DNA from: Planctomycetia bacterium | GTDB lineage: Bacteria; Planctomycetota; Planctomycetia; Gemmatales; HRBIN36 | Direction of reading: 5' to 3' | Length of the DNA stretch: 64,000 bases | Assembly (NCBI GenBank): GCA_016795155.1 | Contig: JAEUIE010000044.1 | Location: 188,224-252,223, forward strand | Shown here: positions 1 to 64,000 of the stretch, one piece after another | Position numbering within the stretch: the stretch's first letter is position 1 | Layout of the letters: the number at the start of each line of letters is the position of its first letter | The notes under the pieces: generated by a model | What the model saw: the letters and a program-made list of their open reading frames with translations, nothing else | Database searches by the model: none | Told to the model about the DNA's origin: nothing | Made by a program: the position numbers and the translations under genes

Positions 1-58
1 GTTCATTCCTGACTAATGACCTTGAGAATGTCATACGAAGATGACTAAGGGTACCGAT

Positions 59-2005
59 TCATTTCTTGGCAGGTTGTGCCTGTTGTTGATGCTGTTTTAA
101 TAATTCATCTGCTGCTGCTTCCTCGACATATTTCTGCAGGTGCTTTTCAAAGAGTTCCATAGATGGTTCGCCTTCCCAGACATGGCGAAAAACGCCTTTA
201 CCATCGATGATGAACACTGTCGGAGAGCCTTTGACACCAAAAAATCTGGCAAGTGATGTTTTGTCTGGCTGAGTGCTGCGAACATTTCTTCCAGGCACTT
301 CGTTGTTGCGCATACCCTGGTCAATTTCCTCTTTGCTGATGTCGGTATTCACTCCGACGATGACCACATTACGATCCTGATATTTTTTATAAATGTCGTT
401 GAATTCCCTGAACATTTTCAGGCTATGCGGATCCCAGAACCCCCAGAATTGGAAGATGATCACCTTGCCTGCATAATCTTTGAGCTTGAAGGTATTGTTA
501 TCAAAATCGGTTATGGCAAGCTCAGGCACCCTGCTACCTGCACTGAAACTCAGCGTCTCGCCTTTCATGGTGAACCGCATGGATGGATCAATTTCCACCG
601 GTGCTTTCCTGCCTCCGGAGGTGATGAGAAAAATGGTCAAACCGGGAATCAGAATGGCTGCCAGGACAGCAACAATAATGATGGTCTTCGTAGATAGTTT
701 CTTATCCAGCTTGATATTCTTGGTGGCTACTTTCAGCCTGGTCGTCTGGCCCTTGGCTTCGATCTTGGTACTGTGTGATGCAATGGATTGTGAGTTCCCC
801 ATGATGGGAACCGTAGGCTGCAGCGAACCGGTAGAACGCCCCAGGTTACCGCTGGTAAGTGAACCACTGGCCAGGTTTCCGCTGCCGAGGTTGCCACTGT
901 GCAGACCAAGCGCCATTCCACTGGGGGGGCCAGCCAGGTTGGGATTCATGGGATAACTGTTAACACCTGAAATCGGTTGAGATGTGTTGCTGATAAACGG
1001 GCTCAGTGCACTGGCAACTTCACTGGGTACGCTGAATCGGTGTTCAGGACGCTTAGCCATCATCTTGTTGATGATGTGAGAAACACCTTCCGGAACTTCA
1101 GGATTAAGTCTGCTTACCGGTGTAGGCATCTGCATCTGGTGCTGAAGGAGTTTCTGTGCTGTCGTGCCTTCCACGGGGGGTTTACCCGTGATCAGTGAAT
1201 AAAGTGTCGCGCCCAAACTGTAAATATCTGCTCGAATGTCTACCATATTGTTGGCAATAGCCTGCTCGGGGGCTATGTAATCAATCGATCCCATGATGTC
1301 TTTGCCATCAGAGAGATCCTGCGTCAGATTATCCTGCGAAATCTGGAACGAACGAGCGAGTCCCAGATCAAGAATTTTAACCTGCCCGCCCTTATCAACC
1401 AGAATGTTGGCAGGTTTGATATCACGATGCACCATGTTACGCTCATGAGCATGCTGTAAGCCTTTGCAGGCCTGCACGACGATGTTCAGCGCCGTCTTCC
1501 AGGGTAATGGCCCCTTGGTGTCTAGATACTTCTGAAGATTAGTACCATCGATATACTCCATCACCAGGTAATGCATTCCCTGATGTTCACTGACATCGAA
1601 GGCTTTAACCACATTGGGGTGATCAAGTGCTGCTGCAGCGCGGGCTTCTCGATAAAAGCGTTCCAGTGCCAGCTTGTCTCGTGTCTTGTCTTCAGGCAGA
1701 ATCTTGATGGCTACTCGACGTTTGAGCTTTTCATGCTCTGCCATGTACACGATGCCCATGCCGCCCGAACCGATCTTCTCCATCACGCGATAGGCGCCAA
1801 TCACCAGGCCACGATATCTACCGGCCAGCAGGGATCGTGCTTGAAATGTCGTAATGAGTTTGTTCTTGACCAGGTATTCAGCTATCTTGGTCGGGTCTTC
1901 TGTTGTGCCGGTGTAACTGCTTAACGAAGCATCAAGTATGGAGTCTTCAACCAGTCCACTCTTACGCAGTGTCTCCAGAAATTGATTAGATGTGGCAACC
2001 GGCAT
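59..2005 (-). CDS. Membrane-anchored Ser/Thr protein kinase with C-terminal extracytoplasmic thioredoxin-fold (TlpA/AhpC-TSA-like) domain
   Basis: 648-aa ORF. Hanks kinase motifs GSGGMGIVY..AIK, HRDIKPANIL, DLGLAR, APE. Gly/Ser/Asn-rich linker, one TM helix (IIIVAVLAAILIPGLTIFLI). C-terminal ~170 aa with thioredoxin-fold landmarks (FQFWGFW.., GSPTVFIID cis-Pro loop). Confidence 0.9.
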   Translation of the reverse strand: MPVATSNQFLETLRKSGLVEDSILDASLSSYTGTTEDPTKIAEYLVKNKLITTFQARSLLAGRYRGLVIGAYRVMEKIGSGGMGIVYMAEHEKLKRRVAIKILPEDKTRDKLALERFYREARAAAALDHPNVVKAFDVSEHQGMHYLVMEYIDGTNLQKYLDTKGPLPWKTALNIVVQACKGLQHAHERNMVHRDIKPANILVDKGGQVKILDLGLARSFQISQDNLTQDLSDGKDIMGSIDYIAPEQAIANNMVDIRADIYSLGATLYSLITGKPPVEGTTAQKLLQHQMQMPTPVSRLNPEVPEGVSHIINKMMAKRPEHRFSVPSEVASALSPFISNTSQPISGVNSYPMNPNLAGPPSGMALGLHSGNLGSGNLASGSLTSGNLGRSTGSLQPTVPIMGNSQSIASHSTKIEAKGQTTRLKVATKNIKLDKKLSTKTIIIVAVLAAILIPGLTIFLITSGGRKAPVEIDPSMRFTMKGETLSFSAGSRVPELAITDFDNNTFKLKDYAGKVIIFQFWGFWDPHSLKMFREFNDIYKKYQDRNVVIVGVNTDISKEEIDQGMRNNEVPGRNVRSTQPDKTSLARFFGVKGSPTVFIIDGKGVFRHVWEGEPSMELFEKHLQKYVEEAAADELLKQHQQQAQPAKK

Positions 2006-2109
2006 AGGCTGCTTCTCCAGTGTTAGGCGGATACATGATCTTAACTTTTATCTTTAGCAAGATCAAACTTATACCATCAAATTGACATTATATCGAAGTT
2101 TTCAAATCG

Positions 2110-2724
2110 TTATTTTTCCAGGATCACTCTACGACCCTGAACTCGAATTTTCCCCTGAGCAAAAAGCCTGATGGCTTCTGGGTATGCTTCGCATTCTGCC
2201 GTAAATACCCGCTGGGCAAGGGTTTCTGCATTGTCGTTATCAAGGACGGGTACCGTTTTCTGCAGTATGATCGGGCCATGGTCAAACTCATTATCTGCAA
2301 AATGTACGGTGCAGCCAGTAACTTTCACTCCTGCCTCCAAGGCTGCTTCGTGAACATGATGACCGTAAAACCCTTTGCCACTGAATGCAGGGATCAGCGA
2401 CGGGTGTATATTCATGACTCGATGGGTAAAGTCCTCGGGAATGGGTAAAAATTCCAAAAATCCTGCCAGGCATACTAAATCAGGCTGAACTGCACGAATC
2501 GCCCGATACATATTCTCGCCAAACTGTTCACGTGTTTTCCCTTTGCGGGGTACAATTTGGTGCGCAATTCCAGCCTGTTCAGCCCGCACCAGGCCATACA
2601 CTCCCGGCCTGCTTGATATGACTGTCACGATCTGTGCATCAAGGGATTGCTGATTGATGCAATCAATCAGATTCTGCAGTGTCGTACCACCGGCGCTCAG
2701 CAATACAGCGAGCCGAATCGACAT
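2110..2724 (-). CDS. purN: Phosphoribosylglycinamide formyltransferase
   Basis: 204 aa. N-terminal LAVLLSAGGTTLQNLI, NIHPSLIP and C-terminal D-containing core typical of PurN. Stop is 2 nt after larB. Confidence 0.9.
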   Translation of the reverse strand: MSIRLAVLLSAGGTTLQNLIDCINQQSLDAQIVTVISSRPGVYGLVRAEQAGIAHQIVPRKGKTREQFGENMYRAIRAVQPDLVCLAGFLEFLPIPEDFTHRVMNIHPSLIPAFSGKGFYGHHVHEAALEAGVKVTGCTVHFADNEFDHGPIILQKTVPVLDNDNAETLAQRVFTAECEAYPEAIRLFAQGKIRVQGRRVILEK

Positions 2725-2726
2725 GG

Positions 2727-3413
2727 TTATCCTGACTTCCTGTGTTGGGCAGAGAGCATCAGCCCGGCAACATAGCCTGCTTTGAAACCAGCATCAATGT
2801 TCACCACCACCACGTTGGCAGCACAACTGTTGAGCATACCCAGCAATGCTGTTAGTCCCTGAAAATTTGAGCCATACCCAACACTGGTAGGTACTGCTAT
2901 CACGGGGACAGCAACCAAACCGCCAACCACGCTGGCCAAAGCTGCTTCCATACCCGCCACGACGATTACTACATCGGCCTGTCGAATACGTTCGATCTGA
3001 CCTAATAATCGATGCAGCCCGGCAACGCCAACATCAGCAATTAGTTCTGTCTCTATCCCCATTGCTTGAATGCTTTCCACGGCTTCATGAGCAACAGGTA
3101 TATCAGCAGTACCTGCTGTCACAACAACAATTTTCCCAGGAACCGTTTCTACAGGCTTCGTGGTAAGCCAGAAAGTACGTCCCAGCCGGTTTTGTTTTGC
3201 ATCGGGAAATAATTCCGCAAGTGCCAAGGATTGTGATTCATTGACTCTGGTTACCAGGCAGTTCTGTCCTGCCTGTTGCATCGTCTTAACGATCGCCAGC
3301 AGGGCATCAATGGTCTTACCTTCCCCGTAAATGACTTCGGGGAAGCCACATCGTTGTTGACGTGCCAGATCGAGTTGAGCAAAGCCGAGATCAGCACGAG
3401 CGGGATCGTTCAT
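2727..3413 (-). CDS. larB: PurE-like nickel-pincer cofactor biosynthesis protein LarB (pyridinium-3,5-biscarboxylic acid mononucleotide synthase)
   Basis: 228 aa. N-terminal DLAR..RCGFPEVIYGEGKT segment plus PurE-fold core VVTAGTADIPVAHEA, characteristic of LarB rather than PurE. Confidence 0.75.
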   Translation of the reverse strand: MNDPARADLGFAQLDLARQQRCGFPEVIYGEGKTIDALLAIVKTMQQAGQNCLVTRVNESQSLALAELFPDAKQNRLGRTFWLTTKPVETVPGKIVVVTAGTADIPVAHEAVESIQAMGIETELIADVGVAGLHRLLGQIERIRQADVVIVVAGMEAALASVVGGLVAVPVIAVPTSVGYGSNFQGLTALLGMLNSCAANVVVVNIDAGFKAGYVAGLMLSAQHRKSG

Positions 3414-3437
3414 AGCTGGTGTCGATTCCCGTTCTGA

Positions 3438-4790
3438 CTAACGTTCACCGAGTGGACGGTACACTTGCTTGCTGGGCGCAACATTGTCTTTCAGCCAATC
3501 ATTCAATCCGCTGATTGAATCGGTGTTTTTGTTGGGATCATCAAAGAACTCAAGCAATGCCCGAACCTTGTTATTGAAGTTGTTGAGATACGAGGTTACG
3601 GGGCCTGTCGTTTTCTGGGAAGTGAATCCATCCAATGCTGTCTTCATACGCTGTGCCTGCAAACCCCACGCGAGCGGGCTTGCTGCGGCTTGACGACGAG
3701 CATTGGCTTCGGCACCCAGAACGGTAAAGAACCTTCCGAGTTGGAAGGCAGCATAATCGGGTTGATAACTCGGACTGTAATCGGTTCTCAATTGGCAGAG
3801 TGCCACCGCTGCATCGACCCGTTCGCGCAAATCTGGTTGCGGCACCAGTGCTGCATCGCCAGTTACAATCTTGCACAGTAACTCAGCAACCGGGCCTTCC
3901 TGCTTGTTTCCCTGTCGATCATCCACAATAAGTGGTCGGCGTCCTGCACCGAGAGCAAGTGCTGCAGCACGACGTACATAACGTACACCTGCCTGTTCTT
4001 CCCTGCTCATGAACTGCAGTCTGGTTTCCGGGACCCTGGTTCGACTTTCCAGCCAGTTGTAAACGCTGGTCAGTGCACTCTTCAATCGTGCCTGACCTTC
4101 CTTACTTTGAAACAAACCTTTAGCCTTCAGTTCAGTGCTGCCTTGCAATGCGAAGATTTCTTCCAACCCACGGAATGCATGAAGTCGTACTGCATCAATT
4201 TCCTGTGGATGCTCGATCACACGAACCAGTTCATCCACTACTGCTTCCTGGCCCCACTCAGCCAGTTTTGCCAGGACACGTACTGCATTAACGCGGGCAA
4301 TAGGCATTCTGTTTGACAACACTACCCTGCAATGCTTGATGAATATTGGGGTCATGCTCCGGACGTTATCAACCTGGCGCTGTCGCATCGCTGCCATATC
4401 CTGGTCAGCTGCCTGTCCAGAAAACGGACGGGGTAGAAAGCGAGGATTGGTTTCTTCTGAACCAATCAGTTCTGCCATGATGGAACTGATCGTGCCTACT
4501 GCAGCTGGGTCGTGTTCTTTCTGTACCTCTTCCCAAGTCAGGCGATACAGGTAATACTTCAACACCTTATCCACAACTGCCTTATCAGCATTGCTTTGAA
4601 TGACGTTGTCTATTTCGGGAGACAAGGCAAACCTTAGCACCGTGCTGATTTCACCAGACTTGGGGACATCCTTGTCTTCCACGTCAGCACGTTCAGCCGT
4701 TAATGCTGGAGCAGGTGGCTGGGCCACACCCAGAACAGTGATGAACAGGCCAACCAACAGGGCTGAAATATTTTTGAATGGCGCCAACAC
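3438..4790 (-). CDS. Hypothetical secreted protein, helical (HEAT/ARM-like) repeats
   Basis: 450-aa ORF with N-terminal signal-like hydrophobic segment (ISALLVGLFITVLGVA). No catalytic motif recognised. 24 nt upstream of larB on the same strand. Confidence 0.6.
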   Translation of the reverse strand: MLAPFKNISALLVGLFITVLGVAQPPAPALTAERADVEDKDVPKSGEISTVLRFALSPEIDNVIQSNADKAVVDKVLKYYLYRLTWEEVQKEHDPAAVGTISSIMAELIGSEETNPRFLPRPFSGQAADQDMAAMRQRQVDNVRSMTPIFIKHCRVVLSNRMPIARVNAVRVLAKLAEWGQEAVVDELVRVIEHPQEIDAVRLHAFRGLEEIFALQGSTELKAKGLFQSKEGQARLKSALTSVYNWLESRTRVPETRLQFMSREEQAGVRYVRRAAALALGAGRRPLIVDDRQGNKQEGPVAELLCKIVTGDAALVPQPDLRERVDAAVALCQLRTDYSPSYQPDYAAFQLGRFFTVLGAEANARRQAAASPLAWGLQAQRMKTALDGFTSQKTTGPVTSYLNNFNNKVRALLEFFDDPNKNTDSISGLNDWLKDNVAPSKQVYRPLGER

Positions 4791-4988
4791 GGGAAATCCT
4801 CTGAAAGCTGATAACGGAATGCATCAGCAATTGATGTGTTATTCAGGCTAACTGCTTAGGTTCATCGCGTCAAGCACCAGACTTGCATCTCCGTGCATAT
4901 TCACAAGAAATGCCATGTCGGATTATGACGGTTAGGGGGAGATGTCTGCCCTGTTCATTATAACAAGGCACAAGTGAACCCGCAGCAC

Positions 4989-5789
4989 TCACTTCAGTTC
5001 CACCATGCTGCGATTCAGTTTTCCGTCCGCAACCGAGCATACAAAAAAGCCCTTTCCGGGGCTTCTGTCATGGTTGGCCCGTGCGAACGAACAACATTGG
5101 TTGGTAGTTAACACGGTTTGACCAAATTTCCTCTCGGTAAACCCATGGTAGTGCCCAGAATAGACGGCTTTCAGATTAAAGGAAGCGAATCGTTCCAGTA
5201 ACGGTTTGGCATTCTGAAGGATAAACGGCACCCCAAAAACCAATGGAAAATGGGTGAATAAAATGGTTGGTTTGCTTTTATTCAAACGTGGAAGCTGGTC
5301 ATCCAGCCATTGGAATGTTGCTTGCGGCGCTTTGACGTCTTTCGACTTCTGCCCTTCTGAAGTATCGAGGCCTATGAACTGCCAGCCTGCATGTTCAAAG
5401 TGGTAATTGATCTGCTTGGGAAAGAGTTGATCAAAGCTGGTACGATCGGAGGGTCCCTGATAATCGTGGTTGCCTACCACCACATGATAAGGAAACGGTA
5501 GCGTTTTCAGGATGTCGCGAATGACGCCGTTCTGTTGCTGCGTACCATGTTCCGTCAAATCACCACTGATCAAAACGAAATCAATTTTCTCAGGCTGCGA
5601 TGTCATGGCTTTCACCATGCGTTCAAACCAGGGCACACATTTCTCATTGAAGTAATGCAAGTCATTGACTGCTACAAAATGAAAAGAGCCGGTATTTACC
5701 TCTTTAGCGTCAAGTACACCGGGCCACATACCTGCGGCCAGAAGAGTCTGAAGTGATCCTTGGACAAATTGTCTACGGATGTGTTTCAT
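4989..5789 (-). CDS. Calcineurin-like metallophosphoesterase, Tat/Sec-exported
   Basis: 266 aa. Motifs VNDLH, GDLTEHG, GNHD, GHYH. N-terminus RRQFVQGS..LLAAG resembles a twin-arginine signal. 4-nt overlap with ribE. Confidence 0.8.
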   Translation of the reverse strand: MKHIRRQFVQGSLQTLLAAGMWPGVLDAKEVNTGSFHFVAVNDLHYFNEKCVPWFERMVKAMTSQPEKIDFVLISGDLTEHGTQQQNGVIRDILKTLPFPYHVVVGNHDYQGPSDRTSFDQLFPKQINYHFEHAGWQFIGLDTSEGQKSKDVKAPQATFQWLDDQLPRLNKSKPTILFTHFPLVFGVPFILQNAKPLLERFASFNLKAVYSGHYHGFTERKFGQTVLTTNQCCSFARANHDRSPGKGFFVCSVADGKLNRSMVELK

Positions 5790-6397
5790 GTGACATGCCT
5801 GTCTGATAAGAGTCGTTCCACATACTTGGCAAGTATATCCACTTCGAGATTAACCTTATCGCCTGGCTTGAGCTGACCAAGATTGGTTACCTCGAGCGTA
5901 TGTGGTATCAAGGCAATACTGAATTCTAAGTCAGAGACATTTACCACCGTGAGGCTGACGCCGTTGATTGTGATAGATCCCTTGGCAACTGCATAACGTG
6001 ACAGTTCACCAGGCAACTCAAAATGAAATAACTCCCAGTTTTGGTCAGGTTGGCGTCGAAGGAGTATTCCAACTCCATCGACATGTCCTTGCACCCAGTG
6101 CCCTCCCAGCCTATCGCCCATTTTCAATGCACGTTCCAGGTTCACCATGCAGCCCGGCTTAAGATCAACCAGGTTTGTGCGGCGGAGAGTTTCAGGAGCA
6201 AGTTGAAATGTGGACTGTTGCTGATCCTTTGTAACAACTGTCAGACAAACGCCATTGACAGCAATACTCTCACCCATCTTGATGGTTTCATCAAACATGT
6301 TGGATTGGATGACCAGCTTGTTGCCGTCTTCATTCGGCAGAAATTGAACGACTTTTCCCTGTGTTTCAACTAAACCCGTAAACATGAATTCTCTCAA
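5786..6397 (-). CDS. ribE: Riboflavin synthase alpha chain
   Basis: 203 aa. MFTGLVE N-terminus and duplicated Lum-binding halves (..VNLE.. twice). 4-nt overlaps on both sides. Confidence 0.9.
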   Translation of the reverse strand: MREFMFTGLVETQGKVVQFLPNEDGNKLVIQSNMFDETIKMGESIAVNGVCLTVVTKDQQQSTFQLAPETLRRTNLVDLKPGCMVNLERALKMGDRLGGHWVQGHVDGVGILLRRQPDQNWELFHFELPGELSRYAVAKGSITINGVSLTVVNVSDLEFSIALIPHTLEVTNLGQLKPGDKVNLEVDILAKYVERLLSDRHVT

Positions 6398-6834
6398 GGG
6401 GTGTCAAGAATCAGCGTAACCGGCCCATCATTGACGAGTGAAACCTGCATGGATGCCCCGAAAATACCTGCCTCCGTTTGTATGCCAAGCATCCGGCAGG
6501 CATCCAGGAAATACTGATACAAAGGCTCGGCGATCTCTGGCGAAGCCGCTTTGGTAAAACTCGGACGACGTCCCTTCTGACATTCGCCGTAGAGCGTAAA
6601 CTGGCTGATCACCAGCAATTGCCCTTGAATATCAACCAAGCTGATATTCATTTTACCTTCCTGATCTGGAAACAGGCGCAAACTGACAATTTTTTCCGCA
6701 AGCCAGTCAGCTCGCATCGGTGTATCGTCTAGGGCAATTCCTAAAAGTACAACAATACCTTGTTGAATCTGCCCAACGATACTCCCATCAACACTGACGT
6801 GGGCCTGACTGACGCGCTGGAGAATCGCTCGCAT
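6394..6834 (-). CDS. dtd: D-aminoacyl-tRNA deacylase
   Basis: 146 aa. MRAILQRV start, SQFTLYG and NDGPVTL motifs. Confidence 0.92.
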   Translation of the reverse strand: MRAILQRVSQAHVSVDGSIVGQIQQGIVVLLGIALDDTPMRADWLAEKIVSLRLFPDQEGKMNISLVDIQGQLLVISQFTLYGECQKGRRPSFTKAASPEIAEPLYQYFLDACRMLGIQTEAGIFGASMQVSLVNDGPVTLILDTP

Positions 6835-6838
6835 AAAA

Positions 6839-7255
6839 TTACTTCTTCGATTGTGATACCTGTATCTTGCGCTCTACCAGGCATTCATTCCAAGCATACA
6901 GTTGTAATCTGTACTCACCTGCACGGGGAAAAGTTACGTCTGTCAAAAAACCAACCACTTCCGCAGTCATGCGTGGATCGCTAAATTCCACTTCAAAAAC
7001 CGAATCGTTAATGGGTTCATATTCTTCCTCTGCATCCACAATCTTCACGCGGATTGGCACTTTGCCATGCCCGTTGGTGACGACTGCGTAAACCGCCATC
7101 ATCGGAACTTTGATCGGAAAGCTGGGGGTAAACAGGTTGGCGAAGCATCCGATGAGTGTTGCTTTGCCTGTACTGGTATCCCGGTGGATGTAATCACAAA
7201 CCAGAAACGATAATGCTTTGGGAGGAGGAGGGGTTCGTTTTTTACGCGCTGCCAT
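6839..7255 (-). CDS. Hypothetical protein (first gene of the dtd-ribE operon)
   Basis: 138-aa ORF with Lys/Pro-rich N-terminus then a predicted all-beta region. Stop is 4 nt before dtd. No family recognised with certainty. Confidence 0.55.
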   Translation of the reverse strand: MAARKKRTPPPPKALSFLVCDYIHRDTSTGKATLIGCFANLFTPSFPIKVPMMAVYAVVTNGHGKVPIRVKIVDAEEEYEPINDSVFEVEFSDPRMTAEVVGFLTDVTFPRAGEYRLQLYAWNECLVERKIQVSQSKK

Positions 7256-7489
7256 TTGTGCTTAAACCTTTCTCTGCTTCCAGGTGACCACACATGGAAG
7301 TCATGCAGGTCGGGTGCCTCGGTTTGCGTGTATTCACGCTAACCGTGGCAATTCACCGCGTAGTTACTTTTGCGGGCTAACTTCGTCGTGTCATTATAGC
7401 TTTAATTGCTTGACAGTCCTGTAAACCATGAATCAGCAAGTTGATTTCGTCTACAATAATTATTTACCCTCAATCATTGCGAGACAGTC

Positions 7490-8719
7490 ATGTCAGCTTT
7501 GCTGGATCGTTTCTGTCGCTATGTGCGCATCAACACCCAGGCACAGGATGGCACGGGCAAGTATCCCAGTTCCGCAGGTCAGTGGGACCTGGCAAAGATG
7601 CTAGTGCATGAACTGAAAGAGATGCATGCTCACGACGTTGTCTTGACCGAGCATGCACTCGTATTTGCGACCATACCTGCCACGGTCCACCATCATGCAC
7701 CAACCATCGCCTGGCTGGCTCATATGGATACCTCACCCGAATTCAGTGGAGCTAATGTCAAACCTGTAGTGCACCATCATTATGATGGTGAAGACATCGT
7801 GCTGCATGGCGACCCGACACAGGTGATTCGTGTCAAGGAATGTCCTGAACTGAAAGACCTGGTCGACAAAACCATCATCACTGGTGATGGCACCACGTTG
7901 CTTGGTGCAGACGACAAAGCTGGCGTCGCAGTCATCATGACAGCAGCAGCCTACCTGCTGGCTCATCCAGAGATTCCACATGGCACCATTCGACTGTGCT
8001 TTACCTGTGATGAAGAAATAGGGCACGGCGTGGATCATCTGAATCCCGCACGACTGGATGCGGTTGCAGCGTACACACTGGATGGCGCCAAGACTGGAGA
8101 GTATGAAGGAGAAACATTCTCTGCAGACAAAGCTACTGTTACCTTTAAGGGAGTTGTAATTCACCCAGCTCTGGCAAAAGGCCGTATGATCAATGCCATC
8201 AAGCTGGCAGCAGATTTTATTGACAAGTTGCCTAAGGATCGTTTCTGCCCGGAAACCACGGATGGCAGGGAGAGCTTTGTACACCCAGTTACCATTCAGG
8301 GTGGTGTAGCAGAAGTCACGCTGCAATTTCTATTGCGAAGTTTCAATACCGCAGAACTCGCTGACCAGGCTGCTTTTCTTAAACGATTGGCTGAAGAAGT
8401 GGTCGCACCCTTTCCTCCCGCCCGCGTTGAAATGGTTGTTGAAAAACAATACCGCAACATGGCAGATGGTATGGATCGGGAACCTCGAGCCATTCCCTAC
8501 CTCGAGAAGGCAATAGCGCGAGCAGGTTTAGTCCCGCGTAAACTCAGCATTCGCGGTGGTACCGATGGATCTCGACTTACTGAACTTGGAATACCCACTC
8601 CAAACCTCTTTACCAGCGAGCATAACATCCATTCTCCCCTGGAATGGGCCTGCCTGGAAGAAATGGAGGAGGCGGTCAAAGTTCTCGTAGAGTTGGCCAA
8701 AGTCTGGGGGGAAGAATAA
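7490..8719 (+). CDS. pepT: Peptidase T (tripeptide aminopeptidase, M20B)
   Basis: 409 aa. LLDRFCRYVRINTQ N-terminus, HMDT, GADDKAG, CDEEIG metal-ligand motifs. Confidence 0.9.
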   Translation: MSALLDRFCRYVRINTQAQDGTGKYPSSAGQWDLAKMLVHELKEMHAHDVVLTEHALVFATIPATVHHHAPTIAWLAHMDTSPEFSGANVKPVVHHHYDGEDIVLHGDPTQVIRVKECPELKDLVDKTIITGDGTTLLGADDKAGVAVIMTAAAYLLAHPEIPHGTIRLCFTCDEEIGHGVDHLNPARLDAVAAYTLDGAKTGEYEGETFSADKATVTFKGVVIHPALAKGRMINAIKLAADFIDKLPKDRFCPETTDGRESFVHPVTIQGGVAEVTLQFLLRSFNTAELADQAAFLKRLAEEVVAPFPPARVEMVVEKQYRNMADGMDREPRAIPYLEKAIARAGLVPRKLSIRGGTDGSRLTELGIPTPNLFTSEHNIHSPLEWACLEEMEEAVKVLVELAKVWGEE

Positions 8720-8723
8720 TTGG

Positions 8724-8820
8724 CTCCTCCCCTACTAAGGGCTAATGGGAGGTTGGGTGGGGTTCTTCGTCTTCTCCTATCTCCCCTTGTGGGAAAGGGT
8801 TGGGTGAGGGGGTTCTTTTG
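8724..8820 (+). repeat. Two tandem degenerate copies of a G/C-tract hairpin repeat (..CTCCCC..GGGAGG/GGGAAAGGGTTGGGTGAGGGGGTTCTT)
   Basis: Copy 1 ~8724-8770 and copy 2 ~8773-8820 both end in GGGTTGGGTG(A)GGGGTTCTT. Same family as the arms at 31080-31227. Confidence 0.7.
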
Positions 8821-8904
8821 GTTAGTCGCTCTTGACCTGCAACAGCACTTGAAGTTGCGGACATCAATTGATTAACATGACTGCATCAGCATGGAGGCTG
8901 ATAC

Positions 8905-10476
8905 ATGCCAGGCAACAGCAATATTATTCAATCATTCGGTACTCGCTTTCCACTTTCCAAAGTTGGAATCCTTAACCTATTTCTTTTGTCGCTACTCGCA
9001 GTCCCTACTCTCAACAGTCTGATTCACCAGTGGGAAATCAACCCTGATTACGCACATGGATGGTTCCTGTTGCCTTTCACCATCTATCTGGTGGTTCGAG
9101 CCCGACCATGGCTAACAGCGGATAAAACCGGCCTCGGATATGGTCTAGCCTCGGTAACCTTCGGTGGATTGATACATCTGTTTACGCTGGTCGTTCCCTG
9201 GCTACTAATTGATTATGTTGGATGGTTCTTCATCCTATTCGGCATGGCAACCAGCCTCTGGGGAAGCAGGGCTGCAAATCGCATTGCACCAATATTATGC
9301 TTCGGTGTGCTGATGTTCCCGTTGCCAGCGCCATTGCTGAACACCAGTGCCATGCTGCTACAGGACCTGGTTGCAATACTGACAGAATGGGCAATCAATT
9401 GTTTCAGTGTCTGTCTGCGACGAGGCCATCTGCTTTATCTGGCAGGTCTGGATGAGCCAGTTTCGGTGGCAGTGGAATGCAGTGGCATCAGACAGGTGCT
9501 TGTTTTTGTTGCAATCGCCTGGGGCATGTCGTTTTATCTTCGTAGGTCAGCATTACGAAAAGTGCTTCTGATATTGTCAGCTCTGCCGATGGCCATTCTC
9601 GCCAACATGGTTCGCGTAATGGCACTGACAATGATTGCACGTTTCTATGGAACTGCCAGCATCAAGGGGATGCTGCACGATCTGCCCATGCTGATTACGT
9701 TGCCCATCGGCGGAGTAATGCTCTGGCAACTCTTCCGCGTGTTGCAAACTTCCCATGTTCCAGAAAACACGTTGTCATTAAGACAGGAACCATCGCACCC
9801 GAAAAAACATTGGTTTCTTGTCATACTTCTTTCGTTTCTTCTGCTTTGCCAATGGGCTATTCAATATCATCTGCTGCAAGTGCCGAAGCCAACAGGCAAA
9901 TCCATATCGTTTGCAACGTTGCCAACTCATCTCGGCTCATGGACTGCTCATCCGCATCCCGAAATCGACAATGTGAAACAGAAAAGTGAATTTGCCGATG
10001 ATCTGTTTCTGCGAGCTTATGTGAATGACCTTGGGCAGGCTGCTGCGGTCTATCTGGTCTACTCTGCCACTGGCCAGGATAGGCGGCATCATCCAGAAAT
10101 CTGTTTGCGCGATGCTGGCGGTGCAATGGAAATCAAAAGTGATCGCATGCAGATTCCCATCCAGTCAAATGCTGGATTATATGCTGAACGCTTCCGCTAT
10201 GTTCGAAACAGGCAAACCACCACCGTCTACTACTGGCATTACACTATCATGCCAACTGAACTCAACACCTTGACCGCACTCCAACGTGTGCATCTGCGAC
10301 AACAGGAAGGCTGGCCCAGTGTTACCGTGCAGGTACAAACCAACATGGACGACCCTCATGCATTACGAATGATTGAAATCTCGTTGCTGCCGACACTGCA
10401 TGCCAAACTGCAAGAACTGTTGCCTGACAAAACCATTTCGGGTAGTGCCAGGTTGTCGATTCGTTTTCTACAGTAG
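8905..10476 (+). CDS. Exosortase fused to a C-terminal EpsI-family domain
   Basis: 523 aa, polytopic N-terminal half with exosortase signature residues (VAVECSGIRQ Cys, ANMVRV Asn/Arg, HDLP His). C-terminal ~200 aa resemble EpsI (LRAYVN...VYLVYS...RHHPEICL). Confidence 0.8.
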   Translation: MPGNSNIIQSFGTRFPLSKVGILNLFLLSLLAVPTLNSLIHQWEINPDYAHGWFLLPFTIYLVVRARPWLTADKTGLGYGLASVTFGGLIHLFTLVVPWLLIDYVGWFFILFGMATSLWGSRAANRIAPILCFGVLMFPLPAPLLNTSAMLLQDLVAILTEWAINCFSVCLRRGHLLYLAGLDEPVSVAVECSGIRQVLVFVAIAWGMSFYLRRSALRKVLLILSALPMAILANMVRVMALTMIARFYGTASIKGMLHDLPMLITLPIGGVMLWQLFRVLQTSHVPENTLSLRQEPSHPKKHWFLVILLSFLLLCQWAIQYHLLQVPKPTGKSISFATLPTHLGSWTAHPHPEIDNVKQKSEFADDLFLRAYVNDLGQAAAVYLVYSATGQDRRHHPEICLRDAGGAMEIKSDRMQIPIQSNAGLYAERFRYVRNRQTTTVYYWHYTIMPTELNTLTALQRVHLRQQEGWPSVTVQVQTNMDDPHALRMIEISLLPTLHAKLQELLPDKTISGSARLSIRFLQ

Positions 10477-10516
10477 TGTAGTAGAATGACTTTGACTTAC
10501 TTACATTCCACGCACC

Positions 10517-11338
10517 ATGCATCTCACCTTTACTCTTCATGGTCAACCGTACCACTATTACCAAGCTGGCCAGACCGGCCCGATACTTCTCATGGTGCAT
10601 GGGTTTCCACTAAGCCACCTGCAATGGCAGCCGCAGATCGATTACTTCCAGAAACAATGTCGCGTGGTGGTTCCTGATCTTCGCGGACTGGGCAAAAGCA
10701 ATTCAGGCACCGATCCAAACCTCACCATTTCCATGGAAGATCACGCCGATGATCTCATAGCCTTGCTGGATCATCTACAGATCACGGAACCCGTGATTCT
10801 GATGGGTTTATCCATGGGAGGTTACATCGCCTGGCAAATGCTCCGTAAGTACGCTTCTCGCATCAAGTCACTAGTAATGTGCCATACGCGTGTGATTGCC
10901 GATACGCCAGAACAATCACAGGCACGCATCAAGCTGGCTGCAGAAACTTGCCAGAAGCAGACAGCTCAGTTAGTCGAAGATGTCATGTTCCCCAGAATCC
11001 TTCCGCCGCATGCTCCAGCTTCACTGGTTGAACTGCTTAGAAAAATGTCACGAACAACAACGCCAGAAGGATTGGCTGCCAACCTGCGTGGAATTGCTTC
11101 GCGACAGGCTTCGGATGATCTACTGCCCAAGATCAATATGCCCGCCTTGGTCATCAGTGGCGAATTCGATGCCATCTCCTCACCCCAGGAAATGGGAGAC
11201 TGGGCCAGGAAAATGGCAAATCATCGATTCATAGCCATTCCAGGCGTAAGCCATCTCTCGCCGCTGGAAGCTCCTGACTTATTCAATCGACATCTTGAAG
11301 AGGCCCTTCCGTGGTTAACTGGACCGAAGAACTGCTGA
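10517..11338 (+). CDS. Alpha/beta-fold hydrolase
   Basis: 273 aa. HGFP oxyanion region, nucleophile elbow GLSMGG, C-terminal His (GVSHLSP). Confidence 0.8.
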   Translation: MHLTFTLHGQPYHYYQAGQTGPILLMVHGFPLSHLQWQPQIDYFQKQCRVVVPDLRGLGKSNSGTDPNLTISMEDHADDLIALLDHLQITEPVILMGLSMGGYIAWQMLRKYASRIKSLVMCHTRVIADTPEQSQARIKLAAETCQKQTAQLVEDVMFPRILPPHAPASLVELLRKMSRTTTPEGLAANLRGIASRQASDDLLPKINMPALVISGEFDAISSPQEMGDWARKMANHRFIAIPGVSHLSPLEAPDLFNRHLEEALPWLTGPKNC

Positions 11339-11955
11339 TGTGGGACGACCCGTTTGGGTTGGTCTTCATTGGTGGCGATCTCGAACCAGATTCGCTACTG
11401 GAAGCGTATCGACGGGGAATTTTTCCGTGGTTCAATGAAGATGATCCACTTCTCTGGTGGTCACCCGATCCCCGTGCCATCTTTGAGATTGATGCAGTTC
11501 ACGTCAGCAGGCGTTTGCAGCGGATCATCAGGCAGCAACGATTTACCGTCACCATCAATCAAGACTTTCCACAGGTCATGCATGCCTGCAGCCAGCGTGA
11601 GGAAGGTACCTGGATCACGTCTGACATGTTCGCTGCCTATTGCAAGCTGCACGAACTCGGCTTCGCCCACAGTGTGGAAGCTTGGGATCACGGAGTTCTT
11701 GCTGGTGGCATTTATGGCGTTGCCCTGGGAGGATTTTTTGCAGCGGAATCCATGTTTCATTCAGTCAGCAACGCCGGCATGGTGGCATTTGCAGCACTGG
11801 TTGATCGCTTGCGAGAACGGGGATTCCATATGTTTGATACGCAGATCGCTACCGATCACACCAGACAACTCGGAGCAATTGACATTCCACGCACCGCATA
11901 TCTACAGCGGCTTGAATCCGCATTAAATGTCCGAACCCGATTCGATGACCGTTGA
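11338..11955 (+). CDS. aat: Leucyl/phenylalanyl-tRNA--protein transferase
   Basis: LLEAYRRGIFPWF, WWSPDPR, ...GESMF-like (AESMFH) motifs. Start set at the ATG that overlaps the upstream TGA (TGATG), rather than the track start 11311. Confidence 0.88.
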   Translation: MWDDPFGLVFIGGDLEPDSLLEAYRRGIFPWFNEDDPLLWWSPDPRAIFEIDAVHVSRRLQRIIRQQRFTVTINQDFPQVMHACSQREEGTWITSDMFAAYCKLHELGFAHSVEAWDHGVLAGGIYGVALGGFFAAESMFHSVSNAGMVAFAALVDRLRERGFHMFDTQIATDHTRQLGAIDIPRTAYLQRLESALNVRTRFDDR

Positions 11956-13488
11956 TTTCGTACGTCGAGCGTTCAACTTGCGGCGAATCAACGAGATAAC
12001 ATGCATCATCTCACTTTTCATGGTCAGATAAAAGAATGCCGCGGTAGCAAGAAACGCCAACGGAACGCACCAGGGTCGCCAGGCATCTGGTGTATAGGCA
12101 GATGCAAGCGACATTGCGAGAAGCCAGGAAAACGCTGCCAACTGTACGACAATGGCGAACCATGTGAGATATCCTGATCGAAAAAGGATCAGCGATGTTA
12201 CACTCAAACTGAGAAATGTACCGATAAAGTAGGCTAATCCGATTCCGATTGCTCCCCAATCCTTGAGCAACCAGGTAATGGCAATTAACAGAACCCCGAA
12301 CAGAATCTGAATCAGATTCTGCAGCCAAACTCGATTTAATGAAATTAAAGTCTGCGTTGTCAGCGTGGCAATACCACCATAAGCGGCGAAAGCCAGCATC
12401 GTCAGAAAGACATTCCAATCTGCTGCGAAAGTACGGCCAAACAAAGCCATAACATAGGGCCCGGCAAAAGCCAGCATGGCATGGATTGGCAGTATCAAAC
12501 AGGCTGCCAACTGAAAACTTCTTTCAATGGCACGCTGTGCTTTACGCTGGTATTGATGCCTGTCTTCCTGAGATTCCGCTCGCAATGCATGACTGACCAG
12601 CGATGTTACCAGGGGAACCATCGGCTGGGACACGACTCCACCCAGAAGGGTAAGCAAAGGCCTGAACTGGTCTGCAGCATAGAAAAGTGCGATTTGCATG
12701 CGGTTGGTGGCGTGCTCTACCAGGACAACACTGATCCAGCCTGCAGGCAGAACGATAAATCCCGCCAGCAAAGTAGGCAGGCAGAATTCAACAAGAATTC
12801 GCCGATGCGACCATATCGCAGACCAGGGTTCCCACGGCCAGGAAAGCAAATCCCAAGCCTGATACCAGGCAAGCAAGACAGTCATCAGGAAGCCAATGGC
12901 AGTTGCCCAGATAGCACCATCCAGCCCGGCCTGCGGTATCAGCCAGACTGTAAAGATCAGCATCACGACATTCTGACTGAACGATGCCAGAGTCGCAGCA
13001 CGATACCGCTGCATGCCGATAAGCAAACCCAGCACTAATCCGGATGGGGTTTGTGTTCCCAAAATCAAAACAGACCATCGTAACGGCACCAGTAGATCAG
13101 GAACTGTTTTAACCAGAAATGGCGCAAGGACATACAGCGCTATCATGGATATTACCGTAGTGGTTAATCCTACAAGCGTAATGAACTGACTGATAGCTCG
13201 CGTATTGGAAAGTGAATGATCGCGATGCATTGCGACAAATCGTGTAGCTGCCATGCCGAGCGAAAACCCGGCAATTTGAGCGAACATACCAATCGTAGAG
13301 ATGATGAACCCGTAACCGCCAAATTCATCGCCAGTTAAAGTGCGTGTGCGGATGATGGTGATAATCAAGGCAAGGACTTTGCCCGCAATATCCCCCAACG
13401 CCAGGATGATAGCTGCATAGAGCAACTGTTCACCTACGGAATGTGCTGGCTGAGATGTGGGAGGCGCTGAACTCAAGGGAATACTCAA
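11923..13488 (-). CDS. MOP-superfamily polysaccharide/oligosaccharide flippase (Wzx-like)
   Basis: 521 aa, ~12-14 hydrophobic helices, typical polysaccharide-biosynthesis-protein layout. Sits in a locus with exosortase and GT2 genes. Confidence 0.7.
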   Translation of the reverse strand: MSIPLSSAPPTSQPAHSVGEQLLYAAIILALGDIAGKVLALIITIIRTRTLTGDEFGGYGFIISTIGMFAQIAGFSLGMAATRFVAMHRDHSLSNTRAISQFITLVGLTTTVISMIALYVLAPFLVKTVPDLLVPLRWSVLILGTQTPSGLVLGLLIGMQRYRAATLASFSQNVVMLIFTVWLIPQAGLDGAIWATAIGFLMTVLLAWYQAWDLLSWPWEPWSAIWSHRRILVEFCLPTLLAGFIVLPAGWISVVLVEHATNRMQIALFYAADQFRPLLTLLGGVVSQPMVPLVTSLVSHALRAESQEDRHQYQRKAQRAIERSFQLAACLILPIHAMLAFAGPYVMALFGRTFAADWNVFLTMLAFAAYGGIATLTTQTLISLNRVWLQNLIQILFGVLLIAITWLLKDWGAIGIGLAYFIGTFLSLSVTSLILFRSGYLTWFAIVVQLAAFSWLLAMSLASAYTPDAWRPWCVPLAFLATAAFFYLTMKSEMMHVISLIRRKLNARRTKSTVIESGSDI

Positions 13489-13540
13489 ACAAGATATATC
13501 AGATTTGTTATGATATGGAGTCTATTCAACCGCATGACTG

Positions 13541-14029
13541 CTATGATCGAGATGTCAGAATGTGTCTGACCTGTTCCAACAAGTCTACGTAGGATTTTCC
13601 TCTGGCAGTCATCTGGATGCATCTGAATTGCACATCCTGAGGTTGAATGTCTACCTCCAGATGTTCTGGGGGAAGCAAAGGCTTAATGCGATCAGCCCAC
13701 TCTATCAGACAGACCCCTTGCCCTACGAAGTATTCAAATGCACCGAGATCTTCGAAATCCTGCAGTTGCTTCAATCGATAAGTATCAAAATGATAGATCG
13801 GCAAACGGGCCTGATACTCATGCAGCAACGTGAATGTAGGGCTGGTTACTTGGTGAGGATCAGCAATCTGCAGCCCCTTGGCTATGCCCTGAGTTAGCAG
13901 TGTTTTTCCCGCACCCAGGGGACCCTTGAGTGCCAGAACGCTGCCTGGAAATAACTGTTCACCCAGACATATACCCAAACGCAGTGTCTGCTCAGGCGAG
14001 TGACTGACATACTCCCATGATTGCGTCAT
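13541..14029 (-). CDS. tsaE: tRNA t6A37 biosynthesis ATPase TsaE
   Basis: 162 aa. GPLGAGKT Walker A, SPTFTLLHEY, HFDTYRL motifs. 4-nt overlap with the upstream permease gene. Confidence 0.9.
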   Translation of the reverse strand: MTQSWEYVSHSPEQTLRLGICLGEQLFPGSVLALKGPLGAGKTLLTQGIAKGLQIADPHQVTSPTFTLLHEYQARLPIYHFDTYRLKQLQDFEDLGAFEYFVGQGVCLIEWADRIKPLLPPEHLEVDIQPQDVQFRCIQMTARGKSYVDLLEQVRHILTSRS

Positions 14030-15675
14030 GTTACCGCGACCACCTGCTTGTCTGGTTCCTGTGGAGATTGCTCAGGCACATCTGTCGCATGCAGTAGTTT
14101 CTTCAATTTCTGAACTCGATTGGTTCGAACACGAATCCATTTCCAGGTGAACATCCAGAGGAAAACCGAGAAGACAGCGTAGGCAGCAATCAATGGATAG
14201 GGTGACACTTGAAAGATCGCACGATCCGAATCGGTCATGCCCCAGCGAAATACCTGGGTAACAGGTGTTGCATACAGAAGGAATTGGCCAAGATCGTTAT
14301 ACTCTTTCATTCGTGGCTGGCTTAAGATGGCTCCAATCATGACCGGCGCCAATAGGAAAAAGAGCAACACCATAATGAAGTAGGCTGCAGCATACTTGCG
14401 GGATATGAGTTGAAATGCCTGGAACAACAAGCCAAGGAAGATAATCGTTGCCGCTGCGGTCAGACAGCCCTCCAGCAAAAAGCCGGGATCAGTAAGTCCA
14501 TCTGGAATTATCAGACACATCAAGCCTACGCCCAAGGTAGCGCTAAGTAAATTAACAGGCAAAGCAAGTGTATTGGGAGCACGATCCTGCAATAGGGAAT
14601 CTCGCACGAACTCGTGTTGCTTACGGAATCGCCAGATCCACGTCATGATCCAGTCAGCACGCGGCGTCAAGGTTACCAGGTAAATAATGGACACTGCTAC
14701 ATGAAATAACAGAAACAGTCCAACGAGTTGCTGCAGAGACTGCCCCGCTCCACCCAGTACCAGGTAACTGCTATGGCAACTTCCCAAGAGGCCTGCCAGC
14801 ACCAGATCAACCAGCAAGATGCAGAGATAGCCACGAATCTTTCCGAGCGGTGTCGCATCAACACACTCTAATCGCCGGGCCATGATGGTCAGAAAGAACC
14901 ATGCGGCAACGATGTGTGCTATCGGCGTAAAAACCAGGCAGGGAATACTCCAGGAAAACCAGTAGAACCGTGCGAGCCAGGGATCCTCCGCTGAAAAACC
15001 TGCGTAGGCTGTGAGAGGTGAAAACAAGGCGCCAATGCTGGAACGCCGGGGATCATGCAGATAACTGAGTGCATCGCCAGATGCAAACGAACTGTAAGTG
15101 AGCAGCCCCACCACTGCCATGAAGATGCCAAAGCCCGGCGCTGCTCCAGTGCCTTTGGCTGTAGTAATCTGCAGTGTGTTCTGGATGGCACACGAGCCTA
15201 ACAGAAAAAGAAAGGTTAAGAGTTGCAACCAGCTTAATAACAGTTCCACCAATCCAACACCTGGCACACCATTGAGCAGTGTGAACACCCCAATGGGTAT
15301 GGCAGCAATTGCCAAGAGGTATGACATCACCGGGATGCCAAGCAGTTTGCCCAACAGAATATCCCAGGGACCAACTGCTGCAATCCGCTGAAAGTCGAGC
15401 GTCTTGTTCATCACTTCGTTCTTCAGTGACCCTCCAGCCTGGCCCAGCATGAGCAGCCCGGAAACAAAACACTGTCCTCCAAACAGGATCAGCAGAAAAA
15501 TCTTGTGCGGGTTTGCTTTGAAATTGGGGATCAACGTAACGTAATACTGCCAGCCCATCAGGCCCATCACCAGAATGATGATATAGAGCGAAACATTAAG
15601 CAGCAGGTTGCCACGCCGGGCTCGCAGCATGAACGCTGTACCTACTAGTGGATTGTTCCAGGGTACCAATGCCAT
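14026..15675 (-). CDS. Polytopic membrane protein, probable ABC-2-type exporter permease
   Basis: 549 aa, >10 TM helices. 12 nt downstream of an ABC ATPase gene on the same strand. Confidence 0.6.
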   Translation of the reverse strand: MALVPWNNPLVGTAFMLRARRGNLLLNVSLYIIILVMGLMGWQYYVTLIPNFKANPHKIFLLILFGGQCFVSGLLMLGQAGGSLKNEVMNKTLDFQRIAAVGPWDILLGKLLGIPVMSYLLAIAAIPIGVFTLLNGVPGVGLVELLLSWLQLLTFLFLLGSCAIQNTLQITTAKGTGAAPGFGIFMAVVGLLTYSSFASGDALSYLHDPRRSSIGALFSPLTAYAGFSAEDPWLARFYWFSWSIPCLVFTPIAHIVAAWFFLTIMARRLECVDATPLGKIRGYLCILLVDLVLAGLLGSCHSSYLVLGGAGQSLQQLVGLFLLFHVAVSIIYLVTLTPRADWIMTWIWRFRKQHEFVRDSLLQDRAPNTLALPVNLLSATLGVGLMCLIIPDGLTDPGFLLEGCLTAAATIIFLGLLFQAFQLISRKYAAAYFIMVLLFFLLAPVMIGAILSQPRMKEYNDLGQFLLYATPVTQVFRWGMTDSDRAIFQVSPYPLIAAYAVFSVFLWMFTWKWIRVRTNRVQKLKKLLHATDVPEQSPQEPDKQVVAVT

Positions 15676-15687
15676 AATGGAATCCCG

Positions 15688-16617
15688 TTAACTGGTTCGA
15701 TGACCAGATATTTTCATGTAAATGTCTTCGAGATTGTCGTTCTTCACTGCCAGGGAGATCAGAGGAATTCCCTGATGCACCAGATGTTGATGTAGTGCAG
15801 GCAATTCCTCCCGAGCGCCGTGCCAGCGACCAATGATGCGCCCCTGCACCAGATCTACCTGCTGCACCGTCGGATGCGTTTTTAGAATGTTGAGAAGGGT
15901 ATCAGGTGGACCGAGGACTTCCAGCTCCAATCGCAATGCTGGTTGCAATTGCTGAAGAATATCAGTGACCTTGCCGCTTGCCAGCAATTCGCCACGTTCG
16001 ATAATCGCAACCGAGGTACAGAAATCCGCCATCTCAGTAAGAATGTGACTGCTGATCAGAATGGTACGACCCAACGCAATCAACTGCTTGAGCATTTCAC
16101 GAAATTCAATGCGCCCAGCCGGGTCCATTCCGCTGGCAGGTTCATCGAGCAGTAACACCTCGGGTTGATGAATCAGAGTCTTCGCCAGGCAAAGCCTCTG
16201 CCTCATGCCGCGAGACAGCCCTTTGATTTCAGCATCCTTCCGTTCACGCAGGCTAACCAGTTCAAGCACTTCGTCAACCAGCTTATCTCTTCTCTCCATG
16301 GAAGTGATGCCATAACAGCGGGCGAAGTGATCGAGATATTCCCAGACCAGCATGTCTTCATACACTGCAAAAACATCAGACAGGTAGCCCAGGTATTTGT
16401 GAACCTCCAGAGGCCGTTCGAGGATATCAATGCCCTTGATATGCACGCTGCCGTAGGTAGGCTCCAGCAGCGTAGCCAGTATGCGCAGCAATGTCGTCTT
16501 ACCTGCGCCATTAGGGCCGATCAGTCCGAAACACTCACCGCGAGGCACTTCTAAGGAAAGATTCTCTAATGCGACAAGCTGGTCATACTCTTTGCGAAGA
16601 TGTTTGATAGAGATCAT
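15688..16617 (-). CDS. ABC transporter ATP-binding protein
   Basis: 309 aa. Walker [10 protein letters not shown], signature LSRGMRQRL, Walker B LLLDEP, H-loop SSHIL. Confidence 0.92.
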
Positions 16618-16723
16618 GTCTTAGCCTAGCATGTCAGTCTCGTGCATGACAATGAGAAAATAGGCAAGATGCAGGTCTTTGGAGCCACTGCCAGTTGGGG
16701 TTGCGTAGACAGGTAAACTGGCT

Positions 16724-17848
16724 ATGATTTCGGTGCACAATCGTGAGCCTGGCCGTCAGGGAGGATCGGCCCTTATGATGCGATGGAAGCAACCAGTGTT
16801 GATGCAGCCTGCGCTGAAGCGAGTCCATCGTCGACCAGCTGCCGCGCCACCTGCGCTGCGTACTCCACTGGTTTCCGTCGTCATTGTGAACTACCGCCGC
16901 TGGGATGAAACTACAGCACTTGTCGATCAACTCCTGCAGCCACGCCACATTCATCGCTTCGATATCGAAGTGATTGTCGTCGATAATGATTCTCAGCCTG
17001 ATCCTCTCGAATCAGAATTGCAGGCCAGAAAAGAAGTCAAAGTCATCAGGCTGCCTCGCAATGTAGGCTTTTCCGCTGGCGTGAACGCTGGCTTTGCCGC
17101 CAGTCGAGGCGATTGGATTCTGGTGCTGAATCCCGATGTAGTCGTCTGTCCGGGCTTTGTTGATCTGATGTGTGGCGCTGCCCGCGACTTAAAAGAAGAT
17201 GCCAGCCTGGGTGCACCCGTCGGTGTCGTCGGCTTCCATCTGCAAAATCGTGATGGCAGTTGGCAATTATCGACAGGCCGTTTCCCATCATTACCTGGCC
17301 TCTTGCTCGGACTTCTGCGTCCACGAAAAACTCGCAAGTACTTCGTTCCTGTTCCTGGATTAAGACAACGGGTGCCCTGGGTAACAGGTAGTTGCCTGCT
17401 CATTCGCCGTCAATGTCTGCGTGATCTGTCTGGCTTTGACGAGAACTTCTTCCTCTATTACGAAGACGTTGATCTGTGCCGTCGAGCAATTAACGAAGGC
17501 TGGGCAGTGTGCTACGAGCCACATGTTGCCGCCAGGCACATGGAGCCTTTGCAAAACCGCACACTGACCGAACCTCTGCGTGTCATCACACGACATGCAG
17601 CACTGACTTACTTCCAGAAGCACCTGAGCCGCTGGCACTTCCGTGGCCTGGCACTGATTGTGAAGTGGGAAGGCAAACTGCGCCGCTGGTGGCACACACG
17701 AAAAAATCAGACTCTTCAGGCTGAGATGATGAGTTGCCTGATTGAGATGGTGCAGTTCATGGAACGCAATGAAGAAGCACTTGCCCGTCAAACGCTCGAA
17801 CACATTCTCCGCCTGGCAGGCATGATACGTCCCAAATCACCTCAGTAA
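16724..17848 (+). CDS. Family 2 glycosyltransferase
   Basis: VSVVIVNYRRWD.., VVDNDS, GFSAGVN, YYEDVDLC (rhamnosyltransferase-like GT2). True start may be one of the downstream Met codons (MMRWK). Confidence 0.8.
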   Translation: MISVHNREPGRQGGSALMMRWKQPVLMQPALKRVHRRPAAAPPALRTPLVSVVIVNYRRWDETTALVDQLLQPRHIHRFDIEVIVVDNDSQPDPLESELQARKEVKVIRLPRNVGFSAGVNAGFAASRGDWILVLNPDVVVCPGFVDLMCGAARDLKEDASLGAPVGVVGFHLQNRDGSWQLSTGRFPSLPGLLLGLLRPRKTRKYFVPVPGLRQRVPWVTGSCLLIRRQCLRDLSGFDENFFLYYEDVDLCRRAINEGWAVCYEPHVAARHMEPLQNRTLTEPLRVITRHAALTYFQKHLSRWHFRGLALIVKWEGKLRRWWHTRKNQTLQAEMMSCLIEMVQFMERNEEALARQTLEHILRLAGMIRPKSPQ

Positions 17849-17864
17849 CTGCCGGACATCTTCG

Positions 17865-18737
17865 ATGCCTGTACTGTCCATCATCATTCCTTGCCATAGC
17901 CGTGTTGATCTGCTGCAAAAGTGTTTAGAATCCATCTTCTTGCATGCTGATCATCTACCATTGCAGATTATTGTCGTGGATGATGCGTCACCTTATGCAT
18001 CAGTTAGTTCCATTACTGCACTGTTTCCTTCCGTTGAATTGATCCGATTAGAGAAAACTTCCGGATTCTGTACTGCGATCAACTCTGGGCTGCGATTGGC
18101 AAATGCTTCCATCGTACAGGTTCTGAACGATGATGCCGAGGTACAGAGCGGCTGGTGGAAAGCGCCGTTACAGCGCTTTCAAGAAACCGAAAACCTTGGC
18201 TCAGTAGCCCCGCTTGTTCTGAACTGGAAGAATCCGAAAATCATCGATTCAGCGGGCGATGGTTATGATCCGGGGGGCTTCGCATTCTCCCACGGCAAAG
18301 GCGAGCATATCTGCCCCAAGTGGCTGACATCTCGAGAAGTATTCAGCGCCCCTGGCTCAGCGGCATTCTACCGCAAAAGCGCACTCGTCGAAGTGGGTGG
18401 GTTTCCGGAAGACTTCACTGCCTACTTTGACGACATTGAAGTGGGATTCAAACTGCGAAAAGCTGGGTATGTCTGTTGTTACGAGCCATTAAGCCGTGTT
18501 CTGCATCATGGCAGTGCGAGCCGTAGCAAACGCCCAAGCCGTAAATTAACGGAACAGTTGTCTCGCAATGAAGAGAGAGTATTTTTAAGACACCGAGCTT
18601 CTGGTCAATTCTGGAAACATTGGCCCCGACATGTTGCAGTGCTCGGCGCCAAGGCGATGAGACGCTGGGCCGATGGAACTCTGCTGCCTTTCTGCATGGG
18701 CAGAGCGCGGGCCTGGAGCGAGGTTTTGTTAAAGTAG
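17865..18737 (+). CDS. Family 2 glycosyltransferase
   Basis: LSIIIPCHS.., VVDDAS, GFCTAINSG, DDAE, YFDDIEVG motifs. Confidence 0.85.
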   Translation: MPVLSIIIPCHSRVDLLQKCLESIFLHADHLPLQIIVVDDASPYASVSSITALFPSVELIRLEKTSGFCTAINSGLRLANASIVQVLNDDAEVQSGWWKAPLQRFQETENLGSVAPLVLNWKNPKIIDSAGDGYDPGGFAFSHGKGEHICPKWLTSREVFSAPGSAAFYRKSALVEVGGFPEDFTAYFDDIEVGFKLRKAGYVCCYEPLSRVLHHGSASRSKRPSRKLTEQLSRNEERVFLRHRASGQFWKHWPRHVAVLGAKAMRRWADGTLLPFCMGRARAWSEVLLK

Positions 18738-18750
18738 TTACAACACTACA

Positions 18751-20019
18751 TCACTCATGCCGCAACGCTTCAATAGGATCCATCCACGCTGCTCGACGGG
18801 CGGGATAGATTCCGAAAATCAGGCCTGTCAACACGGACACTGCGAATGCCACCACCGCTGACCAGGGTGTGATAATCGTAGGCAGCTCAAAAAACCGTGT
18901 TACCAGCAGTGATCCGCCGATACCCAAACCCACGCCAACCAAACCACCAAGGCTGGTCAACACCACGCTCTCTGCAAGAAATTGTGATGTAATATCACTG
19001 CGACGGGCTCCGAGTGCTCGCCGAATTCCAATCTCCCTGGTGCGTTCCGTTACTGTGGCCAGCATAATGTTCATGATGCCGATGCCACCGACTACGAGTG
19101 AGATGGATGCAATGGCGCCCAGTACCAGTGAGAATATTCGCTGAGTCCGTTCAGCTTTCTCAAGCAGATCGAGCGGTACCGTAATCGCATAATCCTTCTC
19201 TGGATGAAACTGTTCCATCAGGCAACTAATCACCTCAGCAGTTCCTTTGACATTTTCCAGCTTATCCACGCTGACAGTAATCTGGCTGAGTTCCAGCTTC
19301 TCCGCCTGGAAACTACCTGCTTTCATAGATAAGAGCAAACCGCCGGTACGCACCCGGTCGGTATTAAAGGGAATATAGATTTCCTTATCGTAGTCACGAA
19401 TCTCACCCACACCCGGTTTGCTCGCTCCTCGCTGTTCCGTTACTCCAATGATGCGATAGTACTGGCTGCCATCAATGCGCACTGCCTTGTTCATCGGGTC
19501 TTCGTAGGGAAAGAGCCTTTCCGCTACTTCGTGCCCAAGAACACAGACATTCGCCTTGCCTGCATCATCTTTCTCAGTGATGAAACGTCCTTGAGCCATC
19601 CTCAAATTAGCCTGATCTGCCTGTTCCGGAGTAGCTGCAACAATCCTCGCATCCATCTTTCGATCCAGGTATCTCACTTCCTTGATGAATTCTCGCGTTG
19701 CAGTAACATCGGTTACAGTTGGTATCGTTGTCTGAATCCGATTGAGATCACTCGACTTCAAACCGTAATCAAGAACAAATTGCTGTTGCCTTTCCTTCTT
19801 TTCATCCGCAGTGGGCTTGGCAGATCGAATAATAATGTTGGTGGCACCAAGTTGTCTGATCTGTTCGATGGCTTCAAAGCGTGCCGCTTCACCCACTGCC
19901 AGCATGATGATGACCGAAGCAACGCCCAGCACGATGCCTAACACGGTGAGCAGCGAACGAAGGCGCTGAGCCGCCAGGTTACGGAGCGCCAGTTTCAATA
20001 CGTGAGACAACCGGTTCAA
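18751..20019 (-). CDS. MacB/FtsX-type ABC transporter permease (no fused ATPase)
   Basis: 422 aa. N-terminal TM, ~230-aa periplasmic MacB_PCD-like domain, C-terminal FtsX 3-TM module (EIGIRRALGA). Confidence 0.85.
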   Translation of the reverse strand: MNRLSHVLKLALRNLAAQRLRSLLTVLGIVLGVASVIIMLAVGEAARFEAIEQIRQLGATNIIIRSAKPTADEKKERQQQFVLDYGLKSSDLNRIQTTIPTVTDVTATREFIKEVRYLDRKMDARIVAATPEQADQANLRMAQGRFITEKDDAGKANVCVLGHEVAERLFPYEDPMNKAVRIDGSQYYRIIGVTEQRGASKPGVGEIRDYDKEIYIPFNTDRVRTGGLLLSMKAGSFQAEKLELSQITVSVDKLENVKGTAEVISCLMEQFHPEKDYAITVPLDLLEKAERTQRIFSLVLGAIASISLVVGGIGIMNIMLATVTERTREIGIRRALGARRSDITSQFLAESVVLTSLGGLVGVGLGIGGSLLVTRFFELPTIITPWSAVVAFAVSVLTGLIFGIYPARRAAWMDPIEALRHE

Positions 20020-20037
20020 AATCAGAACTCGAATCAG

Positions 20038-21759
20038 TTATTTGACCATCACCGCTTTACCGGCAGGGGCAGCCGCTGGAGCAGTGGATTTGGGTGCGGG
20101 AGCATTCTTATCCTGCTGAGAACTGCGAAGTTCTGTAGCAAGCCGACGTCGAGCATTGAGTGCTACCTTGTCGCCTTCCTTAATACCGTCGGTAACCACG
20201 ATGAATTTCTCGTTGTTATCACCCACTTTGACCTTTTTGCTGGTCACAGTGCTTCCATTCATCATGTAAGCAAAGTGCTCACCATCACGTTCACACACAG
20301 CCTGCACCGGCACCATCAGAACATTCTTCTGTTCTTCGGCTTTGATGCGCACTTCTGCGGTCATACCCGGCTTGATGCCTGCTTCCATAGGCAGATCATC
20401 AATGGTGACCTCCGTGACATACTCCTTGACACCCCGTTCATCCCAGGGGCCTCGGTTATCTGCCAGCGTTGCGACATTCTTCACCTTGCCATGCAGCGGC
20501 TTATTCGGAAGCGCATCGATCAATATTTCCACATCCTGATCTTTTCGCACCTTCTTGACCTGTGATTCATGCACTTTCACCTTCACCTGCATCTTGCTCA
20601 AATCGGGCAGGCGGAAAATAGTCTGCTGATAATGCACCATTCCACCTGCTCTTACCCGGCTGCTTTCATCCCAGTAACGATCATTGGCATAAACCAGAAT
20701 ACCATCCTGTGGTGCTTTGATGATGCAATGTTCGAGTTGCTTCTTCAAACGATCCAGCGCACGTTTTTCAATCTTCGCTGTATCTTCAGCAGCTTCCAGT
20801 TCTGATTTGGCTTTGACCACTGCAGCCTGAGTGCTGCTCTTCGTGCGTTCGAGCTCAGCCTTGGCATCGAGTGCTGCTGATTCCAGCTTGGCTTGTTGAA
20901 TCTTCCTCGTGAAGTTCTCCAGGATATAAAGATCCTTCTTCGCACTGGTAAGCATCAGCTCGTTTTCCTGCACCTTGGTTTCCGCCCGGCGAAGTGTTTC
21001 GGGTGTTTCGAAGCCTCGATTAACCACAATCTGAAAATTCTTCAATTCTTCCTTGGCAATTTCGAGTTCCCGCTCTGCCTTGGCTATGCCCGATTTGCTG
21101 GTATCCACCAGTTTCTGATACTCACCTTTGGGATGGAAATACTTCTCCAGTTCCAGATCAGCAGTGGTGAGCGCAATCTTAGCTTTGCCAATTTCGCTTT
21201 CCTTTTTGTTTTCCTGTACTTTCAATTCTTCACGCAGGGCATTGGCTTTACCTTCAGCCTGCTTCCATTTCACTTCCTGATCCTGAAAACCCTTGGTGAG
21301 TTCCTCCGTATCGAACTTGACCACGATCTCATCCTTCTTGACTGATTTGCCCTCCGGTGCAATTTCGATGATCTTGATCTGCCTGCCTTCAACATCGCAG
21401 CGGACATCAATGGTAACGGAACTTTCGAGTTCTCCCCGTTCGGTAACGATAATCTGCAAATCACCTCGCCGGGCCACTCCGGAGAGATCACTGGCAACCT
21501 CTACCGCACTGGGCCAGAACCAGTAGAGTAGTGGGCCAACAATGAGCGCGAGCAGTAGCGCTGCAATCAGATACCATGACCAACTGGATGAGCCTGATTT
21601 CGATGTCGTTATCGTAAGCGTTTGAGCCGGATCATTAATGGATGCCCATTCCTCTGCTGAAAAGCTCAACTGGTCGCGGGGTGTCTCCGCTTCGGGGTGG
21701 GCTGGGCGGTTCAAATTGGATTGAAGTTCGAGAGTCATCGCGATACATCCCCTGGTCAT
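20038..21759 (-). CDS. HlyD/MacA-family periplasmic adaptor (membrane fusion protein) with long coiled coil
   Basis: 573 aa. N-terminal TM anchor, extended heptad-rich region, C-terminal beta-barrel/lipoyl segments. Alternative ATG at 21738. Confidence 0.85.
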   Translation of the reverse strand: MTRGCIAMTLELQSNLNRPAHPEAETPRDQLSFSAEEWASINDPAQTLTITTSKSGSSSWSWYLIAALLLALIVGPLLYWFWPSAVEVASDLSGVARRGDLQIIVTERGELESSVTIDVRCDVEGRQIKIIEIAPEGKSVKKDEIVVKFDTEELTKGFQDQEVKWKQAEGKANALREELKVQENKKESEIGKAKIALTTADLELEKYFHPKGEYQKLVDTSKSGIAKAERELEIAKEELKNFQIVVNRGFETPETLRRAETKVQENELMLTSAKKDLYILENFTRKIQQAKLESAALDAKAELERTKSSTQAAVVKAKSELEAAEDTAKIEKRALDRLKKQLEHCIIKAPQDGILVYANDRYWDESSRVRAGGMVHYQQTIFRLPDLSKMQVKVKVHESQVKKVRKDQDVEILIDALPNKPLHGKVKNVATLADNRGPWDERGVKEYVTEVTIDDLPMEAGIKPGMTAEVRIKAEEQKNVLMVPVQAVCERDGEHFAYMMNGSTVTSKKVKVGDNNEKFIVVTDGIKEGDKVALNARRRLATELRSSQQDKNAPAPKSTAPAAAPAGKAVMVK

Positions 21760-23998
21760 CCACTTGCAACTGTTCAGTCGCCAGCAGCAACTGCATGCGT
21801 CCTCGTTCGTAACTGAACCATCTGGATATCAGAGTGTTCTTGGCGCCAAGTAACTGCGACAGTGTGTTGAGCTGTTCAAGCGGATCGATGGATCGGTTCA
21901 GTCGTAGCTGGAGTGGAACCGATTCCACCTGCCTGGTTGCCGCTATAAACGCTCGACGCGATATTTCAAAGTTCTGCCTGTCCGTTTCCAACTGCCTTAG
22001 AGCTAAACGCAATTCCAGCATCACCTGATCCTGGCGAAGCATATAGTCGCGTCGAGCTCGATGATATTGTATCAGACTTTGTCGATAGTTGTTGCGCTCA
22101 ATTTGCCGATTCAGCGGCCCTTCAAACTGGAATCCGACTCGGTATCTGCTGGCTGCAGCGGAAAAATCAAATGGCCGCAAGCTGCCGGGCTGAGTTCCAA
22201 TGTCCATACCAGTGACAATGTTAAAGTATGCTTCCAATTGATTGGCCTGTATGGCTACCTGCCTCCAGGCATCTACGACTCGTGCACGATCATTCATCAA
22301 ATCAAGGCGATTTTCAATTGCCAAACGAATTGCCTCATCCTCCGTCATCTTGATCGCAGGTAGATTGATCGAATAAACCCTGACCTGATTCTGAATGACA
22401 AACAACTGCCCAACAGCCAGTTCAATGTCTCTTACACGCAGTTCAAACATACGTTTACGATCATTCATTGCCAGGCGTTTAGAAACCACTTTGAATTGTT
22501 CTAACATCGACGGAAATTCTAATAGTTCTTTCCTCACTTGGGAAAGTTGTGTGGAAAGGCCATCACGGAATTGTTGGACTCTCTGCACATCTGCCTGGTC
22601 TATTCCCTGCACCGGTTGTTTTTTCCATGCCTCCGTTTCCTTCTCGATCTGATTCAGGAAAAACATCGCTCGTTGATGGAAATCGTTAAGCCTTCCAACC
22701 CATTGATCCATCTGCTCAACCGTCATTTTTTCATAGTGTTTACGAAACTCCAATTGGAGTTGATCGAATTCCACTTGCAACTGATCCAGTTTCGGGTCGC
22801 TGAAGAGAAATGCCTGTAAAGGTGATTCATCCATCCTGGCTGGGACGGTAGGTGGAAGCCCTAATTCCAGTTTGAATCGATCAAGTCCATTCTCAAGGTC
22901 GGTTTTGTCCTGGGTGATTTGAGCTCGTGCTTCCTGTAGTGCAGTAAACGCCTGGTCTTCCTGCACGATGGTGGTTTTGCCAGCCAGACGCTGTGCCTGC
23001 TGGCGGGCATAATTCTGCTCCTGTCGAAGCACATTCGTTTCCTGATTGCGAATAAACTGTGCCTGTTGAAGCAACTGGAGATACCGGTTGACTGCAAGAT
23101 CAACGTAAAGCTCCTTGCGGAACCGGGCAAAAATACGTACCTGGTAAAGCAGGCTTCGTTCACCTTGCGTCAATGCTTCCATGCGGACTTGTCTGCCAAA
23201 ATCTCTTAGCAAAGGCTGGATGAAATTCATGGAAATATTGGAACTTACTCCCTGTGTCTTGCCGGTATACTCCCAGACAAAGCTGTTGGCGAAGTTCACG
23301 AGCAACTGTCCGCCTGCGGCCAGACTTCGGTTGAACCCCAGGTTAGAGTCTGTAGTCAACGTGTTGGTTTCGGTAGGTAAACCGTTTGTTCCAAAATGTT
23401 CATAAATGGTTCTATTAGTGGCAAACCACTGGGTGGCAAATTCAAAACGGTTCAGCGTCAGATCAAGTGAGCTAAGATAGAGGTTTTCAATCTGTGTGCG
23501 GTATTCTCTACCATTGAGTTGAGCCTGCTGCATGATCACTTCCGGCGCCAGGATCAGTTTGCCATCAGTTAAGGGCAATGCAGATTGCCACTCGGAAAGT
23601 TCAACGGATGGAACTGTGCCATGATCCCACCAGTGCTTCCAGCCTCGTTTGCCATCAGCACGGAGCAGATACTCCCCTGCAGCGGCATCATCGGGTGGCA
23701 TAGGTGGAAAATCAGGATCGTACGGATCATGCAAACGTGAGCCAGGAGGCGGCAGGATATCAATCTGGTTCAATGCCCAGCGTGGGTCTGCATCACGCTC
23801 CCGTATGGCGCCATACGTTTCATCGTCGGCCTGTTCACGATAAAATGTGCGCGTACAGGAAGAGAGCAATAGCGCTGACAGGATCAGGCTAATCCTGAAT
23901 ATCAATGAATTGCTCCCCACATTCAACAGTGCTGCAAACAGGCAGCACGTCCCCCAAATCCGCTCATGTCTTAAATCGTTCGGTATGTCAAGTTCCAA
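21635..23998 (-). CDS. TolC-like outer-membrane efflux protein (large, lipobox-containing)
   Basis: 787 aa. LLLSSC lipobox-like signal and two OEP-type helical repeats. First gene of the TolC-HlyD-FtsX operon. Confidence 0.75.
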   Translation of the reverse strand: MELDIPNDLRHERIWGTCCLFAALLNVGSNSLIFRISLILSALLLSSCTRTFYREQADDETYGAIRERDADPRWALNQIDILPPPGSRLHDPYDPDFPPMPPDDAAAGEYLLRADGKRGWKHWWDHGTVPSVELSEWQSALPLTDGKLILAPEVIMQQAQLNGREYRTQIENLYLSSLDLTLNRFEFATQWFATNRTIYEHFGTNGLPTETNTLTTDSNLGFNRSLAAGGQLLVNFANSFVWEYTGKTQGVSSNISMNFIQPLLRDFGRQVRMEALTQGERSLLYQVRIFARFRKELYVDLAVNRYLQLLQQAQFIRNQETNVLRQEQNYARQQAQRLAGKTTIVQEDQAFTALQEARAQITQDKTDLENGLDRFKLELGLPPTVPARMDESPLQAFLFSDPKLDQLQVEFDQLQLEFRKHYEKMTVEQMDQWVGRLNDFHQRAMFFLNQIEKETEAWKKQPVQGIDQADVQRVQQFRDGLSTQLSQVRKELLEFPSMLEQFKVVSKRLAMNDRKRMFELRVRDIELAVGQLFVIQNQVRVYSINLPAIKMTEDEAIRLAIENRLDLMNDRARVVDAWRQVAIQANQLEAYFNIVTGMDIGTQPGSLRPFDFSAAASRYRVGFQFEGPLNRQIERNNYRQSLIQYHRARRDYMLRQDQVMLELRLALRQLETDRQNFEISRRAFIAATRQVESVPLQLRLNRSIDPLEQLNTLSQLLGAKNTLISRWFSYERGRMQLLLATEQLQVDDQGMYRDDSRTSIQFEPPSPPRSGDTPRPVELFSRGMGIH

Positions 23999-24075
23999 AG
24001 TGATTAAAGTTAGCGTACAGCCGGCAAAACTGGAGAAGCTGGCGAATATCGGAGACTCATTTCAATGCCTTCTGC

Positions 24076-24104
24076 TTGACATCAATAAACCTCTTGATTA
24101 CTTT
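24076..24104 (+). promoter_or_regulatory. Candidate sigma70-type promoter (TTGACA-17 nt-TACTTT)
   Basis: Consensus -35 at 24076-24081 and weak -10 at 24099-24104, 40 nt upstream of the 24144 ATG. Confidence 0.3.
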
Positions 24105-24143
24105 ACCTAAACATTTAGGTGTATTAGCCTATTGGTGTGAGGA

Positions 24144-24878
24144 ATGAACATGAATAACTTCGCCCTGCGATTGCTAATAACGACTGGTATCCTCATTTCG
24201 AGTACGCTTTCCTCTCACGCACAGGTATTTCGCACGCAAGGTACCATGCCTAAGTATCCCCTGTTGTTTTCCAAAAGTGTTCAACAGGAATTGAAGATCA
24301 GCGATGAACAGATCAAGAAAATACAAGCCAAGGTTAAGGAGCTGATGCCTCAAGGCTCATTCATGATGCCGCCAGGTGTTGCCGCGGGCAATGGTGAAGC
24401 GGGTGCTCCCAAAGTGATGATGAGCTTTTCGTTCAAAAGTGCCGATGGCGCTCCGCCTGCTGGTGTCGTTGTCAATCCAGATAAGCTTGGTGCATTACCT
24501 GGAATTCCTGACTACAAAAAAATAGATGATGAAGTGAACAAGTTGCTAGAGAAGCCACAGCGGGACAGGTTGAAACAGTTAGCTCTTCAGCGTCAGGGAA
24601 TATCTTCAGTTGCGCAGGAAGAAACAGCTCGCGAGCTTCAGCTCGATGATGACCAGAAAGATCTCATTAAGCAGGCTGTAGATCATCAAGCCAAAAAGAT
24701 GCAGGATACCATTCAGAAGATGCTGGCTCATGGCAACATTCAGCAGGGTGAATTAGGCTCTCTCATAAAGAAGCTGCGTGAACAGACAGAAAAGGATATT
24801 CAAACGATTCTATCGCCGGAACAACTGAAAAAATGGGACGAACTCACTGGTCCCAGATTCGATTTCAAATCCAGGTAA
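24144..24878 (+). CDS. Hypothetical secreted protein, helical, Lys/Gln/Glu-rich
   Basis: 244 aa with Sec signal (LLITTGILISSTLSSHA). Repeated ..EL.L.DEQ..K.. segments. Confidence 0.6.
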   Translation: MNMNNFALRLLITTGILISSTLSSHAQVFRTQGTMPKYPLLFSKSVQQELKISDEQIKKIQAKVKELMPQGSFMMPPGVAAGNGEAGAPKVMMSFSFKSADGAPPAGVVVNPDKLGALPGIPDYKKIDDEVNKLLEKPQRDRLKQLALQRQGISSVAQEETARELQLDDDQKDLIKQAVDHQAKKMQDTIQKMLAHGNIQQGELGSLIKKLREQTEKDIQTILSPEQLKKWDELTGPRFDFKSR

Positions 24879-24956
24879 TGCTTCTTCCACAATCATGATG
24901 GCATCCTGATCCCGGTGCGTTACAATCACGTTGACGCATCGGGAATTTTTTCATTC

Positions 24957-27260
24957 ATGGCAAAGAAAACCAAGGCTGAGAAACTCGAATCAAGCCACTG
25001 GATGGCCTGGGTAGGCTTTTTCACTGGCCTCATTCTACTGTTGCTTTCCGGCGTAGCTCTAGCTCTGGCACTCACCAGCTTGAATGAATGGCTGGAGAAC
25101 CAGTGGGGCATCACCTTCCCAACACCGCTGCCAGTGTTCTACTGGTGGATCATGCTGGGCTTAGGCATCCTGCTGTTACTACTCTACTTCCTGAAACTAC
25201 GTCGTCAGCGGATGACCGTTTCCAGCACCTTCCTGTGGAAGAAGAGCATTGAAGACCTGCATGTCAACAGTCTGTTTCAATGGCTCAAGAAAAATTTCCT
25301 GTTGCTTCTGCAACTTCTGGCACTGGCAGGCCTGGCTTACTCCCTCGCTGCTCCCACCACCTTCAGCGATGCACGTGGCAGGCATTTTATTTTCCTCATT
25401 GATAACAGTGCCAGCATGGCTGCCATCGATGTTGCACCATCGCGATTGGAACAAGCCAAAATTAAAGTCAAGGAGCGCATTGATGCGATGGATAGCAGCG
25501 ACCTGGCTATGATCATCCTGTTCAATGAAGAAGCACAGATTCTACAGTCGTACACCAACCGCAAGCCTGATTTGAAAGCTGCAGTCGATCGCATCCCGCA
25601 AACGCAGCGAACCACCAGGCTGCAGCCCGCACTGGAACTCGCTGAGGGACAGGCTAACCCCCGTCGCTCTGCGGAAGAAGGCGTTATCGAACTCATCCAG
25701 GATAACAGCGACAAAATGCCTCGTACCTTGGGTAAGCCAGATGGCATCCCGACTGAAGTAATGATATATAGCGATGGCAGATTCCCCGATGTGCAGAATT
25801 ACTCGCTGGGCAACCTGAAGCCCGCCCTGTTTGTCATGGGAAACGAATCCAACAACGTGGGCATCACCTGGGCGAATCTCAAACGCGATGAAAACCGCCC
25901 CGATCTTTTTGAAGTGACGGTGCGGGTACAGAACTTCAGTAAAGATGCATTCAAACAAGGTTGCTCACTGCAACTGGAATCGTTTGCCTTTGGCGAAAGG
26001 CAGGATGTGCAACTCAAACGACTGCAACTCGGGGCACGAACCAGGCAGGAACGTGATGCTATCACCAACGAAGGTGTGAAGTATAAGCAGATGATTGATT
26101 TGCCGGGAACCACCGAGCCTGAACCGCTGATTACTTTTACCGTTAAGGACCCCGGGCAAGGCTATCTGAAACTATCTCTACTCAATACCGATCAGGGCAC
26201 CGCCTGGAACGACATGCTGGCGAGTGACAACATTGCCTGGCTGGCGATAACACCGGTTCGTAAAGCGCGAATCCTGCGTGCAGGGCCTGAGAATGAAATT
26301 CTCGATGCCTATTTCAAAGCAAGTGCCTCCAAAGACCGCGCTGTCATCACTTCCATTGATGGCACAGATCTCTCTGACAAAAATGAAACCTACAAGCAGG
26401 CGATACAGACCGAAGCATTTGATCTGGTCATTTTTGATCGTGTGGCTCCCGCAACACCGGAAGCCATGCCCCAGGCGAACACGTTTTTCATTGGACAGTG
26501 CCCACCCTTTGCCGCTGGCAACTGGAATGATCTGCCGACGCTGAAAAATCTGTTCGTCAAGGATTTCCGGGTCGCCCACCCTCTGTTCAATGGCATTGAA
26601 ACCCTGCAGGGTATGACGGTTGATGAAGCACGCACCATGCCTGCAGAAGCCAGGCCCAAACGGGCTTCATCACTGATTGAATCACAACGGGAACCGCTGC
26701 TCTGGAGCTTTGGCCGAGAACGCTATACCGATCTGGTCATGATGTTCCCACTGGTACTTGGCCAACAAGGCAATATCTGGAATACCAATTGGCCCCGACA
26801 GCCAGCGGGCACGCTGCCCCTGTTTCTCGACAATATCATCCTGCAACTGGGGCGATACCAGGAAATTGAAGCTCCCATCAGGCCAGGGGTGACCAAACTC
26901 CTGAGCCTGGGAAGCACCAAGCAGGAGGTCACCGTTAAACGCTCGGAACCAACGGCATCTTCTGAAAGTACTATCACCCGTCGCATGGGGCAGGACCTGG
27001 TCTATGGCGACACAGACCAGGTAGGCTTATACGAAGTGTTCTGGGGCGAACGACAACCTTTGCGTTTCAGTGTGAACCTGTTCGATCAGGAAGAAAGTAA
27101 CATTGCAACCCGTGATAACATCCGCATCGGCTATGAAACCGTGCAGGCGGAGTTGGCTCCCGTGAAAGCCCGCCGGGAACTTTGGCAATGGTTCGCAGGC
27201 CTTGCATTAGCTGCATTACTGCTCGAATGGGTGCTATACGTTCAACGCATCAGAGTATAA
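24957..27260 (+). CDS. BatA-like membrane protein with N-terminal double-TM aerotolerance-type anchor and vWA domain
   Basis: TM pair followed by LKLRRQRMTVSSTFLWKK, MIDAS motif FLIDNSASM, C-terminal TM. ATG at 24957 preferred over the GTG at 24915. Confidence 0.8.
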   Translation: MAKKTKAEKLESSHWMAWVGFFTGLILLLLSGVALALALTSLNEWLENQWGITFPTPLPVFYWWIMLGLGILLLLLYFLKLRRQRMTVSSTFLWKKSIEDLHVNSLFQWLKKNFLLLLQLLALAGLAYSLAAPTTFSDARGRHFIFLIDNSASMAAIDVAPSRLEQAKIKVKERIDAMDSSDLAMIILFNEEAQILQSYTNRKPDLKAAVDRIPQTQRTTRLQPALELAEGQANPRRSAEEGVIELIQDNSDKMPRTLGKPDGIPTEVMIYSDGRFPDVQNYSLGNLKPALFVMGNESNNVGITWANLKRDENRPDLFEVTVRVQNFSKDAFKQGCSLQLESFAFGERQDVQLKRLQLGARTRQERDAITNEGVKYKQMIDLPGTTEPEPLITFTVKDPGQGYLKLSLLNTDQGTAWNDMLASDNIAWLAITPVRKARILRAGPENEILDAYFKASASKDRAVITSIDGTDLSDKNETYKQAIQTEAFDLVIFDRVAPATPEAMPQANTFFIGQCPPFAAGNWNDLPTLKNLFVKDFRVAHPLFNGIETLQGMTVDEARTMPAEARPKRASSLIESQREPLLWSFGRERYTDLVMMFPLVLGQQGNIWNTNWPRQPAGTLPLFLDNIILQLGRYQEIEAPIRPGVTKLLSLGSTKQEVTVKRSEPTASSESTITRRMGQDLVYGDTDQVGLYEVFWGERQPLRFSVNLFDQEESNIATRDNIRIGYETVQAELAPVKARRELWQWFAGLALAALLLEWVLYVQRIRV

Positions 27261-27263
27261 CTT

Positions 27264-27315
27264 GGTGGCACAGACATTCCTGTCTGTGCGCAACGACAAG
27301 AATGTCGGTGCCACC
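27264..27315. terminator. Long stem-loop between convergent genes (bidirectional terminator candidate)
   Basis: GGTGGCACAGACATTC (27264-27279) pairs with GAATGTCGGTGCCACC (27300-27315), 15/16 bp. Inner alternative hairpin CAGACA-TTCC-TGTCTG. Confidence 0.55.
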
Positions 27316-27346
27316 ACCCCAACAATCTGTGAAAACGTCCACCCTA

Positions 27347-29227
27347 CTATTGCTTACCCGGTTGCTGCCTGACATTGAACTCCAGCTTCCATCGCTGTTT
27401 GCCATCGCGGCTGACACACCATAATTCCAGAGTGCCAATGCTGGTGACTGTCGTTTCGAGTTTCACAGGAATGGAACCCGTTGCTGTCGTTCCTTTCTTT
27501 CCGGTATCTGCTTTCAAGGCGGTTTCAATCGGGCTGAGTTCTTGAATGGTTTCCTCCCAATCATCAACCAAGGTACCTAATGCATCGCGGCGTAGATTGG
27601 AACCAAGAAACCGAAAGCGAACTGGCTCACCCACCACCAGGCCGAACTCCAGCCCTGGCACTGCTTCCGTGGTACCTTCTTCCATTCCCATCGGTGCAAC
27701 ACAGAGTGCACGAATCGGTGCAGGTCGGCCAGGCACTGCCGGACGTGCCGTTTCAATGCCAATGTAATAGGTCATGGCAATGCCGCCTCGAATGCGAACT
27801 CCCTTTCCTTTCTGCACCAACCCGTAATATGCTGCACCGCGAGCCACTGCCTGATCCAGATCGGTTCCTTCCAGCAAGCGTAACGGCGTCGACTTGGCTT
27901 CCTTGGCCCACTGGTTCAACTGCTCCATAATCCGTTGTTCAAACAGCCTGGCTTTGAAAACCCCACCATTGCAGAGCACCGCAGTAGGCATGGTCCGCAC
28001 TGGCTGACCAGCCTTCTGATAATGTGCCTTGAGTGCATCGGCATGGTTGCGTAAAAACTGCGCCAGATGACGGGTGATGACAGGATCATGCGAGTAAGGC
28101 AAGCCTATTTCCTGCAGACCGAATGCCATGCCTTTCTGGATTTCGGCTTGAGCAGGCACCAGTGGAAAGAATCCTTCCAGGATAACCTGCTGAATATCTT
28201 CTTTGGTTAATTCAACCGTGAGTGTGCCACCCACCAGTTTGCTGCCTTTGCCAAGAACGGTGACCGTTTGCGGCGACAGCTTGGCATCGGACAGCAGATT
28301 TTCCTTGGCAGTTCGACAGCTATGGGTCAAAGCGATGAACTGGCTGTTATCCAGCTTGCTTCCTTTGGCCTTGAGCTTTTCCTGCAGATGATGAGCCAGG
28401 GCCAGGTCCATGTTGTCGCCACCGAGAAGGATGTGATCGCCCACCGCCATGCGATTGAGTGCCAGTTTGCCCTTCTCTTCTGTCACGCTGATCAAACTGA
28501 GATCGCTGGTGCCTCCACCAATATCGCAGACCAGAATGACATCACCAACGTGAACCAGTTCTCGCCAGTTTTCCTGGTGCGTTTCAATCCACGAATAGAA
28601 AGCTGCCTGCGGTTCTTCCAGCAGCGTTAATTGTGTAAGCCCTGCCGACTGGGCCGCTTCCACCGTCAACTGCCGGGCTACGGCATCAAACGATGCTGGC
28701 ACTGTCAGAACAATCTCCTGATCTTCGAGCTTCGGCCCTTTCTTGCCCTGCGAGTGATTCCAGCTTTCCTTAAGGTGTTGCAGATACTTGGATGAAGCTT
28801 CCACCGGCGAGATGAGCCTGGTACTGGCAGGCACCGTCCCACCCGGCGTGGCTGGTGGCTGCCAGGGCAGGATCGCTGCATGCCGATCTACCCCCGAATG
28901 ACAAAGCCAACTCTTGGCGGATGAGACTATCCTGCCGGGTATCTTCGATCCCAGCGAACGTGCGTAAAGACCTGCCGCCTGGTCACGCTTGGCATCCCAG
29001 GGCAACGCCAGGCTGCCTGCAGGCACTTCACCTGATTGAGGCAAGTAGAGAAACGAAGGCAACAGCACATTCTCGGCTGTTTCTCCCTGCTGCACCACCT
29101 GGGTGACTGCAAAGGAGGATATCACCGGCCTTTCTGTTGGATCAGCTATCTCCTTAAATGGAGTCTGGGCCAGTGCCGTATTGGTCGTGCCCAGATCTAT
29201 TCCAATGACAAATTGATTATCCGACAT
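27347..29227 (-). CDS. Hsp70-family ATPase (non-DnaK paralog)
   Basis: 626 aa. IGIDLGTTNT phosphate-1 motif, DIGGGTSD phosphate-2, actin-fold layout. C-terminal region not DnaK-like. Confidence 0.85.
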   Translation of the reverse strand: MSDNQFVIGIDLGTTNTALAQTPFKEIADPTERPVISSFAVTQVVQQGETAENVLLPSFLYLPQSGEVPAGSLALPWDAKRDQAAGLYARSLGSKIPGRIVSSAKSWLCHSGVDRHAAILPWQPPATPGGTVPASTRLISPVEASSKYLQHLKESWNHSQGKKGPKLEDQEIVLTVPASFDAVARQLTVEAAQSAGLTQLTLLEEPQAAFYSWIETHQENWRELVHVGDVILVCDIGGGTSDLSLISVTEEKGKLALNRMAVGDHILLGGDNMDLALAHHLQEKLKAKGSKLDNSQFIALTHSCRTAKENLLSDAKLSPQTVTVLGKGSKLVGGTLTVELTKEDIQQVILEGFFPLVPAQAEIQKGMAFGLQEIGLPYSHDPVITRHLAQFLRNHADALKAHYQKAGQPVRTMPTAVLCNGGVFKARLFEQRIMEQLNQWAKEAKSTPLRLLEGTDLDQAVARGAAYYGLVQKGKGVRIRGGIAMTYYIGIETARPAVPGRPAPIRALCVAPMGMEEGTTEAVPGLEFGLVVGEPVRFRFLGSNLRRDALGTLVDDWEETIQELSPIETALKADTGKKGTTATGSIPVKLETTVTSIGTLELWCVSRDGKQRWKLEFNVRQQPGKQ

Positions 29228-29277
29228 CGTGTCTTCTCATGGTGTTAAAACTAAATACTTCAGCCCTTTTGCATGAA

Positions 29278-30033
29278 TTATGCCGAAGGGGCATAGATGG
29301 TTCGTCCGCCATCGACGGGGATGCAGACACCCGTGACGAAGTCGTTATCAATTAGAAAACTGACTGCCTGAGCAATATTCTCTGGTTTGCCTTCTCGTTT
29401 TACCAGAGTGGCGTTGATCGCCTCCTCCCGTTCGTGTGCGGGTAAATCGGGAGGCAACATGACCGGCCCAGGCAAAATACCATTAACCCGAACCGCCGGG
29501 TTGCGTGTACCTAGTTCCACTGCAAACATGCGCGTCAGCGTGGGGATAGCACCTTTGGAAGGGAAGTAGGCTGCATAGTTCAAATAAGGACGCTCACAGG
29601 CCCAATCTCCAATCGTTATGATGGTCCCGCCATTGGGTTGTTTGACCATGACTAGGCCTGCCTGTTGACAGCACAGAAAAGTACTCAGCGTGTTGGCATC
29701 CAGATTCTTTTTTACATCATCTGCGGTAACCTGTTCCAGAGGCTTACTACTCCAGATAGCTGCTGAATGCACCAGTACATCTATCCTTCCAAATTGCTGA
29801 TTGACTGATTGAATGAGCCGAGTAACTGCTGTTTCATCCGTCAAGTCTGCCTGGAATGCCTTGGCTTCTACTCCTAGTAGCTTCAATTGGGCTACAGTCT
29901 CTTGAGCCTCTTTTTCTGATGACCGGTAGTGAATCGCGAGCGCGTAGCCTCGTCGGGCCAGCGACTCGGCAATGACATTTCCCACCCGGCGCTTGCCACT
30001 GCCGGTGACGATTGCAACACGTGATTGATCCAT
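29278..30033 (-). CDS. Short-chain dehydrogenase/reductase (pteridine reductase/FolM-like)
   Basis: 251 aa. VTGSGKRRVGNVIA Rossmann motif, HYRSS, catalytic Y..SK (YFPSK). Confidence 0.8.
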   Translation of the reverse strand: MDQSRVAIVTGSGKRRVGNVIAESLARRGYALAIHYRSSEKEAQETVAQLKLLGVEAKAFQADLTDETAVTRLIQSVNQQFGRIDVLVHSAAIWSSKPLEQVTADDVKKNLDANTLSTFLCCQQAGLVMVKQPNGGTIITIGDWACERPYLNYAAYFPSKGAIPTLTRMFAVELGTRNPAVRVNGILPGPVMLPPDLPAHEREEAINATLVKREGKPENIAQAVSFLIDNDFVTGVCIPVDGGRTIYAPSA

Positions 30034-30206
30034 GAACTTATTCTACCAAGAACCAGCCGCTGATGGCTCGCTAGGGTCTGTGGACATATTCAATAAGTAG
30101 CAAGTAGCAGCTGGTTTAGCACTTACGTCTCCTTGCCCAATTTGACAATTGTTATCCTGCAAGGAGTTACGTCGAATAGGTCAACACGCCCTAGGTATCA
30201 ATAAAG

Positions 30207-30235
30207 AAACCCTTCGATGTGATATCGAAGGGTTT
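30207..30235 (-). terminator. Rho-independent terminator downstream of tRNA-Ala
   Basis: AAACCCTTCGAT / ATCGAAGGGTTT 12-bp stem with 5-nt loop, followed on the minus strand by TTTCTTTATT. Confidence 0.7.
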
Positions 30236-30242
30236 TGATAAG

Positions 30243-30315
<73 letters not shown>

Positions 30316-30330
30316 AAGAGGTCATGCAGA

Positions 30331-30358
30331 ATCTTATCTGTTCACCCGGCTTTGTCAA
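30331..30358 (-). promoter_or_regulatory. Candidate sigma70 promoter for tRNA-Ala (TTGACA-16 nt-TAAGAT)
   Basis: Minus-strand TTGACA at 30353-30358 and TAAGAT at 30331-30336, about 15 nt upstream of the mature tRNA 5' end. Confidence 0.45.
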
Positions 30359-30383
30359 CTCCGTAGCCTCGTGGCCATCGGCG

Positions 30384-31010
30384 TTATTGCTTCAAAGCAT
30401 TGTAACTGGTGATCAGATTGCGGTAGGCAGGCAGGTGATTGGAGAAGAGCGCTGCCAGTCCTTCAATATCATTTCGCCAATCGCGGTGCAGTTCGCAGGC
30501 CATGCCAAACCAGGTTATCAGTTGCACACCAGCCGCCTGCATGCGCATCCAGGCTGCATCGCGTGTCGTTTTATTGAATGTACCCGAAGCATCGGTAACC
30601 ACAAAGACTTCATACCCTTCCTCCCGTGCAGAAAGAGCCGGGAAAGCGACACAAACTTCGGTAACAACACCAGCAATAATTAGCTGTTTCTTCCCAGTAG
30701 CCTTCACCGCTTTGACAAAGTCTTCATTGTCCCAGGCATTGATATTGCCTGGCCGGGCGATGTAAGATGCCTTGGGGAAGAGTTCCTTGAGTTCAGGCAC
30801 CAGAGGCCCGTTCGGCCCGTTTTCGAAACTCGTGGTCAGAATGGTCGGAAGCTTGAAATACTTCGCAGCATCCGCCAGCGCCAGTACATTGTTCTTGAAA
30901 TCGTCTGGCGAAAAATCACCCACGATGTTGCACAGCCCCGATTGATGATCGACCAGCAGAACTGCTGCATCGTTTTTATCCAACCTGCGATATTGGAATG
31001 ACTGGCTCAT
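30384..31010 (-). CDS. Isochorismatase-family cysteine hydrolase (YcaC-like)
   Basis: 208 aa. LLVDHQ (Asp), catalytic Cys context GVVTEVCVAFPAL. Confidence 0.85.
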   Translation of the reverse strand: MSQSFQYRRLDKNDAAVLLVDHQSGLCNIVGDFSPDDFKNNVLALADAAKYFKLPTILTTSFENGPNGPLVPELKELFPKASYIARPGNINAWDNEDFVKAVKATGKKQLIIAGVVTEVCVAFPALSAREEGYEVFVVTDASGTFNKTTRDAAWMRMQAAGVQLITWFGMACELHRDWRNDIEGLAALFSNHLPAYRNLITSYNALKQ

Positions 31011-31079
31011 GGTGTCCTCCTCGTGTTGCTCTATGTCTCAAAGTAAGATTATTACCTTTTACGCAAACCGAGTAATGTT

Positions 31080-31227
31080 CCCTCTCCCCTCTGGGGAGAG
31101 GGTTAGGGTGAGGGGTTATTCTTCAATGGCGCAGCCCTACATGTTATGAACACATACATATCACGAAGGGCTTCGCCATCAGTGAATCCCCTCACCCCCG
31201 GCCCCTCTCCCCGAGGGGGAGAGGGGA
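31080..31227. repeat. ~150-nt composite palindromic element (MITE/REP-like) built from inverted copies of the G/C-tract repeat
   Basis: Left arm CCCTCTCCCCTCTGGGGAGAGGGTTAGGGTGAGGGG (31080-31115). Right arm 31188-31227 is its inverted copy. Inner inverted pair ATGGCGCAGCCCT (31126-31138) / AGGGCTTCGCCAT (31167-31179), 12/13. Confidence 0.75.
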
Positions 31228-31244
31228 GAAAGTCAGATTGATGC

Positions 31245-32174
31245 TCAGTTGGAGTTTTTAAACAAATCAAGAAACCGGTCTTCAAACTCCTTAAACACTT
31301 TCAATCGATCCAGTTCTTGTTTGAGTTCAAAGGCTTTCTTCCGGTCACCACCAGCTTCATCAAAAAGCTTGTCGAGCCTGGCATGATCTTCCGGCGTCAG
31401 TTTCTCCATGGCAGTTGCTTCAACAGGTTTTTCCACTTCGGACGATGTGATGGGATGTCCCAGTTGTTCCTCAACCTGGCTGAGCAGCGCTCCCAGTTGA
31501 TCATCCATCTGGCTAGCCTGGCTAGCCAGTTCAGTCAGATCAACTTCGATCCCCATCAGTGAAGTAAAAACTTCCAGCACGGCTAGTGATGCTTTGGGGA
31601 AAGGAAGTTGGCTAAATACGTGAGGCATTTCTCCCAGCAGGCAACCGCCTTGAAGTCCTTTTTCTGCTGCAACCCCCAGGAGCAAACCATTCAAACCACT
31701 GATTTGCCCTTCTTCCAAAATCTGCACTGGTTGATTCTGGATTTCCTTGAGCGATTCCTCATGGGTGGCAGCAAAGAAAACCCTTGAATCATGCTGTGGA
31801 TGCATCTGGGTAGCCATCGCGGCAAAGGTATATATTCGTTCCACGCCAATACGCATGGCAAATTCGATGATCGATTGACAATATTGATGTTTGCCTAACT
31901 GTGGTTGAGCTTCCCCAAGGAATATTACTAGATCATGTTCCTGGCTCGGATTTGACCAGTAGAAAAACCGGCTGCGTGGTCTGCGACCCGTATGAAGAAT
32001 ACCTTTATCTATCACCACATGATCCACTTCGAACAGATCGCTGACTTGCAGTTCGGCCAATACAGCCATCTCCAGGTTGGACATCAGGAAATAACCTGCA
32101 TTGATGGCGACGTGCCCAATACCAGGCCAGACTGCAACCATCCAGGGCTTACGAAGGTTGACGGAAGGTTCCAT
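31245..32174 (-). CDS. PAC2 (proteasome assembly chaperone 2-like) family protein with acidic/coiled C-terminal extension
   Basis: 309 aa. N-terminal PWMVAVWPGIGHVAINAGYFL resembles the PGIG.VG motif of PAC2/PbaA-type proteins. Assignment by eye only. Confidence 0.55.
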   Translation of the reverse strand: MEPSVNLRKPWMVAVWPGIGHVAINAGYFLMSNLEMAVLAELQVSDLFEVDHVVIDKGILHTGRRPRSRFFYWSNPSQEHDLVIFLGEAQPQLGKHQYCQSIIEFAMRIGVERIYTFAAMATQMHPQHDSRVFFAATHEESLKEIQNQPVQILEEGQISGLNGLLLGVAAEKGLQGGCLLGEMPHVFSQLPFPKASLAVLEVFTSLMGIEVDLTELASQASQMDDQLGALLSQVEEQLGHPITSSEVEKPVEATAMEKLTPEDHARLDKLFDEAGGDRKKAFELKQELDRLKVFKEFEDRFLDLFKNSN

Positions 32175-32286
32175 GATTTCCTTTGCCTGTAATCAAGCTG
32201 AAAATTTGAATCTGATTGAGGATACCAGATAGCAAGCCTTTATTGTAAACAAAGCTCTCACGAATGCTCATTTTATCAAGTGAAAT

Positions 32287-32466
32287 TTACTCTCTTTTCT
32301 TTTCAACTGATCGAACTCTTTTCCGGGCGCCATCATCATGCAGCATGCGATAGCTGGCATTTTCCAGATGATCGAACTGGCCAGTTTGGATGCACCAGCG
32401 GAAGGCAAGAAATGCAGCGAGTACCAGAAGTAGCGCCACGGGCAAGGCAATGTAGATCACACTCAT
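32287..32466 (-). CDS. ccoS: cbb3 oxidase maturation protein CcoS/FixS
   Basis: 59 aa: MSVIYIALPVALLLVLAAFLAFRWCIQTGQFDHLE... (single TM + SGQFDD-like motif). ATG overlaps the ccoI stop (ATGA). The 100-aa track ORF is an N-terminal over-extension. Confidence 0.85.
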   Translation of the reverse strand: MSVIYIALPVALLLVLAAFLAFRWCIQTGQFDHLENASYRMLHDDGARKRVRSVEKKRE

Positions 32467-34949
32467 GAGTCGCTCCTGAATGTTTGCTGGCTGGCAGCAA
32501 GTACAGTGACGGTGAGTGAACTGATCGGCATGAGGATGGCTGCCAGCAGGGGCGTGATGTACCCAGAAACAGCCAGTCCCATTGCACATAAATTATATCC
32601 TAGCGAGATGATCAATCCCCGACGAATGGCCTGCAGTGTACGTTTGCTGCCTTGCATAAGATCCAGAAGTGGTGCGAGCCCCGGCGTTCCCAGGTAAACG
32701 GGTGCAGTCTGCAACGCCACTTCTGCACCGCCTTGAACTGCAATTCCCACGGAAGCTGCAGCCAATGCCGCAGCGTCATTCACACCATCCCCCACCATCA
32801 CCACAGTACCGAACTGATTACGGGAATGCTTTACGATCTCCAGTTTGTGTTCTGGAGTTACCTCGCCGTAAGCCATGCTATCCGGTATCTGCAACTGGTC
32901 TGCAACCTGCCGAACAATGGATTGATGATCTCCGGAGAGAATACCAACTTGCCAGCCAGCCTGGCGCAGCGTCTGAAGACTGTCTGCCGCATCTCTGCGA
33001 ATGGCATCACCAAGGGCTGCCTGGGCTACCAGATTGCCATCGCAGGCAACGTAGATCGGCGTCCAGCCTGCCCTCAGCCAACCTGAGACCCTTTTAGTTG
33101 ACGAGACCGATAACGGAATCTGGAATCGTTCCATCATGGCTCGCGACCCGGCAACAAGATGCTGTCCATCCACCCAGCCTTCGACACCATATCCTGAGTG
33201 ATACTGCTGTTCCCGGCATAATGCAGGCTTGATATTTCCCATTCGCTCCCGCAGTGCATTGACCATTGAAACTGCCAAAGGATGGACAATGCCCTGTTCC
33301 AGGGCAAGAACGCCCGGCATGAACCGCTCATCCCCTTGCCAGTCCTTCAGTGTCACTTTCCCTTCGGTTATCGTGCCTGTCTTATCGAGCCAGACCATGC
33401 CCGGCTGGCTGAGTAGTTCAAAGACATCTCCTCGGCGAATGAGAATCTTCTGTCTCGCAGCCCGCCCCTGGGCGATGGCAATCGTCATGGGAGTGGCCAG
33501 CCCCAGGGCACAGGGACATGCGACAATGAGCAGAGCAATCGTGTGGTTGATGGCGATGACTGCACCCTGATGCCACCAGATGCCGAGCGTGACTGCAGCA
33601 AGCGTCAGCACCAGGTAGATGAAATAACCAGAAACACGATTAGCCAGTTCGACGATGGGGGTATGTGCCAGCGAAGCTGACTCGACCAGGTCCATCAGCT
33701 TGCCGATGCGACTGTCTTTTCCAATCGCAGCAACCCTCAGCCTCAGCACGCTGCCCAGGTTGGTAGCCCCGGCTGTGACAATACCGCCAGGTTGTATAGG
33801 TACACCAGCAGATTCCCCCGTCAGCAGGGATTGGTCAAGCGTGGATTGTCCGGAAAGCACAACGCCATCGGCTGGCAACAGGTCTCCCACTCGCACTTCC
33901 ACCTCGTCGCCCGGCTTCAGGGACACAGTGGGCACGCTTTCGATTCCTGTCGGGATTACGCGAAAGGCAATGCGAGGTGTCAGGCTGCGAAGCAACGACA
34001 GACTCTCCGCAGCACGCTGTTGTTGACGATACTGCAGAAAACGACCAATCAACAAGACAAAGATGAGCATGCACAGCGAATCGAAATAAATCTCCCCATT
34101 GCCCATGATGGTGTTGTAGATACCCATGATGCCGCCCGCTGCCAGGCCAATGGCGAGCGAGATATCCATATGTGGCATCCGGGCTCGCAGAGCATGCCAG
34201 GCCCCCCGGAAAAAGGTCGCTCCCGGCCAAAGCAGTGCAATCAGCCCCAGACCTGCGCTCACCCATCGCAAAATCGTTTCATGCTCGTGCGAGATGCCAT
34301 CAAATAATCCTCCGTAGAGGGCAAAAGCAATCAACATGCTGTTGCCTGCACAAAGCCCCGCCATGCCGAGCCTGACCAGATGCTGATGCATCTCCTTACG
34401 ATGTAGCGAGGTGCGGTGAGTTTCACTGGCAGGGTGACAGGCATAGCCCAATCGGGAAAGTTGACAGGCAATCTTCGAAAGTGGTAACTGCGACTGGTTC
34501 CAGCGTATCAGCACCTGGCGTGAAAGCAGCTGAGCTCGACTTTCCTGCACACCCTGGCAGAGCAACGGCAACTTTTCCACCAGCCAGACACATGCCGCAC
34601 AGTGCATCCCTTCCAGAATGAGACGTACTTCACTTAATCCACCTGGCAATTGACGGACATAGGTTGATTGGAAGGTTGGATCATCCATTTCCGAGTAATC
34701 ATCAGGCAGATTCCTGGCCTGAAGTGGTTGTGAATCAACCGAGCGACAGATCTGATAGAACGCATCCAATCCTTCGGCATGCAACAATTGCCAGACCGTG
34801 CTGCAACCCGAACAACAGAACTGTTCCTTTGCCCCAGGCGCCACCAATCCGGCTGGTACCGGCAATTGACAATGGGAACAAATCACCTCACTTCGCGTCG
34901 CTGAAGTGTGTACCGCTGAGCGAGATGGAAGTGCCAGGCTAGTCGTCAT
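32463..34949 (-). CDS. ccoI: Copper-translocating P1B-type ATPase CcoI/FixI
   Basis: CPC (VACPCALGLATP), DKTGTIT, GDGVNDA, N-terminal Cys-rich region (CSHCQLPV..CCSGC) and GMHCAACV HMA motif. ATG at 34949 preferred over 35003. Confidence 0.9.
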   Translation of the reverse strand: MTTSLALPSRSAVHTSATRSEVICSHCQLPVPAGLVAPGAKEQFCCSGCSTVWQLLHAEGLDAFYQICRSVDSQPLQARNLPDDYSEMDDPTFQSTYVRQLPGGLSEVRLILEGMHCAACVWLVEKLPLLCQGVQESRAQLLSRQVLIRWNQSQLPLSKIACQLSRLGYACHPASETHRTSLHRKEMHQHLVRLGMAGLCAGNSMLIAFALYGGLFDGISHEHETILRWVSAGLGLIALLWPGATFFRGAWHALRARMPHMDISLAIGLAAGGIMGIYNTIMGNGEIYFDSLCMLIFVLLIGRFLQYRQQQRAAESLSLLRSLTPRIAFRVIPTGIESVPTVSLKPGDEVEVRVGDLLPADGVVLSGQSTLDQSLLTGESAGVPIQPGGIVTAGATNLGSVLRLRVAAIGKDSRIGKLMDLVESASLAHTPIVELANRVSGYFIYLVLTLAAVTLGIWWHQGAVIAINHTIALLIVACPCALGLATPMTIAIAQGRAARQKILIRRGDVFELLSQPGMVWLDKTGTITEGKVTLKDWQGDERFMPGVLALEQGIVHPLAVSMVNALRERMGNIKPALCREQQYHSGYGVEGWVDGQHLVAGSRAMMERFQIPLSVSSTKRVSGWLRAGWTPIYVACDGNLVAQAALGDAIRRDAADSLQTLRQAGWQVGILSGDHQSIVRQVADQLQIPDSMAYGEVTPEHKLEIVKHSRNQFGTVVMVGDGVNDAAALAAASVGIAVQGGAEVALQTAPVYLGTPGLAPLLDLMQGSKRTLQAIRRGLIISLGYNLCAMGLAVSGYITPLLAAILMPISSLTVTVLAASQQTFRSDS

Positions 34950-35700
34950 GGCAGCACGGTAGTTTCGTTGTAGAAAGTTGTGGTATCGCTTCAGCACCGA
35001 CAAACTCGTTATTCGAGTGAATCGATAACCCGAACGTAGATCGATGCATCAATGTCATCGAGCCAAGAACCAGACAAGCGGCAATTGCAATCCAGGGCGT
35101 GGCTGATCGCCAGTGCTGCGATAGATGGCCTGCGGAAACACCAATCAAGCTCAGCATTGGTAAGGTTCCCAGCCAGAATGCCAGCATGATGACCATGCCA
35201 CTGACCACATCGCCACTACCTGCAGCCACTATGACAAAAGCGTATAACCAGCCACATGGAATCCAGGTGGTAAGCAGGCCGATCCACCAGGAACGGAAAA
35301 CTTCTGGCCAGGCTTTCGCCCAACGAAACCCGGCATAAATCCCTTTCACCCAGTGCTGCGGTATCGGCAGATGCTGTATTGGCACACCCGCTTGTCGCAA
35401 TAGCAACACTACAGCGCTCAGGAACATGGTGGCAGCCGCCAGGTACGCTGCCCCACGCTGCGACTCAACGAGCCAACCGGTGGAGTTCAAAGCCTGGCCT
35501 AACGCCCCGGCCAGCGTACCAAGCAGTACATAGGTTGTCAGCCTGCCCAGGTGGTAGGCTGTCAGCTTGCTGGACACACCTCGATCAGTTTCACCGGGTT
35601 TACCCGTCAACAGAAGCACAAACGGCCCGCACATACCGGCGCAATGTGTGCTGCCTAACAGGCTCGCTGCGACAATAGTCACCAGCAGTTCCAGATTCAT
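34939..35700 (-). CDS. TauE/SafE-like (COG2836-type) membrane protein with HCxxMCGP motif
   Basis: 253 aa, ~6-7 TM, N-terminal GSTHCAGMCGPF. ATGA overlap with fixH stop. Embedded in the cco maturation genes. Confidence 0.7.
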   Translation of the reverse strand: MNLELLVTIVAASLLGSTHCAGMCGPFVLLLTGKPGETDRGVSSKLTAYHLGRLTTYVLLGTLAGALGQALNSTGWLVESQRGAAYLAAATMFLSAVVLLLRQAGVPIQHLPIPQHWVKGIYAGFRWAKAWPEVFRSWWIGLLTTWIPCGWLYAFVIVAAGSGDVVSGMVIMLAFWLGTLPMLSLIGVSAGHLSQHWRSATPWIAIAACLVLGSMTLMHRSTFGLSIHSNNEFVGAEAIPQLSTTKLPCCHDD

Positions 35701-36233
35701 GAACTGAATCTCCAGAACTTTTCCTGTCGATCAACGAAGTGCTCGCCATCGCGAATTACGTTCAGATCAATCTGCCAGACCCCTGTTCTACCCAGTCGAG
35801 CCTGTCCGCGGTAAAGCCCCGTCTGATGCCCAACCGGCGTTAGCCGTACTTGTTGTCGCTGATTTCCCCGGGCATGGTGCCAGAGTTCCACGCTCACCTG
35901 TGCCATCTCCACCGGCTGATCCTGTGCGTTCTTTATCTCTACCGTGAAACTGTGAACAGGAGAACTACTGCTTGGAGTCTCAAGGTACACCTTCCACTTC
36001 CAACCCAGCCGCTCACTGGCTTGTCGTTCGCTTAGGATCTTGTCGTGTTCCATCGCCTGCTGATGATAATTGGGAATGACAGAATGCGTAGGATCACTGG
36101 TTGCCAGAACGATGGCAACCATACTCATGGAAAACTGAACCACAAAGAAACCTGCAATCAGGCCGCCCCACATCAGCCGGGCACGTCGTTCCGATTGCTG
36201 TTCCAGTTCGATCACGGCCCCAGTAGACGACAT
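35697..36233 (-). CDS. FixH-family protein
   Basis: 178 aa. One N-terminal TM then a beta-rich periplasmic domain. Position between ccoG and ccoI is typical of FixH/CcoH. Confidence 0.7.
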   Translation of the reverse strand: MSSTGAVIELEQQSERRARLMWGGLIAGFFVVQFSMSMVAIVLATSDPTHSVIPNYHQQAMEHDKILSERQASERLGWKWKVYLETPSSSSPVHSFTVEIKNAQDQPVEMAQVSVELWHHARGNQRQQVRLTPVGHQTGLYRGQARLGRTGVWQIDLNVIRDGEHFVDRQEKFWRFSS

Positions 36234-37609
36234 GTGATCTCCTTTCGTACCGTGCTGCCATCTTTGACGGCAAGCTTCAAATCATAATGCCCGAAGGTAA
36301 AGGCTGATTTCGGCACCGTGACCAGCACCGCATGCGTGTTCAGCTCCAAGGGCCTGGCCAGCCAGGGCTGACCAACTGCTTCGAGTTTCACTTCATCTTT
36401 CTTGACAGCACCAGTATCGAGCAGTTCCAGGGTGTAGCTGCGATCTTCCTGTTCACGATTCACGAGTTTGATCTGAAAAGTGTTCTGTACCGTGCCCTCA
36501 GCCGTCACAGTAAATGGACTGCCTAGTGTCCGCAGAACGGTAACATCCACAGGAGCACGCCGGCTCAGCACAATGACAAAGGCTGATACTGCAATCAACA
36601 GCAGCAGCGGATAGATCACCACGCGTGGGCGCAGCTTCTTGTGAGGTAATCCTTCGATGGCTTCTTGGCAGGAGTAACGAATCAGCCCGCGAGGTTTGTT
36701 GATCTTGTCCATGATCTCATCGCAGGCATCGATGCACTGCGTACAGTGGACGCATTCCATCTGCAGGCCCTGACGAATATCGATACCGGTAGGACACGTA
36801 CGTACACATAATCCGCAATCGATGCAGTCACCCTGGGTTCGTTCCGCCAACTGCAACTCGGTGCGAAGCTTGCCACGCGGTTCGCCCCGTTTCACATCGT
36901 AAGCCACAATCAGCGATTGCTTGTCGAGTAGAACCGATTGCAGCCTTCCGTAAGGGCATGCCACCAGACAGGTCTGTTCCCGAAAGTAGCCGAAGTCAAA
37001 AAGCATCAGCCCGGTGACGACCGCCATCACCATGAAGGCAACAGGATGGTTGAAGGGAGAGCCCAGGATCCAATGGCTGAGTTGATCTACACCAACGAAA
37101 TAGGCAAGAAACGTATGTGCCAGCAGCATTGAGACCATCAGATAGGCAACAAACTTCAGACTGCGTCGCCAGCCCGGTGTCAGCGAGGAGGGCTTGCCCC
37201 CCTTACCCATGGTACCATCAAAGAACCGTTCGATGGGGCGAAACACATATTCGAGATACACCGTCTGTGGACAGGCCCAGCCGCACCAGACCCGGCCATA
37301 CAGTGCCGTCAGCAGGAAGATGGTCAGAAACACGGAGACCATGAACAGCGCCAAAAGCAGCGTATCTGTCGGCAACAGCGTCAGACCGAAAAACGAAAAC
37401 TGCCGATGCAGCAGATCGAGCAGGATGGCTGGCTTGCCATTGATCTTCCAATGGGGAAGCAGCACAAAGAGGATGATCAGCCCGTACCCGACAAGACGCC
37501 GAGCATGCCAGTATCGTCCCGGAGAAAGACGAGGATAGAGCCAGCGGCGTGATCCATCTTTCTCCAGCGTCGAGAGGACATGTTCTTCAGGTTGCAGCAG
37601 GGCTGACAT
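36212..37609 (-). CDS. ccoG: cbb3 oxidase accessory 4Fe-4S protein CcoG/FixG
   Basis: 465 aa. CGWACPQTV, CIDCGLCVRTCP, CVHCTQCIDAC ferredoxin clusters, TM helices and C-terminal Ig-like domain. Confidence 0.9.
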   Translation of the reverse strand: MSALLQPEEHVLSTLEKDGSRRWLYPRLSPGRYWHARRLVGYGLIILFVLLPHWKINGKPAILLDLLHRQFSFFGLTLLPTDTLLLALFMVSVFLTIFLLTALYGRVWCGWACPQTVYLEYVFRPIERFFDGTMGKGGKPSSLTPGWRRSLKFVAYLMVSMLLAHTFLAYFVGVDQLSHWILGSPFNHPVAFMVMAVVTGLMLFDFGYFREQTCLVACPYGRLQSVLLDKQSLIVAYDVKRGEPRGKLRTELQLAERTQGDCIDCGLCVRTCPTGIDIRQGLQMECVHCTQCIDACDEIMDKINKPRGLIRYSCQEAIEGLPHKKLRPRVVIYPLLLLIAVSAFVIVLSRRAPVDVTVLRTLGSPFTVTAEGTVQNTFQIKLVNREQEDRSYTLELLDTGAVKKDEVKLEAVGQPWLARPLELNTHAVLVTVPKSAFTFGHYDLKLAVKDGSTVRKEITCRLLGP

Positions 37610-37621
37610 GATATTTCCTGC

Positions 37622-38191
37622 TTACTTCCAGGGTGGAATGGGGTTGCCTTCTGCAGCTTTGGCACCAGGCGGGTTGGATCCCCGCAGCGATGCCACATAG
37701 GCGCTCACCAACACCAGCTCGTTTGGATGCAGCCTATTCTTCCACGCAGGCATGGCCTGATTATTCGCACCGTTGGCTACCACAGTAGCAATATCCTCGA
37801 TAACTTTGACGTTTTTCCACTGCTCATCGGTCAGATTGGGGCCCACTTTGCCTTCACCCTTGTCACCATGACAGGAAACACAGTTGGACTTGTACACAAT
37901 CTCACCCACGGTACGCCATTTTGTATCATCCATGTATTTCAGAATGGTCGCGCGATCGGGCGTAAGTGTGCCGATCTCTGAAAATCGTATGCGAAGATCT
38001 TCCGCAACCTCTGCCGTGTAGCCATCGAGCGCAGATCGACCAGGTTCATTCGTATGGTAATAAACCCAATATCCAATGCTGAAGAAGATGCTGGCCACAA
38101 ACAGCCAGGTCCACCAGCCTGGAAGTGGATTGTCATACTCCTGGATCCCATCATACAGGTGATCCATGGGTTGTTGAGCTTGCTCACTCAT
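37622..38191 (-). CDS. ccoP: cbb3 oxidase subunit III (CcoP), mono-heme form
   Basis: 189 aa. FixP_N-type start DGIQEYDNPLPGWWTWLF, TM, a single CVSCH heme-c site with distal Met (NQAMPAW). Confidence 0.85.
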   Translation of the reverse strand: MSEQAQQPMDHLYDGIQEYDNPLPGWWTWLFVASIFFSIGYWVYYHTNEPGRSALDGYTAEVAEDLRIRFSEIGTLTPDRATILKYMDDTKWRTVGEIVYKSNCVSCHGDKGEGKVGPNLTDEQWKNVKVIEDIATVVANGANNQAMPAWKNRLHPNELVLVSAYVASLRGSNPPGAKAAEGNPIPPWK

Positions 38192-38367
38192 GCTCGGCGT
38201 ACCTCCGTGCCATCATTCAGTGGAATGCTGGCGTTGGCATGGGCTTCGGTCTTCCGCACGAAAAGCAGCGTGCGAATGGTGACAGCGAGAAATACCAGGA
38301 AGAACAGGATGAGCGCTGCTTCAGCACAGAAGGAGGCATCCAGATACTTCATCAAATCACGGATCAT
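38188..38367 (-). CDS. ccoQ: CcoQ/FixQ-like small membrane subunit (not in supplied ORF track)
   Basis: Hand translation: MIRDLMKYLDASFCAEAALILFFLVFLAVTIRTLLFVRKTEAHANASIPLNDGTEVRRA (59 aa, one TM). Starts 10 nt after the ccoNO stop. Its TGA overlaps the ccoP ATG (ATGA). Confidence 0.65.
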   Translation of the reverse strand: MIRDLMKYLDASFCAEAALILFFLVFLAVTIRTLLFVRKTEAHANASIPLNDGTEVRRA

Positions 38368-38376
38368 GTTCTCTCC

Positions 38377-40662
38377 TTACTTGGCAGCTACCTTTTTGCT
38401 CTCCGGAGTGGCAGGCTTGACGGGTGGCGTTTCAGGCTGCTCCACACCGAGCCGCTGCAGGTAAGCAATGATCGCCACCAGTTGTGTGCGCTCCAGGTTC
38501 TTCGGCAGACTGCCCTGCCCTCCGTTTTGTTGAATGATGTCATTAGCGATCTGCTTGGCCTGAGCCAACGCGATCGTCTCGGTATTCTCTATATCGGTTG
38601 GCCTGTAAGCCTGTCCTCCTGCCAGGAAATTATGTGCCCGCACACGTTCAGGCAGTGTCTTGAAATTCAACTCCGTTTGTTCGAAGGATGGATAAGCTGG
38701 CATGATCGAACCGGGGCTGGTATTCGTCGGGTTGCGGAAGTGAGTCGTGTGCCAGAGTGCATTCTGGGCTCCACCTTCACGAGCCAGATCAGGACCAATA
38801 CGGCGGGAACCCCACTGGAACGGATGGTCATACACGAACTCGCCTGGCTTGGAGTAGGGGCCGTACCGCTTGGTCTCCGCCAGGATAGGACGGATCATCT
38901 GTGAATGACAGTTGTAGCAGCCATTGGCGATGTAGAGATCGCGCCCCGCCAGTTCGAGCGGCGTGTATGGCTTCACCCCAGGCAGTGCTGGAATGTTTGA
39001 ACGAATGAGGAACGAGGGCACCAGTTCAAACAGCGTCGCTGCCACCACCGCAATCACCACCCAGACCGTGAACTTCAACGGCAGACGTTCCCAGCGGCGA
39101 TGCCACCACAGCGTCGACCATACATCAATCTTCTTGCCCATCTCCAGCACTGCTTCCAGCTTGGATTCAGGTGCAGGATCATCAACATAGTTACTGGTCA
39201 ACCGGGGGGCAGTGTAAACTGGTTCCTCGTAAACAGCGGGCCGAGCCATCCAGGTACGAATGAAGTTGTATAGACAGAGCACCGCACCCAGCAAAAACAG
39301 CAAGCCACCACCCACACGAATCCAGTACATCGGCATCAGCACCTGCACGGTTTCGATGAACTTGGGGTACATCAGATTGCCCTGCTCATCGATGGCCCGC
39401 CACATCAAACCCTGAGTCAATCCCGCAACATAGATGGGCACGATGTACAGCAGGATACCAATGGTGCCGAGCCAGAAGTGCCATTCCGCCAGTTTCTTGC
39501 TGTAGAGTTTGGTCTGGAAGATACGGGGTAGCAGCCAGTAGATCATGCCGAAAGTCATCATGCCATTCCAGCCAAGCGCCCCGCCATGCACATGGGCGAT
39601 CGTCCAGTCGGTGTAGTGGGACAAAGCATTGACTGACTTGATCGAAAGCACAGGGCCTTCAAAAGTAGCCATGCCATAAAAGGTGATTCCCACCACGAAG
39701 AACTTTAAAACAACATCTTCGGTGACTTTCTTCCAGGCCCCTCGGAGCGTGAGAAGCCCGTTGATCATGCCACCCCACGATGGCATCCAGAGCATCAGCG
39801 AAAAGAGCATGCCCAACGTCGTGCACCACTCCGGCGTGGCGGTGTAGTGCAAGTGGTGCGGGCCAGCCCAGATGTAAATGAAAACCAGCGACCAGAAGTG
39901 AATAATGCTGAGTTTGTACGAGAACACTGGACGTTCTGCGGCCTTGGGCAGGAAGTAGTACATCAGCCCAAGGAATGGAGTTGTCAGGAAAAACGCCACC
40001 GCATTGTGTCCATACCACCACTGCATGAAGGCATCCTGCACACCTGCGTAAATTGAATAACTTTGAAACAGCCCAACAGGTACCACCAGGCTGTTGAACA
40101 CATGCAGCACCGCAACAGTCACAATCGTGGCAATGTAGAACCAGAGTGCGACATACATGTGCCGTTCACGCCGGGTAGCCAATGTCATGAAAAAGTTCAC
40201 GCCGAAGAAACCGACCCAGACCACAGCAATGGCAAGATCAATCGGCCATTCCAGCTCGGCATATTCTTTACTTTGAGTGATTCCCAGAGGCAGCGTGATG
40301 GCCGCTGCTACGATGATAAGTTGCCAGCCATAAAAGTGAAGCCAACTGAGCGTATCGCTCCACATGCGGGCCTTGCACAGTCGTTGCGTGGAGTAGTAGA
40401 CCGCGGCAAAGATGGCGTTGCCACCGAAGGCGAAGATGGCGGCATTGGTATGCAGTGGGCGCAATCTGCCAAACGAGGTGAACGTCCAGCCCAGGTTCAG
40501 GGCCGGCACTACCAGTTGCAGGGCGATGATCACTCCGACCAGCATTGCCACCACCGCCCATACACAGGTGATGAGCGCGAAGGCTCGCACTATCTTGTCG
40601 TCGTATTTAAACTCTTCGAGTGTAACAGCAGGCGATTGAGCAGCGGATTGGCTCATGTACAC
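38377..40662 (-). CDS. ccoNO: Fused cbb3-type cytochrome c oxidase subunits I and II (CcoN-CcoO)
   Basis: 761 aa. Heme-copper subunit I helices with WAGPHHLHY, HVHGGALGW, HFWLG His ligands. C-terminal third has a TM + CYNCHSQMIRP heme-c motif of CcoO. Confidence 0.93.
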   Translation of the reverse strand: MYMSQSAAQSPAVTLEEFKYDDKIVRAFALITCVWAVVAMLVGVIIALQLVVPALNLGWTFTSFGRLRPLHTNAAIFAFGGNAIFAAVYYSTQRLCKARMWSDTLSWLHFYGWQLIIVAAAITLPLGITQSKEYAELEWPIDLAIAVVWVGFFGVNFFMTLATRRERHMYVALWFYIATIVTVAVLHVFNSLVVPVGLFQSYSIYAGVQDAFMQWWYGHNAVAFFLTTPFLGLMYYFLPKAAERPVFSYKLSIIHFWSLVFIYIWAGPHHLHYTATPEWCTTLGMLFSLMLWMPSWGGMINGLLTLRGAWKKVTEDVVLKFFVVGITFYGMATFEGPVLSIKSVNALSHYTDWTIAHVHGGALGWNGMMTFGMIYWLLPRIFQTKLYSKKLAEWHFWLGTIGILLYIVPIYVAGLTQGLMWRAIDEQGNLMYPKFIETVQVLMPMYWIRVGGGLLFLLGAVLCLYNFIRTWMARPAVYEEPVYTAPRLTSNYVDDPAPESKLEAVLEMGKKIDVWSTLWWHRRWERLPLKFTVWVVIAVVAATLFELVPSFLIRSNIPALPGVKPYTPLELAGRDLYIANGCYNCHSQMIRPILAETKRYGPYSKPGEFVYDHPFQWGSRRIGPDLAREGGAQNALWHTTHFRNPTNTSPGSIMPAYPSFEQTELNFKTLPERVRAHNFLAGGQAYRPTDIENTETIALAQAKQIANDIIQQNGGQGSLPKNLERTQLVAIIAYLQRLGVEQPETPPVKPATPESKKVAAK

Positions 40663-40701
40663 AAGTCCTTGCTAGGGCAACGAACAACCATGCAGGGAGG
40701 A

Positions 40702-40717
40702 AGCAACTTGTGTACCA
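40702..40717 (-). promoter_or_regulatory. Sigma54 (-24/-12) promoter candidate upstream of ccoNO
   Basis: Minus strand reads TGGTACACAAGTTGCT versus consensus TGGCACG-N4-TTGCW. GG and GC have the exact 12-nt register. -12 GC lies about 40 nt upstream of the ccoNO ATG. Confidence 0.6.
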
Positions 40718-40749
40718 AATCATTACAGGCTGGTTTTCAAGGGGTCGGG

Positions 40750-40786
40750 GTGTGCGACCTCTCCATACCTGTGCGGCATCGCACAC
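40750..40786. promoter_or_regulatory. Inverted repeat GTGTGCGA-N21-TCGCACAC (UAS or terminator candidate)
   Basis: Perfect 8-bp arms at 40750-40757 and 40779-40786, abutting the EBP stop codon and centred ~50 nt upstream of the -24 element. Confidence 0.35.
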
Positions 40787-42126
40787 TACCAAGATGTGAT
40801 GCCATGCTTTTCCAATAACCGGTACAGCGAACGGCGAGTAATACCCAGTGACTGGGCTGCCTGCGATTTATTGCCCTGTGATCGCTGCATCGCTTCGATG
40901 ACCTTGCGGCGGGTCATATCTCCAAGTACCAGCGATTCCTGAGAAGTGACGATGGTGGCTGCATCGCTGGTTTCCACCACTTCTGGCGGGAAGTTTTTCA
41001 GTTCAATTAGATTGTCTTCCGCCAATATCTTCGCCCGTTCGATGGCGTTTCTAAGTTGTCTTATATTGCCCGGCCAATCATACTGAAGCAGTGCTGGAAC
41101 AACGTTCTCCGCGACACGCCAGCCGTTACCCAGGAAATGATGAAACAGCAGCGGGAGATCACCGGTACGTTCCCTCAATGGCGGCAAATGCAGTGTCAGC
41201 AGATTGATGCGATAAAAAAGATCTTCCCGAAACCGTCCGGCTTTGACTTCAGCCGATAAATCGCGATTAGTGGCAGCAATCAACCGTACGGTCACTCGGC
41301 GTTCCTTGATGGAACCAACTCGTCGCAAGCTGCCGTCTTCCAGAATTCGCAACAGCTTGGGTTGAAGAGTCGGGCTCAGTTCGCCTATCTCGTCTATAAA
41401 CAAGGTGCCACCGTCTGCCACCTCGAACAGACCGGGCTTTGCAGAAGCTGCACCGGTAAATGCCCCTTTCTCATGTCCAAACAGTTCACTTTCCAGAAGC
41501 TGATCCGGCAAGGCGGCACAGTTGATGGTGACCAGCGGCTGTGATGCCAGCGGACTGGCAGCCACCAAAGCCCGTGCCACCAGTTCCTTGCCTGTTCCGC
41601 TTTCACCCTGAATGAGTACGGGTTTGTCAGTTGGGCCCATGCGTTGAATCAGCCGTTGTACCTGCTGCATCGCTACTGATTCGCCGATCAACTCGACCCC
41701 AGGCTGCCTTTTTCTGATCAATTCCCTGAGGTGTTGATTCTCCCTTTCAATCTTTCTCTGATGCAGTTGCCTTTCAAGAACTGCCTGCAGTTCAGCCAGA
41801 CGAACGGGTTTTTGAAGGAAATCGACTGCTCCGCACTTCATGGCCTCAACAGCAAGGGGAATCGTACCCTGCCCCGACATCATCACGACTGCACAGTCGT
41901 GGTTTCTTTCCTGCAGTAGTTTGAGAAAATCCATGCCCGTTTGTTCTGGCATAAAGTAATCGACTATTGCACAGGCTACATCTTTCTCAACAAGATATTT
42001 CAACCCTTCCTGAACAGAACCAACCGACAGCACCTGATAACCAAGTCGGATAAGGTTGCGTGCCACTTGTTCGCGCAAATCAGGGTCATCATCAATAAGC
42101 AGCAACTCAGCAGAATGCAACGGCAT
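40786..42126 (-). CDS. Sigma54-dependent enhancer-binding response regulator (NtrC family)
   Basis: Receiver (LLLIDDDPD.., AIVDYFMP), AAA+ core [14 protein letters not shown] loop, C-terminal Fis-type HTH. ATG at 42126 preferred. The track ORF starts at a TTG at 42192. Confidence 0.9.
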
Positions 42127-42157
42127 GGCAGGCTCGAACGAATTTGATACTGCTACT

Positions 42158-42526
42158 CTATGAAGAAGCGGTAGCAGCGATAGCTGCTTCAAAATCTTGC
42201 CGTTTCACGGGCTTGCGAAGATAGGACCAGGCTACCTGTGCATCATCGGGCGGAAATTGGCCTGACAGTTGATAAGCCGATATGAGAATCGTCGGAATGG
42301 GATGCGTTTTCCAGATTTCACGGATTGCCTGTTCGCCATCGAGTTGTGGCATCCGCACATCGCTGATGATCAAGTCCGGGTGTAATCGTTGACAGGCTTC
42401 CACCAGAGCCGTTCCGTTGTCGACCGCTGCCACCACTTCGTGGCCCAGTCGTTTAATGACTTTGCTGTAGTGATCGCGTATCTCCGCTTCATCGTCGGCG
42501 ATAGCGATCCGCAGGTGACGGGCCAT
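42158..42526 (-). CDS. Stand-alone response-regulator receiver protein
   Basis: 122 aa. IAIADDE, phospho-acceptor context LIISDVRMP, conserved K region (ILISAY). Confidence 0.85.
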   Translation of the reverse strand: MARHLRIAIADDEAEIRDHYSKVIKRLGHEVVAAVDNGTALVEACQRLHPDLIISDVRMPQLDGEQAIREIWKTHPIPTILISAYQLSGQFPPDDAQVAWSYLRKPVKRQDFEAAIAATASS

Positions 42527-43715
42527 GGTTCTCTCGAGGCAGAATCACACGAAACTCCGCACCAGGCAGATTTGCAGGTCCCAAATGGAGTTGTCCGCCA
42601 TGTGCTTCGACAATGCGATGTGCAATTGCCATGCCTAATCCGGTACCTTTGCTTTTCGTCGTAAAAAACGGTTCAAAAACATGCTGGCGTGCGGATTCGC
42701 TCAACCCTGGCCCATTGTCTCGCACACGCACTTCCACCATGGGCTGCTCTTCCCGTTCCAGAGAGCGGATTTCTAAATCTATTTCCACTGGATCAGAACA
42801 AGCTGCCAAAGAATTCTCAAAAAAATTACGCAGAAGTTGCTGCAACCGAAACGGATCGTAGCTGCCTTCTTCCATTCCAGGCTCAATAGTCAGATTTAAT
42901 TTCGCCTGCCTGCCAAGCTTAGGAAGCGATAGGCTCTCCCATGCCTGCTCTACCATGTTCCGCCAATAAACTTTTTCTTTCTCCAACACAATAGGGGCCG
43001 CATAATTCTGCACTTCAGTCAACAGCCTGGTAAGATCATCCTGCGCTACACTCAATCGACTCAAGTCCTGTTGAACTTCCTTATTACCTTCCAGGTCAAG
43101 CTCCAGACTTTCCGTGGAAGCCCGCATACGCTGCAAAGCATTACGTGCCTCATGGGCCAGTCCCGTAATCATCTGGCCAATGGAAGCCAGACGCTCATCC
43201 TGCTTTGCTTGTGTCCTCTGTCTGATTTGAAGCTCTGCTTCGTATGCGGCAGAAATAAGCGCCAGATCAATATCAAGAAGCTTGTGCAGTGTTATCAAGC
43301 ATTGTCTCAGTTGAGGCAGATCTTTTTTCAGTTCCTCCAGGAGTACGCACTGCATCTGCATACGCAAACGTCCATGAGCTATATTGACATATGTTTGATC
43401 CAGCCCGATCTCCACATGACGATATCCTACCTGCCAGCGTCGCTGGATGTACTCGTTGTCGTATTCACCAGCCAGCAATTCCTTCAGCCACTTCTCCAGG
43501 CTGATTTTCAGTCGGGCAATCTGCTGATCACCACCAACAATAACCTGGGCAACTTTGGGATGACGCACAATTTCACTGTAGAAATCTTCAACGAAAACCT
43601 GGCTGAAAGGCATTAACAGGTTGTTTAACTCTTTGACAGTCTGGCTGTCCTGTGGTGACCAGTTAATGTAACGCTTCAGCAGATCATACTTTTCGAAGAT
43701 GAATTGATGGATCAT
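42489..43715 (-). CDS. Globin-coupled sensor histidine kinase (soluble)
   Basis: 408 aa, no TM. N-terminal ~150 aa match the sensor-globin pattern (VEDFYSEIVRHP..; RRWQVGYRHVEIGL with candidate proximal His100). H-box LAHEARNAL (His188). HATPase N/G boxes (RDNGPGL, GTGLGMA). Confidence 0.8.
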   Translation of the reverse strand: MIHQFIFEKYDLLKRYINWSPQDSQTVKELNNLLMPFSQVFVEDFYSEIVRHPKVAQVIVGGDQQIARLKISLEKWLKELLAGEYDNEYIQRRWQVGYRHVEIGLDQTYVNIAHGRLRMQMQCVLLEELKKDLPQLRQCLITLHKLLDIDLALISAAYEAELQIRQRTQAKQDERLASIGQMITGLAHEARNALQRMRASTESLELDLEGNKEVQQDLSRLSVAQDDLTRLLTEVQNYAAPIVLEKEKVYWRNMVEQAWESLSLPKLGRQAKLNLTIEPGMEEGSYDPFRLQQLLRNFFENSLAACSDPVEIDLEIRSLEREEQPMVEVRVRDNGPGLSESARQHVFEPFFTTKSKGTGLGMAIAHRIVEAHGGQLHLGPANLPGAEFRVILPRENHGPSPADRYRRR

Positions 43716-43855
43716 ATCGTTCCCTGATCACCAGCCAAAATTACTTTCGAAATATCAGATTCGGTACGGTCACTCTATCAGTATTCTTCCCTGATCACAT
43801 TCAGATTTCTGGTATGCACCTGAAAAATGTACTTCACACTTCGACTCGAATCATT

Positions 43856-45340
43856 TTATCCGAGTGGTTCAATAATAAACGCATGATACTGCCAGGGTTC
43901 TACATCGAGGTAAAGCCCCTTGGCCTGCAATTCATCCCCTGATCGATCATAAACCGCATCGCTGAGGAGATCACGCAGCCGCCAGTTGTGGTTGCCCAGA
44001 TCAGACATGGAAGGTCGTACATAGCACTGGCTTCGCTCTCCTGAGTAATTGACAGCCACCAGCATTCGATTTCCGGCAATATCATTCCAGGTGTATGCCA
44101 GGAAATGATCCCGGGTAGCATTGTTCTCCCAGGCTGCATGACAAGGTGCAAGCTGCCAGTCGCCATTTCGTAGTACAGGTTGCTTGAGTACAGCTAGCAG
44201 CCGCTGATAGAACGTCTGCAATGGGACATCGACCGGTTCAACGGGCCCTCGAATCAAATGCGGAGAAATCCGAACCTGTTTCCCTTCCAGTTGCCCCTGA
44301 TGAAAGAAGCGTAAGCCCGGGCTGAGGAATGTAATCACTGCTGCAGCACGGTGAACTTCCAGCGGGAAAGTTTTGGCGGCACGAGGCTCATCATGATTTT
44401 CAAGAAAACGAACCATCTTGTTCTGATACTGCATGTCGGCATGCAGATGTTCGCGCGCAGCCCGAGTTTGCCTGTGTTCCAAACGATCATAGAGCCGTTT
44501 GTCGTAGGTATAATCGAACCCCTGCTGCTGGAGCGTCCATTCAAGATCCCAGTACACCTCTGCCACGAAACAGAAGGCCGGGTGGTTTTGCCTGACTTCC
44601 TTGATGGCCCTCTCCCAGAATGGTTCCGCCTTCAAACCCCAGGTTCGTTCAAAGACATCGGGCAGCACCAGCATGGCCATGTCGCAGCGGACGCCATCGC
44701 ACTGGCCAGCTATTCTGGCGAGTTCTGCCCGCATGGCTGCCTGGGTGGCAGGATTGGCGTAGTTCAGTTGCAGCGTGTCAGGCCAGCCGGGGAAGTAGGG
44801 GTCACGGCCATGGGCCAGGAGCAGACTGCCCTGCTTGGTTGGAACACGTGTGTAATTTTTCGGCGCCTGGGCGAGTTGGAGTTCGGTGCCAGCCACGAAG
44901 TAATCGGGATGCTCGTTCACCCAGGGATGATCCAGTGCCATGTGATTGGGGACAAAATCGAGGAGAAGGCGGAATCCTCGTTTCCTGAGTCGTTCGCGCA
45001 GGCGTGCCAGTGCAGCATCCCCGCCGAGGTTCGTGTGAACGGTATAGCCGGTGATGGCGAAACCTGAACCACCAATGTCGTCGTCCGTCAGATCGGGCAA
45101 GGTATTCCTGAATTCGTTCAGCCACTCCGGATTGGTACGTGAGATGCGCTGAGCAGCAGTCCCGGTCTGCCAGACGCTGAGCAGCCAGATCCAATCGAAC
45201 TTCTGCTCGGCAAGTTTATCGAGTTCAGCATCGGGGATATCGTCGAGGGTGGCGCGCTTGCCGAGCTTTCTGGAAAGCTCGGTGAGCCAGACACGGGTAT
45301 TGATCTGGTACAGGCTGGGATACTGGGGCGAGAGATTCAC
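43856..45340 (-). CDS. GH13 alpha-amylase-family glycoside hydrolase
   Basis: 494 aa with the four GH13 regions: DFVPNH, GVRCDMA, FVAEVYW, FLENHDE. Confidence 0.85.
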   Translation of the reverse strand: MNLSPQYPSLYQINTRVWLTELSRKLGKRATLDDIPDAELDKLAEQKFDWIWLLSVWQTGTAAQRISRTNPEWLNEFRNTLPDLTDDDIGGSGFAITGYTVHTNLGGDAALARLRERLRKRGFRLLLDFVPNHMALDHPWVNEHPDYFVAGTELQLAQAPKNYTRVPTKQGSLLLAHGRDPYFPGWPDTLQLNYANPATQAAMRAELARIAGQCDGVRCDMAMLVLPDVFERTWGLKAEPFWERAIKEVRQNHPAFCFVAEVYWDLEWTLQQQGFDYTYDKRLYDRLEHRQTRAAREHLHADMQYQNKMVRFLENHDEPRAAKTFPLEVHRAAAVITFLSPGLRFFHQGQLEGKQVRISPHLIRGPVEPVDVPLQTFYQRLLAVLKQPVLRNGDWQLAPCHAAWENNATRDHFLAYTWNDIAGNRMLVAVNYSGERSQCYVRPSMSDLGNHNWRLRDLLSDAVYDRSGDELQAKGLYLDVEPWQYHAFIIEPLG

Positions 45341-45365
45341 AGCGTCGTCCTTTCATGAACAGATG

Positions 45366-46445
45366 CTATCTGCTGAGCACGGGGGAAAGCAGGCGCGAAG
45401 CTCGTGCAACTGCACCGTTCAGGAACTGCATGGGAAGATGGAGTCTGAAGCCCCAGTCACGTTCACTATGACGGGCCTGGGGAAAACCGAGATGCATGAG
45501 ATTGTGACCATAGCGCCAGCCACGGGAGACCAGTGCTGCAGCCATGGCCATCGTCACTTCGAAGTTGTCTTCGGGCCAGCCGCTATCGAGGTAGAAGCCG
45601 ACATCGGGTAGTGTTTCTCGCAACACCCGTTCGAGCAGATCATCCTTGAACGAAAAAGTGCTCGACATGCAGACGGCAGCCCCGAAATGCTGGGGGTACT
45701 CCCAGACAGTATAGAACGAAACGACACCGCCCAGCGATGACCCCCAGACGCTGCGGAAGCGACGGTCAGGCACACTGCGAAGTATTTTCTCTTCCTGTGG
45801 GATGATCTCTTCCACCAGCGATCGGGCATAGAGTTCGTAGCCGGGTTTGGTGTATTCGGTCATGCGGTCGCCGGAGTAGAGACCAACGATGATCATATCT
45901 TCCGAAGCACGCATGCCACGCAGGGTCTGGCTAGTCTGGTCCACCTGCCAGTCATTACCCATGAATGCTTCTTCGAGGAAGAAAAGATTCTGGCCATCCT
46001 GCATGTAGGCGATGGGGTAGGTGGCCAGCGTGTTCTCGTCGTACCCCGGGGGCAGATACACCCGCAGGCGATGCTGACGGTTCAGGAGCTTGGAGGGTAT
46101 CTCCACCAGGCGGGAGAACCTCCCCTCTTCGGAACCGAAGAAGAATGGATAGCAGGCCCGCTGATCTTTCTCGGTCATCAGCAGCAGGTTGTTCGAACCG
46201 ATGGACCAGTGAAACCTATCGCCCTGTATCAGCCCTGCTTTAAAGTAGACGAACGGCTGGCGTGAGGTGATTTCGAAGGTGGAGACGGTACCATCGTCAC
46301 TGACAGATATCGGCTCGAGGTTTTTGTTCCAATCGAATTGCGTACGCAACACGATATGGCCCCGACCAGCTGGGTAAATGACCCGGAGCGTTCGTTTGAG
46401 CGCTGCCGACGTTTTGTAAAGAAGCTCTGGTGCTGGTTCTGACAC
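45366..46445 (-). CDS. Esterase-D/enterochelin-esterase-like alpha/beta hydrolase with N-terminal beta-sandwich domain
   Basis: 359 aa. Nucleophile elbow GSSLGG, C-terminal His. The N-terminal ~100 aa is Ig/CBM-like. Confidence 0.7.
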   Translation of the reverse strand: MSEPAPELLYKTSAALKRTLRVIYPAGRGHIVLRTQFDWNKNLEPISVSDDGTVSTFEITSRQPFVYFKAGLIQGDRFHWSIGSNNLLLMTEKDQRACYPFFFGSEEGRFSRLVEIPSKLLNRQHRLRVYLPPGYDENTLATYPIAYMQDGQNLFFLEEAFMGNDWQVDQTSQTLRGMRASEDMIIVGLYSGDRMTEYTKPGYELYARSLVEEIIPQEEKILRSVPDRRFRSVWGSSLGGVVSFYTVWEYPQHFGAAVCMSSTFSFKDDLLERVLRETLPDVGFYLDSGWPEDNFEVTMAMAAALVSRGWRYGHNLMHLGFPQARHSERDWGFRLHLPMQFLNGAVARASRLLSPVLSR

Positions 46446-46638
46446 GTTCGCTACTCCAAGCCTTTCCTGTTAAGATGCAACAATTGGGTAAGGACGAGCA
46501 ACACCACTCTCACCATAACCGATGAACAAGTAGATTCCATGCAGAGCAATGCACGCACTTTCCGAATAATCCTAAGAGATTGTGTATCTTGTCATCTCGT
46601 TTTCGGGTGATGTTATTCCAGTCTGTTCAGGCCAAAGT

Positions 46639-47727
46639 ATGCGAATCACGGCTGTGCTTACGGTTTGCTTCGCCTTGCTGGGAGTGATCCTGGCTGGTTG
46701 CCAGCATTACGGGCCTCGATCGATCACCGCTGATCGCATTCCCTACAACCAGGCCATTGCCGAATCGTGGAAAGAACAGACGCTGCTGAACATCGTGAAA
46801 CTGCGTTACATGGATACGCCGTTCTTCGTGGACGTGCCACAGATTACGAGTGGCTACACGATTCAAGGAACAGCTTCTGCCGCTGGTGGTATCTTTCCTC
46901 CGGTCAATCCCGTGTCGACGTTTGCCCAGCAACTGGGTTTGACTGCCAACCTGCAGGGGGCCTATCAGGACAGGCCCACCATCTCTTATCAACCGCAGAC
47001 GGGCTCGCAGTTTATTCGAAATCTGACAACACCGATCAATCCCGGCTCGGTGCTCTATCTCCTGCAATCGGGGTACCCGGCGGACTTGGTGCTCAATTTG
47101 ACCGTGGATTCGATAAATGGAATCAAAAATCGCTCGGTGGTGGGTGGACAGATACGACCTGCCGACCCGGAATTCGTGCAAATCGTCCAATCGCTTCGTA
47201 AAGGCCAGCAGTCGGGTCATGTGGGTATCCGGGTGGAACGAGCGAAGGACAAACCCGATTCGGTTGCCTTCTTCTTTCAGGAGCAGGGGATCGATCCGGA
47301 GATCAAAGCTGAACTGGCCGAAGTCAGACGAATCATGCGACTGGATCCACAAGCGAAGTCCTTTCCGGTAGTCTTTGGCGCTAACGCCTCACAGCCTAAT
47401 GAGATTGCGATCCTGTCTCGATCCGTCTATCGCATCCTTTCTGAACTGGGTACTTTCGTGGAAGTACCCGAAGATCACGTGACAAGCGGTATCGCTCCAT
47501 ACCTGGGTAGTGCCGGGACAGATGGTCAACCGCTGCTGCGCGTCATTTCTTCCACCTGTAAGCCTGTCAATCCTTTCATCAGTGTCTGTTACGAAGGGCA
47601 CTGGTTCTGGATCGATAAGACAGACAGCTATTCCAAGCGGACCATCGCTTACCTGGTGGTGCTGCTAGCGCTTGCCGATACCGGGGCCAAGGAAAACCTG
47701 CCTGTCATCACGATTCAAGCTAATTGA
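46639..47727 (+). CDS. Hypothetical lipoprotein
   Basis: MRITAVLTVCFALLGVILAGC lipobox when started at the ATG at 46639 (track start 46582 is upstream). No catalytic motifs. Confidence 0.6.
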   Translation: MRITAVLTVCFALLGVILAGCQHYGPRSITADRIPYNQAIAESWKEQTLLNIVKLRYMDTPFFVDVPQITSGYTIQGTASAAGGIFPPVNPVSTFAQQLGLTANLQGAYQDRPTISYQPQTGSQFIRNLTTPINPGSVLYLLQSGYPADLVLNLTVDSINGIKNRSVVGGQIRPADPEFVQIVQSLRKGQQSGHVGIRVERAKDKPDSVAFFFQEQGIDPEIKAELAEVRRIMRLDPQAKSFPVVFGANASQPNEIAILSRSVYRILSELGTFVEVPEDHVTSGIAPYLGSAGTDGQPLLRVISSTCKPVNPFISVCYEGHWFWIDKTDSYSKRTIAYLVVLLALADTGAKENLPVITIQAN

Positions 47728-50500
47728 CCTGTTCCGCGTGTCTGATAGCATCCCGATCCAGAACCTGGCTGAGCCGTGAAACAGGATGGTCAGTTTCTGC
47801 AGCAATCTTATGGTAACCGAGAATACTATCAGGAGTATTCGTCGCAAACAGATGCATCAGTCGGGCAATGACGCCCGTCCAGCCTGTCTGGTGATTGGCC
47901 CCCAGCCCTGCTCCATTGTCACCATGGAAGTACTCGTAGAACTGGATCAGATCACGCCAGTGCGGATCTTCCTGGAACTTCCTGGTATCGCCATAGACCG
48001 GGCGTTTGCCATCAGAGTTTTTCAGGAACATGTTGCCAAGGCGACGAGAAATCTCCTCAGCGACCTGGTACAGGTTCATCATGTTGCCAGAACCCGTCGG
48101 GCATTCGACGACAAAATCGTTTCCGTAGTAGCTGTAGTAGTTGAGCAGTGCGCGAATGATCAACGCATTGACTGGCATCCAGATGGGGCCACGCCAGTTC
48201 GAATTGCCACCGAACATGCCCGTATCTGACTCCGCAGGCAGGTAGTCCACACGGTATTCCTGTCCGCCTGCTTTGAAGACATAGGGATGCTCGGCATGGA
48301 ACCGGGAGAGGGATCGCAACCCGTAGGGGCTGAGGAACTCTTTTTCATCCAGCATCTTCGACAGGACGCGTCGCAGTTTGTTCTCATCGAGGATAGAGGC
48401 CAGTCGTCTGCCTTCGACACCCATCTTGCCTGGATCGTGAATGGCAGTCCGCACCTCCGGTCGGGCATCCAGAAATCGCTTGATACGCATAGCCATATCG
48501 GGATACTTCGCCAGGAGTTTGCCATCGTACACGGTTGCTGCACAGAGAGGCAACAACCCGACCATGGATCGCACTTTGAGCCTCTGAGAATTGCCATCAG
48601 GGAGTCTAAGCACATCGTAGAAGAAGCCATCTTCCTCATCCCACATGCCGCTTTCCCCACCCATGTGGGTCATGGAGGAAGCAATCCAGAAGTAGTGCTC
48701 GACAAACTTGATGGCCATGTCGCCATAGTCGGGATCAGTCAGCGCGAGTTCGCTGGCAATCTCGAGCATGTTCTGACAAAAGAGCGCCATCCAGGCAGTG
48801 CCATCGGCCTGTTCCAGATAGCCACCGGTGGGTAGTGGTGCACTGCGATCAAACACACCGATGTTATCGAGGCCGAGAAAGCCGCCTTCGAAGACGTTAC
48901 GCCCGGAGCGATCCTTGCGGTTGACCCACCAGGTGAAATTAAGCAGGAGCTTCTGGAAACTGCTCTTGAGCCATTCCTTGTCGCCTTCACCCGTTTTGGC
49001 CTTCTCGAGTCGATAGGTGAAGATGGTGGACCAGGCATGGACCGGCGGGTTGACATCACCAAAGTTCCATTCATACGCCGGTATCTGGCCGTTCGGATGC
49101 ATGTAGCGTTCGCGTAGCATCAGGCGCAGCTGATCTTTGCCAAAATCGGTATCTACGAGCGTGAGTGCGATGACATGAAAGGCCAGATCCCAGGCGGCAT
49201 ACCAGGGGTACTCCCACTTGTCAGGCATGGAGATGACATCGCCGTTGTACATGTGATGCCAATGTTCATTGCGTGGGGCGTTCTTTCTGTCTTTCTTGAA
49301 GGGATCACTGCCCCGCTCTTCCAGCCACTTGTCGACATCGTAATGGTAGAACTGCTTGCTCCAGAGCATGCCCGCAAGGGCCTGCCGCATGACGTTAGCC
49401 TGGTCACCACTAAGGGACTGGGGAATCACCTTGGCGTAGAACTCATCTGCTTCCTTTTTCCCCTGCTCGACGATGGAATCAAACGAGGTGAAGGGTGTCG
49501 TTTTCTTGCCATTGCCCTGTGAGGCTGCCTGAGGCGAGGCATCCGTCAGCCGCAGTCGAATGACCTGGCATTCACCTGGTTGAACAGTCAGGTGATAGTG
49601 AGCTGCAACCTTGGTGCCCTTCTTTTCGGGATTGATCGCTTCATCGACGCCATGTACGAAATACTGATGGAAGCTGTCTTTCACATAATGACTGCGATTG
49701 GGCACACCGAAGATGCGTTCGGTGTTGGTTTCATTTTCAGTGAAGAGGAGAGGCACTTTGCCATCGCAGTAGAGGTAGCGTTCCCCCAACCTGTCATGCG
49801 TGGCCTTGATGGCACTCATGGTGCCATCGGTTTCAATCTGCTGCAACTGCGGCCGGGGCGCCTGGGCTACCCATGACCATTCGTTGCGGAACCAGAGGGT
49901 GGGCAACAGATCAATGACAGCTGCTTCTGGACCGCGATTGTAAACGCTGATCTGGATCAGGATGTCTTCCGGCGACTTCTTGACATATTCCACGAACACG
50001 TCGAAGTACTTGTTCTGATCAAAGACGCCTGTATCGATGAGTTCGTATTCGAACTCTTTTCTGTTACGTTTCTTGCTGGTCTGCACCAGGTTGTCGTACG
50101 GGAAGGCTGCCTGCGGATATTTGTACAGGTACTTCATGTAAGAATGCGTCGGGGTACTATCGAGATAGAAATAGTACTCCTTCACATCCTCGCCGTGATT
50201 GCTTTCACTGTTGGTAAGGCCGAAGAGGCGTTCCTTGAGAATGGGATCCTTGCCATTCCAGAGGGCGAGTGCGAAACAAAGCTGCTGCTGGTCATCGGAG
50301 ATGCCCGCCAGGCCATCTTCGCCCCAGCGGTAAGCACGGGAACGAGCCTGATCGTGTGAGAAATAATTCCAGGCGTCGCCACCTTCACTGTAATCTTCAC
50401 GGACGGTACCCCACTGCCTTTCGCTGAGGTAAGGGCCCCATTTTTTCCAGGCTTTGCTTTTCTCTTGAGCTTCCTGCAACCGAAGTTGTTCAGCGTTCAC
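47720..50500 (-). CDS. GH63-like (MGH1/glucosidase-type, six-hairpin) glycoside hydrolase
   Basis: 926 aa. Conserved N-terminus WKKWGPYLSERQWGTVREDYS..GDAW.YF.HD.ARSRAYRWGEDG and (alpha/alpha)6-type C-terminal half. Confidence 0.75.
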   Translation of the reverse strand: MNAEQLRLQEAQEKSKAWKKWGPYLSERQWGTVREDYSEGGDAWNYFSHDQARSRAYRWGEDGLAGISDDQQQLCFALALWNGKDPILKERLFGLTNSESNHGEDVKEYYFYLDSTPTHSYMKYLYKYPQAAFPYDNLVQTSKKRNRKEFEYELIDTGVFDQNKYFDVFVEYVKKSPEDILIQISVYNRGPEAAVIDLLPTLWFRNEWSWVAQAPRPQLQQIETDGTMSAIKATHDRLGERYLYCDGKVPLLFTENETNTERIFGVPNRSHYVKDSFHQYFVHGVDEAINPEKKGTKVAAHYHLTVQPGECQVIRLRLTDASPQAASQGNGKKTTPFTSFDSIVEQGKKEADEFYAKVIPQSLSGDQANVMRQALAGMLWSKQFYHYDVDKWLEERGSDPFKKDRKNAPRNEHWHHMYNGDVISMPDKWEYPWYAAWDLAFHVIALTLVDTDFGKDQLRLMLRERYMHPNGQIPAYEWNFGDVNPPVHAWSTIFTYRLEKAKTGEGDKEWLKSSFQKLLLNFTWWVNRKDRSGRNVFEGGFLGLDNIGVFDRSAPLPTGGYLEQADGTAWMALFCQNMLEIASELALTDPDYGDMAIKFVEHYFWIASSMTHMGGESGMWDEEDGFFYDVLRLPDGNSQRLKVRSMVGLLPLCAATVYDGKLLAKYPDMAMRIKRFLDARPEVRTAIHDPGKMGVEGRRLASILDENKLRRVLSKMLDEKEFLSPYGLRSLSRFHAEHPYVFKAGGQEYRVDYLPAESDTGMFGGNSNWRGPIWMPVNALIIRALLNYYSYYGNDFVVECPTGSGNMMNLYQVAEEISRRLGNMFLKNSDGKRPVYGDTRKFQEDPHWRDLIQFYEYFHGDNGAGLGANHQTGWTGVIARLMHLFATNTPDSILGYHKIAAETDHPVSRLSQVLDRDAIRHAEQVN

Positions 50501-50514
50501 GTTGAGCCCTTAGG

Positions 50515-50781
50515 TTAGCCGGGTACACCCAGCATGGTCTTGTAGTGTCCGGGAACTGGTTCGAGCTTATCTGAACTGGAGGGTTGATAGAGTTTACGAT
50601 TTTCCCATGGGTTATCGCCAGTAGGCAGAGTCCAGAATTGACCATTCGAGTCCATGACGACCCAGCACAACTCGTTACGATCAACAAAAAGCTTAATTCT
50701 CTGCTTGGTTACCATCGTGGCTTCGGTCTGAACTACCGTCATGGTTACTTCCTCCGTGAAATCAAGACGCTGTTCGTTCAT
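50515..50781 (-). CDS. Hypothetical small protein (88 aa)
   Basis: In-frame ATG at 50781 preceded by AAGGA, 11 nt after the stop of the upstream BON-like gene. Ends 14 nt before the GH63-like start. Confidence 0.45.
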   Translation of the reverse strand: MNEQRLDFTEEVTMTVVQTEATMVTKQRIKLFVDRNELCWVVMDSNGQFWTLPTGDNPWENRKLYQPSSSDKLEPVPGHYKTMLGVPG

Positions 50782-50792
50782 CAAAACCGTCC

Positions 50793-51041
50793 TTAGTTTC
50801 TGCAGGGAAAGATGACCCGGATGGCATTCAATGCAATTGGCAAACTGCTGTGTTGCATCACCAGTTCCTGAGCTAACTGCTTGGTGTACCACGATTGCGT
50901 ATTGCCCTTCAAGACAATTCCCTTGTCCGATAACTGAACTTGAAGGTCGCCTACTGAATATCCCAGGCGATTCCGGATGATCTCTTCCAGCGATTCTCGT
51001 TCCTGTCTTAAAGATCCAGTAATTGCACAGTAATCGAGCAT
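50793..51041 (-). CDS. BON-domain-like small protein (82 aa)
   Basis: Pattern ..VQLSDKGIVLKGNTQSWYTKQLAQELV...L.NAIRV matches the BON alpha/beta signature by eye. Confidence 0.5.
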   Translation of the reverse strand: MLDYCAITGSLRQERESLEEIIRNRLGYSVGDLQVQLSDKGIVLKGNTQSWYTKQLAQELVMQHSSLPIALNAIRVIFPCRN

Positions 51042-51192
51042 TACAACGTTCCTTCACCAACTTAAGGTGACCAAGGTCGCCCCCCCAACTTAATGACTTC
51101 ACTCATCAAGCCAAGATACTGTAATCAGATGATGCGTGACTTATAACTGTCAAATCTTACAGATTTATCCAAAATAGAAGCTCCATCGGTAT

Positions 51193-51831
51193 TTACGGTG
51201 AAATAATGTGATGTTTGATGGCATACTGTACTAATTCTGCATTGGTTTTGATCTGCAGTTCTTCCATCAGGCTGTACTTGTGAAATGCTACTGTACGAGG
51301 CGTTATTTTCATGATACGGGCAACTTCCTTCATGGTTTTGCCTTCCGCCAGCAGTTGCAGCACCTCACGTTGTCTCGGACTCGGTTCTGACTTGCGACCA
51401 TTGTTGTTATGCCTCAATTGAAAAGTGCCAGCCAGTTCTTTTGAAGATGGAGGAGTTACATACGTTCTCCCCTGTTGCACGGTTTGAATAGCTTGCACTA
51501 ATTCCGTGGTGGCAGCGTTTTTCAACAGGTAACCGGACGCACCAATTTGAAATGCTTCCGCCATCAGATCAGGGTCTTCATTCATGGTCAGAAAGATGAT
51601 CTTACATTGAGGTTGTATCTGCTTGAGTTGCCTGGCTGCATCCAGTCCGTTCAGCAAAGGCATGGCAATATCCAGCACAACGATTTCCGGCTGAAGCTTT
51701 CTGGCAGCTGCCAGCAAGGCTCTTCCATCCGAAACGGAACCCAGGACTGTACAATAGGGTTCAAGCAGTTTGGTCAGTGCTTCGCATAATAAGCGATGGT
51801 CATCAGCCAATAATACGCGTGGCATTCCCAT
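51193..51831 (-). CDS. NarL/LuxR-family response regulator
   Basis: 212 aa. VLLADDH, VVLDIAMP receiver. C-terminal LuxR HTH (LSPRQREVLQLLAEGKTMKEVA). Confidence 0.9.
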   Translation of the reverse strand: MGMPRVLLADDHRLLCEALTKLLEPYCTVLGSVSDGRALLAAARKLQPEIVVLDIAMPLLNGLDAARQLKQIQPQCKIIFLTMNEDPDLMAEAFQIGASGYLLKNAATTELVQAIQTVQQGRTYVTPPSSKELAGTFQLRHNNNGRKSEPSPRQREVLQLLAEGKTMKEVARIMKITPRTVAFHKYSLMEELQIKTNAELVQYAIKHHIISP

Positions 51832-51834
51832 GGC

Positions 51835-54069
51835 TTATGTCCTTTCAGCTGGCTCTGGCGAATATTCCAGTTGTTCATTAGAAGAAATGGATTCCTGTGT
51901 TGTCATCTCGAACGGTACACGAACTTCAATCCGTGTACCTTTCCCTGGCTTGGCGGATAACTGAACAGATCCCTGCACCAGGCGTACTCGTTCACGCATG
52001 CTGAGCAGGCCAAGGCCAGGCTTTTCATTGCTGCTCTCCGGATCAAATCCTCTGCCGTCATCTTGTATGGTCATCACCAAATGATGGTCCATACTTTTTA
52101 ACTGCACCTCAATGATCTCCGCATCAGCATGTTTAATTGCATTATTCAAAGCTTCCTGGGCTATTCGGTAGAAACACAGCGAGGTGTTGACAGGCAAAGA
52201 GAAATCCAATTCCTCGATATCGTAATCGATCACCACATCATGAGTACTGCTGAGTTCGCGACACAGGCTTCGCAACGACTTGATGAGCCCCAACTGCTCG
52301 AGCTTGGCGGGATGCAACTGATGCGACAGATTATGGACAAAAGTAGAAAGTTGCTTGACCTTGATGGATAGCTCCCGTGTTCGCTCAGCGAATTCTTGGG
52401 TATCCACCTCCTTGGAATGAGCAAGCATGTCGAGCTCGACTGCAATCAAGGCCAGGTTCTGGTTCAAGTCATCGTGCAGTTCTCGCGCAATGCGACGACT
52501 TTCTGTTTCCTGGGCTGTCAGTAATTTTCCTGTCAAAGCAGTCAGTTCCTCCTGGCTCTGCTCCAGTCTGGAAGCGGCAATTTTTCGCTCGCTGATATCT
52601 ACAATAGTTGCCAGCACCAGCGTCTTGCCATTCGAGCGGATGGGGTTCAACCCGATTTCCACGGGAAACTCACTACCATCCTTGCGTCGAGCAAAAAGTT
52701 CTCGCTCTTTCCCCATTGGTCGTGCAAGGGGTGATTGGAAAAATTGTTCCCTCCATTGTTCATGATGAATCTGCCAGGGTATGGGAACGAGGTGTTCCAG
52801 CGGAATCTGTTGAAACTCCGATTTACCATAGCCGAACATTTTCTCCATCTGGGCATTCACGAGCACGATCCGGCCGTTGCGCTCCACCATTAACATCCCG
52901 TAAGGCGAGGCATCCACGGAGAGTCGAAACTGATTCTCCGCCTGCTGCCGCGAACTTCGTTGCAGCAATAACCCTGCTATCAGAAGTGTTTGTGCCAGCA
53001 ACAAGGCGAGTGCGCCTACTATCTGCCAGCGATATAGTTCCCAGACGCCTGGCTGCTCATTATCGATGATGACACCGACAGGCAGTTGAGAATGTGAGGT
53101 AGCCCATCGCTGATATTCCTGGCCATCAATCAGAATGCTGTTCTGCACCTCACCACGATGGACAATTCCCCTGGGAGATTCACCCTGCAGCATTCGATTG
53201 ACCAGCCAGGCTGCATTCTTCCCTTCGTTGGCAAAGCTCATCAACTTTCCACCAACAATGCCTTTGCAATGATAAACCTGCAGATGGCCATAGATTGGCA
53301 CCCGGGCAACTTTCTTCATCATGCTAAGCACTTCGGGTGCAGCATAACTGGCGCCCGTATTATCCTTTTGTAGATGCAGATAATAGATGAAGCTTCCTGC
53401 GCCTATCTTGCTGACTTTATCCAGCAGATCATGTATCGACAAATCAGCCAGATGTACGATTTCCAATTGTGGTGCAACACGACTGAAATTCTGATCAGCC
53501 TTTTCCTTCCAGTACTTGTCATACGTAGATGAGCCCGAGACAACGTAGACACGCCTGGCGTCGGGATGAATACCCAGCGCCATTTGCATGGTGGCTTCAC
53601 TGTCGAATTTCATGGGAACGCCGACCATGTTATCGGGTAGTTTTTCACTGCTTAATTCATTCTCCTCTATGGCTGCAAACACCACAGGAACATCCGGCAG
53701 ACTTTTTTGATAGTTTTTGAAGAAGTTAAACGAATGCTTGAGACCCACGACAACGGTTTCCAGTTTGATAGTGGCATATTTCTGCTGCAGAAATTTCGCG
53801 AGTTGTTCCTGATATTTCTGATCTGGAAATCGGACAGCATCCAGGAACTCGTAATAAAACTCAATTTTCTGCTTTGAATGCTCCAGCAGATATTGACGAA
53901 ATGCCTGATCAAACTCAATGATGCCGGGGCGACCTGCCATATCAGGATAGATCACCAGAACTTTCCTGCTCGTGACATCCTCGGCCCAGACATGTAACGA
54001 AGAAAAAAGCAGCACCATTATTGCATTAAACAAAACTCCCGATTTGGTATTTCGCATGTGCTGAAGCAT
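51835..54069 (-). CDS. Sensor histidine kinase (HisKA_3 type) with periplasmic solute-binding-like domain and PAS domain
   Basis: 744 aa. Signal/TM, ~300-aa periplasmic domain resembling ABC substrate-binding fold, TM, PAS, H-box ARELHDDLNQ, HATPase (DDGRGF, GLGLLSMRER). Confidence 0.85.
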   Translation of the reverse strand: MLQHMRNTKSGVLFNAIMVLLFSSLHVWAEDVTSRKVLVIYPDMAGRPGIIEFDQAFRQYLLEHSKQKIEFYYEFLDAVRFPDQKYQEQLAKFLQQKYATIKLETVVVGLKHSFNFFKNYQKSLPDVPVVFAAIEENELSSEKLPDNMVGVPMKFDSEATMQMALGIHPDARRVYVVSGSSTYDKYWKEKADQNFSRVAPQLEIVHLADLSIHDLLDKVSKIGAGSFIYYLHLQKDNTGASYAAPEVLSMMKKVARVPIYGHLQVYHCKGIVGGKLMSFANEGKNAAWLVNRMLQGESPRGIVHRGEVQNSILIDGQEYQRWATSHSQLPVGVIIDNEQPGVWELYRWQIVGALALLLAQTLLIAGLLLQRSSRQQAENQFRLSVDASPYGMLMVERNGRIVLVNAQMEKMFGYGKSEFQQIPLEHLVPIPWQIHHEQWREQFFQSPLARPMGKERELFARRKDGSEFPVEIGLNPIRSNGKTLVLATIVDISERKIAASRLEQSQEELTALTGKLLTAQETESRRIARELHDDLNQNLALIAVELDMLAHSKEVDTQEFAERTRELSIKVKQLSTFVHNLSHQLHPAKLEQLGLIKSLRSLCRELSSTHDVVIDYDIEELDFSLPVNTSLCFYRIAQEALNNAIKHADAEIIEVQLKSMDHHLVMTIQDDGRGFDPESSNEKPGLGLLSMRERVRLVQGSVQLSAKPGKGTRIEVRVPFEMTTQESISSNEQLEYSPEPAERT

Positions 54070-54290
54070 CGATGGGGCTTACTGTTTCAAATTCTTAACG
54101 ACACTCATCGTACAATCTCCAGTGGCGAGGTTCCACTTCTTCTTTCTATCGCGATTCGCTGACGTCAGAGTTACAACCTAGCCAATTGCAATTAGCCAAC
54201 ATCTGTCACTTTTACCAGTCGCATCCCATCTCAAGATCATTACAGTAAATTGGCAAGACTTCGCCCTGATCCACACCTGTATGTGACAGC

Positions 54291-54833
54291 ATGAAAGATG
54301 TATGGTTATTGTTTCTGGGCAGTGGGCTTTTCATGGCCATCCTCGGGCTCGTCATGTTTGCTTACGCAATTTTCAATGCAGTAACCATCATGTTGTTCCT
54401 GGGTGGTGGATTGATTATTGCTTCGGTTATTCAGCTTGCCAATAGCTGCTGGGCCCGCCCCTGGAAAGGATTTTCCTTCAGCATTATTCTTGGCATGGTT
54501 TACCTGATCACCGGACTTCTTCTGATTGAGTACCGTCTTCAGGCTTCCATGGCCTTAACACTGGTGGTAGCTGCGGGATTAATGATTGCAGGATCGGTGA
54601 AAATAATACTGTCAATAATTGAACACTGGGATGGCTGGATACTTTCACTCGTGAGCGGAGTACTCACCACTATTCTGGGCTTCAGCATCTGGCTTGAATG
54701 GCCTTTTCACGGGATCTGGGTAATTGGATGTTACCTGGGAGTGGAATTGATCTTGAGCGGATGTACCTGGATCAGGTTGGGTGCATCTCTTCATTGGTTA
54801 AAGTCATCGAATTTTCAATCAACAATCTCTTAA
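54291..54833 (+). CDS. HdeD/DUF308-family membrane protein
   Basis: 180 aa, six short TM hairpins with a repeating G-rich pattern typical of HdeD. Confidence 0.7.
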   Translation: MKDVWLLFLGSGLFMAILGLVMFAYAIFNAVTIMLFLGGGLIIASVIQLANSCWARPWKGFSFSIILGMVYLITGLLLIEYRLQASMALTLVVAAGLMIAGSVKIILSIIEHWDGWILSLVSGVLTTILGFSIWLEWPFHGIWVIGCYLGVELILSGCTWIRLGASLHWLKSSNFQSTIS

Positions 54834-54842
54834 CTGGGAGAA

Positions 54843-56243
54843 ATGATGAAAGTTACCATACTCGGCGCTGGTGGAGGAGAAGTAACAGGGTCTGCCTATT
54901 TACTGCAAACGAAAACCGCGAATGTGCTGATTGATTGTGGTATGTATCAGGGAGCCAGCAAGTCCGAAAACTACAGGAAAATGCCCAAATCAGAAAACGT
55001 CAAGAAACTCGACTGCGTGATCCTGACTCATGCCCATCTGGATCATACTGGTCGCTTGCCTCTTTTGACAAAACTGGGGTATCGTCATCCCATCTATGCA
55101 ACACCTGCTACCATTGAGTTAACCGAAGTCATTCTCAAAGATTCAGCAAGACTCCAGCGATCCGATGCTGAGCGTGAAAATCGCAAGCGCAAAAGATTCA
55201 ATGAGCCACCATTGGATCCGCTCTACTCTGAAGATGACGTTACTGCATTGAAACCATTGATGAAGACTCTGACCTACGACAAACCGACTGAGATTGCACC
55301 TGGTGTAACTGTTCGGGCTGTGGAAGCGGGTCACATGCTCGGGTCAGCTAGTCTGGAATTCACCGTGGAAGAAGCGGGAAAGAAACGTGTCATCATCTTC
55401 TCCGGAGATATTGGCCCGCGCGGCGCACCACTTCACCACGATCCTGTACCCTTCAAGCATGCTGATGTCGTTTTCATGGAATCCACCTATGGCGATCGCA
55501 ACCACAAATCGCTGAAAGACAGCGCCATCGAAGCCAGGGAAAACATCAAGCAGGTTGTCAAAGCCAGGGGGAAAATACTGGTTCCTGTTTTCGCAGTTGC
55601 CCGATCTCAGTTGATCATGTATCTCCTTGCAGGTGCGTTTCACAAAGGAACGCTCAAGCCATTCCCGATCTACATTGACAGCCCGATGGCTATCGAAGCC
55701 ACCAGAATTTACCGCAAGCATGTTGAACTGTTCGATGCCGAAGCACTGTCGATGCAAAAATCTGGTGATCTTCGCGCCAATCTGGAGTCTGTCGAATTCT
55801 GCAAAACGGCTGAAGAATCCAAGGCACTCAACGATGTTTCCGGCCCCTGCATGATACTGGCAGGCTCAGGCATGTGCACTGGCGGTCGCATCCTTCATCA
55901 CTTCAAGTACAACCTGGCCATTCCCGGCACACTCGTGATGATTGTTGGATTCCAGTCACATGGATCACTGGGCCGGATGCTGGTGGATGGTGCGAAACAC
56001 GTCACCATATTTGGTGAACGAATTCCCGTCAGGGCAAAAGTGATCACACTCAATGGCATGAGTGGCCACGCTGGTCAGAAAGATCTGATGAACTGGTATG
56101 ATTCTCTTGCAAGTTCCCGCCCACGCACGATATTGACACATGGTGAAAACAAGGCCCGAACCGCACTTGCCAGGTTGATTCGCGAAAAGCACCAAGTCAA
56201 AGCCGAGTTGCCTGAACTAGGTGATGTCATTGAAATCGACTGA
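54843..56243 (+). CDS. MBL-fold beta-CASP ribonuclease (RNA-specificity domain family)
   Basis: 466 aa. HAHLDHTG (HxHxDH), beta-CASP motifs, C-terminal THGE. Confidence 0.85.
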   Translation: MMKVTILGAGGGEVTGSAYLLQTKTANVLIDCGMYQGASKSENYRKMPKSENVKKLDCVILTHAHLDHTGRLPLLTKLGYRHPIYATPATIELTEVILKDSARLQRSDAERENRKRKRFNEPPLDPLYSEDDVTALKPLMKTLTYDKPTEIAPGVTVRAVEAGHMLGSASLEFTVEEAGKKRVIIFSGDIGPRGAPLHHDPVPFKHADVVFMESTYGDRNHKSLKDSAIEARENIKQVVKARGKILVPVFAVARSQLIMYLLAGAFHKGTLKPFPIYIDSPMAIEATRIYRKHVELFDAEALSMQKSGDLRANLESVEFCKTAEESKALNDVSGPCMILAGSGMCTGGRILHHFKYNLAIPGTLVMIVGFQSHGSLGRMLVDGAKHVTIFGERIPVRAKVITLNGMSGHAGQKDLMNWYDSLASSRPRTILTHGENKARTALARLIREKHQVKAELPELGDVIEID

Positions 56244-56301
56244 GTTGCAGAATCGACTTTGTGAGCATAAAGACTACTGAAGATCAGATCAGGGAGACAT
56301 C

Positions 56302-57249
56302 ATGAAAGTAGGCGTGGTAGGCAGTGGCTTCGTAGGTTCAACCGCAGCCTATGCATTGGTAATGAGAGGTGTGGGGCGTGAGGTGATCCTGGTCGATAAG
56401 AACATGGATCGTGCGCGTGCCGAAGCCGACGACATCCGGCATGCTGTCCCCTTTGCCAAACCGTTGACCGTGCAGGCTGGAAATTATGATGCTTTAACTG
56501 GCGCGAAAGTAGTGCTTCTCTGTGCCGGTGTGAATCAAAAACCGGGAGAGACCCGTTTACAATTGCTCCAACGCAATGCCGCAGTGTTTGCCGAAGTCGT
56601 GCCACAGGTGTTGAAGTTTGCGCCGGAAACTGTGCTGGTAGTAGCTACCAATCCTGTGGATATCATGACAAACCTGGCGGCCTGCTATGCTGCACGCTGT
56701 GGCATACCTGCCGCGCGTGTTCTGGGGTCAGGTACTACATTGGATACCGCACGCTTTCGTAGCCTGCTCGGAACACATTGTGGAATCGACTCACATCATG
56801 TGCATGCTCATGTCATCGGTGAGCATGGCGACTCCGAAGTTCTGACCTGGTCACTGGCCAGCGTAGCAGGTATGCCTCTGAAAAACTTTGTACAAATGCG
56901 AGGTATCGATCTATCGGATGAAATTCAGGCATCGATCGATCAACAGGTTCGCCGTGCCGCCTACTCCATCATTCAGGGCAAAGGGGCGACATATTATGGC
57001 ATTGGCAGCGCCTTGGCCCGCCTGGTGGAAGTGATACTTCACAATCAGCGTTCTGTACTCACCATCTGCACACCAACGAATGACATAGAAGGCGTTCGAA
57101 ACACCACGGTTTCCTTACCCAGACTTCTGGGTGGAGATGGAGTTCTTGCCACCTTCCCGCTACCATTGACTGATCATGAAACAGCCCAATTGCGAAACAG
57201 TGCACAGATCATCCGCAACGCTCTCGATGAACTCCAGGTAGAACCATAG
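56302..57249 (+). CDS. ldh: L-lactate dehydrogenase
   Basis: 315 aa. [11 protein letters not shown] motif, substrate loop [14 protein letters not shown] (Gln = lactate type), catalytic IGEHGDS. Confidence 0.88.
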
Positions 57250-57296
57250 TTATCACAGTATCGGCTTGAGTGGATTCAACGCGGGAGGCCATAAGC

Positions 57297-58373
57297 ATGA
57301 AGATCGGTGTCGTTACCGGAGGTGGTGATTGCCCCGGCTTGAATGCGGTGATTCGTGCCGTGGTAAAAGCTACCCGGCATCACGGATGGGAAGCACTTGG
57401 CATCATTGGTGGCTATGAAGGGTTGCTCAAGCCCTGGAAAACTATCCCCCTTTCTCAAGAGCAATTGGACGGACTGCTTATCCGTGGTGGAACGATTCTG
57501 GGCACCGCCAATCGTGGTCGATTTTCCGCCAAAGTAGGCCATGGCGACTTCCGGCGTCTACCTTTCGAACTACTTGCAGAAGTGAAAGAATCGATGAATG
57601 AACTGGGGCTTCATGCTCTCGTGTCCATTGGTGGTGATGGATCACTGAGCATTGCCCAGCAGATGCATGAGTTTGGCATCCCCATTGTGGGGGTGCCCAA
57701 GACTATTGATAACGACCTGCAAGGCACCGTGATGACTTTTGGGTTTGATTCCGCCGTTGCCTGCGCCACCGATGCTCTCGACCGGTTACACTCGACGGCA
57801 GAAAGTCACAAACGCGTTATCGTTCTGGAAGTCATGGGTAGATATGCAGGCTGGATAGCTCTCTTCGCCGGAGTGGCCGGTGGGGCAGACGTCATTCTGA
57901 TTCCAGAAATTCCATTCAGTTATGAAAGCATCTGCAGGAAGATTGAAGAACGAGAGCAGCAAGGCAAGCATTTCACCCTGGTTATTGTTGCCGAGGGTGC
58001 ACGGGAGAAAGATGGAGAAATGGTGACCAGCGCAGCCCAGCAGAAAGATCGGGAAGCCAGGCTGGGTGGCATCGGCGCTGTGGTGACCGCTGAACTCGAA
58101 AAACGGACAGGCAAAGAATGCAGGAACTGCGTACTGGGACACCTGCAGCGTGGAGGAACACCCACAGCATTCGACCGTGCTCTGTGCTCCATTTTCGGTG
58201 CGGAAGCAGTAGAACTCATTGCCCACGGACAATTCGGAAAAATGGTCTCTTACCAGGGCTCGCATGTCGGTGCAGTTGACTTGACTGAAGCTGTAGGCAC
58301 GCTCAAGACTGTTAAGCAGGATGGAAGCCTCGCTACCACAGCCCGAGCCATTGGAATCTGTCTTGGCGATTAA
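57297..58373 (+). CDS. pfkA: 6-phosphofructokinase (phosphoryl donor uncertain)
   Basis: MKIGVVTGGGDCPGLNAVIR, SIGGDGS, PKTIDND, MGR motifs. ATG at 57297 with GGGAGG upstream is preferred over the GTG at 57270. Confidence 0.88.
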   Translation: MKIGVVTGGGDCPGLNAVIRAVVKATRHHGWEALGIIGGYEGLLKPWKTIPLSQEQLDGLLIRGGTILGTANRGRFSAKVGHGDFRRLPFELLAEVKESMNELGLHALVSIGGDGSLSIAQQMHEFGIPIVGVPKTIDNDLQGTVMTFGFDSAVACATDALDRLHSTAESHKRVIVLEVMGRYAGWIALFAGVAGGADVILIPEIPFSYESICRKIEEREQQGKHFTLVIVAEGAREKDGEMVTSAAQQKDREARLGGIGAVVTAELEKRTGKECRNCVLGHLQRGGTPTAFDRALCSIFGAEAVELIAHGQFGKMVSYQGSHVGAVDLTEAVGTLKTVKQDGSLATTARAIGICLGD

Positions 58374-58399
58374 CCAAATCAGAATGCCGGGAGTGAGAC

Positions 58400-59260
58400 G
58401 TGGAGTTCATGCAGTTGATCATCAAACTTCTCGTTGTGGTGTTTGTCACTACCAGCATGGCAACACTGGGCTTGACTCTGCATACACGGGAAATCGTTGG
58501 TCCTTGGCGCAGATTCAACCTCGTTCTCAGTTTGCTGTTCTCCAACCTGGTGCTGGTACCTGCTATTGCCTATTGCTTTACCAAAGTCTTCGTTTTGGAC
58601 GAAACGTTTGAAACAGGTTTATTATTACTGGGCATGGCAGCAGGCGCTCCGTTTGTACCCAAGCTGATCGAAGTGGCACGAGCTGATATGGCACTGGCAG
58701 TCAGCATGATGTTGCTTCAGGTACTTGGCACTATCATCGTCTTACCGCTCATACTACCGCGATTTATACCAGGTGTTCAGGCAAATGCACTGCAGATTGC
58801 AACTCCATTGATATTGCAGATGCTTCTGCCTTTGATTGCCGGGCTGGTATTCCGGCACTTCGCTCCAACCTGGGCGAAAAGAATCAATCCGCCGCTCATG
58901 CTGATTTCTCAACTCTCTGCACTAATCGTGCTGATAGCGCTCTTTGTCATTAATTTCCAAAGCATGACGGCGATGCTGGGAAGCGGCGCCTTGCTGGCAT
59001 CACTCTGCTTTGTGATAGTTGCCATGCTGGTGGGGTATTTCACCAGCTTCGCGAATGGTGAATCATCTGTCGTACAGACCATTGCAACAGGTCAGCGCAA
59101 CATACCAGCAGCTCTGGTTGTTGCCTCCAACAACCCATTGCCTAGAGATATTGTCGGCATGCTGATGCTGACAACCTTCGTTGGGCTGATACCGATTGTA
59201 GGCTATGCGATATTCTGCGGACATACAGGAACCAAACGCAAGACCTCATCTGATTCCTAA
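58400..59260 (+). CDS. Bile acid:sodium symporter (BASS)-family transporter
   Basis: 286 aa, ~8-9 TM, layout and GAPF/QRN segments compatible with the SBF family. GTG start at 58400 or ATG at 58409. Confidence 0.6.
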   Translation: MEFMQLIIKLLVVVFVTTSMATLGLTLHTREIVGPWRRFNLVLSLLFSNLVLVPAIAYCFTKVFVLDETFETGLLLLGMAAGAPFVPKLIEVARADMALAVSMMLLQVLGTIIVLPLILPRFIPGVQANALQIATPLILQMLLPLIAGLVFRHFAPTWAKRINPPLMLISQLSALIVLIALFVINFQSMTAMLGSGALLASLCFVIVAMLVGYFTSFANGESSVVQTIATGQRNIPAALVVASNNPLPRDIVGMLMLTTFVGLIPIVGYAIFCGHTGTKRKTSSDS

Positions 59261-59279
59261 CCTGCCTGGAGTACATGTC

Positions 59280-59996
59280 ATGAACCAGACCGAAGCCCGA
59301 AATGCCGACCCCATCAGTCTGGCTGATGAAGAGAATGTCAAACGGGTGCTGGTGGAATCGGTGATGGGTTTGTGGGATGTCGTTAATAACCTGACACGCC
59401 TGAAACCTTCTAAACGAGACCGATATCGTGTGACCATCTTCGGGTCTGCCCGCATCAAACCAGGTAGTTTTGGCTACGAAGCGACCAAAGAAGTATCAGC
59501 AGCTCTGGCAGAAATGGGATGCGACATCATTACCGGCGGCGGCCCAGGGCTGATGCAGGCTGCCAACGAAGGCGCCTCACGCGTGCAAGGCAAAGTGCAG
59601 TCGATGGGTATTCGAGTCGATCTGCCTTTCGAACAGGAAGTCAATTCCTTTGTCAGTCATGCCTTTGAGCATCGAACATTTTTCACCAGGTTGCATCAGT
59701 TTGTGTTGGCATCTGATGCGTTTGTCGTTGCACCCGGTGGCATCGGCACCGTGCTCGAAGCCATGATGATCTGGCAACTCATCCAAGTGCATCATTTGAA
59801 GGATTGCCCATTTCTACTTGTTGGCAAGATGTGGGAAGGATTGGTGCAATGGGTACGTGAATCCATGCTGACCACCGATCCACCACTAGCCAATGTGGAG
59901 GATATGAATATTCCCCAGTGTGTGACCGGTGCTGCCAAGGTCATTGAAATCATCCAATTGCACCGTGCTCAATGGCTGGCTCGACAGAAAAAATGA
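59280..59996 (+). CDS. LOG-family (TIGR00730) nucleotide hydrolase
   Basis: GGGPGLMQAANEGA and PGGIGTVLE motifs. ATG at 59280 avoids the 56-nt overlap of the track start 59205. Confidence 0.8.
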   Translation: MNQTEARNADPISLADEENVKRVLVESVMGLWDVVNNLTRLKPSKRDRYRVTIFGSARIKPGSFGYEATKEVSAALAEMGCDIITGGGPGLMQAANEGASRVQGKVQSMGIRVDLPFEQEVNSFVSHAFEHRTFFTRLHQFVLASDAFVVAPGGIGTVLEAMMIWQLIQVHHLKDCPFLLVGKMWEGLVQWVRESMLTTDPPLANVEDMNIPQCVTGAAKVIEIIQLHRAQWLARQKK

Positions 59997-60035
59997 TTCT
60001 GGTATCGTGATAACCAATTAGTTGGGAAAAGAGTA

Positions 60036-61352
60036 ATGTGGCAATTGCAGTATCGTTGGAAAAAGATCATCAACCAGTCATTCTGGCTGCTTCCAGCCAT
60101 GTGCATGGTGCTGGCGGTTATTATCGCCATGACGACTCGCTGGCTTGATCATCAGCACACGTTCAGGCTCTTTAATTATTCAACTGATGGTGCGCGCACT
60201 TTGCTCAACAGCCTGACAGGATCACTGCTGACTTTCCTGGTCTTTGTCATCTCTTCAATGCTGCTGATTGTACAGTTGGCCAGTTCCCAACTGACTCCCC
60301 GTATCATCGCCATGGCGTTTACCACACGCTATACACAGTTCACTCTTTGTTTATTTGTTTTCACCTACACGTTCAGCCTGGCGACGCTCGTGCGAATCGA
60401 CGATCACGTGCCTCAGTTGAGCGTGGGGCTGTCCGTTCTCTGCACGCTGTTAAGCATCGTAGTGTTTTTCTGGTTTGCGCAGAAACTGGGAACGTCACTG
60501 CGGCCCGTCTCGATTGTCCAGGCGGTCTGTGAAGCGACCCGGCGTGTGATTGATGAAGTCTATCCGGTGAAATTCAGTCCACCTGTTGTCAGTGGAAGAA
60601 GTGCGTGGAAGAATCAGATCGTACACGAAACATCATCCATTGTTCCATACCGGTATATTTCCGGCGTACTGGTTGCATTTGATATTGCACGTCTGGTCCA
60701 GTTGGCTCAACAGGCCAACTGCACAATTGAACTCATTCCCCAGGTAGGCGACTTTGTCTCCAAGGATGATCCACTCTGCCGCATCTATCCCGAAAATGCT
60801 TCGCTTGATACTGCCAGTCTGCAGCAGGCCGTGATCGTCGGGTCGGAACGAACCATCGAACTCGATCCCATGTTTGGCTTCCGCATTATGGTGGATATCG
60901 CATCACGGGCATTGTCCGCAGCCATCAACGACCCGACCACAGCGGTGATGGCTATTGACCAGCTTCACCGACTATTGCGATATGTAGGTAAGCGTCAACT
61001 TTCAGATGGCACTGTGGTCGATTCGCAAGGCAAATTGCGACTGGTCTATCCGACCCCCAACTGGGAAGACTTCACCAGCATGGCGGTAAGTGAAATCCGT
61101 CAGTTCGGCATCAGCAGCATCCAGATACCGCGCCGATTGCGTGCCATGCTGGAACATCTGCTGACGATTATGCCGGAGGAACGCAAGCCGGCCCTGCGGG
61201 AAGAACTGGAACTACTCAAGCAGGCTGTGTACCTGGCATATCCGATCGGAATGAATCGCACGCGAGCTGAAACCAGTGATCTGCAGGGAATAGGCGGATC
61301 AGCAGGAGTACGCATCACTGAGGAGGAAGGAACTTCTCAGGATAATGCCTAG
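60036..61352 (+). CDS. DUF2254-family membrane protein
   Basis: 438 aa. Four N-terminal TM helices then a soluble domain. Overall pattern matches DUF2254 by eye. Confidence 0.6.
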   Translation: MWQLQYRWKKIINQSFWLLPAMCMVLAVIIAMTTRWLDHQHTFRLFNYSTDGARTLLNSLTGSLLTFLVFVISSMLLIVQLASSQLTPRIIAMAFTTRYTQFTLCLFVFTYTFSLATLVRIDDHVPQLSVGLSVLCTLLSIVVFFWFAQKLGTSLRPVSIVQAVCEATRRVIDEVYPVKFSPPVVSGRSAWKNQIVHETSSIVPYRYISGVLVAFDIARLVQLAQQANCTIELIPQVGDFVSKDDPLCRIYPENASLDTASLQQAVIVGSERTIELDPMFGFRIMVDIASRALSAAINDPTTAVMAIDQLHRLLRYVGKRQLSDGTVVDSQGKLRLVYPTPNWEDFTSMAVSEIRQFGISSIQIPRRLRAMLEHLLTIMPEERKPALREELELLKQAVYLAYPIGMNRTRAETSDLQGIGGSAGVRITEEEGTSQDNA

Positions 61353-62170
61353 TACCGAAGCTTCACGTACTTCCGGTGTTCCAGAGTAGCTTGATCGTCG
61401 TATTCATGCTTGTCTGACCGCTTGGGCAGCTTGACTTTCTCCCGTTTGACTTCCTTGTAGGGAATCATGCTGAGAATATGAGCTATACAGTTGAGTCGCG
61501 CACGTTTCTTGTCGTCAGAACGCAGGATATGCCATGGAGCATGTACCGAGTCGGTAGCGTCCAGCATCATGTCTCGCGCTTTGGAATATTCGTACCATTT
61601 GCTTCGCGACGGCAAATCCATCGGGCTTAATTTCCACTGGCGAACGGGATCGTTGATGCGTGCTTCGAATCTCCTTTTCTGTTCTTCATCACTCACTTCC
61701 AGCCATACTTTGATCAACTGTATACCGCCATCGACCATGAACTTTTCAACAACGGGGCATAATTCGAGAAATCGCTTATGTTGCTCTTTCGAACAGAACC
61801 CCATGACATACTCCACGCCGGCACGGTTGTACCAGCTTCGATCAAAAATGACGATTTCACCCGCCGCAGGCAGGTGGGCCATATACCGCTGTATGTAGAG
61901 TTGGGATTTCTCCCGGTCTGAAGGCGCTGGCAAGGCGACAGTCCGAAATACTCGCGGACTTACCCGTTCAGTAATGGCCTTGATGGTTCCACCTTTGCCG
62001 GCCGCATCGCGACCTTCGAAGATGATGACCACACGAAGTCCTTCTTGTTTGACCCATTCCTGTAATGTGCATAACTCGGCCTGCAGCTTGCGCAATTCCT
62101 TCTCGTAGGCTTTCCTTTTGAGTTTGCCGTTGTCATTTTCTTTGACCTTCTCTTTGTCTTTGTTCGACAT
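61349..62170 (-). CDS. ppk2: Polyphosphate kinase 2 (single-domain)
   Basis: 273 aa. Walker A FEGRDAAGKGG, DRSWYNR, lid region. N-terminal Lys-rich tail. Confidence 0.9.
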   Translation of the reverse strand: MSNKDKEKVKENDNGKLKRKAYEKELRKLQAELCTLQEWVKQEGLRVVIIFEGRDAAGKGGTIKAITERVSPRVFRTVALPAPSDREKSQLYIQRYMAHLPAAGEIVIFDRSWYNRAGVEYVMGFCSKEQHKRFLELCPVVEKFMVDGGIQLIKVWLEVSDEEQKRRFEARINDPVRQWKLSPMDLPSRSKWYEYSKARDMMLDATDSVHAPWHILRSDDKKRARLNCIAHILSMIPYKEVKREKVKLPKRSDKHEYDDQATLEHRKYVKLRY

Positions 62171-62214
62171 GGTTACTGTCTCGTTTTGGGTTGTTCCATG
62201 CAGGATGCCGAGAA

Positions 62215-64000
62215 TTAATGAGACTTCTTGTCTGTTTCAGAACTCGTTGGTTTGTCTGCTGGTACGACTGCAGCTTTGCCCTTGCCAAAGGAGAAAAGAC
62301 TGCCAAGTGCTTCCACGACAAAGTAGAAGATCGGAGTCAGGAAGATTCCGAACACAGTAACGCCGAGCATTCCCGCAAAGACGGCAATACCCAGCGTGGT
62401 GCGCATCTCAGCACCAGCACCTTTGGCAATCGCCAGGGGAACCACACCAAGGATGAACGCAAAGCTGGTCATCAGGATCGGTCGCAGTCGCAGACGGCTC
62501 GCTTCCACTGCTGATTTGAATGCCGTCTCTCCCTTGGCCCGCTCTTCCTTGGCAAATTCTACGATCAAAATGGCATTCTTGGCAGCCAGGCCCACCAGCA
62601 CCACCAGACCGATCTGCACGAAGATATTCAGATCAAGATGAGCCAGTCGGACACCAATCACTGAACACAACAAACACATTGGCACAACCAGGATGATAGC
62701 CAAAGGCAGTTTGAGACTTTCATACTGAGCCGCCAGGAGCAGATAAACCAATAACACCGATAGGGCAAACACGATGATAGCCGTGTTACCTGCGAGAATC
62801 TGCATGTAGGTCAGTTCAGTCCACTGGTAGTCCATTCCCTGAGGCAAGGTTTTATCTGCCACTCCTTCGACAGAACTTATCATCTGACCAGAACTGGTGC
62901 CCGGCAGCGAATTACCATTGATGGCAGCAGCGGTCACACCGTTGTAACGGGTCACCATCACCGGACCGCCAATCGGACGTACATCGACCAGCGTTCCCAG
63001 CGGAACAATGCCCCCTTCACTATTGCGAACCTTGAGTTGCTTGATGTCATCGGGAGTCAGCCGACGTGTCGGATCAGCCTGCAGATTCACCTGCCAGGTT
63101 CTGCCAAACAGGTTGAAATCGTTGGTGTAGTAACCACCGAGATAGACCTGCAAGGTCAAGAAGACATCATTGAGCTGCACGCCCTTGGATTTACATTTAT
63201 CACGATCGACATCAACATAAAACTGCGGGGTGTTGGAACGGAAGGGCGTAAAGAGTCCCACCAGTCCAGGTGTCTGATTCCCCTGACTGGCAACTTCATC
63301 AGCAGCAGACTGAAGGGAGTCCAGTCCCTGATCCGCTCGATCCCGTACCATCAACTTGAAACCGCCGGCACTGCCCAGACCATCTACCGGCGGCGGACCG
63401 AAGACGGAAATGGATGCATCCTGGATGCGACGATAAAATTCCGCACGCAATTTTGCCGCGATGACAGGTCCTGATTTCTCCTTGTCATGCCGATGTTCAA
63501 ATTCTTCCAGAATGACGTACATCGTTCCGAAATTGGAACCATTGGCGTTTTGAATCGCAGAAGTTCCCTGGTTATTCAGTGTGTGGGCAACACCTGGGAT
63601 TCCGGGGTAATTGGATAGGTCGTTCTTGTCGCCTCGCGCGATCTTGTCCATTTCCGCCATCACTGCATAAGTTCGTTCCAGAGAGGCAGCATCAGGAAGT
63701 TGCACATTCACGACAAGATATCCCTTATCCTGCTCAGGAATGAAACCAACCGGGGTCGTCACGAAACCTCGGTAGGTAAGCCAGAGCAAGCCGCCATACA
63801 CTATGAGTCCAATCACAGCAAGCCGCAGGAACCAGCCTACAATCCAGGCGTAACCGTTCGTACCGACAGTAAACATTTTGTTGAAGAGAAAGAAAAACCA
63901 GCCCAGCGACAAGTTCATCGTTCGCGTAATGGGATCTTTCTGTTCTGCTTTGGGTGCTAACAGCAAGGCACATAATGCCGGGCTGAGTGTCAGCGAGTTC
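62215..64000 (-). CDS. RND (AcrB/HAE1-type) efflux permease, C-terminal ~595 aa; 5' part lies beyond the window
   Basis: The frame stays open to the window edge (..NSLTLSPALCALLLAPK.. precedes the track start). Periplasmic porter/docking segments and TM7-12 are recognisable. Confidence 0.88.
   Translation of the reverse strand, partial: NSLTLSPALCALLLAPKAEQKDPITRTMNLSLGWFFFLFNKMFTVGTNGYAWIVGWFLRLAVIGLIVYGGLLWLTYRGFVTTPVGFIPEQDKGYLVVNVQLPDAASLERTYAVMAEMDKIARGDKNDLSNYPGIPGVAHTLNNQGTSAIQNANGSNFGTMYVILEEFEHRHDKEKSGPVIAAKLRAEFYRRIQDASISVFGPPPVDGLGSAGGFKLMVRDRADQGLDSLQSAADEVASQGNQTPGLVGLFTPFRSNTPQFYVDVDRDKCKSKGVQLNDVFLTLQVYLGGYYTNDFNLFGRTWQVNLQADPTRRLTPDDIKQLKVRNSEGGIVPLGTLVDVRPIGGPVMVTRYNGVTAAAINGNSLPGTSSGQMISSVEGVADKTLPQGMDYQWTELTYMQILAGNTAIIVFALSVLLVYLLLAAQYESLKLPLAIILVVPMCLLCSVIGVRLAHLDLNIFVQIGLVVLVGLAAKNAILIVEFAKEERAKGETAFKSAVEASRLRLRPILMTSFAFILGVVPLAIAKGAGAEMRTTLGIAVFAGMLGVTVFGIFLTPIFYFVVEALGSLFSFGKGKAAVVPADKPTSSETDKKSH

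Follow-up and report, generated by a model that had tools for sequence, protein, structure and literature searches.

The window analysed here (the whole stretch of DNA, 64,000 nucleotides in length) carries on its minus strand, in this order, the genes of a globin-coupled histidine kinase, a stand-alone receiver and an NtrC-family EBP response regulator, then an intergenic gap, and then ccoNO, a ccoQ-like frame, ccoP, ccoG, fixH, a DsbD_2 gene and ccoI. The ccoNO gene (38377..40656, minus strand) encodes subunits I and II of a cbb3 oxidase fused into 759 aa. It matches Pfam COX1 and FixO, and the CcoN and CcoO domains lie on one polypeptide with scores above the curated NCBIfam cut-offs: 1184 bits for NF011053 (cut-off 1080), 674 for TIGR00780 (583) and 205 for TIGR00781 (201). 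An in-frame GTG is present at 40662, but the ATG at 40656..40654 is the likelier start because it yields a protein of 759 aa, as in the orthologues. The rest of the cluster spans 32463..38367 on the minus strand 3′ of ccoNO. It begins with the ccoQ-like frame of 59 aa (38188-38367), taken from the list of open reading frames, and continues with ccoP (37622-38191), ccoG (36212-37609), fixH (35697-36233), the gene for the DsbD_2 protein (34939-35700) and ccoI, which encodes a P-type ATPase (32463-35003), all five assigned from Pfam matches together with the same list.

The EBP gene (40786..42126, minus strand) encodes a protein of 446 aa that matches Pfam PF00072, PF00158 and PF02954. Its domains are a REC domain with D56 and K106, a Sigma54_activat AAA+ domain with GAFTGA at residue 221, and an HTH_8 domain, which bears out the initial annotation of a GAFTGA-containing EBP gene directly upstream of ccoNO. 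In the NCBIfam search, no equivalog model matched the protein at its cut-off. All 11 orthologues compared keep D56, K106 and the loop residues F-T-G-A, with GSFTGA in three of them. The best-named relatives of the EBP belong to the Gemmatales, which marks the organism as a planctomycete; the DNA runs with the window sequence are bioreactor and wastewater metagenomes. The stand-alone receiver (42158..42526, minus strand; 122 aa, Pfam Response_reg) is encoded by a gene that overlaps the kinase gene by 38 nt, and it shares 25% identity with the receiver domain of the EBP. The kinase (42489..43715, minus strand; 408 aa) combines the Pfam domains Protoglobin, HisKA and HATPase_c. Its globin domain aligns over the full length with the AfGcHK structure 5ohe (E=5e-25), with Y46 and H100 corresponding to the distal Tyr45 and the proximal His99 of AfGcHK, and the kinase is presumed to be an O2 sensor.

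In the gap between the EBP gene and ccoNO, the minus strand reads ATTTGGTACACAAGTTGCTT (window positions 40720..40701), within which lies the sigma-54 -24/-12 element TGGTACACAAGTTGCT (40702..40717, minus strand), identified by reading the sequence and by its conservation in 11 loci. The initial annotation had proposed this element with its GG and GC in register, and we read the same GG-N10-GC on the minus strand: the GG occupies 40716-40715 and the GC 40704-40703, an interval of exactly 10 nt. Both of the departures from the consensus that it listed, C to T and G to A, are found as well, and the element agrees with TGGCACG-N4-TTGCW at 10 of the 12 specified positions. Upstream, the TAG stop codon of the EBP gene (40788..40786) lies 68 nt before the element. 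The element was correctly described as close to the ccoNO ATG, but the distance of about 40 nt originally given is 47 nt when counted from the C of the GC to the ATG (40656). Similarly, the gap length of 123 bp applies if the GTG at 40662 is used, but is 129 bp with the likelier ATG.

Taken by itself, the motif carries little information. The pattern TGGYAYR-N4-TTGCW has a single exact match on both strands of the 64 kb, where 0.36 are expected, and at least one match occurs in 31 of 100 shuffled windows; the looser pattern TGG-N8-TTGCW occurs in the window at the chance rate. A lone promoter motif is thus without significance inside the window, and we take this one as meaningful because of its position, orientation and conservation. 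Simple scans of the gap found no sigma-70-like promoter and no intrinsic terminator, and an Rfam search of it gave no match; the RNA fold of the gap is ordinary (z=-0.85). From the usual distance between the -12 element and +1, transcription is predicted to start at about 40691, which would give ccoNO a 5′ UTR at 40657..40691 (minus strand) with the Shine-Dalgarno sequence AAGGA at 40670..40666. This 5′ UTR region is conserved inside the Gemmatales clade.

Directly 3′ of the EBP stop codon, at 40770..40785, lies a perfect palindrome, TGTGCG-ATGC-CGCACA (UAS1), which we propose as the site of an EBP dimer and which would be centred at about -86. It is the sole match to the palindrome in the window at up to one mismatch. 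A second upstream activator site (UAS2, 40751..40766, minus strand, centre about -67) is placed 19 bp downstream of UAS1 and retains the right half-site CGCACA only (40756..40751). The palindrome is an addition to the initial annotation and supplies the enhancer expected for an EBP; it is likely to be that enhancer, and thus a predicted EBP site.

To define a comparison set, we used the contigs encoding ten EBP orthologues (89% to 57% identity), giving 11 loci with the window included. The kinase-receiver-EBP-ccoNO cassette is present at all ten of the other independent loci, 11 with the window, which cover three orders of the Planctomycetia: Gemmatales (including L001, a 5.76-Mb MAG), Planctomycetales (including L005, Planctellipticum variicoloris, CP130886.1) and Pirellulales (including L090, Bremerella cremea, GCA_039541315.1). 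The cluster order ccoNO-Q-P-G-H-DsbD-I is the same wherever the retrieved DNA reaches (that of L091 stops just inside ccoNO), and the genes 5′ of the kinase vary from locus to locus. Each of the 11 loci encodes the receiver as a protein of 120-132 aa with one REC domain.

The sequence GG[T/C]A[C/T]-N5-TTGC is found in the EBP-ccoNO gap of all 11 loci. None of the loci departs from its GG, its A at -22, its TTGC or the spacing between GG and GC, whereas the five spacer bases vary. At the ten loci with the ccoNO start on retrieved DNA, 45-81 nt separate the GG...TTGC from the ATG, and the loci other than the window score 8-10 of 12 against the consensus. Two public gene calls needed attention in this comparison: that of L008 misplaces the ccoNO start, and the promoter motif is recovered with the corrected start, while the motif of L091 lies just 3′ of a mis-called public ccoNO start. 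The closest relatives conserve the whole gap including the 5′ UTR, and the weight of the footprinting comes from about six diverged loci; at these six the gaps are otherwise unalignable and the GG...TTGC is still kept. Conservation in related genomes was the check named with the original proposal, and its result is that the core persists at 11 of 11 loci within a gap that has diverged around it. Such a pattern, with the predicted sigma-54 contact bases kept and the spacer left to drift, is characteristic of a -24/-12 promoter rather than of conservation in general.

The palindrome TGTGCG-N4-CGCACA (up to one mismatch) is likewise found at all 11 cassette-bearing loci, and in each of them it starts 0-70 nt past the EBP stop codon. 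A second CGCACA or a full second site follows 18-23 bp past the first at nine of the ten other loci (L001, L003, L004, L005, L006, L007, L089, L090 and L091). Between 67 and 266 bp separate the UAS from the promoter, depending on the locus, with 67-68 bp in the core Gemmatales clade (68 nt for UAS1 of the window) and 266 bp in B. cremea, as expected if the site behaves like an enhancer. With centres at about -86 and -67, the UAS of the Gemmatales clade are unusually near the promoter. Some loci carry the half-site variants TGAGCG or CGTGCG, and the other arm shows no compensating change; because these half-site changes are uncompensated, we read the palindrome as a protein site and not as an RNA hairpin. 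The 11 EBPs that go with these palindromes also share a conserved HTH region.

As controls, we used the 80 fused-ccoNO loci among the matches listed in a ccoNO-alignment scan of genome contigs, which come from other Planctomycetota, Myxococcota, Gemmatimonadota and others, with 59-71% identity among the matches listed. None of these 80 listed loci has the cassette directly upstream of ccoNO, and 75 of them have enough upstream sequence for comparison. The palindrome (up to one mismatch) lies upstream of ccoNO at 11 of 11 linked loci and at two of the 75 unlinked loci among the matches listed (p=3e-12). Linked loci also more often score 9/12 or better for sigma-54, 10 of 11 of them against 12 of 75 unlinked ones among the matches listed (p=1.7e-6). 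The FNR/FixK box TTGAT-N4-ATCAA occurs at none of the 11 linked loci and at three of the 75 unlinked loci among the matches listed (p=1.0), L071 and L051 being among those that carry it.

Two groups of loci within the wider comparison have related features. Seven Myxococcota-type MAG loci have paired GCGCA-N5-TGCGC sites and a good sigma-54 site directly 5′ of a fused ccoNO. Seven Pirellulales-type loci without adjacent regulators have TGGCAC-N5-TTG[T/A] 89-118 nt 5′ of ccoNO; TGTGCG half-sites occur farther upstream in six of them, and five have been assigned to Pirellulaceae genera. Sigma-54 control of cbb3 oxidases may therefore be common in Planctomycetota and Myxococcota, although for the Pirellulales-type loci, whose -12 element is non-canonical, such control is more speculative. 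We also scanned metagenomes with the pattern TGTGCG-N4-CGCACA-N40-70-GGTAY-N5-TTGC and obtained 31 matches, none of which adjoins ccoNO or relatives of the EBP. These matches carry no information on a regulon: several lie inside genes on the opposite strand, and the downstream products (CHASE kinases, MsrB, unknowns) are unrelated to O2.

RNA evidence comes from four sediment metatranscriptomes of a related population, analysed as assembled, unstranded contigs; the other RNA runs examined contained nothing from this organism. Contigs of the relative cover ccoNO at a depth of about 10-30 in the four runs. Their ends, at 40659-40668, lie 3-12 nt 5′ of the ATG and 23-32 nt short of the predicted +1. 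Depth over the EBP gene is 2-9, and within about 40690-41155 the four metatranscriptomes of the relative contain no RNA contigs. Unstranded as they are and taken from a relative, these contigs agree with ccoNO transcripts beginning somewhere between the -12 element and the ATG, and they suggest little read-through from the EBP gene.

A second sigma-54-like element, AGGCATGGCAATTGCA (42621..42636, minus strand), is found inside the kinase gene; it too has GG-N10-GC and agrees with the consensus at 10 of 12 positions. The element falls within the sequence for the G2 box of the kinase (G-M-A-I-A), 95 nt 5′ of the receiver ATG. Upstream of it lies a UAS-like site, TGAGCGAATCCGCACG (42688..42703, minus strand), a copy of the palindrome with two mismatches that codes for L-S-E-S-A-R; the two are separated by 67 nt, compared with 68 nt from UAS1 to the ccoNO promoter. 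The sequence GG[C/A]ATGGC[A/G]ATTGC is present inside the kinase gene at 11 of 11 loci; the seven loci of the Gemmatales clade also have the UAS-like site, which the four more distant ones lack. Among the kinase codons for invariant degenerate amino acids, just 11.7% are invariant across six orthologues, and in the same six the most codon-frozen windows of the kinase gene are the AGGCATGGCAATTGCA site, the TGAGCGAATCCGCACG site and the kinase/receiver overlap. Globin kinases that are unlinked to an EBP have GLGL with other codons and no sigma-54-like motif. RNA contig depth is flat over the kinase and receiver genes, and the contig breaks there coincide with strain variants. From these sequence comparisons, the internal element is a candidate promoter through which the receiver and EBP genes would be autoregulated, a role that we consider neither probable nor improbable.

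Our preferred reading of the locus is that the element at 40717..40702 would act as a functional sigma-54 promoter for ccoNO-ccoQ-ccoP-ccoG-fixH-dsbD-ccoI, activated by the adjacent EBP, and from the sequence comparisons we hold this to be highly probable. The sigma54-dependent, EBP-activated transcription of ccoNO claimed in the initial annotation thus gains support from the conservation of the element at 11 of 11 loci and from the conserved palindrome. In the proposed mechanism, O2 binding to the haem of the globin-coupled kinase would lead to autophosphorylation, and the phosphate would pass to the stand-alone receiver, to the receiver domain of the EBP, or to both. The activated EBP would assemble on two sites, the palindrome at 40785..40770 and the CGCACA 19 bp downstream, and contact the closed complex of the sigma-54 holoenzyme at 40717..40702, using ATP for promoter opening. 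The cbb3 structural and assembly genes would then be transcribed from near 40691, and through the internal promoter with its UAS-like site the receiver and EBP genes would positively regulate their own expression. A search of the 64-kb window and of 1.07 Mb of retrieved loci found no RpoN box. We assume that rpoN is present because it has been reported for the planctomycete R. baltica (RB6491) (PMC2754498) and because the GAFTGA loop is conserved.

Several other explanations have to be weighed against this reading. The motif could be a product of chance, with ccoNO read through from a kinase-receiver-EBP operon or transcribed from an unrecognised housekeeping promoter. The number of degenerate-consensus matches expected per 64 kb is not negligible, EBP and ccoNO have no terminator between them, and the housekeeping promoters of planctomycetes are poorly defined, so that a sigma-70 scan may miss them. 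However, chance would not readily leave GG...TTGC invariant around a free spacer at 11 loci, including the six with unalignable gaps, nor make the element co-occur with the cassette; the RNA contigs of the relative do not bridge the gap, and their depth over the EBP gene is several-fold below that over ccoNO. We therefore consider this explanation extremely improbable. Very improbable, too, is the idea that the conserved elements are the site of a regulator independent of sigma-54 or an RNA element such as a processing site or attenuator. While UAS1 could fold as a 6-bp RNA hairpin and the 5′ UTR region is conserved too in close relatives, the ordinary fold of the gap, the lack of an Rfam match to it, and the TGAGCG and CGTGCG variants, which disrupt pairing without compensation, argue against an RNA element. 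The restriction of -24/-12 conservation to the sigma-54 contact bases, with the spacer excluded, and the absence of the FNR/FixK box from the 11 linked loci also speak against this explanation.

A further possibility accepts the sigma-54 promoter as real and assigns it to another EBP or to a signal other than O2; the adjacent two-component genes would then be mere neighbours, or would respond to redox state, NO or CO by way of the kinase haem. Both the pairing of this EBP with the promoter and the ligand specificity are deduced from sequence, globin sensors are able to bind NO and CO in addition to O2, and the Pirellulaceae loci have a similar promoter-like element 5′ of ccoNO with no adjacent regulator genes. 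On the other side, the palindrome lies within 70 nt of the EBP stop codon in all linked loci and is nearly absent from unlinked ones, conservation of the HTH region in the EBP parallels that of the site, and the product under control is an O2 reductase. Among characterised proteins, the closest homologues of the kinase, AfGcHK and NmpU, are also described as O2-responsive (PMC11841059). With this evidence, we consider such an assignment unlikely, and retain the adjacent EBP as the probable activator of the ccoNO promoter.

The closest known system is that of Myxococcus xanthus, in which NmpR and sigma-54 control a cbb3 cluster (PMC11841059, J Bacteriol 2025). The NmpRSTU system, which governs an oxygen-utilisation regulon, includes a protoglobin kinase, an NtrC-like EBP, paired GCGCA-N5-TGCGC sites 14-15 bp apart, sigma-54 promoters and autoregulation, with one promoter preceding a P-type ATPase gene and the cbb3 genes (PMC11841059). 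The planctomycete locus resembles it in having a protoglobin kinase on top, an NtrC-like EBP as the output, paired dyad sites, sigma-54, a cbb3 target and, as predicted here, autoregulation. Nonetheless, the two differ in multiple respects beyond their phyla (Planctomycetota here and Myxococcota there). A hybrid REC-HisKA-CA kinase like NmpS is found between or beside the regulators at none of the 11 planctomycete loci, and the receiver here has a single domain, in contrast to the double-receiver phosphosink NmpT. The DNA site TGTGCG-N4-CGCACA has its half-sites reversed relative to GCGCA-N5-TGCGC, which is found (up to one mismatch) at none of the 11 linked loci. Finally, the regulators here are immediately 5′ of ccoNO with the promoter before ccoNO, whereas the M. 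xanthus promoter is before the P-type ATPase gene. The EBP encoded beside ccoNO at a Myxococcota-type MAG locus (L028) is about 41% identical to the window EBP.

These differences bear on whether O2 turns the oxidase on or off. The O2-bound forms of AfGcHK and NmpU are the active ones according to published work, and in M. xanthus the hybrid kinase NmpS inverts the signal such that the EBP is active in hypoxia (PMC11841059). We favour an O2-on response because the conserved cassette has no NmpS-like inverter kinase, and by analogy with these kinases induction of ccoNO when O2 is present has about an even chance of being correct. The sign would be the reverse if the genome encoded an inverter at another place or if phosphatase activity dominated in the kinase. 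The fuller proposal, that the globin kinase, receiver and EBP form a minimal, self-contained switch that turns the oxidase on with O2 and amplifies itself through the G2-box sigma-54 promoter and its enhancer, is tentative and in our judgement rather doubtful.

Other O2-responsive circuits share parts of this design. In the FixLJ-FixK and FNR/Anr systems of Proteobacteria, which act on fixNOQP/ccoNOQP, a haem or Fe-S O2 sensor similarly governs cbb3 oxidase transcription, but the activators are of the CRP/FNR type and work at sigma-70 promoters with TTGAT-N4-ATCAA, in contrast to the AAA+ EBP and the -24/-12 promoter found here. AfGcHK (Anaeromyxobacter sp. Fw109-5, 5ohe) matches the kinase from end to end of the globin, in the distal Tyr and proximal His, and in the HisKA/HATPase core. 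Its downstream regulon is unknown (PMC11841059), whereas here the presumptive output promoter and target operon adjoin the kinase gene. The promoters of the NtrC and DctD systems (glnAp2 and dctA) have tandem EBP dyads 5′ of GG-N10-GC at variable UAS distances as well; the differences are the terminal oxidase as target and the position of the UAS in the Gemmatales clade, about 45-60 bp 5′ of the -24 element. The arrangement had been called unusual at the outset, and this is accurate in relation to the FixLJ/FixK and FNR paradigms, but not in general, since the M. xanthus precedent has been published (PMC11841059). Sigma-54/EBP wiring of a cbb3 oxidase has so far been shown experimentally in M. 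xanthus only, where it takes a different form.

Our literature searches found no description of the planctomycete kinase-receiver-EBP-ccoNO arrangement. A 2018 PLoS Genet paper on the M. xanthus system noted homologues of NmpU and NmpT in Planctomycetes and drew no link to cbb3 (PMC6211767), and a 2025 survey of predicted sigma-54 regulons whose coverage extends to Planctomycetia names no targets among cytochromes, oxidases or respiration (PMC12316311). The locus would extend sigma-54/EBP control of cbb3 oxidases to a second phylum, with another DNA site and a simpler phosphorelay, and its O2-on sign, if true, would be opposite to the FixL, FNR and NmpRSTU paradigms. To our knowledge, gene regulation in Planctomycetes is almost unstudied experimentally, and we know of almost no promoter-regulator pair in them. 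In this case a putative circuit can be read from sequence with its sensor, regulator, enhancer, promoter and target, and it is conserved over three orders. The cassette is carried by cultured strains with assemblies (Planctellipticum variicoloris and Bremerella cremea), and the genomes that have it also include a Gemmatales MAG, GCA_046350055.1. The defined motif predicted for the EBP should be usable for genome-wide regulon prediction. The circuit may be relevant to the way in which these bacteria, frequent inhabitants of wastewater reactors and sediments, respond to changing oxygen levels.

In its 3′-terminal part, the globin kinase gene, the first gene of the cassette that directly precedes fused ccoNO, harbors two elements on the minus strand of the window: a palindrome (42688–42703) that resembles the proposed site of the enhancer-binding protein (EBP), TGTGCG-N4-CGCACA, and, 67 nt from it, a sigma-54-like element (42621–42636). 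Frozen synonymous codon positions in the kinase gene coincide exactly with these two elements, while a third codon-frozen stretch is the 38-nt overlap with the stand-alone receiver gene (42489–42526), in which the two genes use different frames. The kinase-internal pair may act as a promoter through which the receiver and EBP genes are autoregulated.

The 5′ UTR of ccoNO is also kept across the Gemmatales clade. It includes a palindrome, CCTTGCAAGG (CCTAGCAAGG in the window, 40666–40675, minus strand), which overlaps the Shine-Dalgarno sequence and is found at the equivalent place in three cassette-bearing relatives (L001, L003 and L007). The upstream neighborhood of the cassette is not conserved. 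Cytochrome c nitrite reductase genes are located a few kilobases before the cassette in L001 (nrfA and nrfH, 641–2579) and in the relative L006 (nrfA, 1–927). The window lacks them there and has an alpha-amylase-family gene (43856–45340).

Five metagenome contigs (L092, L093, L102, L108 and L121) have in common an exact 16-mer, TGTGCGATGCCGCACA, followed by GGTACGTSAGTTGC. This match looks coincidental and appears to be inside an opposite-strand gene, with the open frame ending in CAT about 120 nt downstream.

Among fused-ccoNO loci that have no cassette, seven of Pirellulaceae type (L011, L012, L014, L015, L017, L019 and L020) conserve TGGCAC-N5-TTG[T/A] 89–118 nt upstream of ccoNO with no adjoining regulator genes. 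The −12 part of this putative sigma-54 element is GT or GA instead of GC, and TGTGCG half-sites occur farther upstream in six of the seven. Another seven, Myxococcota-type metagenome-assembled genomes (L028, L031, L036, L037, L075, L080 and L084), carry sites of the type bound by the Myxococcus xanthus EBP NmpR (GCGCA-N5-TGCGC), accompanied by a good sigma-54 −24/−12 site directly upstream of fused ccoNO. Both sites are located about 30–140 nt upstream of ccoNO, which starts near position 6001 in most of these loci, and in four of the seven the NmpR-type sites form pairs with a spacing of about 30 bp. Regulation of the M. xanthus kind therefore seems to be widespread and to target ccoNO directly.

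The kinase–oxidase association recurs with other wiring in three loci, where a globin-coupled histidine kinase gene is found upstream of fused ccoNO on the opposite strand, either adjacent (L020, 3794–5371; L047, 217–1758) or about 4 kb away (L055, 755–1888), with no EBP gene nearby. Other lineages have a classical FNR/FixK box before fused ccoNO (TTGATCTAGATCAA in L071 and TTGATCCAGATCAC in L051). The same operon is under different O2 regulators in different clades.

Follow-up and report, generated by a model that had tools for sequence, protein, structure and literature searches.

According to the textbook view, cbb3 oxidases are regulated by FixLJ-FixK, FNR/ANR or RegBA systems. The 64 000-nt stretch of DNA from a Gemmatales-like planctomycete analysed here (the window) raises the question of whether such an oxidase can be placed under a globin instead. 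A sequence-only reading had recognised in it a soluble globin-coupled histidine kinase at the head of regulatory genes next to a cbb3 cluster. We therefore asked what this gene encodes, whether its product is likely to govern the oxidase, and what the sign of the response would be.

The gene is an open reading frame that fills the span 42489..43715 exactly and codes for 408 amino acids. It lies on the minus strand (the sequence-only reading had given none), the plus-strand frame across the same positions being interrupted by many stops. The protein consists of a sensor globin (residues ~1-165, with the B10 residue Tyr46, Leu69 and the proximal His100), a coupling helix (133-207) and a kinase core in which the DHp His188 belongs to the H-box HEARNALQR and the CA boxes N, G1, F and G2 lie at 297, 333, 347 and 357. 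The globin assignment, initially made by eye, was borne out by a Pfam match to Protoglobin (PF11563, residues 10-162, E = 1.4e-28, 100.3 bits for a cut-off of 25). The structure of the AfGcHK globin (5ohe) aligns without gaps to residues 10-161 (E = 3.5e-24, offset +1), so that Tyr46, Leu69 and His100 correspond to AfGcHK Tyr45, Leu68 and His99, in agreement with the proposed B10 tyrosine and proximal histidine. In AfGcHK, His99 is the proximal heme ligand and Tyr45 recognises O2 (PMC8697598); in NmpU, both heme and kinase activity are lost upon H96A substitution (PMC11841059). Tyr46, Leu69, His100 and His188 are all invariant among 18 homologues. The globin was also predicted and searched separately, the full-length fold search being dominated by the kinase half. 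Its AlphaFold model (residues 1-165; pLDDT 89.9, pTM 0.86) found the AfGcHK globin as best Foldseek match (TM 0.86/0.92, rmsd 1.3-1.6 A), followed by Tlr1989, Geobacter GCS and HemAT, and thus has the anticipated 3-on-3 sensor-globin fold; at the sequence level the window globin is 33-50% identical to the globins of AfGcHK and NmpU-like proteins. No PAS domain was found in the kinase by a Pfam scan, and there is no transmembrane segment (the maximum Kyte-Doolittle value for a 19-mer, 1.51, falls on the amphipathic last globin helix), as the sequence-only reading had also stated. We conclude that the product of 42489-43715 is, as confirmed by these data, a soluble globin-coupled histidine kinase.

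The kinase half requires a more nuanced description. The predicted HATPase domain was readily detected (HATPase_c, residues 287-395, E = 5e-22), whereas the Pfam HisKA match (residues 180-237) scored 21.1 bits, under the cut-off of 26.9. The DHp region is nevertheless spanned by full kinase-core alignments to the NCBIfam models AtoS and ZraS (E = 4e-43 and 6e-36), and the ZraS structure 9jfj aligns with the kinase core, DHp included (E = 1.8e-26). AtoS, ZraS and 9jfj, the best family and structure matches, all partner NtrC-type regulators; FixL matches, which likewise extend over the DHp, are weaker (NCBIfam FixL, E = 6e-25; FixL-core chimeras 4gcz/8a3u, E ~ 1e-21). On average the core is only 29% identical to 53 cores of Type-B globin kinases (those in the NmpU position), against 42% for NmpS-like kinases, 41-51% for PAS-HKs and globin-PAS-HKs, and 60% for one globin-PAS-HK (P0018). 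Its H-box, of the form HE[AS]RNALQR, is shared with 17 NmpS-like kinases, as are Q at H+7, R at +8 and A at +11, while that of 48 NmpU-like kinases reads HELRNPLNVVKT (HE[LI]RNPLNV type; HELRNPLNV in AfGcHK and NmpU) and differs at these same three positions. Judged from these comparisons, the window kinase core is of the NtrB/ZraS/NmpS type and does not belong to the AfGcHK/NmpU family; for this reason the protein is not regarded as an AfGcHK/NmpU orthologue, and the label 'AfGcHK type' proposed earlier holds for the globin but not for the kinase core, the H-box or the length of the coupling helix.

This helix, previously described as a helical linker between globin and HisKA, is continuous from residue 133 to residue 207 and runs through His188 in a full-length AF2 model (pLDDT 80.9), whose top Foldseek match is 9jfj (ZraS core). 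The spacing between the F8 histidine and the phospho-histidine is 88 residues in all 11 proteins of the clade to which the window kinase belongs (Type A). In 58 NmpU-like proteins it is 84 (54 cases) or 83 (4 cases), and AfGcHK itself, with His99 and His183 (PMC8697598), has 84, so that the window helix is four residues longer. Deducing signal polarity from this length was considered and rejected: the cores differ between the two groups, and spacings in other RNA-type globin-HKs vary from 90 to 225.

In terms of whole proteins, the closest relatives are globin-PAS-HKs of Planctomycetota (for example P0018 at locus L169 and P0057 at locus L168), with 60% identity in the core and 48% in the globin. 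They have the same C-terminal tail and the same triad of histidine kinase, receiver and enhancer-binding protein genes (HK-REC-EBP), L169 possessing in addition the same ccoNO operon, with the same upstream activator sequence (UAS) and sigma-54 promoter. They differ by an insert of ~110 amino acids between globin and DHp, identified as PAS by Pfam in most of them, which is missing from the window clade. Because these are the closest relatives, derivation of the Type-A kinase from the globin-PAS-HK lineage through PAS loss appears more parsimonious; origin by a deletion between nmpU and nmpS is not favoured.

The kinase gene is followed, in the same direction, by genes for two receiver proteins and then by ccoNO and ccoP, as the sequence-only reading had noted. 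The first (42158..42526, minus strand) encodes a single-domain receiver of 122 amino acids (REC122; Asp11/12, phospho-acceptor Asp56, Lys105), and its start overlaps the final 38 nt of the kinase gene. REC122 is 48% identical (score 242) to REC145 of locus L009 (Anatilimnocola) versus 38% (score 102) to NmpT-like RR1, and on this basis it corresponds to the lone receiver found after the NmpS-like kinase in Nmp-type loci. After a gap of ~31 nt comes a gene for an NtrC-type sigma-54 EBP of 446 amino acids (40786..42126, minus strand; ATG at 42126, the mechanically called ORF starting from a TTG at 42192), relatives of which are called at 444 amino acids. It contains a receiver domain with Asp56 and Lys106, an AAA+ domain (Walker A at 174, GAFTGA at 221, Walker B at 242) and a C-terminal Fis-type HTH_8 (PF00072, E = 6e-24; PF00158, E = 7e-68; PF02954, E = 6e-10), which is the REC-AAA+(GAFTGA)-HTH_8 architecture of NtrC-family bEBPs; GAFTGA, Asp56 and Lys106 are invariant and the HTH is conserved. 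Pfam scans of all large ORFs detected no rpoN gene in the 64-kb window, and sigma-54 is assumed to exist in this genome because the EBP is present.

The downstream genes, also on the minus strand, encode oxidase and assembly functions. A fused ccoNO gene (38377..40656; ATG at 40656, which aligns with relatives) codes for catalytic subunit I joined to mono-heme subunit II (NF011053, 1184 bits for a cut-off of 1080; TIGR00780 and TIGR00781 also above their cut-offs). It is followed in the ccoQ position by a single-TM ORF of 59 amino acids (38188..38367), which has no Pfam match and is conserved in all relatives as a gene of 58-68 amino acids, and by a gene for a ccoP-like subunit III of 189 amino acids (37622..38191) made of FixP_N and one cytochrome c domain (Pfam FixP_N/Cytochrome_CBB3). 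The maturation genes (32463..37609; Pfam domains FixG_C, FixH and DsbD_2, and ATPase-cat_bd in the P-type ATPase) are ccoG (36212..37609), fixH/ccoH (35697..36233), a DsbD_2 membrane protein gene (34939..35700) and ccoI for a Cu-transporting P-type ATPase (32463..35003), in an order identical in L001, L002, L003, L006, L007 and L169.

Is this proximity meaningful? A scan of genome contigs seeded on the ATP-lid motifs F[ED]PF[FY]TTK and [ST]KGTGLGMA gave mostly unrelated kinases, L009 and, incidentally, L008 being its informative matches. The HK-REC-EBP-ccoNO arrangement was present in 7/7 loci with enough sequence (the window, L001, L002, L003, L006, L007 and L090), the upstream flanks of which are unrelated; the PAS-containing cousin L169 has the identical arrangement. 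The Type-A clade carries the taxonomic labels of 'Gemmatales bacterium' MAGs. A single receiver gene follows the kinase gene in 11/11 Type-A loci, and a REC-REC gene follows 37 NmpU-like genes. In one relative (L006), genes for nrfHA-type nitrite respiration adjoin the module. Elsewhere, the related triad of L168 adjoins Usp and hemerythrin genes, and at L009, which contains an Nmp-type relay (such relays in Planctomycetota are also described in PMC6211767), sigma-54 promoters face Usp and hemerythrin-like genes and a CBS gene; these two gene sets mirror the NmpR regulon (PMC11841059).

The gap of 123 bp between EBP and ccoNO was found to contain the signals expected for an NtrC-type activator. 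A predicted sigma-54 (-24/-12) promoter, TGGTAC-ACAAG-TTGCT (TGGTACACAAGTTGCT), occupies 40702..40717 on the minus strand (GG at 40716-40715, GC at 40704-40703) and places the predicted transcription start near 40692, which leaves ~35 nt before the ccoNO ATG. TGGYAY-N5-TTGCW has a single match in the window, 0.5 being expected in 64 kb on both strands, and [TC]GGTA[CT]-N5-TTGC[TC] is kept in 7 further loci (L001, L002/3, L006, L007, L090 and L169). Directly after the EBP stop codon, at 40770..40785 (minus strand), lies a candidate UAS, the palindrome TGTGCG-ATGC-CGCACA, centred at ~-86 relative to the predicted start. This is the sole exact match in the 64-kb window; L001, L006, L007 and L169 have the palindrome in this position too, with a different spacer, the left half being degenerate in L002/L003 and L090. 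A third CGCACA half-site (40751..40756, minus strand) lies 13 nt downstream, and the window, L001, L002, L003, L006, L007 and L090 each have exactly one copy of the pair CGCACA-N11-14-CGCACA, in every case within this gap. The NmpR consensus, GCGCA-N5-TGCGC, experimentally defined in M. xanthus (PMC11841059), is absent from the gap; since the palindrome is unlike that site, the UAS is a candidate put forward from phylogenetic footprinting only. No sigma-70-like promoter or terminator was found in the gap. Neither a UAS nor a sigma-54 element precedes the kinase gene; within the window, both the palindrome and the half-site pair are confined to the cco gap. A sigma-70-like match at 43738-43711 is not credible because it overlaps the kinase start codon. 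In sediment metatranscriptome contigs, which come from 90-95%-identical relatives and may contain DNA, depth is 20-500 over ccoNO and ~0-2 over 40615-41096; all those carrying ccoNO end at 40627-40668, a pattern that is suggestive but weak as expression evidence, contig ends being poor proxies for 5' ends. Conserved synteny, together with conservation of the putative sigma-54 promoter and of the enhancer palindrome, supports a functional link between the kinase and the cbb3 operon, and placement of the gene beside the oxidase thus seems to be meaningful, as had been surmised.

The sequence-only reading knew of no described route from a globin kinase to cbb3. Such a route does exist: in Myxococcus xanthus, the globin kinase NmpU acts on the inverter kinase NmpS and the latter on the NtrC-like NmpR (PMC11841059, PMC6211767), and NmpRSTU activates sigma-54 promoters, one of which precedes an operon of a P-type ATPase and cbb3 (PMC11841059, J Bacteriol 2025). 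The two systems have in common a globin on top, an NtrC-type sigma-54 output and, as target, a cbb3 operon with a Cu-ATPase; in both, an NmpS-type core would feed the activator, and the lone receiver and EBP of the window are homologous to those of planctomycete Nmp-type loci. They differ in that the window locus lacks NmpT (the 2xREC sink) and NmpS (the REC-kinase inverter), has its regulators physically joined to the target operon, uses the candidate enhancer TGTGCG-N4-CGCACA in place of the NmpR site, and belongs to the phylum Planctomycetota. Pfam scans of large ORFs revealed no NmpS (REC-HisKA-CA) gene at the locus or in the 64-kb window, and NmpT was not found at the locus, although an NmpS- or NmpT-like gene could be located elsewhere in the genome. 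Because both genes are absent from the locus, the relay looks inverter-less: it would have two steps where the Nmp relay has three, and would invert the sign once less. Other known systems are similar in part. FixL-FixJ-FixK of rhizobia (fixNOQP/ccoNOQP) also relies on a heme O2-sensing kinase to control cbb3, and the cores are detectably similar, but the FixL sensor is a heme-PAS and not a globin, and the output is a FixJ/LuxR-type and FNR-like cascade on sigma-70 promoters rather than an EBP with sigma-54. NtrB-NtrC, ZraS-ZraR and AtoS-AtoC combine the same type of core with a REC-AAA+-HTH_8 sigma-54 activator; however, none has a heme globin as sensor (theirs are PAS, periplasmic or PII-controlled), and they act on other targets.

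We propose that a heme-based gas sensor, most probably one for O2, controls the adjacent cbb3 operon through a short two-component path, a reading in which we have good though not complete confidence. The sensor globin would bind heme via His100, with Tyr46 and Leu69 lining the distal pocket, as suggested by the match to AfGcHK in both alignment and fold. A change in heme ligation or spin state would then be transmitted along the continuous helix 133-207 into DHp helix 1 and alter autophosphorylation of His188 in the NtrB/ZraS/NmpS-type core; the anatomy of the helix is shown by the model, the coupling mechanism being inferred. The phosphoryl group would pass directly from the kinase to Asp56 of the EBP, Asp56 of the translationally coupled REC122 serving as second acceptor and most likely as a competing phosphate sink. 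This step is suggested by the gene arrangement, by the DHp specificity positions common with NmpS-like kinases and by M. xanthus biochemistry, since NmpS phosphorylates NmpR in vitro and NmpU does not (PMC6211767). Phosphorylated EBP would bind TGTGCG-N4-CGCACA and the extra CGCACA, ~60-90 bp upstream, and then open the sigma-54 promoter TGGTAC-N5-TTGCT, as argued by the uniqueness and phylogenetic conservation of these elements. The resulting transcript would comprise ccoNO, the ccoQ-like ORF, ccoP, ccoG, fixH, the DsbD_2 gene and ccoI. The HK-REC-EBP unit looks like a shortened and rebuilt version of the Myxococcus Nmp O2 relay (described in 2018-2025): an Nmp-type relay (NmpU to NmpT/NmpS to NmpR) may have lost both its 2xREC sink and its inverter kinase, with the globin set directly on the kinase type from which the activator is phosphorylated.

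As to the sign, we lean slightly towards O2-bound heme lowering net kinase output, as in FixL, so that hypoxia would induce cbb3, like in M. xanthus. The opposite polarity, where O2-bound six-coordinate low-spin heme switches the kinase on and cbb3 is induced upon an anoxic-to-microoxic shift, is a serious contender, albeit a less probable one. All globin-coupled enzymes that have been characterised in this branch are O2-activated (AfGcHK, PMC8697598; NmpU, by prediction), and the distal and proximal residues of the window globin are identical to those of AfGcHK. Moreover, the organism occurs in metagenomes from bioreactors, sludge, anaerobic digesters and soil, habitats that commonly shift between anoxic and oxic conditions, and the nitrite respiration genes beside the module of L006 also agree with such a way of life. 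However, the homologous M. xanthus regulon, cbb3 included, is turned on in hypoxia (PMC11841059), the known cbb3 regulators FixLJ-FixK and FNR/ANR induce at low O2, and AfGcHK polarity is not transferable to the window kinase because its core and linker length differ. AfGcHK-like polarity without an inverter would lead to oxic induction of cbb3, contrary to usual physiology, and this conflict implies that either polarity or physiology differs from the known cases. The specific scenario of an uncompensated inverter loss, with AfGcHK polarity kept, the EBP driven directly and cbb3 induced by the arrival of O2, is tentative and somewhat unlikely; if true, its logic would be opposite to that by which FixLJ, FNR/ANR and Nmp systems govern cbb3. 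The mirror case, i.e. the same globin coupled anew to another core through a helix four residues longer, with its sign inverted, would be equally informative, and whichever outcome is true, the clade and its Nmp-type cousins would constitute a natural matched pair for studies of how sign is set.

cbb3 oxidases are inhibited by NO, and heme sensors often bind several gases, so that the globin might be imagined to sense NO, CO or redox state (Fe(III)/Fe(II)) in a module that adjusts the oxidase when nitrosative or redox stress occurs. AfGcHK is indeed active also as Fe(III) and Fe(II)-CO and is modulated by redox (PMC8697598), but we consider this improbable: a distal pocket with Tyr-B10 and Leu stabilises O2 in AfGcHK (PMC8697598), the target is an O2 reductase with its assembly genes, and hemerythrin and Usp genes, which are typical for hypoxia responses, are part of the sister regulons.

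There is even less reason to see the protein as a plain AfGcHK/NmpU orthologue on top of a full Nmp-type relay, with sink and inverter encoded elsewhere and the EBP fed by another kinase. Identity of the globins within the range given above and an identical fold are compatible with it, as are the occurrence of Nmp-type relays in Planctomycetota and the location of nmpR apart from nmpSTU in M. xanthus. This reading is very unlikely, however, given the low identity of the core to NmpU-like kinases, the NmpS-type H-box and specificity positions, a coupling length of 88 and not 84, the tight and conserved HK-REC-EBP operon, and the presence of a 2xREC gene after the kinase gene in 0/11 Type-A loci as opposed to 37 NmpU-like genes. 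The weakest alternative, that adjacency to cco is incidental, ccoNO being transcribed independently and the EBP acting on distant sigma-54 promoters, draws on the ability of bEBPs to act on unlinked promoters and on the L168 and L009 triads, which adjoin Usp, hemerythrin or CBS genes and not cco, but is highly improbable in view of a block intact in 7 loci and L169 with upstream regions all different, of a gap whose only promoter-like element is of the sigma-54 type and needs an EBP, and of a unique palindrome at enhancer distance with conserved arms and a diverged spacer.

If control of cbb3 by the globin kinase is as we propose, the locus would offer a minimal and self-contained form, in Planctomycetota, of a globin-to-NtrC-to-sigma-54 route that was demonstrated as late as 2025 and in a single myxobacterium, as a four-protein relay. 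Since everything from sensor, sink and activator to enhancer, promoter and target fits within 11 kb, it should be far simpler to reconstitute than that relay. In it, a globin seems to be grafted onto the kinase type that sits after the inverter in the Nmp relay, and comparison of 88- with 84-residue couplings therein bears on how the heme ligand state sets the kinase ON or OFF, and on whether the sign is flipped or retained when evolution shortens a relay. As regards annotation, proteins described as 'Protoglobin + HATPase' appear to belong to two or more kinase families that differ in their partners; the H-box (HE[AS]RNALQR versus HELRNPLNV) together with the next gene serves to distinguish them.

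The globin-coupled histidine kinase (GcHK) is encoded by a 408-aa ORF at 42489..43715, on the minus strand, and the sequence-only reading of its N-terminal part as a sensor globin with Tyr46 and His100 was upheld. Pfam detects Protoglobin at residues 10–162 (E = 1.4e-28), and the AfGcHK globin structure 5ohe aligns to the domain without gaps and with an offset of +1 (E = 3.5e-24), so that Tyr46 and His100 are the counterparts of AfGcHK Tyr45 and His99, which by experiment recognise O2 and ligate the heme, respectively (PMC8697598). Both residues, together with Leu69 and His188, are unchanged in 18 homologues. Structure prediction agreed: the nearest fold to the AlphaFold model of residues 1–165 (pLDDT 89.9) is the AfGcHK globin (TM 0.86/0.92, rmsd about 1.5 Å), followed by other sensor globins. 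In the full-length model (pLDDT 80.9), a single unbroken helix (residues 133–207) leads from the last helix of the globin on through His188. As had been proposed, no TM segment was found in the 408 residues and no PAS domain was detected with Pfam. A full set of kinase boxes is present and HATPase_c is significant (residues 287–395, E = 5e-22). Around His188, the Pfam HisKA model reaches 21 bits at residues 180–237, below its cut-off of 26.9, whereas AtoS, ZraS, VirA-like and FixL models match the DHp/CA core over its full length and the ZraS cytoplasmic-domain structure 9jfj aligns to it from end to end (E = 1.8e-26).

The kinase gene is co-directional with two receiver genes and ccoNO, all of them downstream on the minus strand, as first noticed. 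The gene for a single-domain receiver of 122 aa (REC122, 42158..42526) has its ATG 38 nt inside the kinase gene, and about 31 nt after it begins the gene for an NtrC-type activator (REC, AAA+ with GAFTGA, HTH_8), here called the EBP for enhancer-binding protein. A 123-bp gap separates the latter from a fused ccoNO, which is followed, in order, by a 59-aa ORF at the ccoQ position, ccoP, ccoG, fixH, a gene for a DsbD_2 protein and the ccoI Cu-ATPase gene, also on the minus strand. The genes upstream of the kinase are unrelated (amylase-family, esterase, GH63-like). The remainder of the 64-kb window yielded neither rpoN nor another oxidase nor a second kinase of this type. An unrelated two-component pair lies at 51193–54069 (minus), comprising a 744-aa PAS-HisKA_3 kinase with a periplasmic-like region at its N-terminus and a LuxR/GerE-type response regulator. 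Two other products carry redox- or oxygen-flavoured annotations and show no tie to the globin–cbb3 module: a 648-aa fusion of a Ser/Thr protein kinase with an AhpC/TSA thioredoxin-like domain (59–2005, minus) and a 781-aa BatA ('aerotolerance regulator' N-terminal domain) and VWA protein (24915–27260, plus).

Synteny was analysed on contigs carrying GcHK homologues at 65–78% identity. The order GcHK (406–409 aa), REC (122), EBP (444), ccoNO, small ORF, ccoP, ccoG, fixH, DsbD_2, ccoI is unbroken in six of them (L001, a Gemmatales MAG, L002, L003, L006, L007 and L090), and four partial contigs (L004, L005, L088 and L089) agree with this block, while its upstream flanks differ from lineage to lineage. 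When 37622–43715 is compared with L001–L007, the regulators diverge more (globin 62–77%, REC 73–86%, EBP 67–78%) than ccoNO (86–93% amino acid identity); the kinase C-terminal tail PSPADRHRRR is kept at the overlap with the REC gene start.

The EBP–ccoNO gap contains a candidate sigma-54 promoter, TGGTACACAAGTTGCT (40702–40717), about 45 nt before the ccoNO ATG and with the canonical GG-N10-GC spacing. It is the sole match to TGGYAY-N5-TTGCW in the window, against an expectation of 0.5 for 64 kb with both strands counted, and it reads [TC]GGTA[CT]-N5-TTGC[TC] in the relatives. Neither a sigma-70-like promoter nor a terminator was found in this gap. About 60–90 bp upstream of the promoter lie the palindrome TGTGCG-ATGC-CGCACA (40770–40785), a single exact match in the window, and a third half-site, CGCACA (40751–40756). 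The palindrome arms are constant between the window, L001, L006 and L007, the 4-nt spacer and the 13-nt interval being variable; CGCACA-N12-CGCACA is retained in L002/L003 and L090. The half-site pair occurs once per locus, every time in the EBP–ccoNO gap. With synteny and conserved cis-elements pointing the same way, the functional tie of the globin kinase to cbb3 has good support from sequence evidence. Since a sigma-54 promoter requires an enhancer-binding protein and one with a conserved HTH is encoded immediately upstream, the EBP is the obvious candidate to act on the ccoNO promoter. Weak expression evidence comes from sediment metatranscriptome contigs of relatives at 90–95% identity: they reach depths of 20–500 over ccoNO and ccoP and are nearly absent over 40615–41096, the ccoNO contigs all stopping at 40627–40668. 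A copy of the palindrome with one mismatch, CGTGCGGATTCGCTCA, in the kinase coding region (42688–42703, plus) is probably a chance match. On L001, a sigma-54-like element without counterpart in the window, TGGTATGAGAATTGCA (9851–9866, minus), is directed away from the GcHK gene and faces a 138-aa ORF (9383–9799) with faint similarity to cytochrome c' (E = 0.004).

The supposition that no globin-kinase route to cbb3 had been described no longer stands. NmpU, the Myxococcus xanthus homologue of AfGcHK, stands at the top of the NmpRSTU relay and has two phosphorylation targets, the 2xREC protein NmpT and the receiver of NmpS, a hybrid kinase that is switched off as a result; in hypoxia the NtrC-like NmpR is phosphorylated by NmpS, and it is not phosphorylated by NmpU (PMC6211767). 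NmpR binds pairs of GCGCA-N5-TGCGC and activates seven sigma-54 promoters, its targets including a P-type ATPase and cbb3 oxidase operon and USP, hemN-hemerythrin and CBS-protein genes (PMC11841059). A route from a globin kinase through a sigma-54 activator to cbb3 is therefore already published, and nmpSTU homologues in Planctomycetes were noted in 2018 (PMC6211767). No description of the compact HK-REC-EBP-ccoNO arrangement was found in the literature.

Loci retrieved by scanning metagenomes with the globin domain as seed, and classified by local domain HMMs, fell into two sharply distinct types. Type A (GcHK; REC; EBP; ccoNO) has globins at least 61% identical to that of the window; Type B (GcHK; REC-REC; REC-(PAS)-kinase; single REC), with 43–52%, comprises 37 loci, L009 among them, and has the Nmp architecture. 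REC122 has its counterpart in the single REC of Type B (48% identity, score 242) rather than in the NmpT-like RR1 (38%, score 102), and the window EBP corresponds to the Type-B EBP (45–51%), whose gene follows that of the single REC in L158 and in L009, the complete genome of Anatilimnocola sp. NA78. In this planctomycete isolate (NZ_CP187419.1) the full relay of GcHK, 2xREC, REC-PAS-kinase, REC and EBP occupies L009:9992–18770, the EBP frame being broken by an in-frame stop near 13984. Consensus sigma-54 promoters beside it (16391, minus; 16669, plus) face Usp and hemerythrin-like genes and a CBS gene with an AAA_33/APH gene; the Usp, hemerythrin-like and CBS genes are gene classes of the NmpR regulon. 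On L118 (54–13924), an Nmp-type relay has a divergent cbb3 cluster (ccoN 31%, ccoO 49%, ccoI, DsbD_2) some 5 kb upstream of it, and thus proximity of globin relay and cco extends beyond Type A.

The label 'AfGcHK-type' fits the sensor half, by globin alignment and fold, but not the kinase half. Mean identity of the window core is 29% to 53 Type-B (NmpU-position) cores, 42% to 17 NmpS-like cores and 41–51% to cores of PAS-HKs and globin-PAS-HKs. With BLASTP it is 60% to the core of P0018, the globin-PAS-HK of L169, and 39% to the L009 NmpS-like core; the whole kinase is 35% identical to the L009 NmpU-like protein, mostly from the globin. DHp helix 1 with its H-box, HE[AS]RNALQR..A, is common to Type A, NmpS-like, PAS-HK and globin-PAS-HK proteins, whereas 48 NmpU-like proteins have HELRNPLNVVKT. 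Among the residues that differ are H+7, +8 and +11, positions that determine partner specificity (Laub-lab work, as cited in PMC6211767). The proximal His and the phospho-His are 88 residues apart in 11/11 Type-A proteins and 84 or 83 in 58/58 NmpU-like ones; AfGcHK (His99, His183) has 84. The window kinase thus reads as a chimera relative to NmpU. The globin-PAS-HK cousins share the HK-REC-EBP triad; on L169 the same cco operon comes next, and the palindrome and sigma-54 promoter are the same too. On L168 (8001–13150) the triad precedes Usp and DUF4404 genes, with hemerythrin, Usp and BON genes near, a neighbourhood resembling the NmpR regulon; its EBP–Usp gap holds no sigma-54 promoter matching the search pattern.

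On domain identities, key residues, gene order, unique and conserved cis-elements and a kinase family established by sequence or structure prediction, the following path can be proposed. A heme globin (His100, Tyr46) would sense O2, and the signal would run along the continuous coupling helix to His188 of the NmpS/NtrB-type core. The phosphoryl group would pass directly to Asp56 of the EBP, for which the co-transcribed REC122 would compete as an acceptor through its own Asp56. The EBP would bind the palindrome and the extra half-site and activate the sigma-54 promoter, from which the cbb3 structural and maturation genes would be transcribed. AfGcHK shows activity in its Fe(III), Fe(II)-O2 and Fe(II)-CO forms, whereas its 5-coordinate Fe(II) form is inactive (Kitanishi et al. 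2011 and subsequent studies; PMC8697598). NmpS, the inverter of the Nmp relay, converts 'O2-bound kinase ON' to 'regulon ON in hypoxia'. The window locus has no inverter; either the oxygenated globin inhibits this kinase or O2 induces the oxidase. Our guess leans slightly towards inhibition, because the sister regulons look hypoxic; induction of cbb3 by O2 itself is a less probable, though quite conceivable, outcome. The habitats (bioreactors, sludge, digesters, soil) fit either sign. The locus can be described as a compact, inverter-less, target-linked planctomycete form of the globin-NtrC-sigma-54 oxygen circuit with a different kinase family. No new principle is involved; the locus serves as a minimal, clean system and as a natural experiment on the sign of the signal.

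Other sensor arrangements were also encountered. In a Pirellula sp. MAG (L008:499–10723), a 377-aa PAS-HK directly follows ccoI of a ccoNO-ccoP-ccoG-...-ccoI cluster; its core is 45–47% identical to that of the window kinase. Kinase family and neighbourhood are shared, but the sensor domain is another. We know of no characterised globin-coupled enhancer-binding protein. Two ORFs on metagenome contigs, both cut off at the contig edge (L143:2546–3376, PVMS01122051.1; L145:5166–6074, PVMK01127930.1), fuse a Protoglobin-type globin to a sigma-54 AAA+ domain 61–66% identical to that of the window EBP, and are candidate one-component proteins of this kind, with the globin in place of the receiver.
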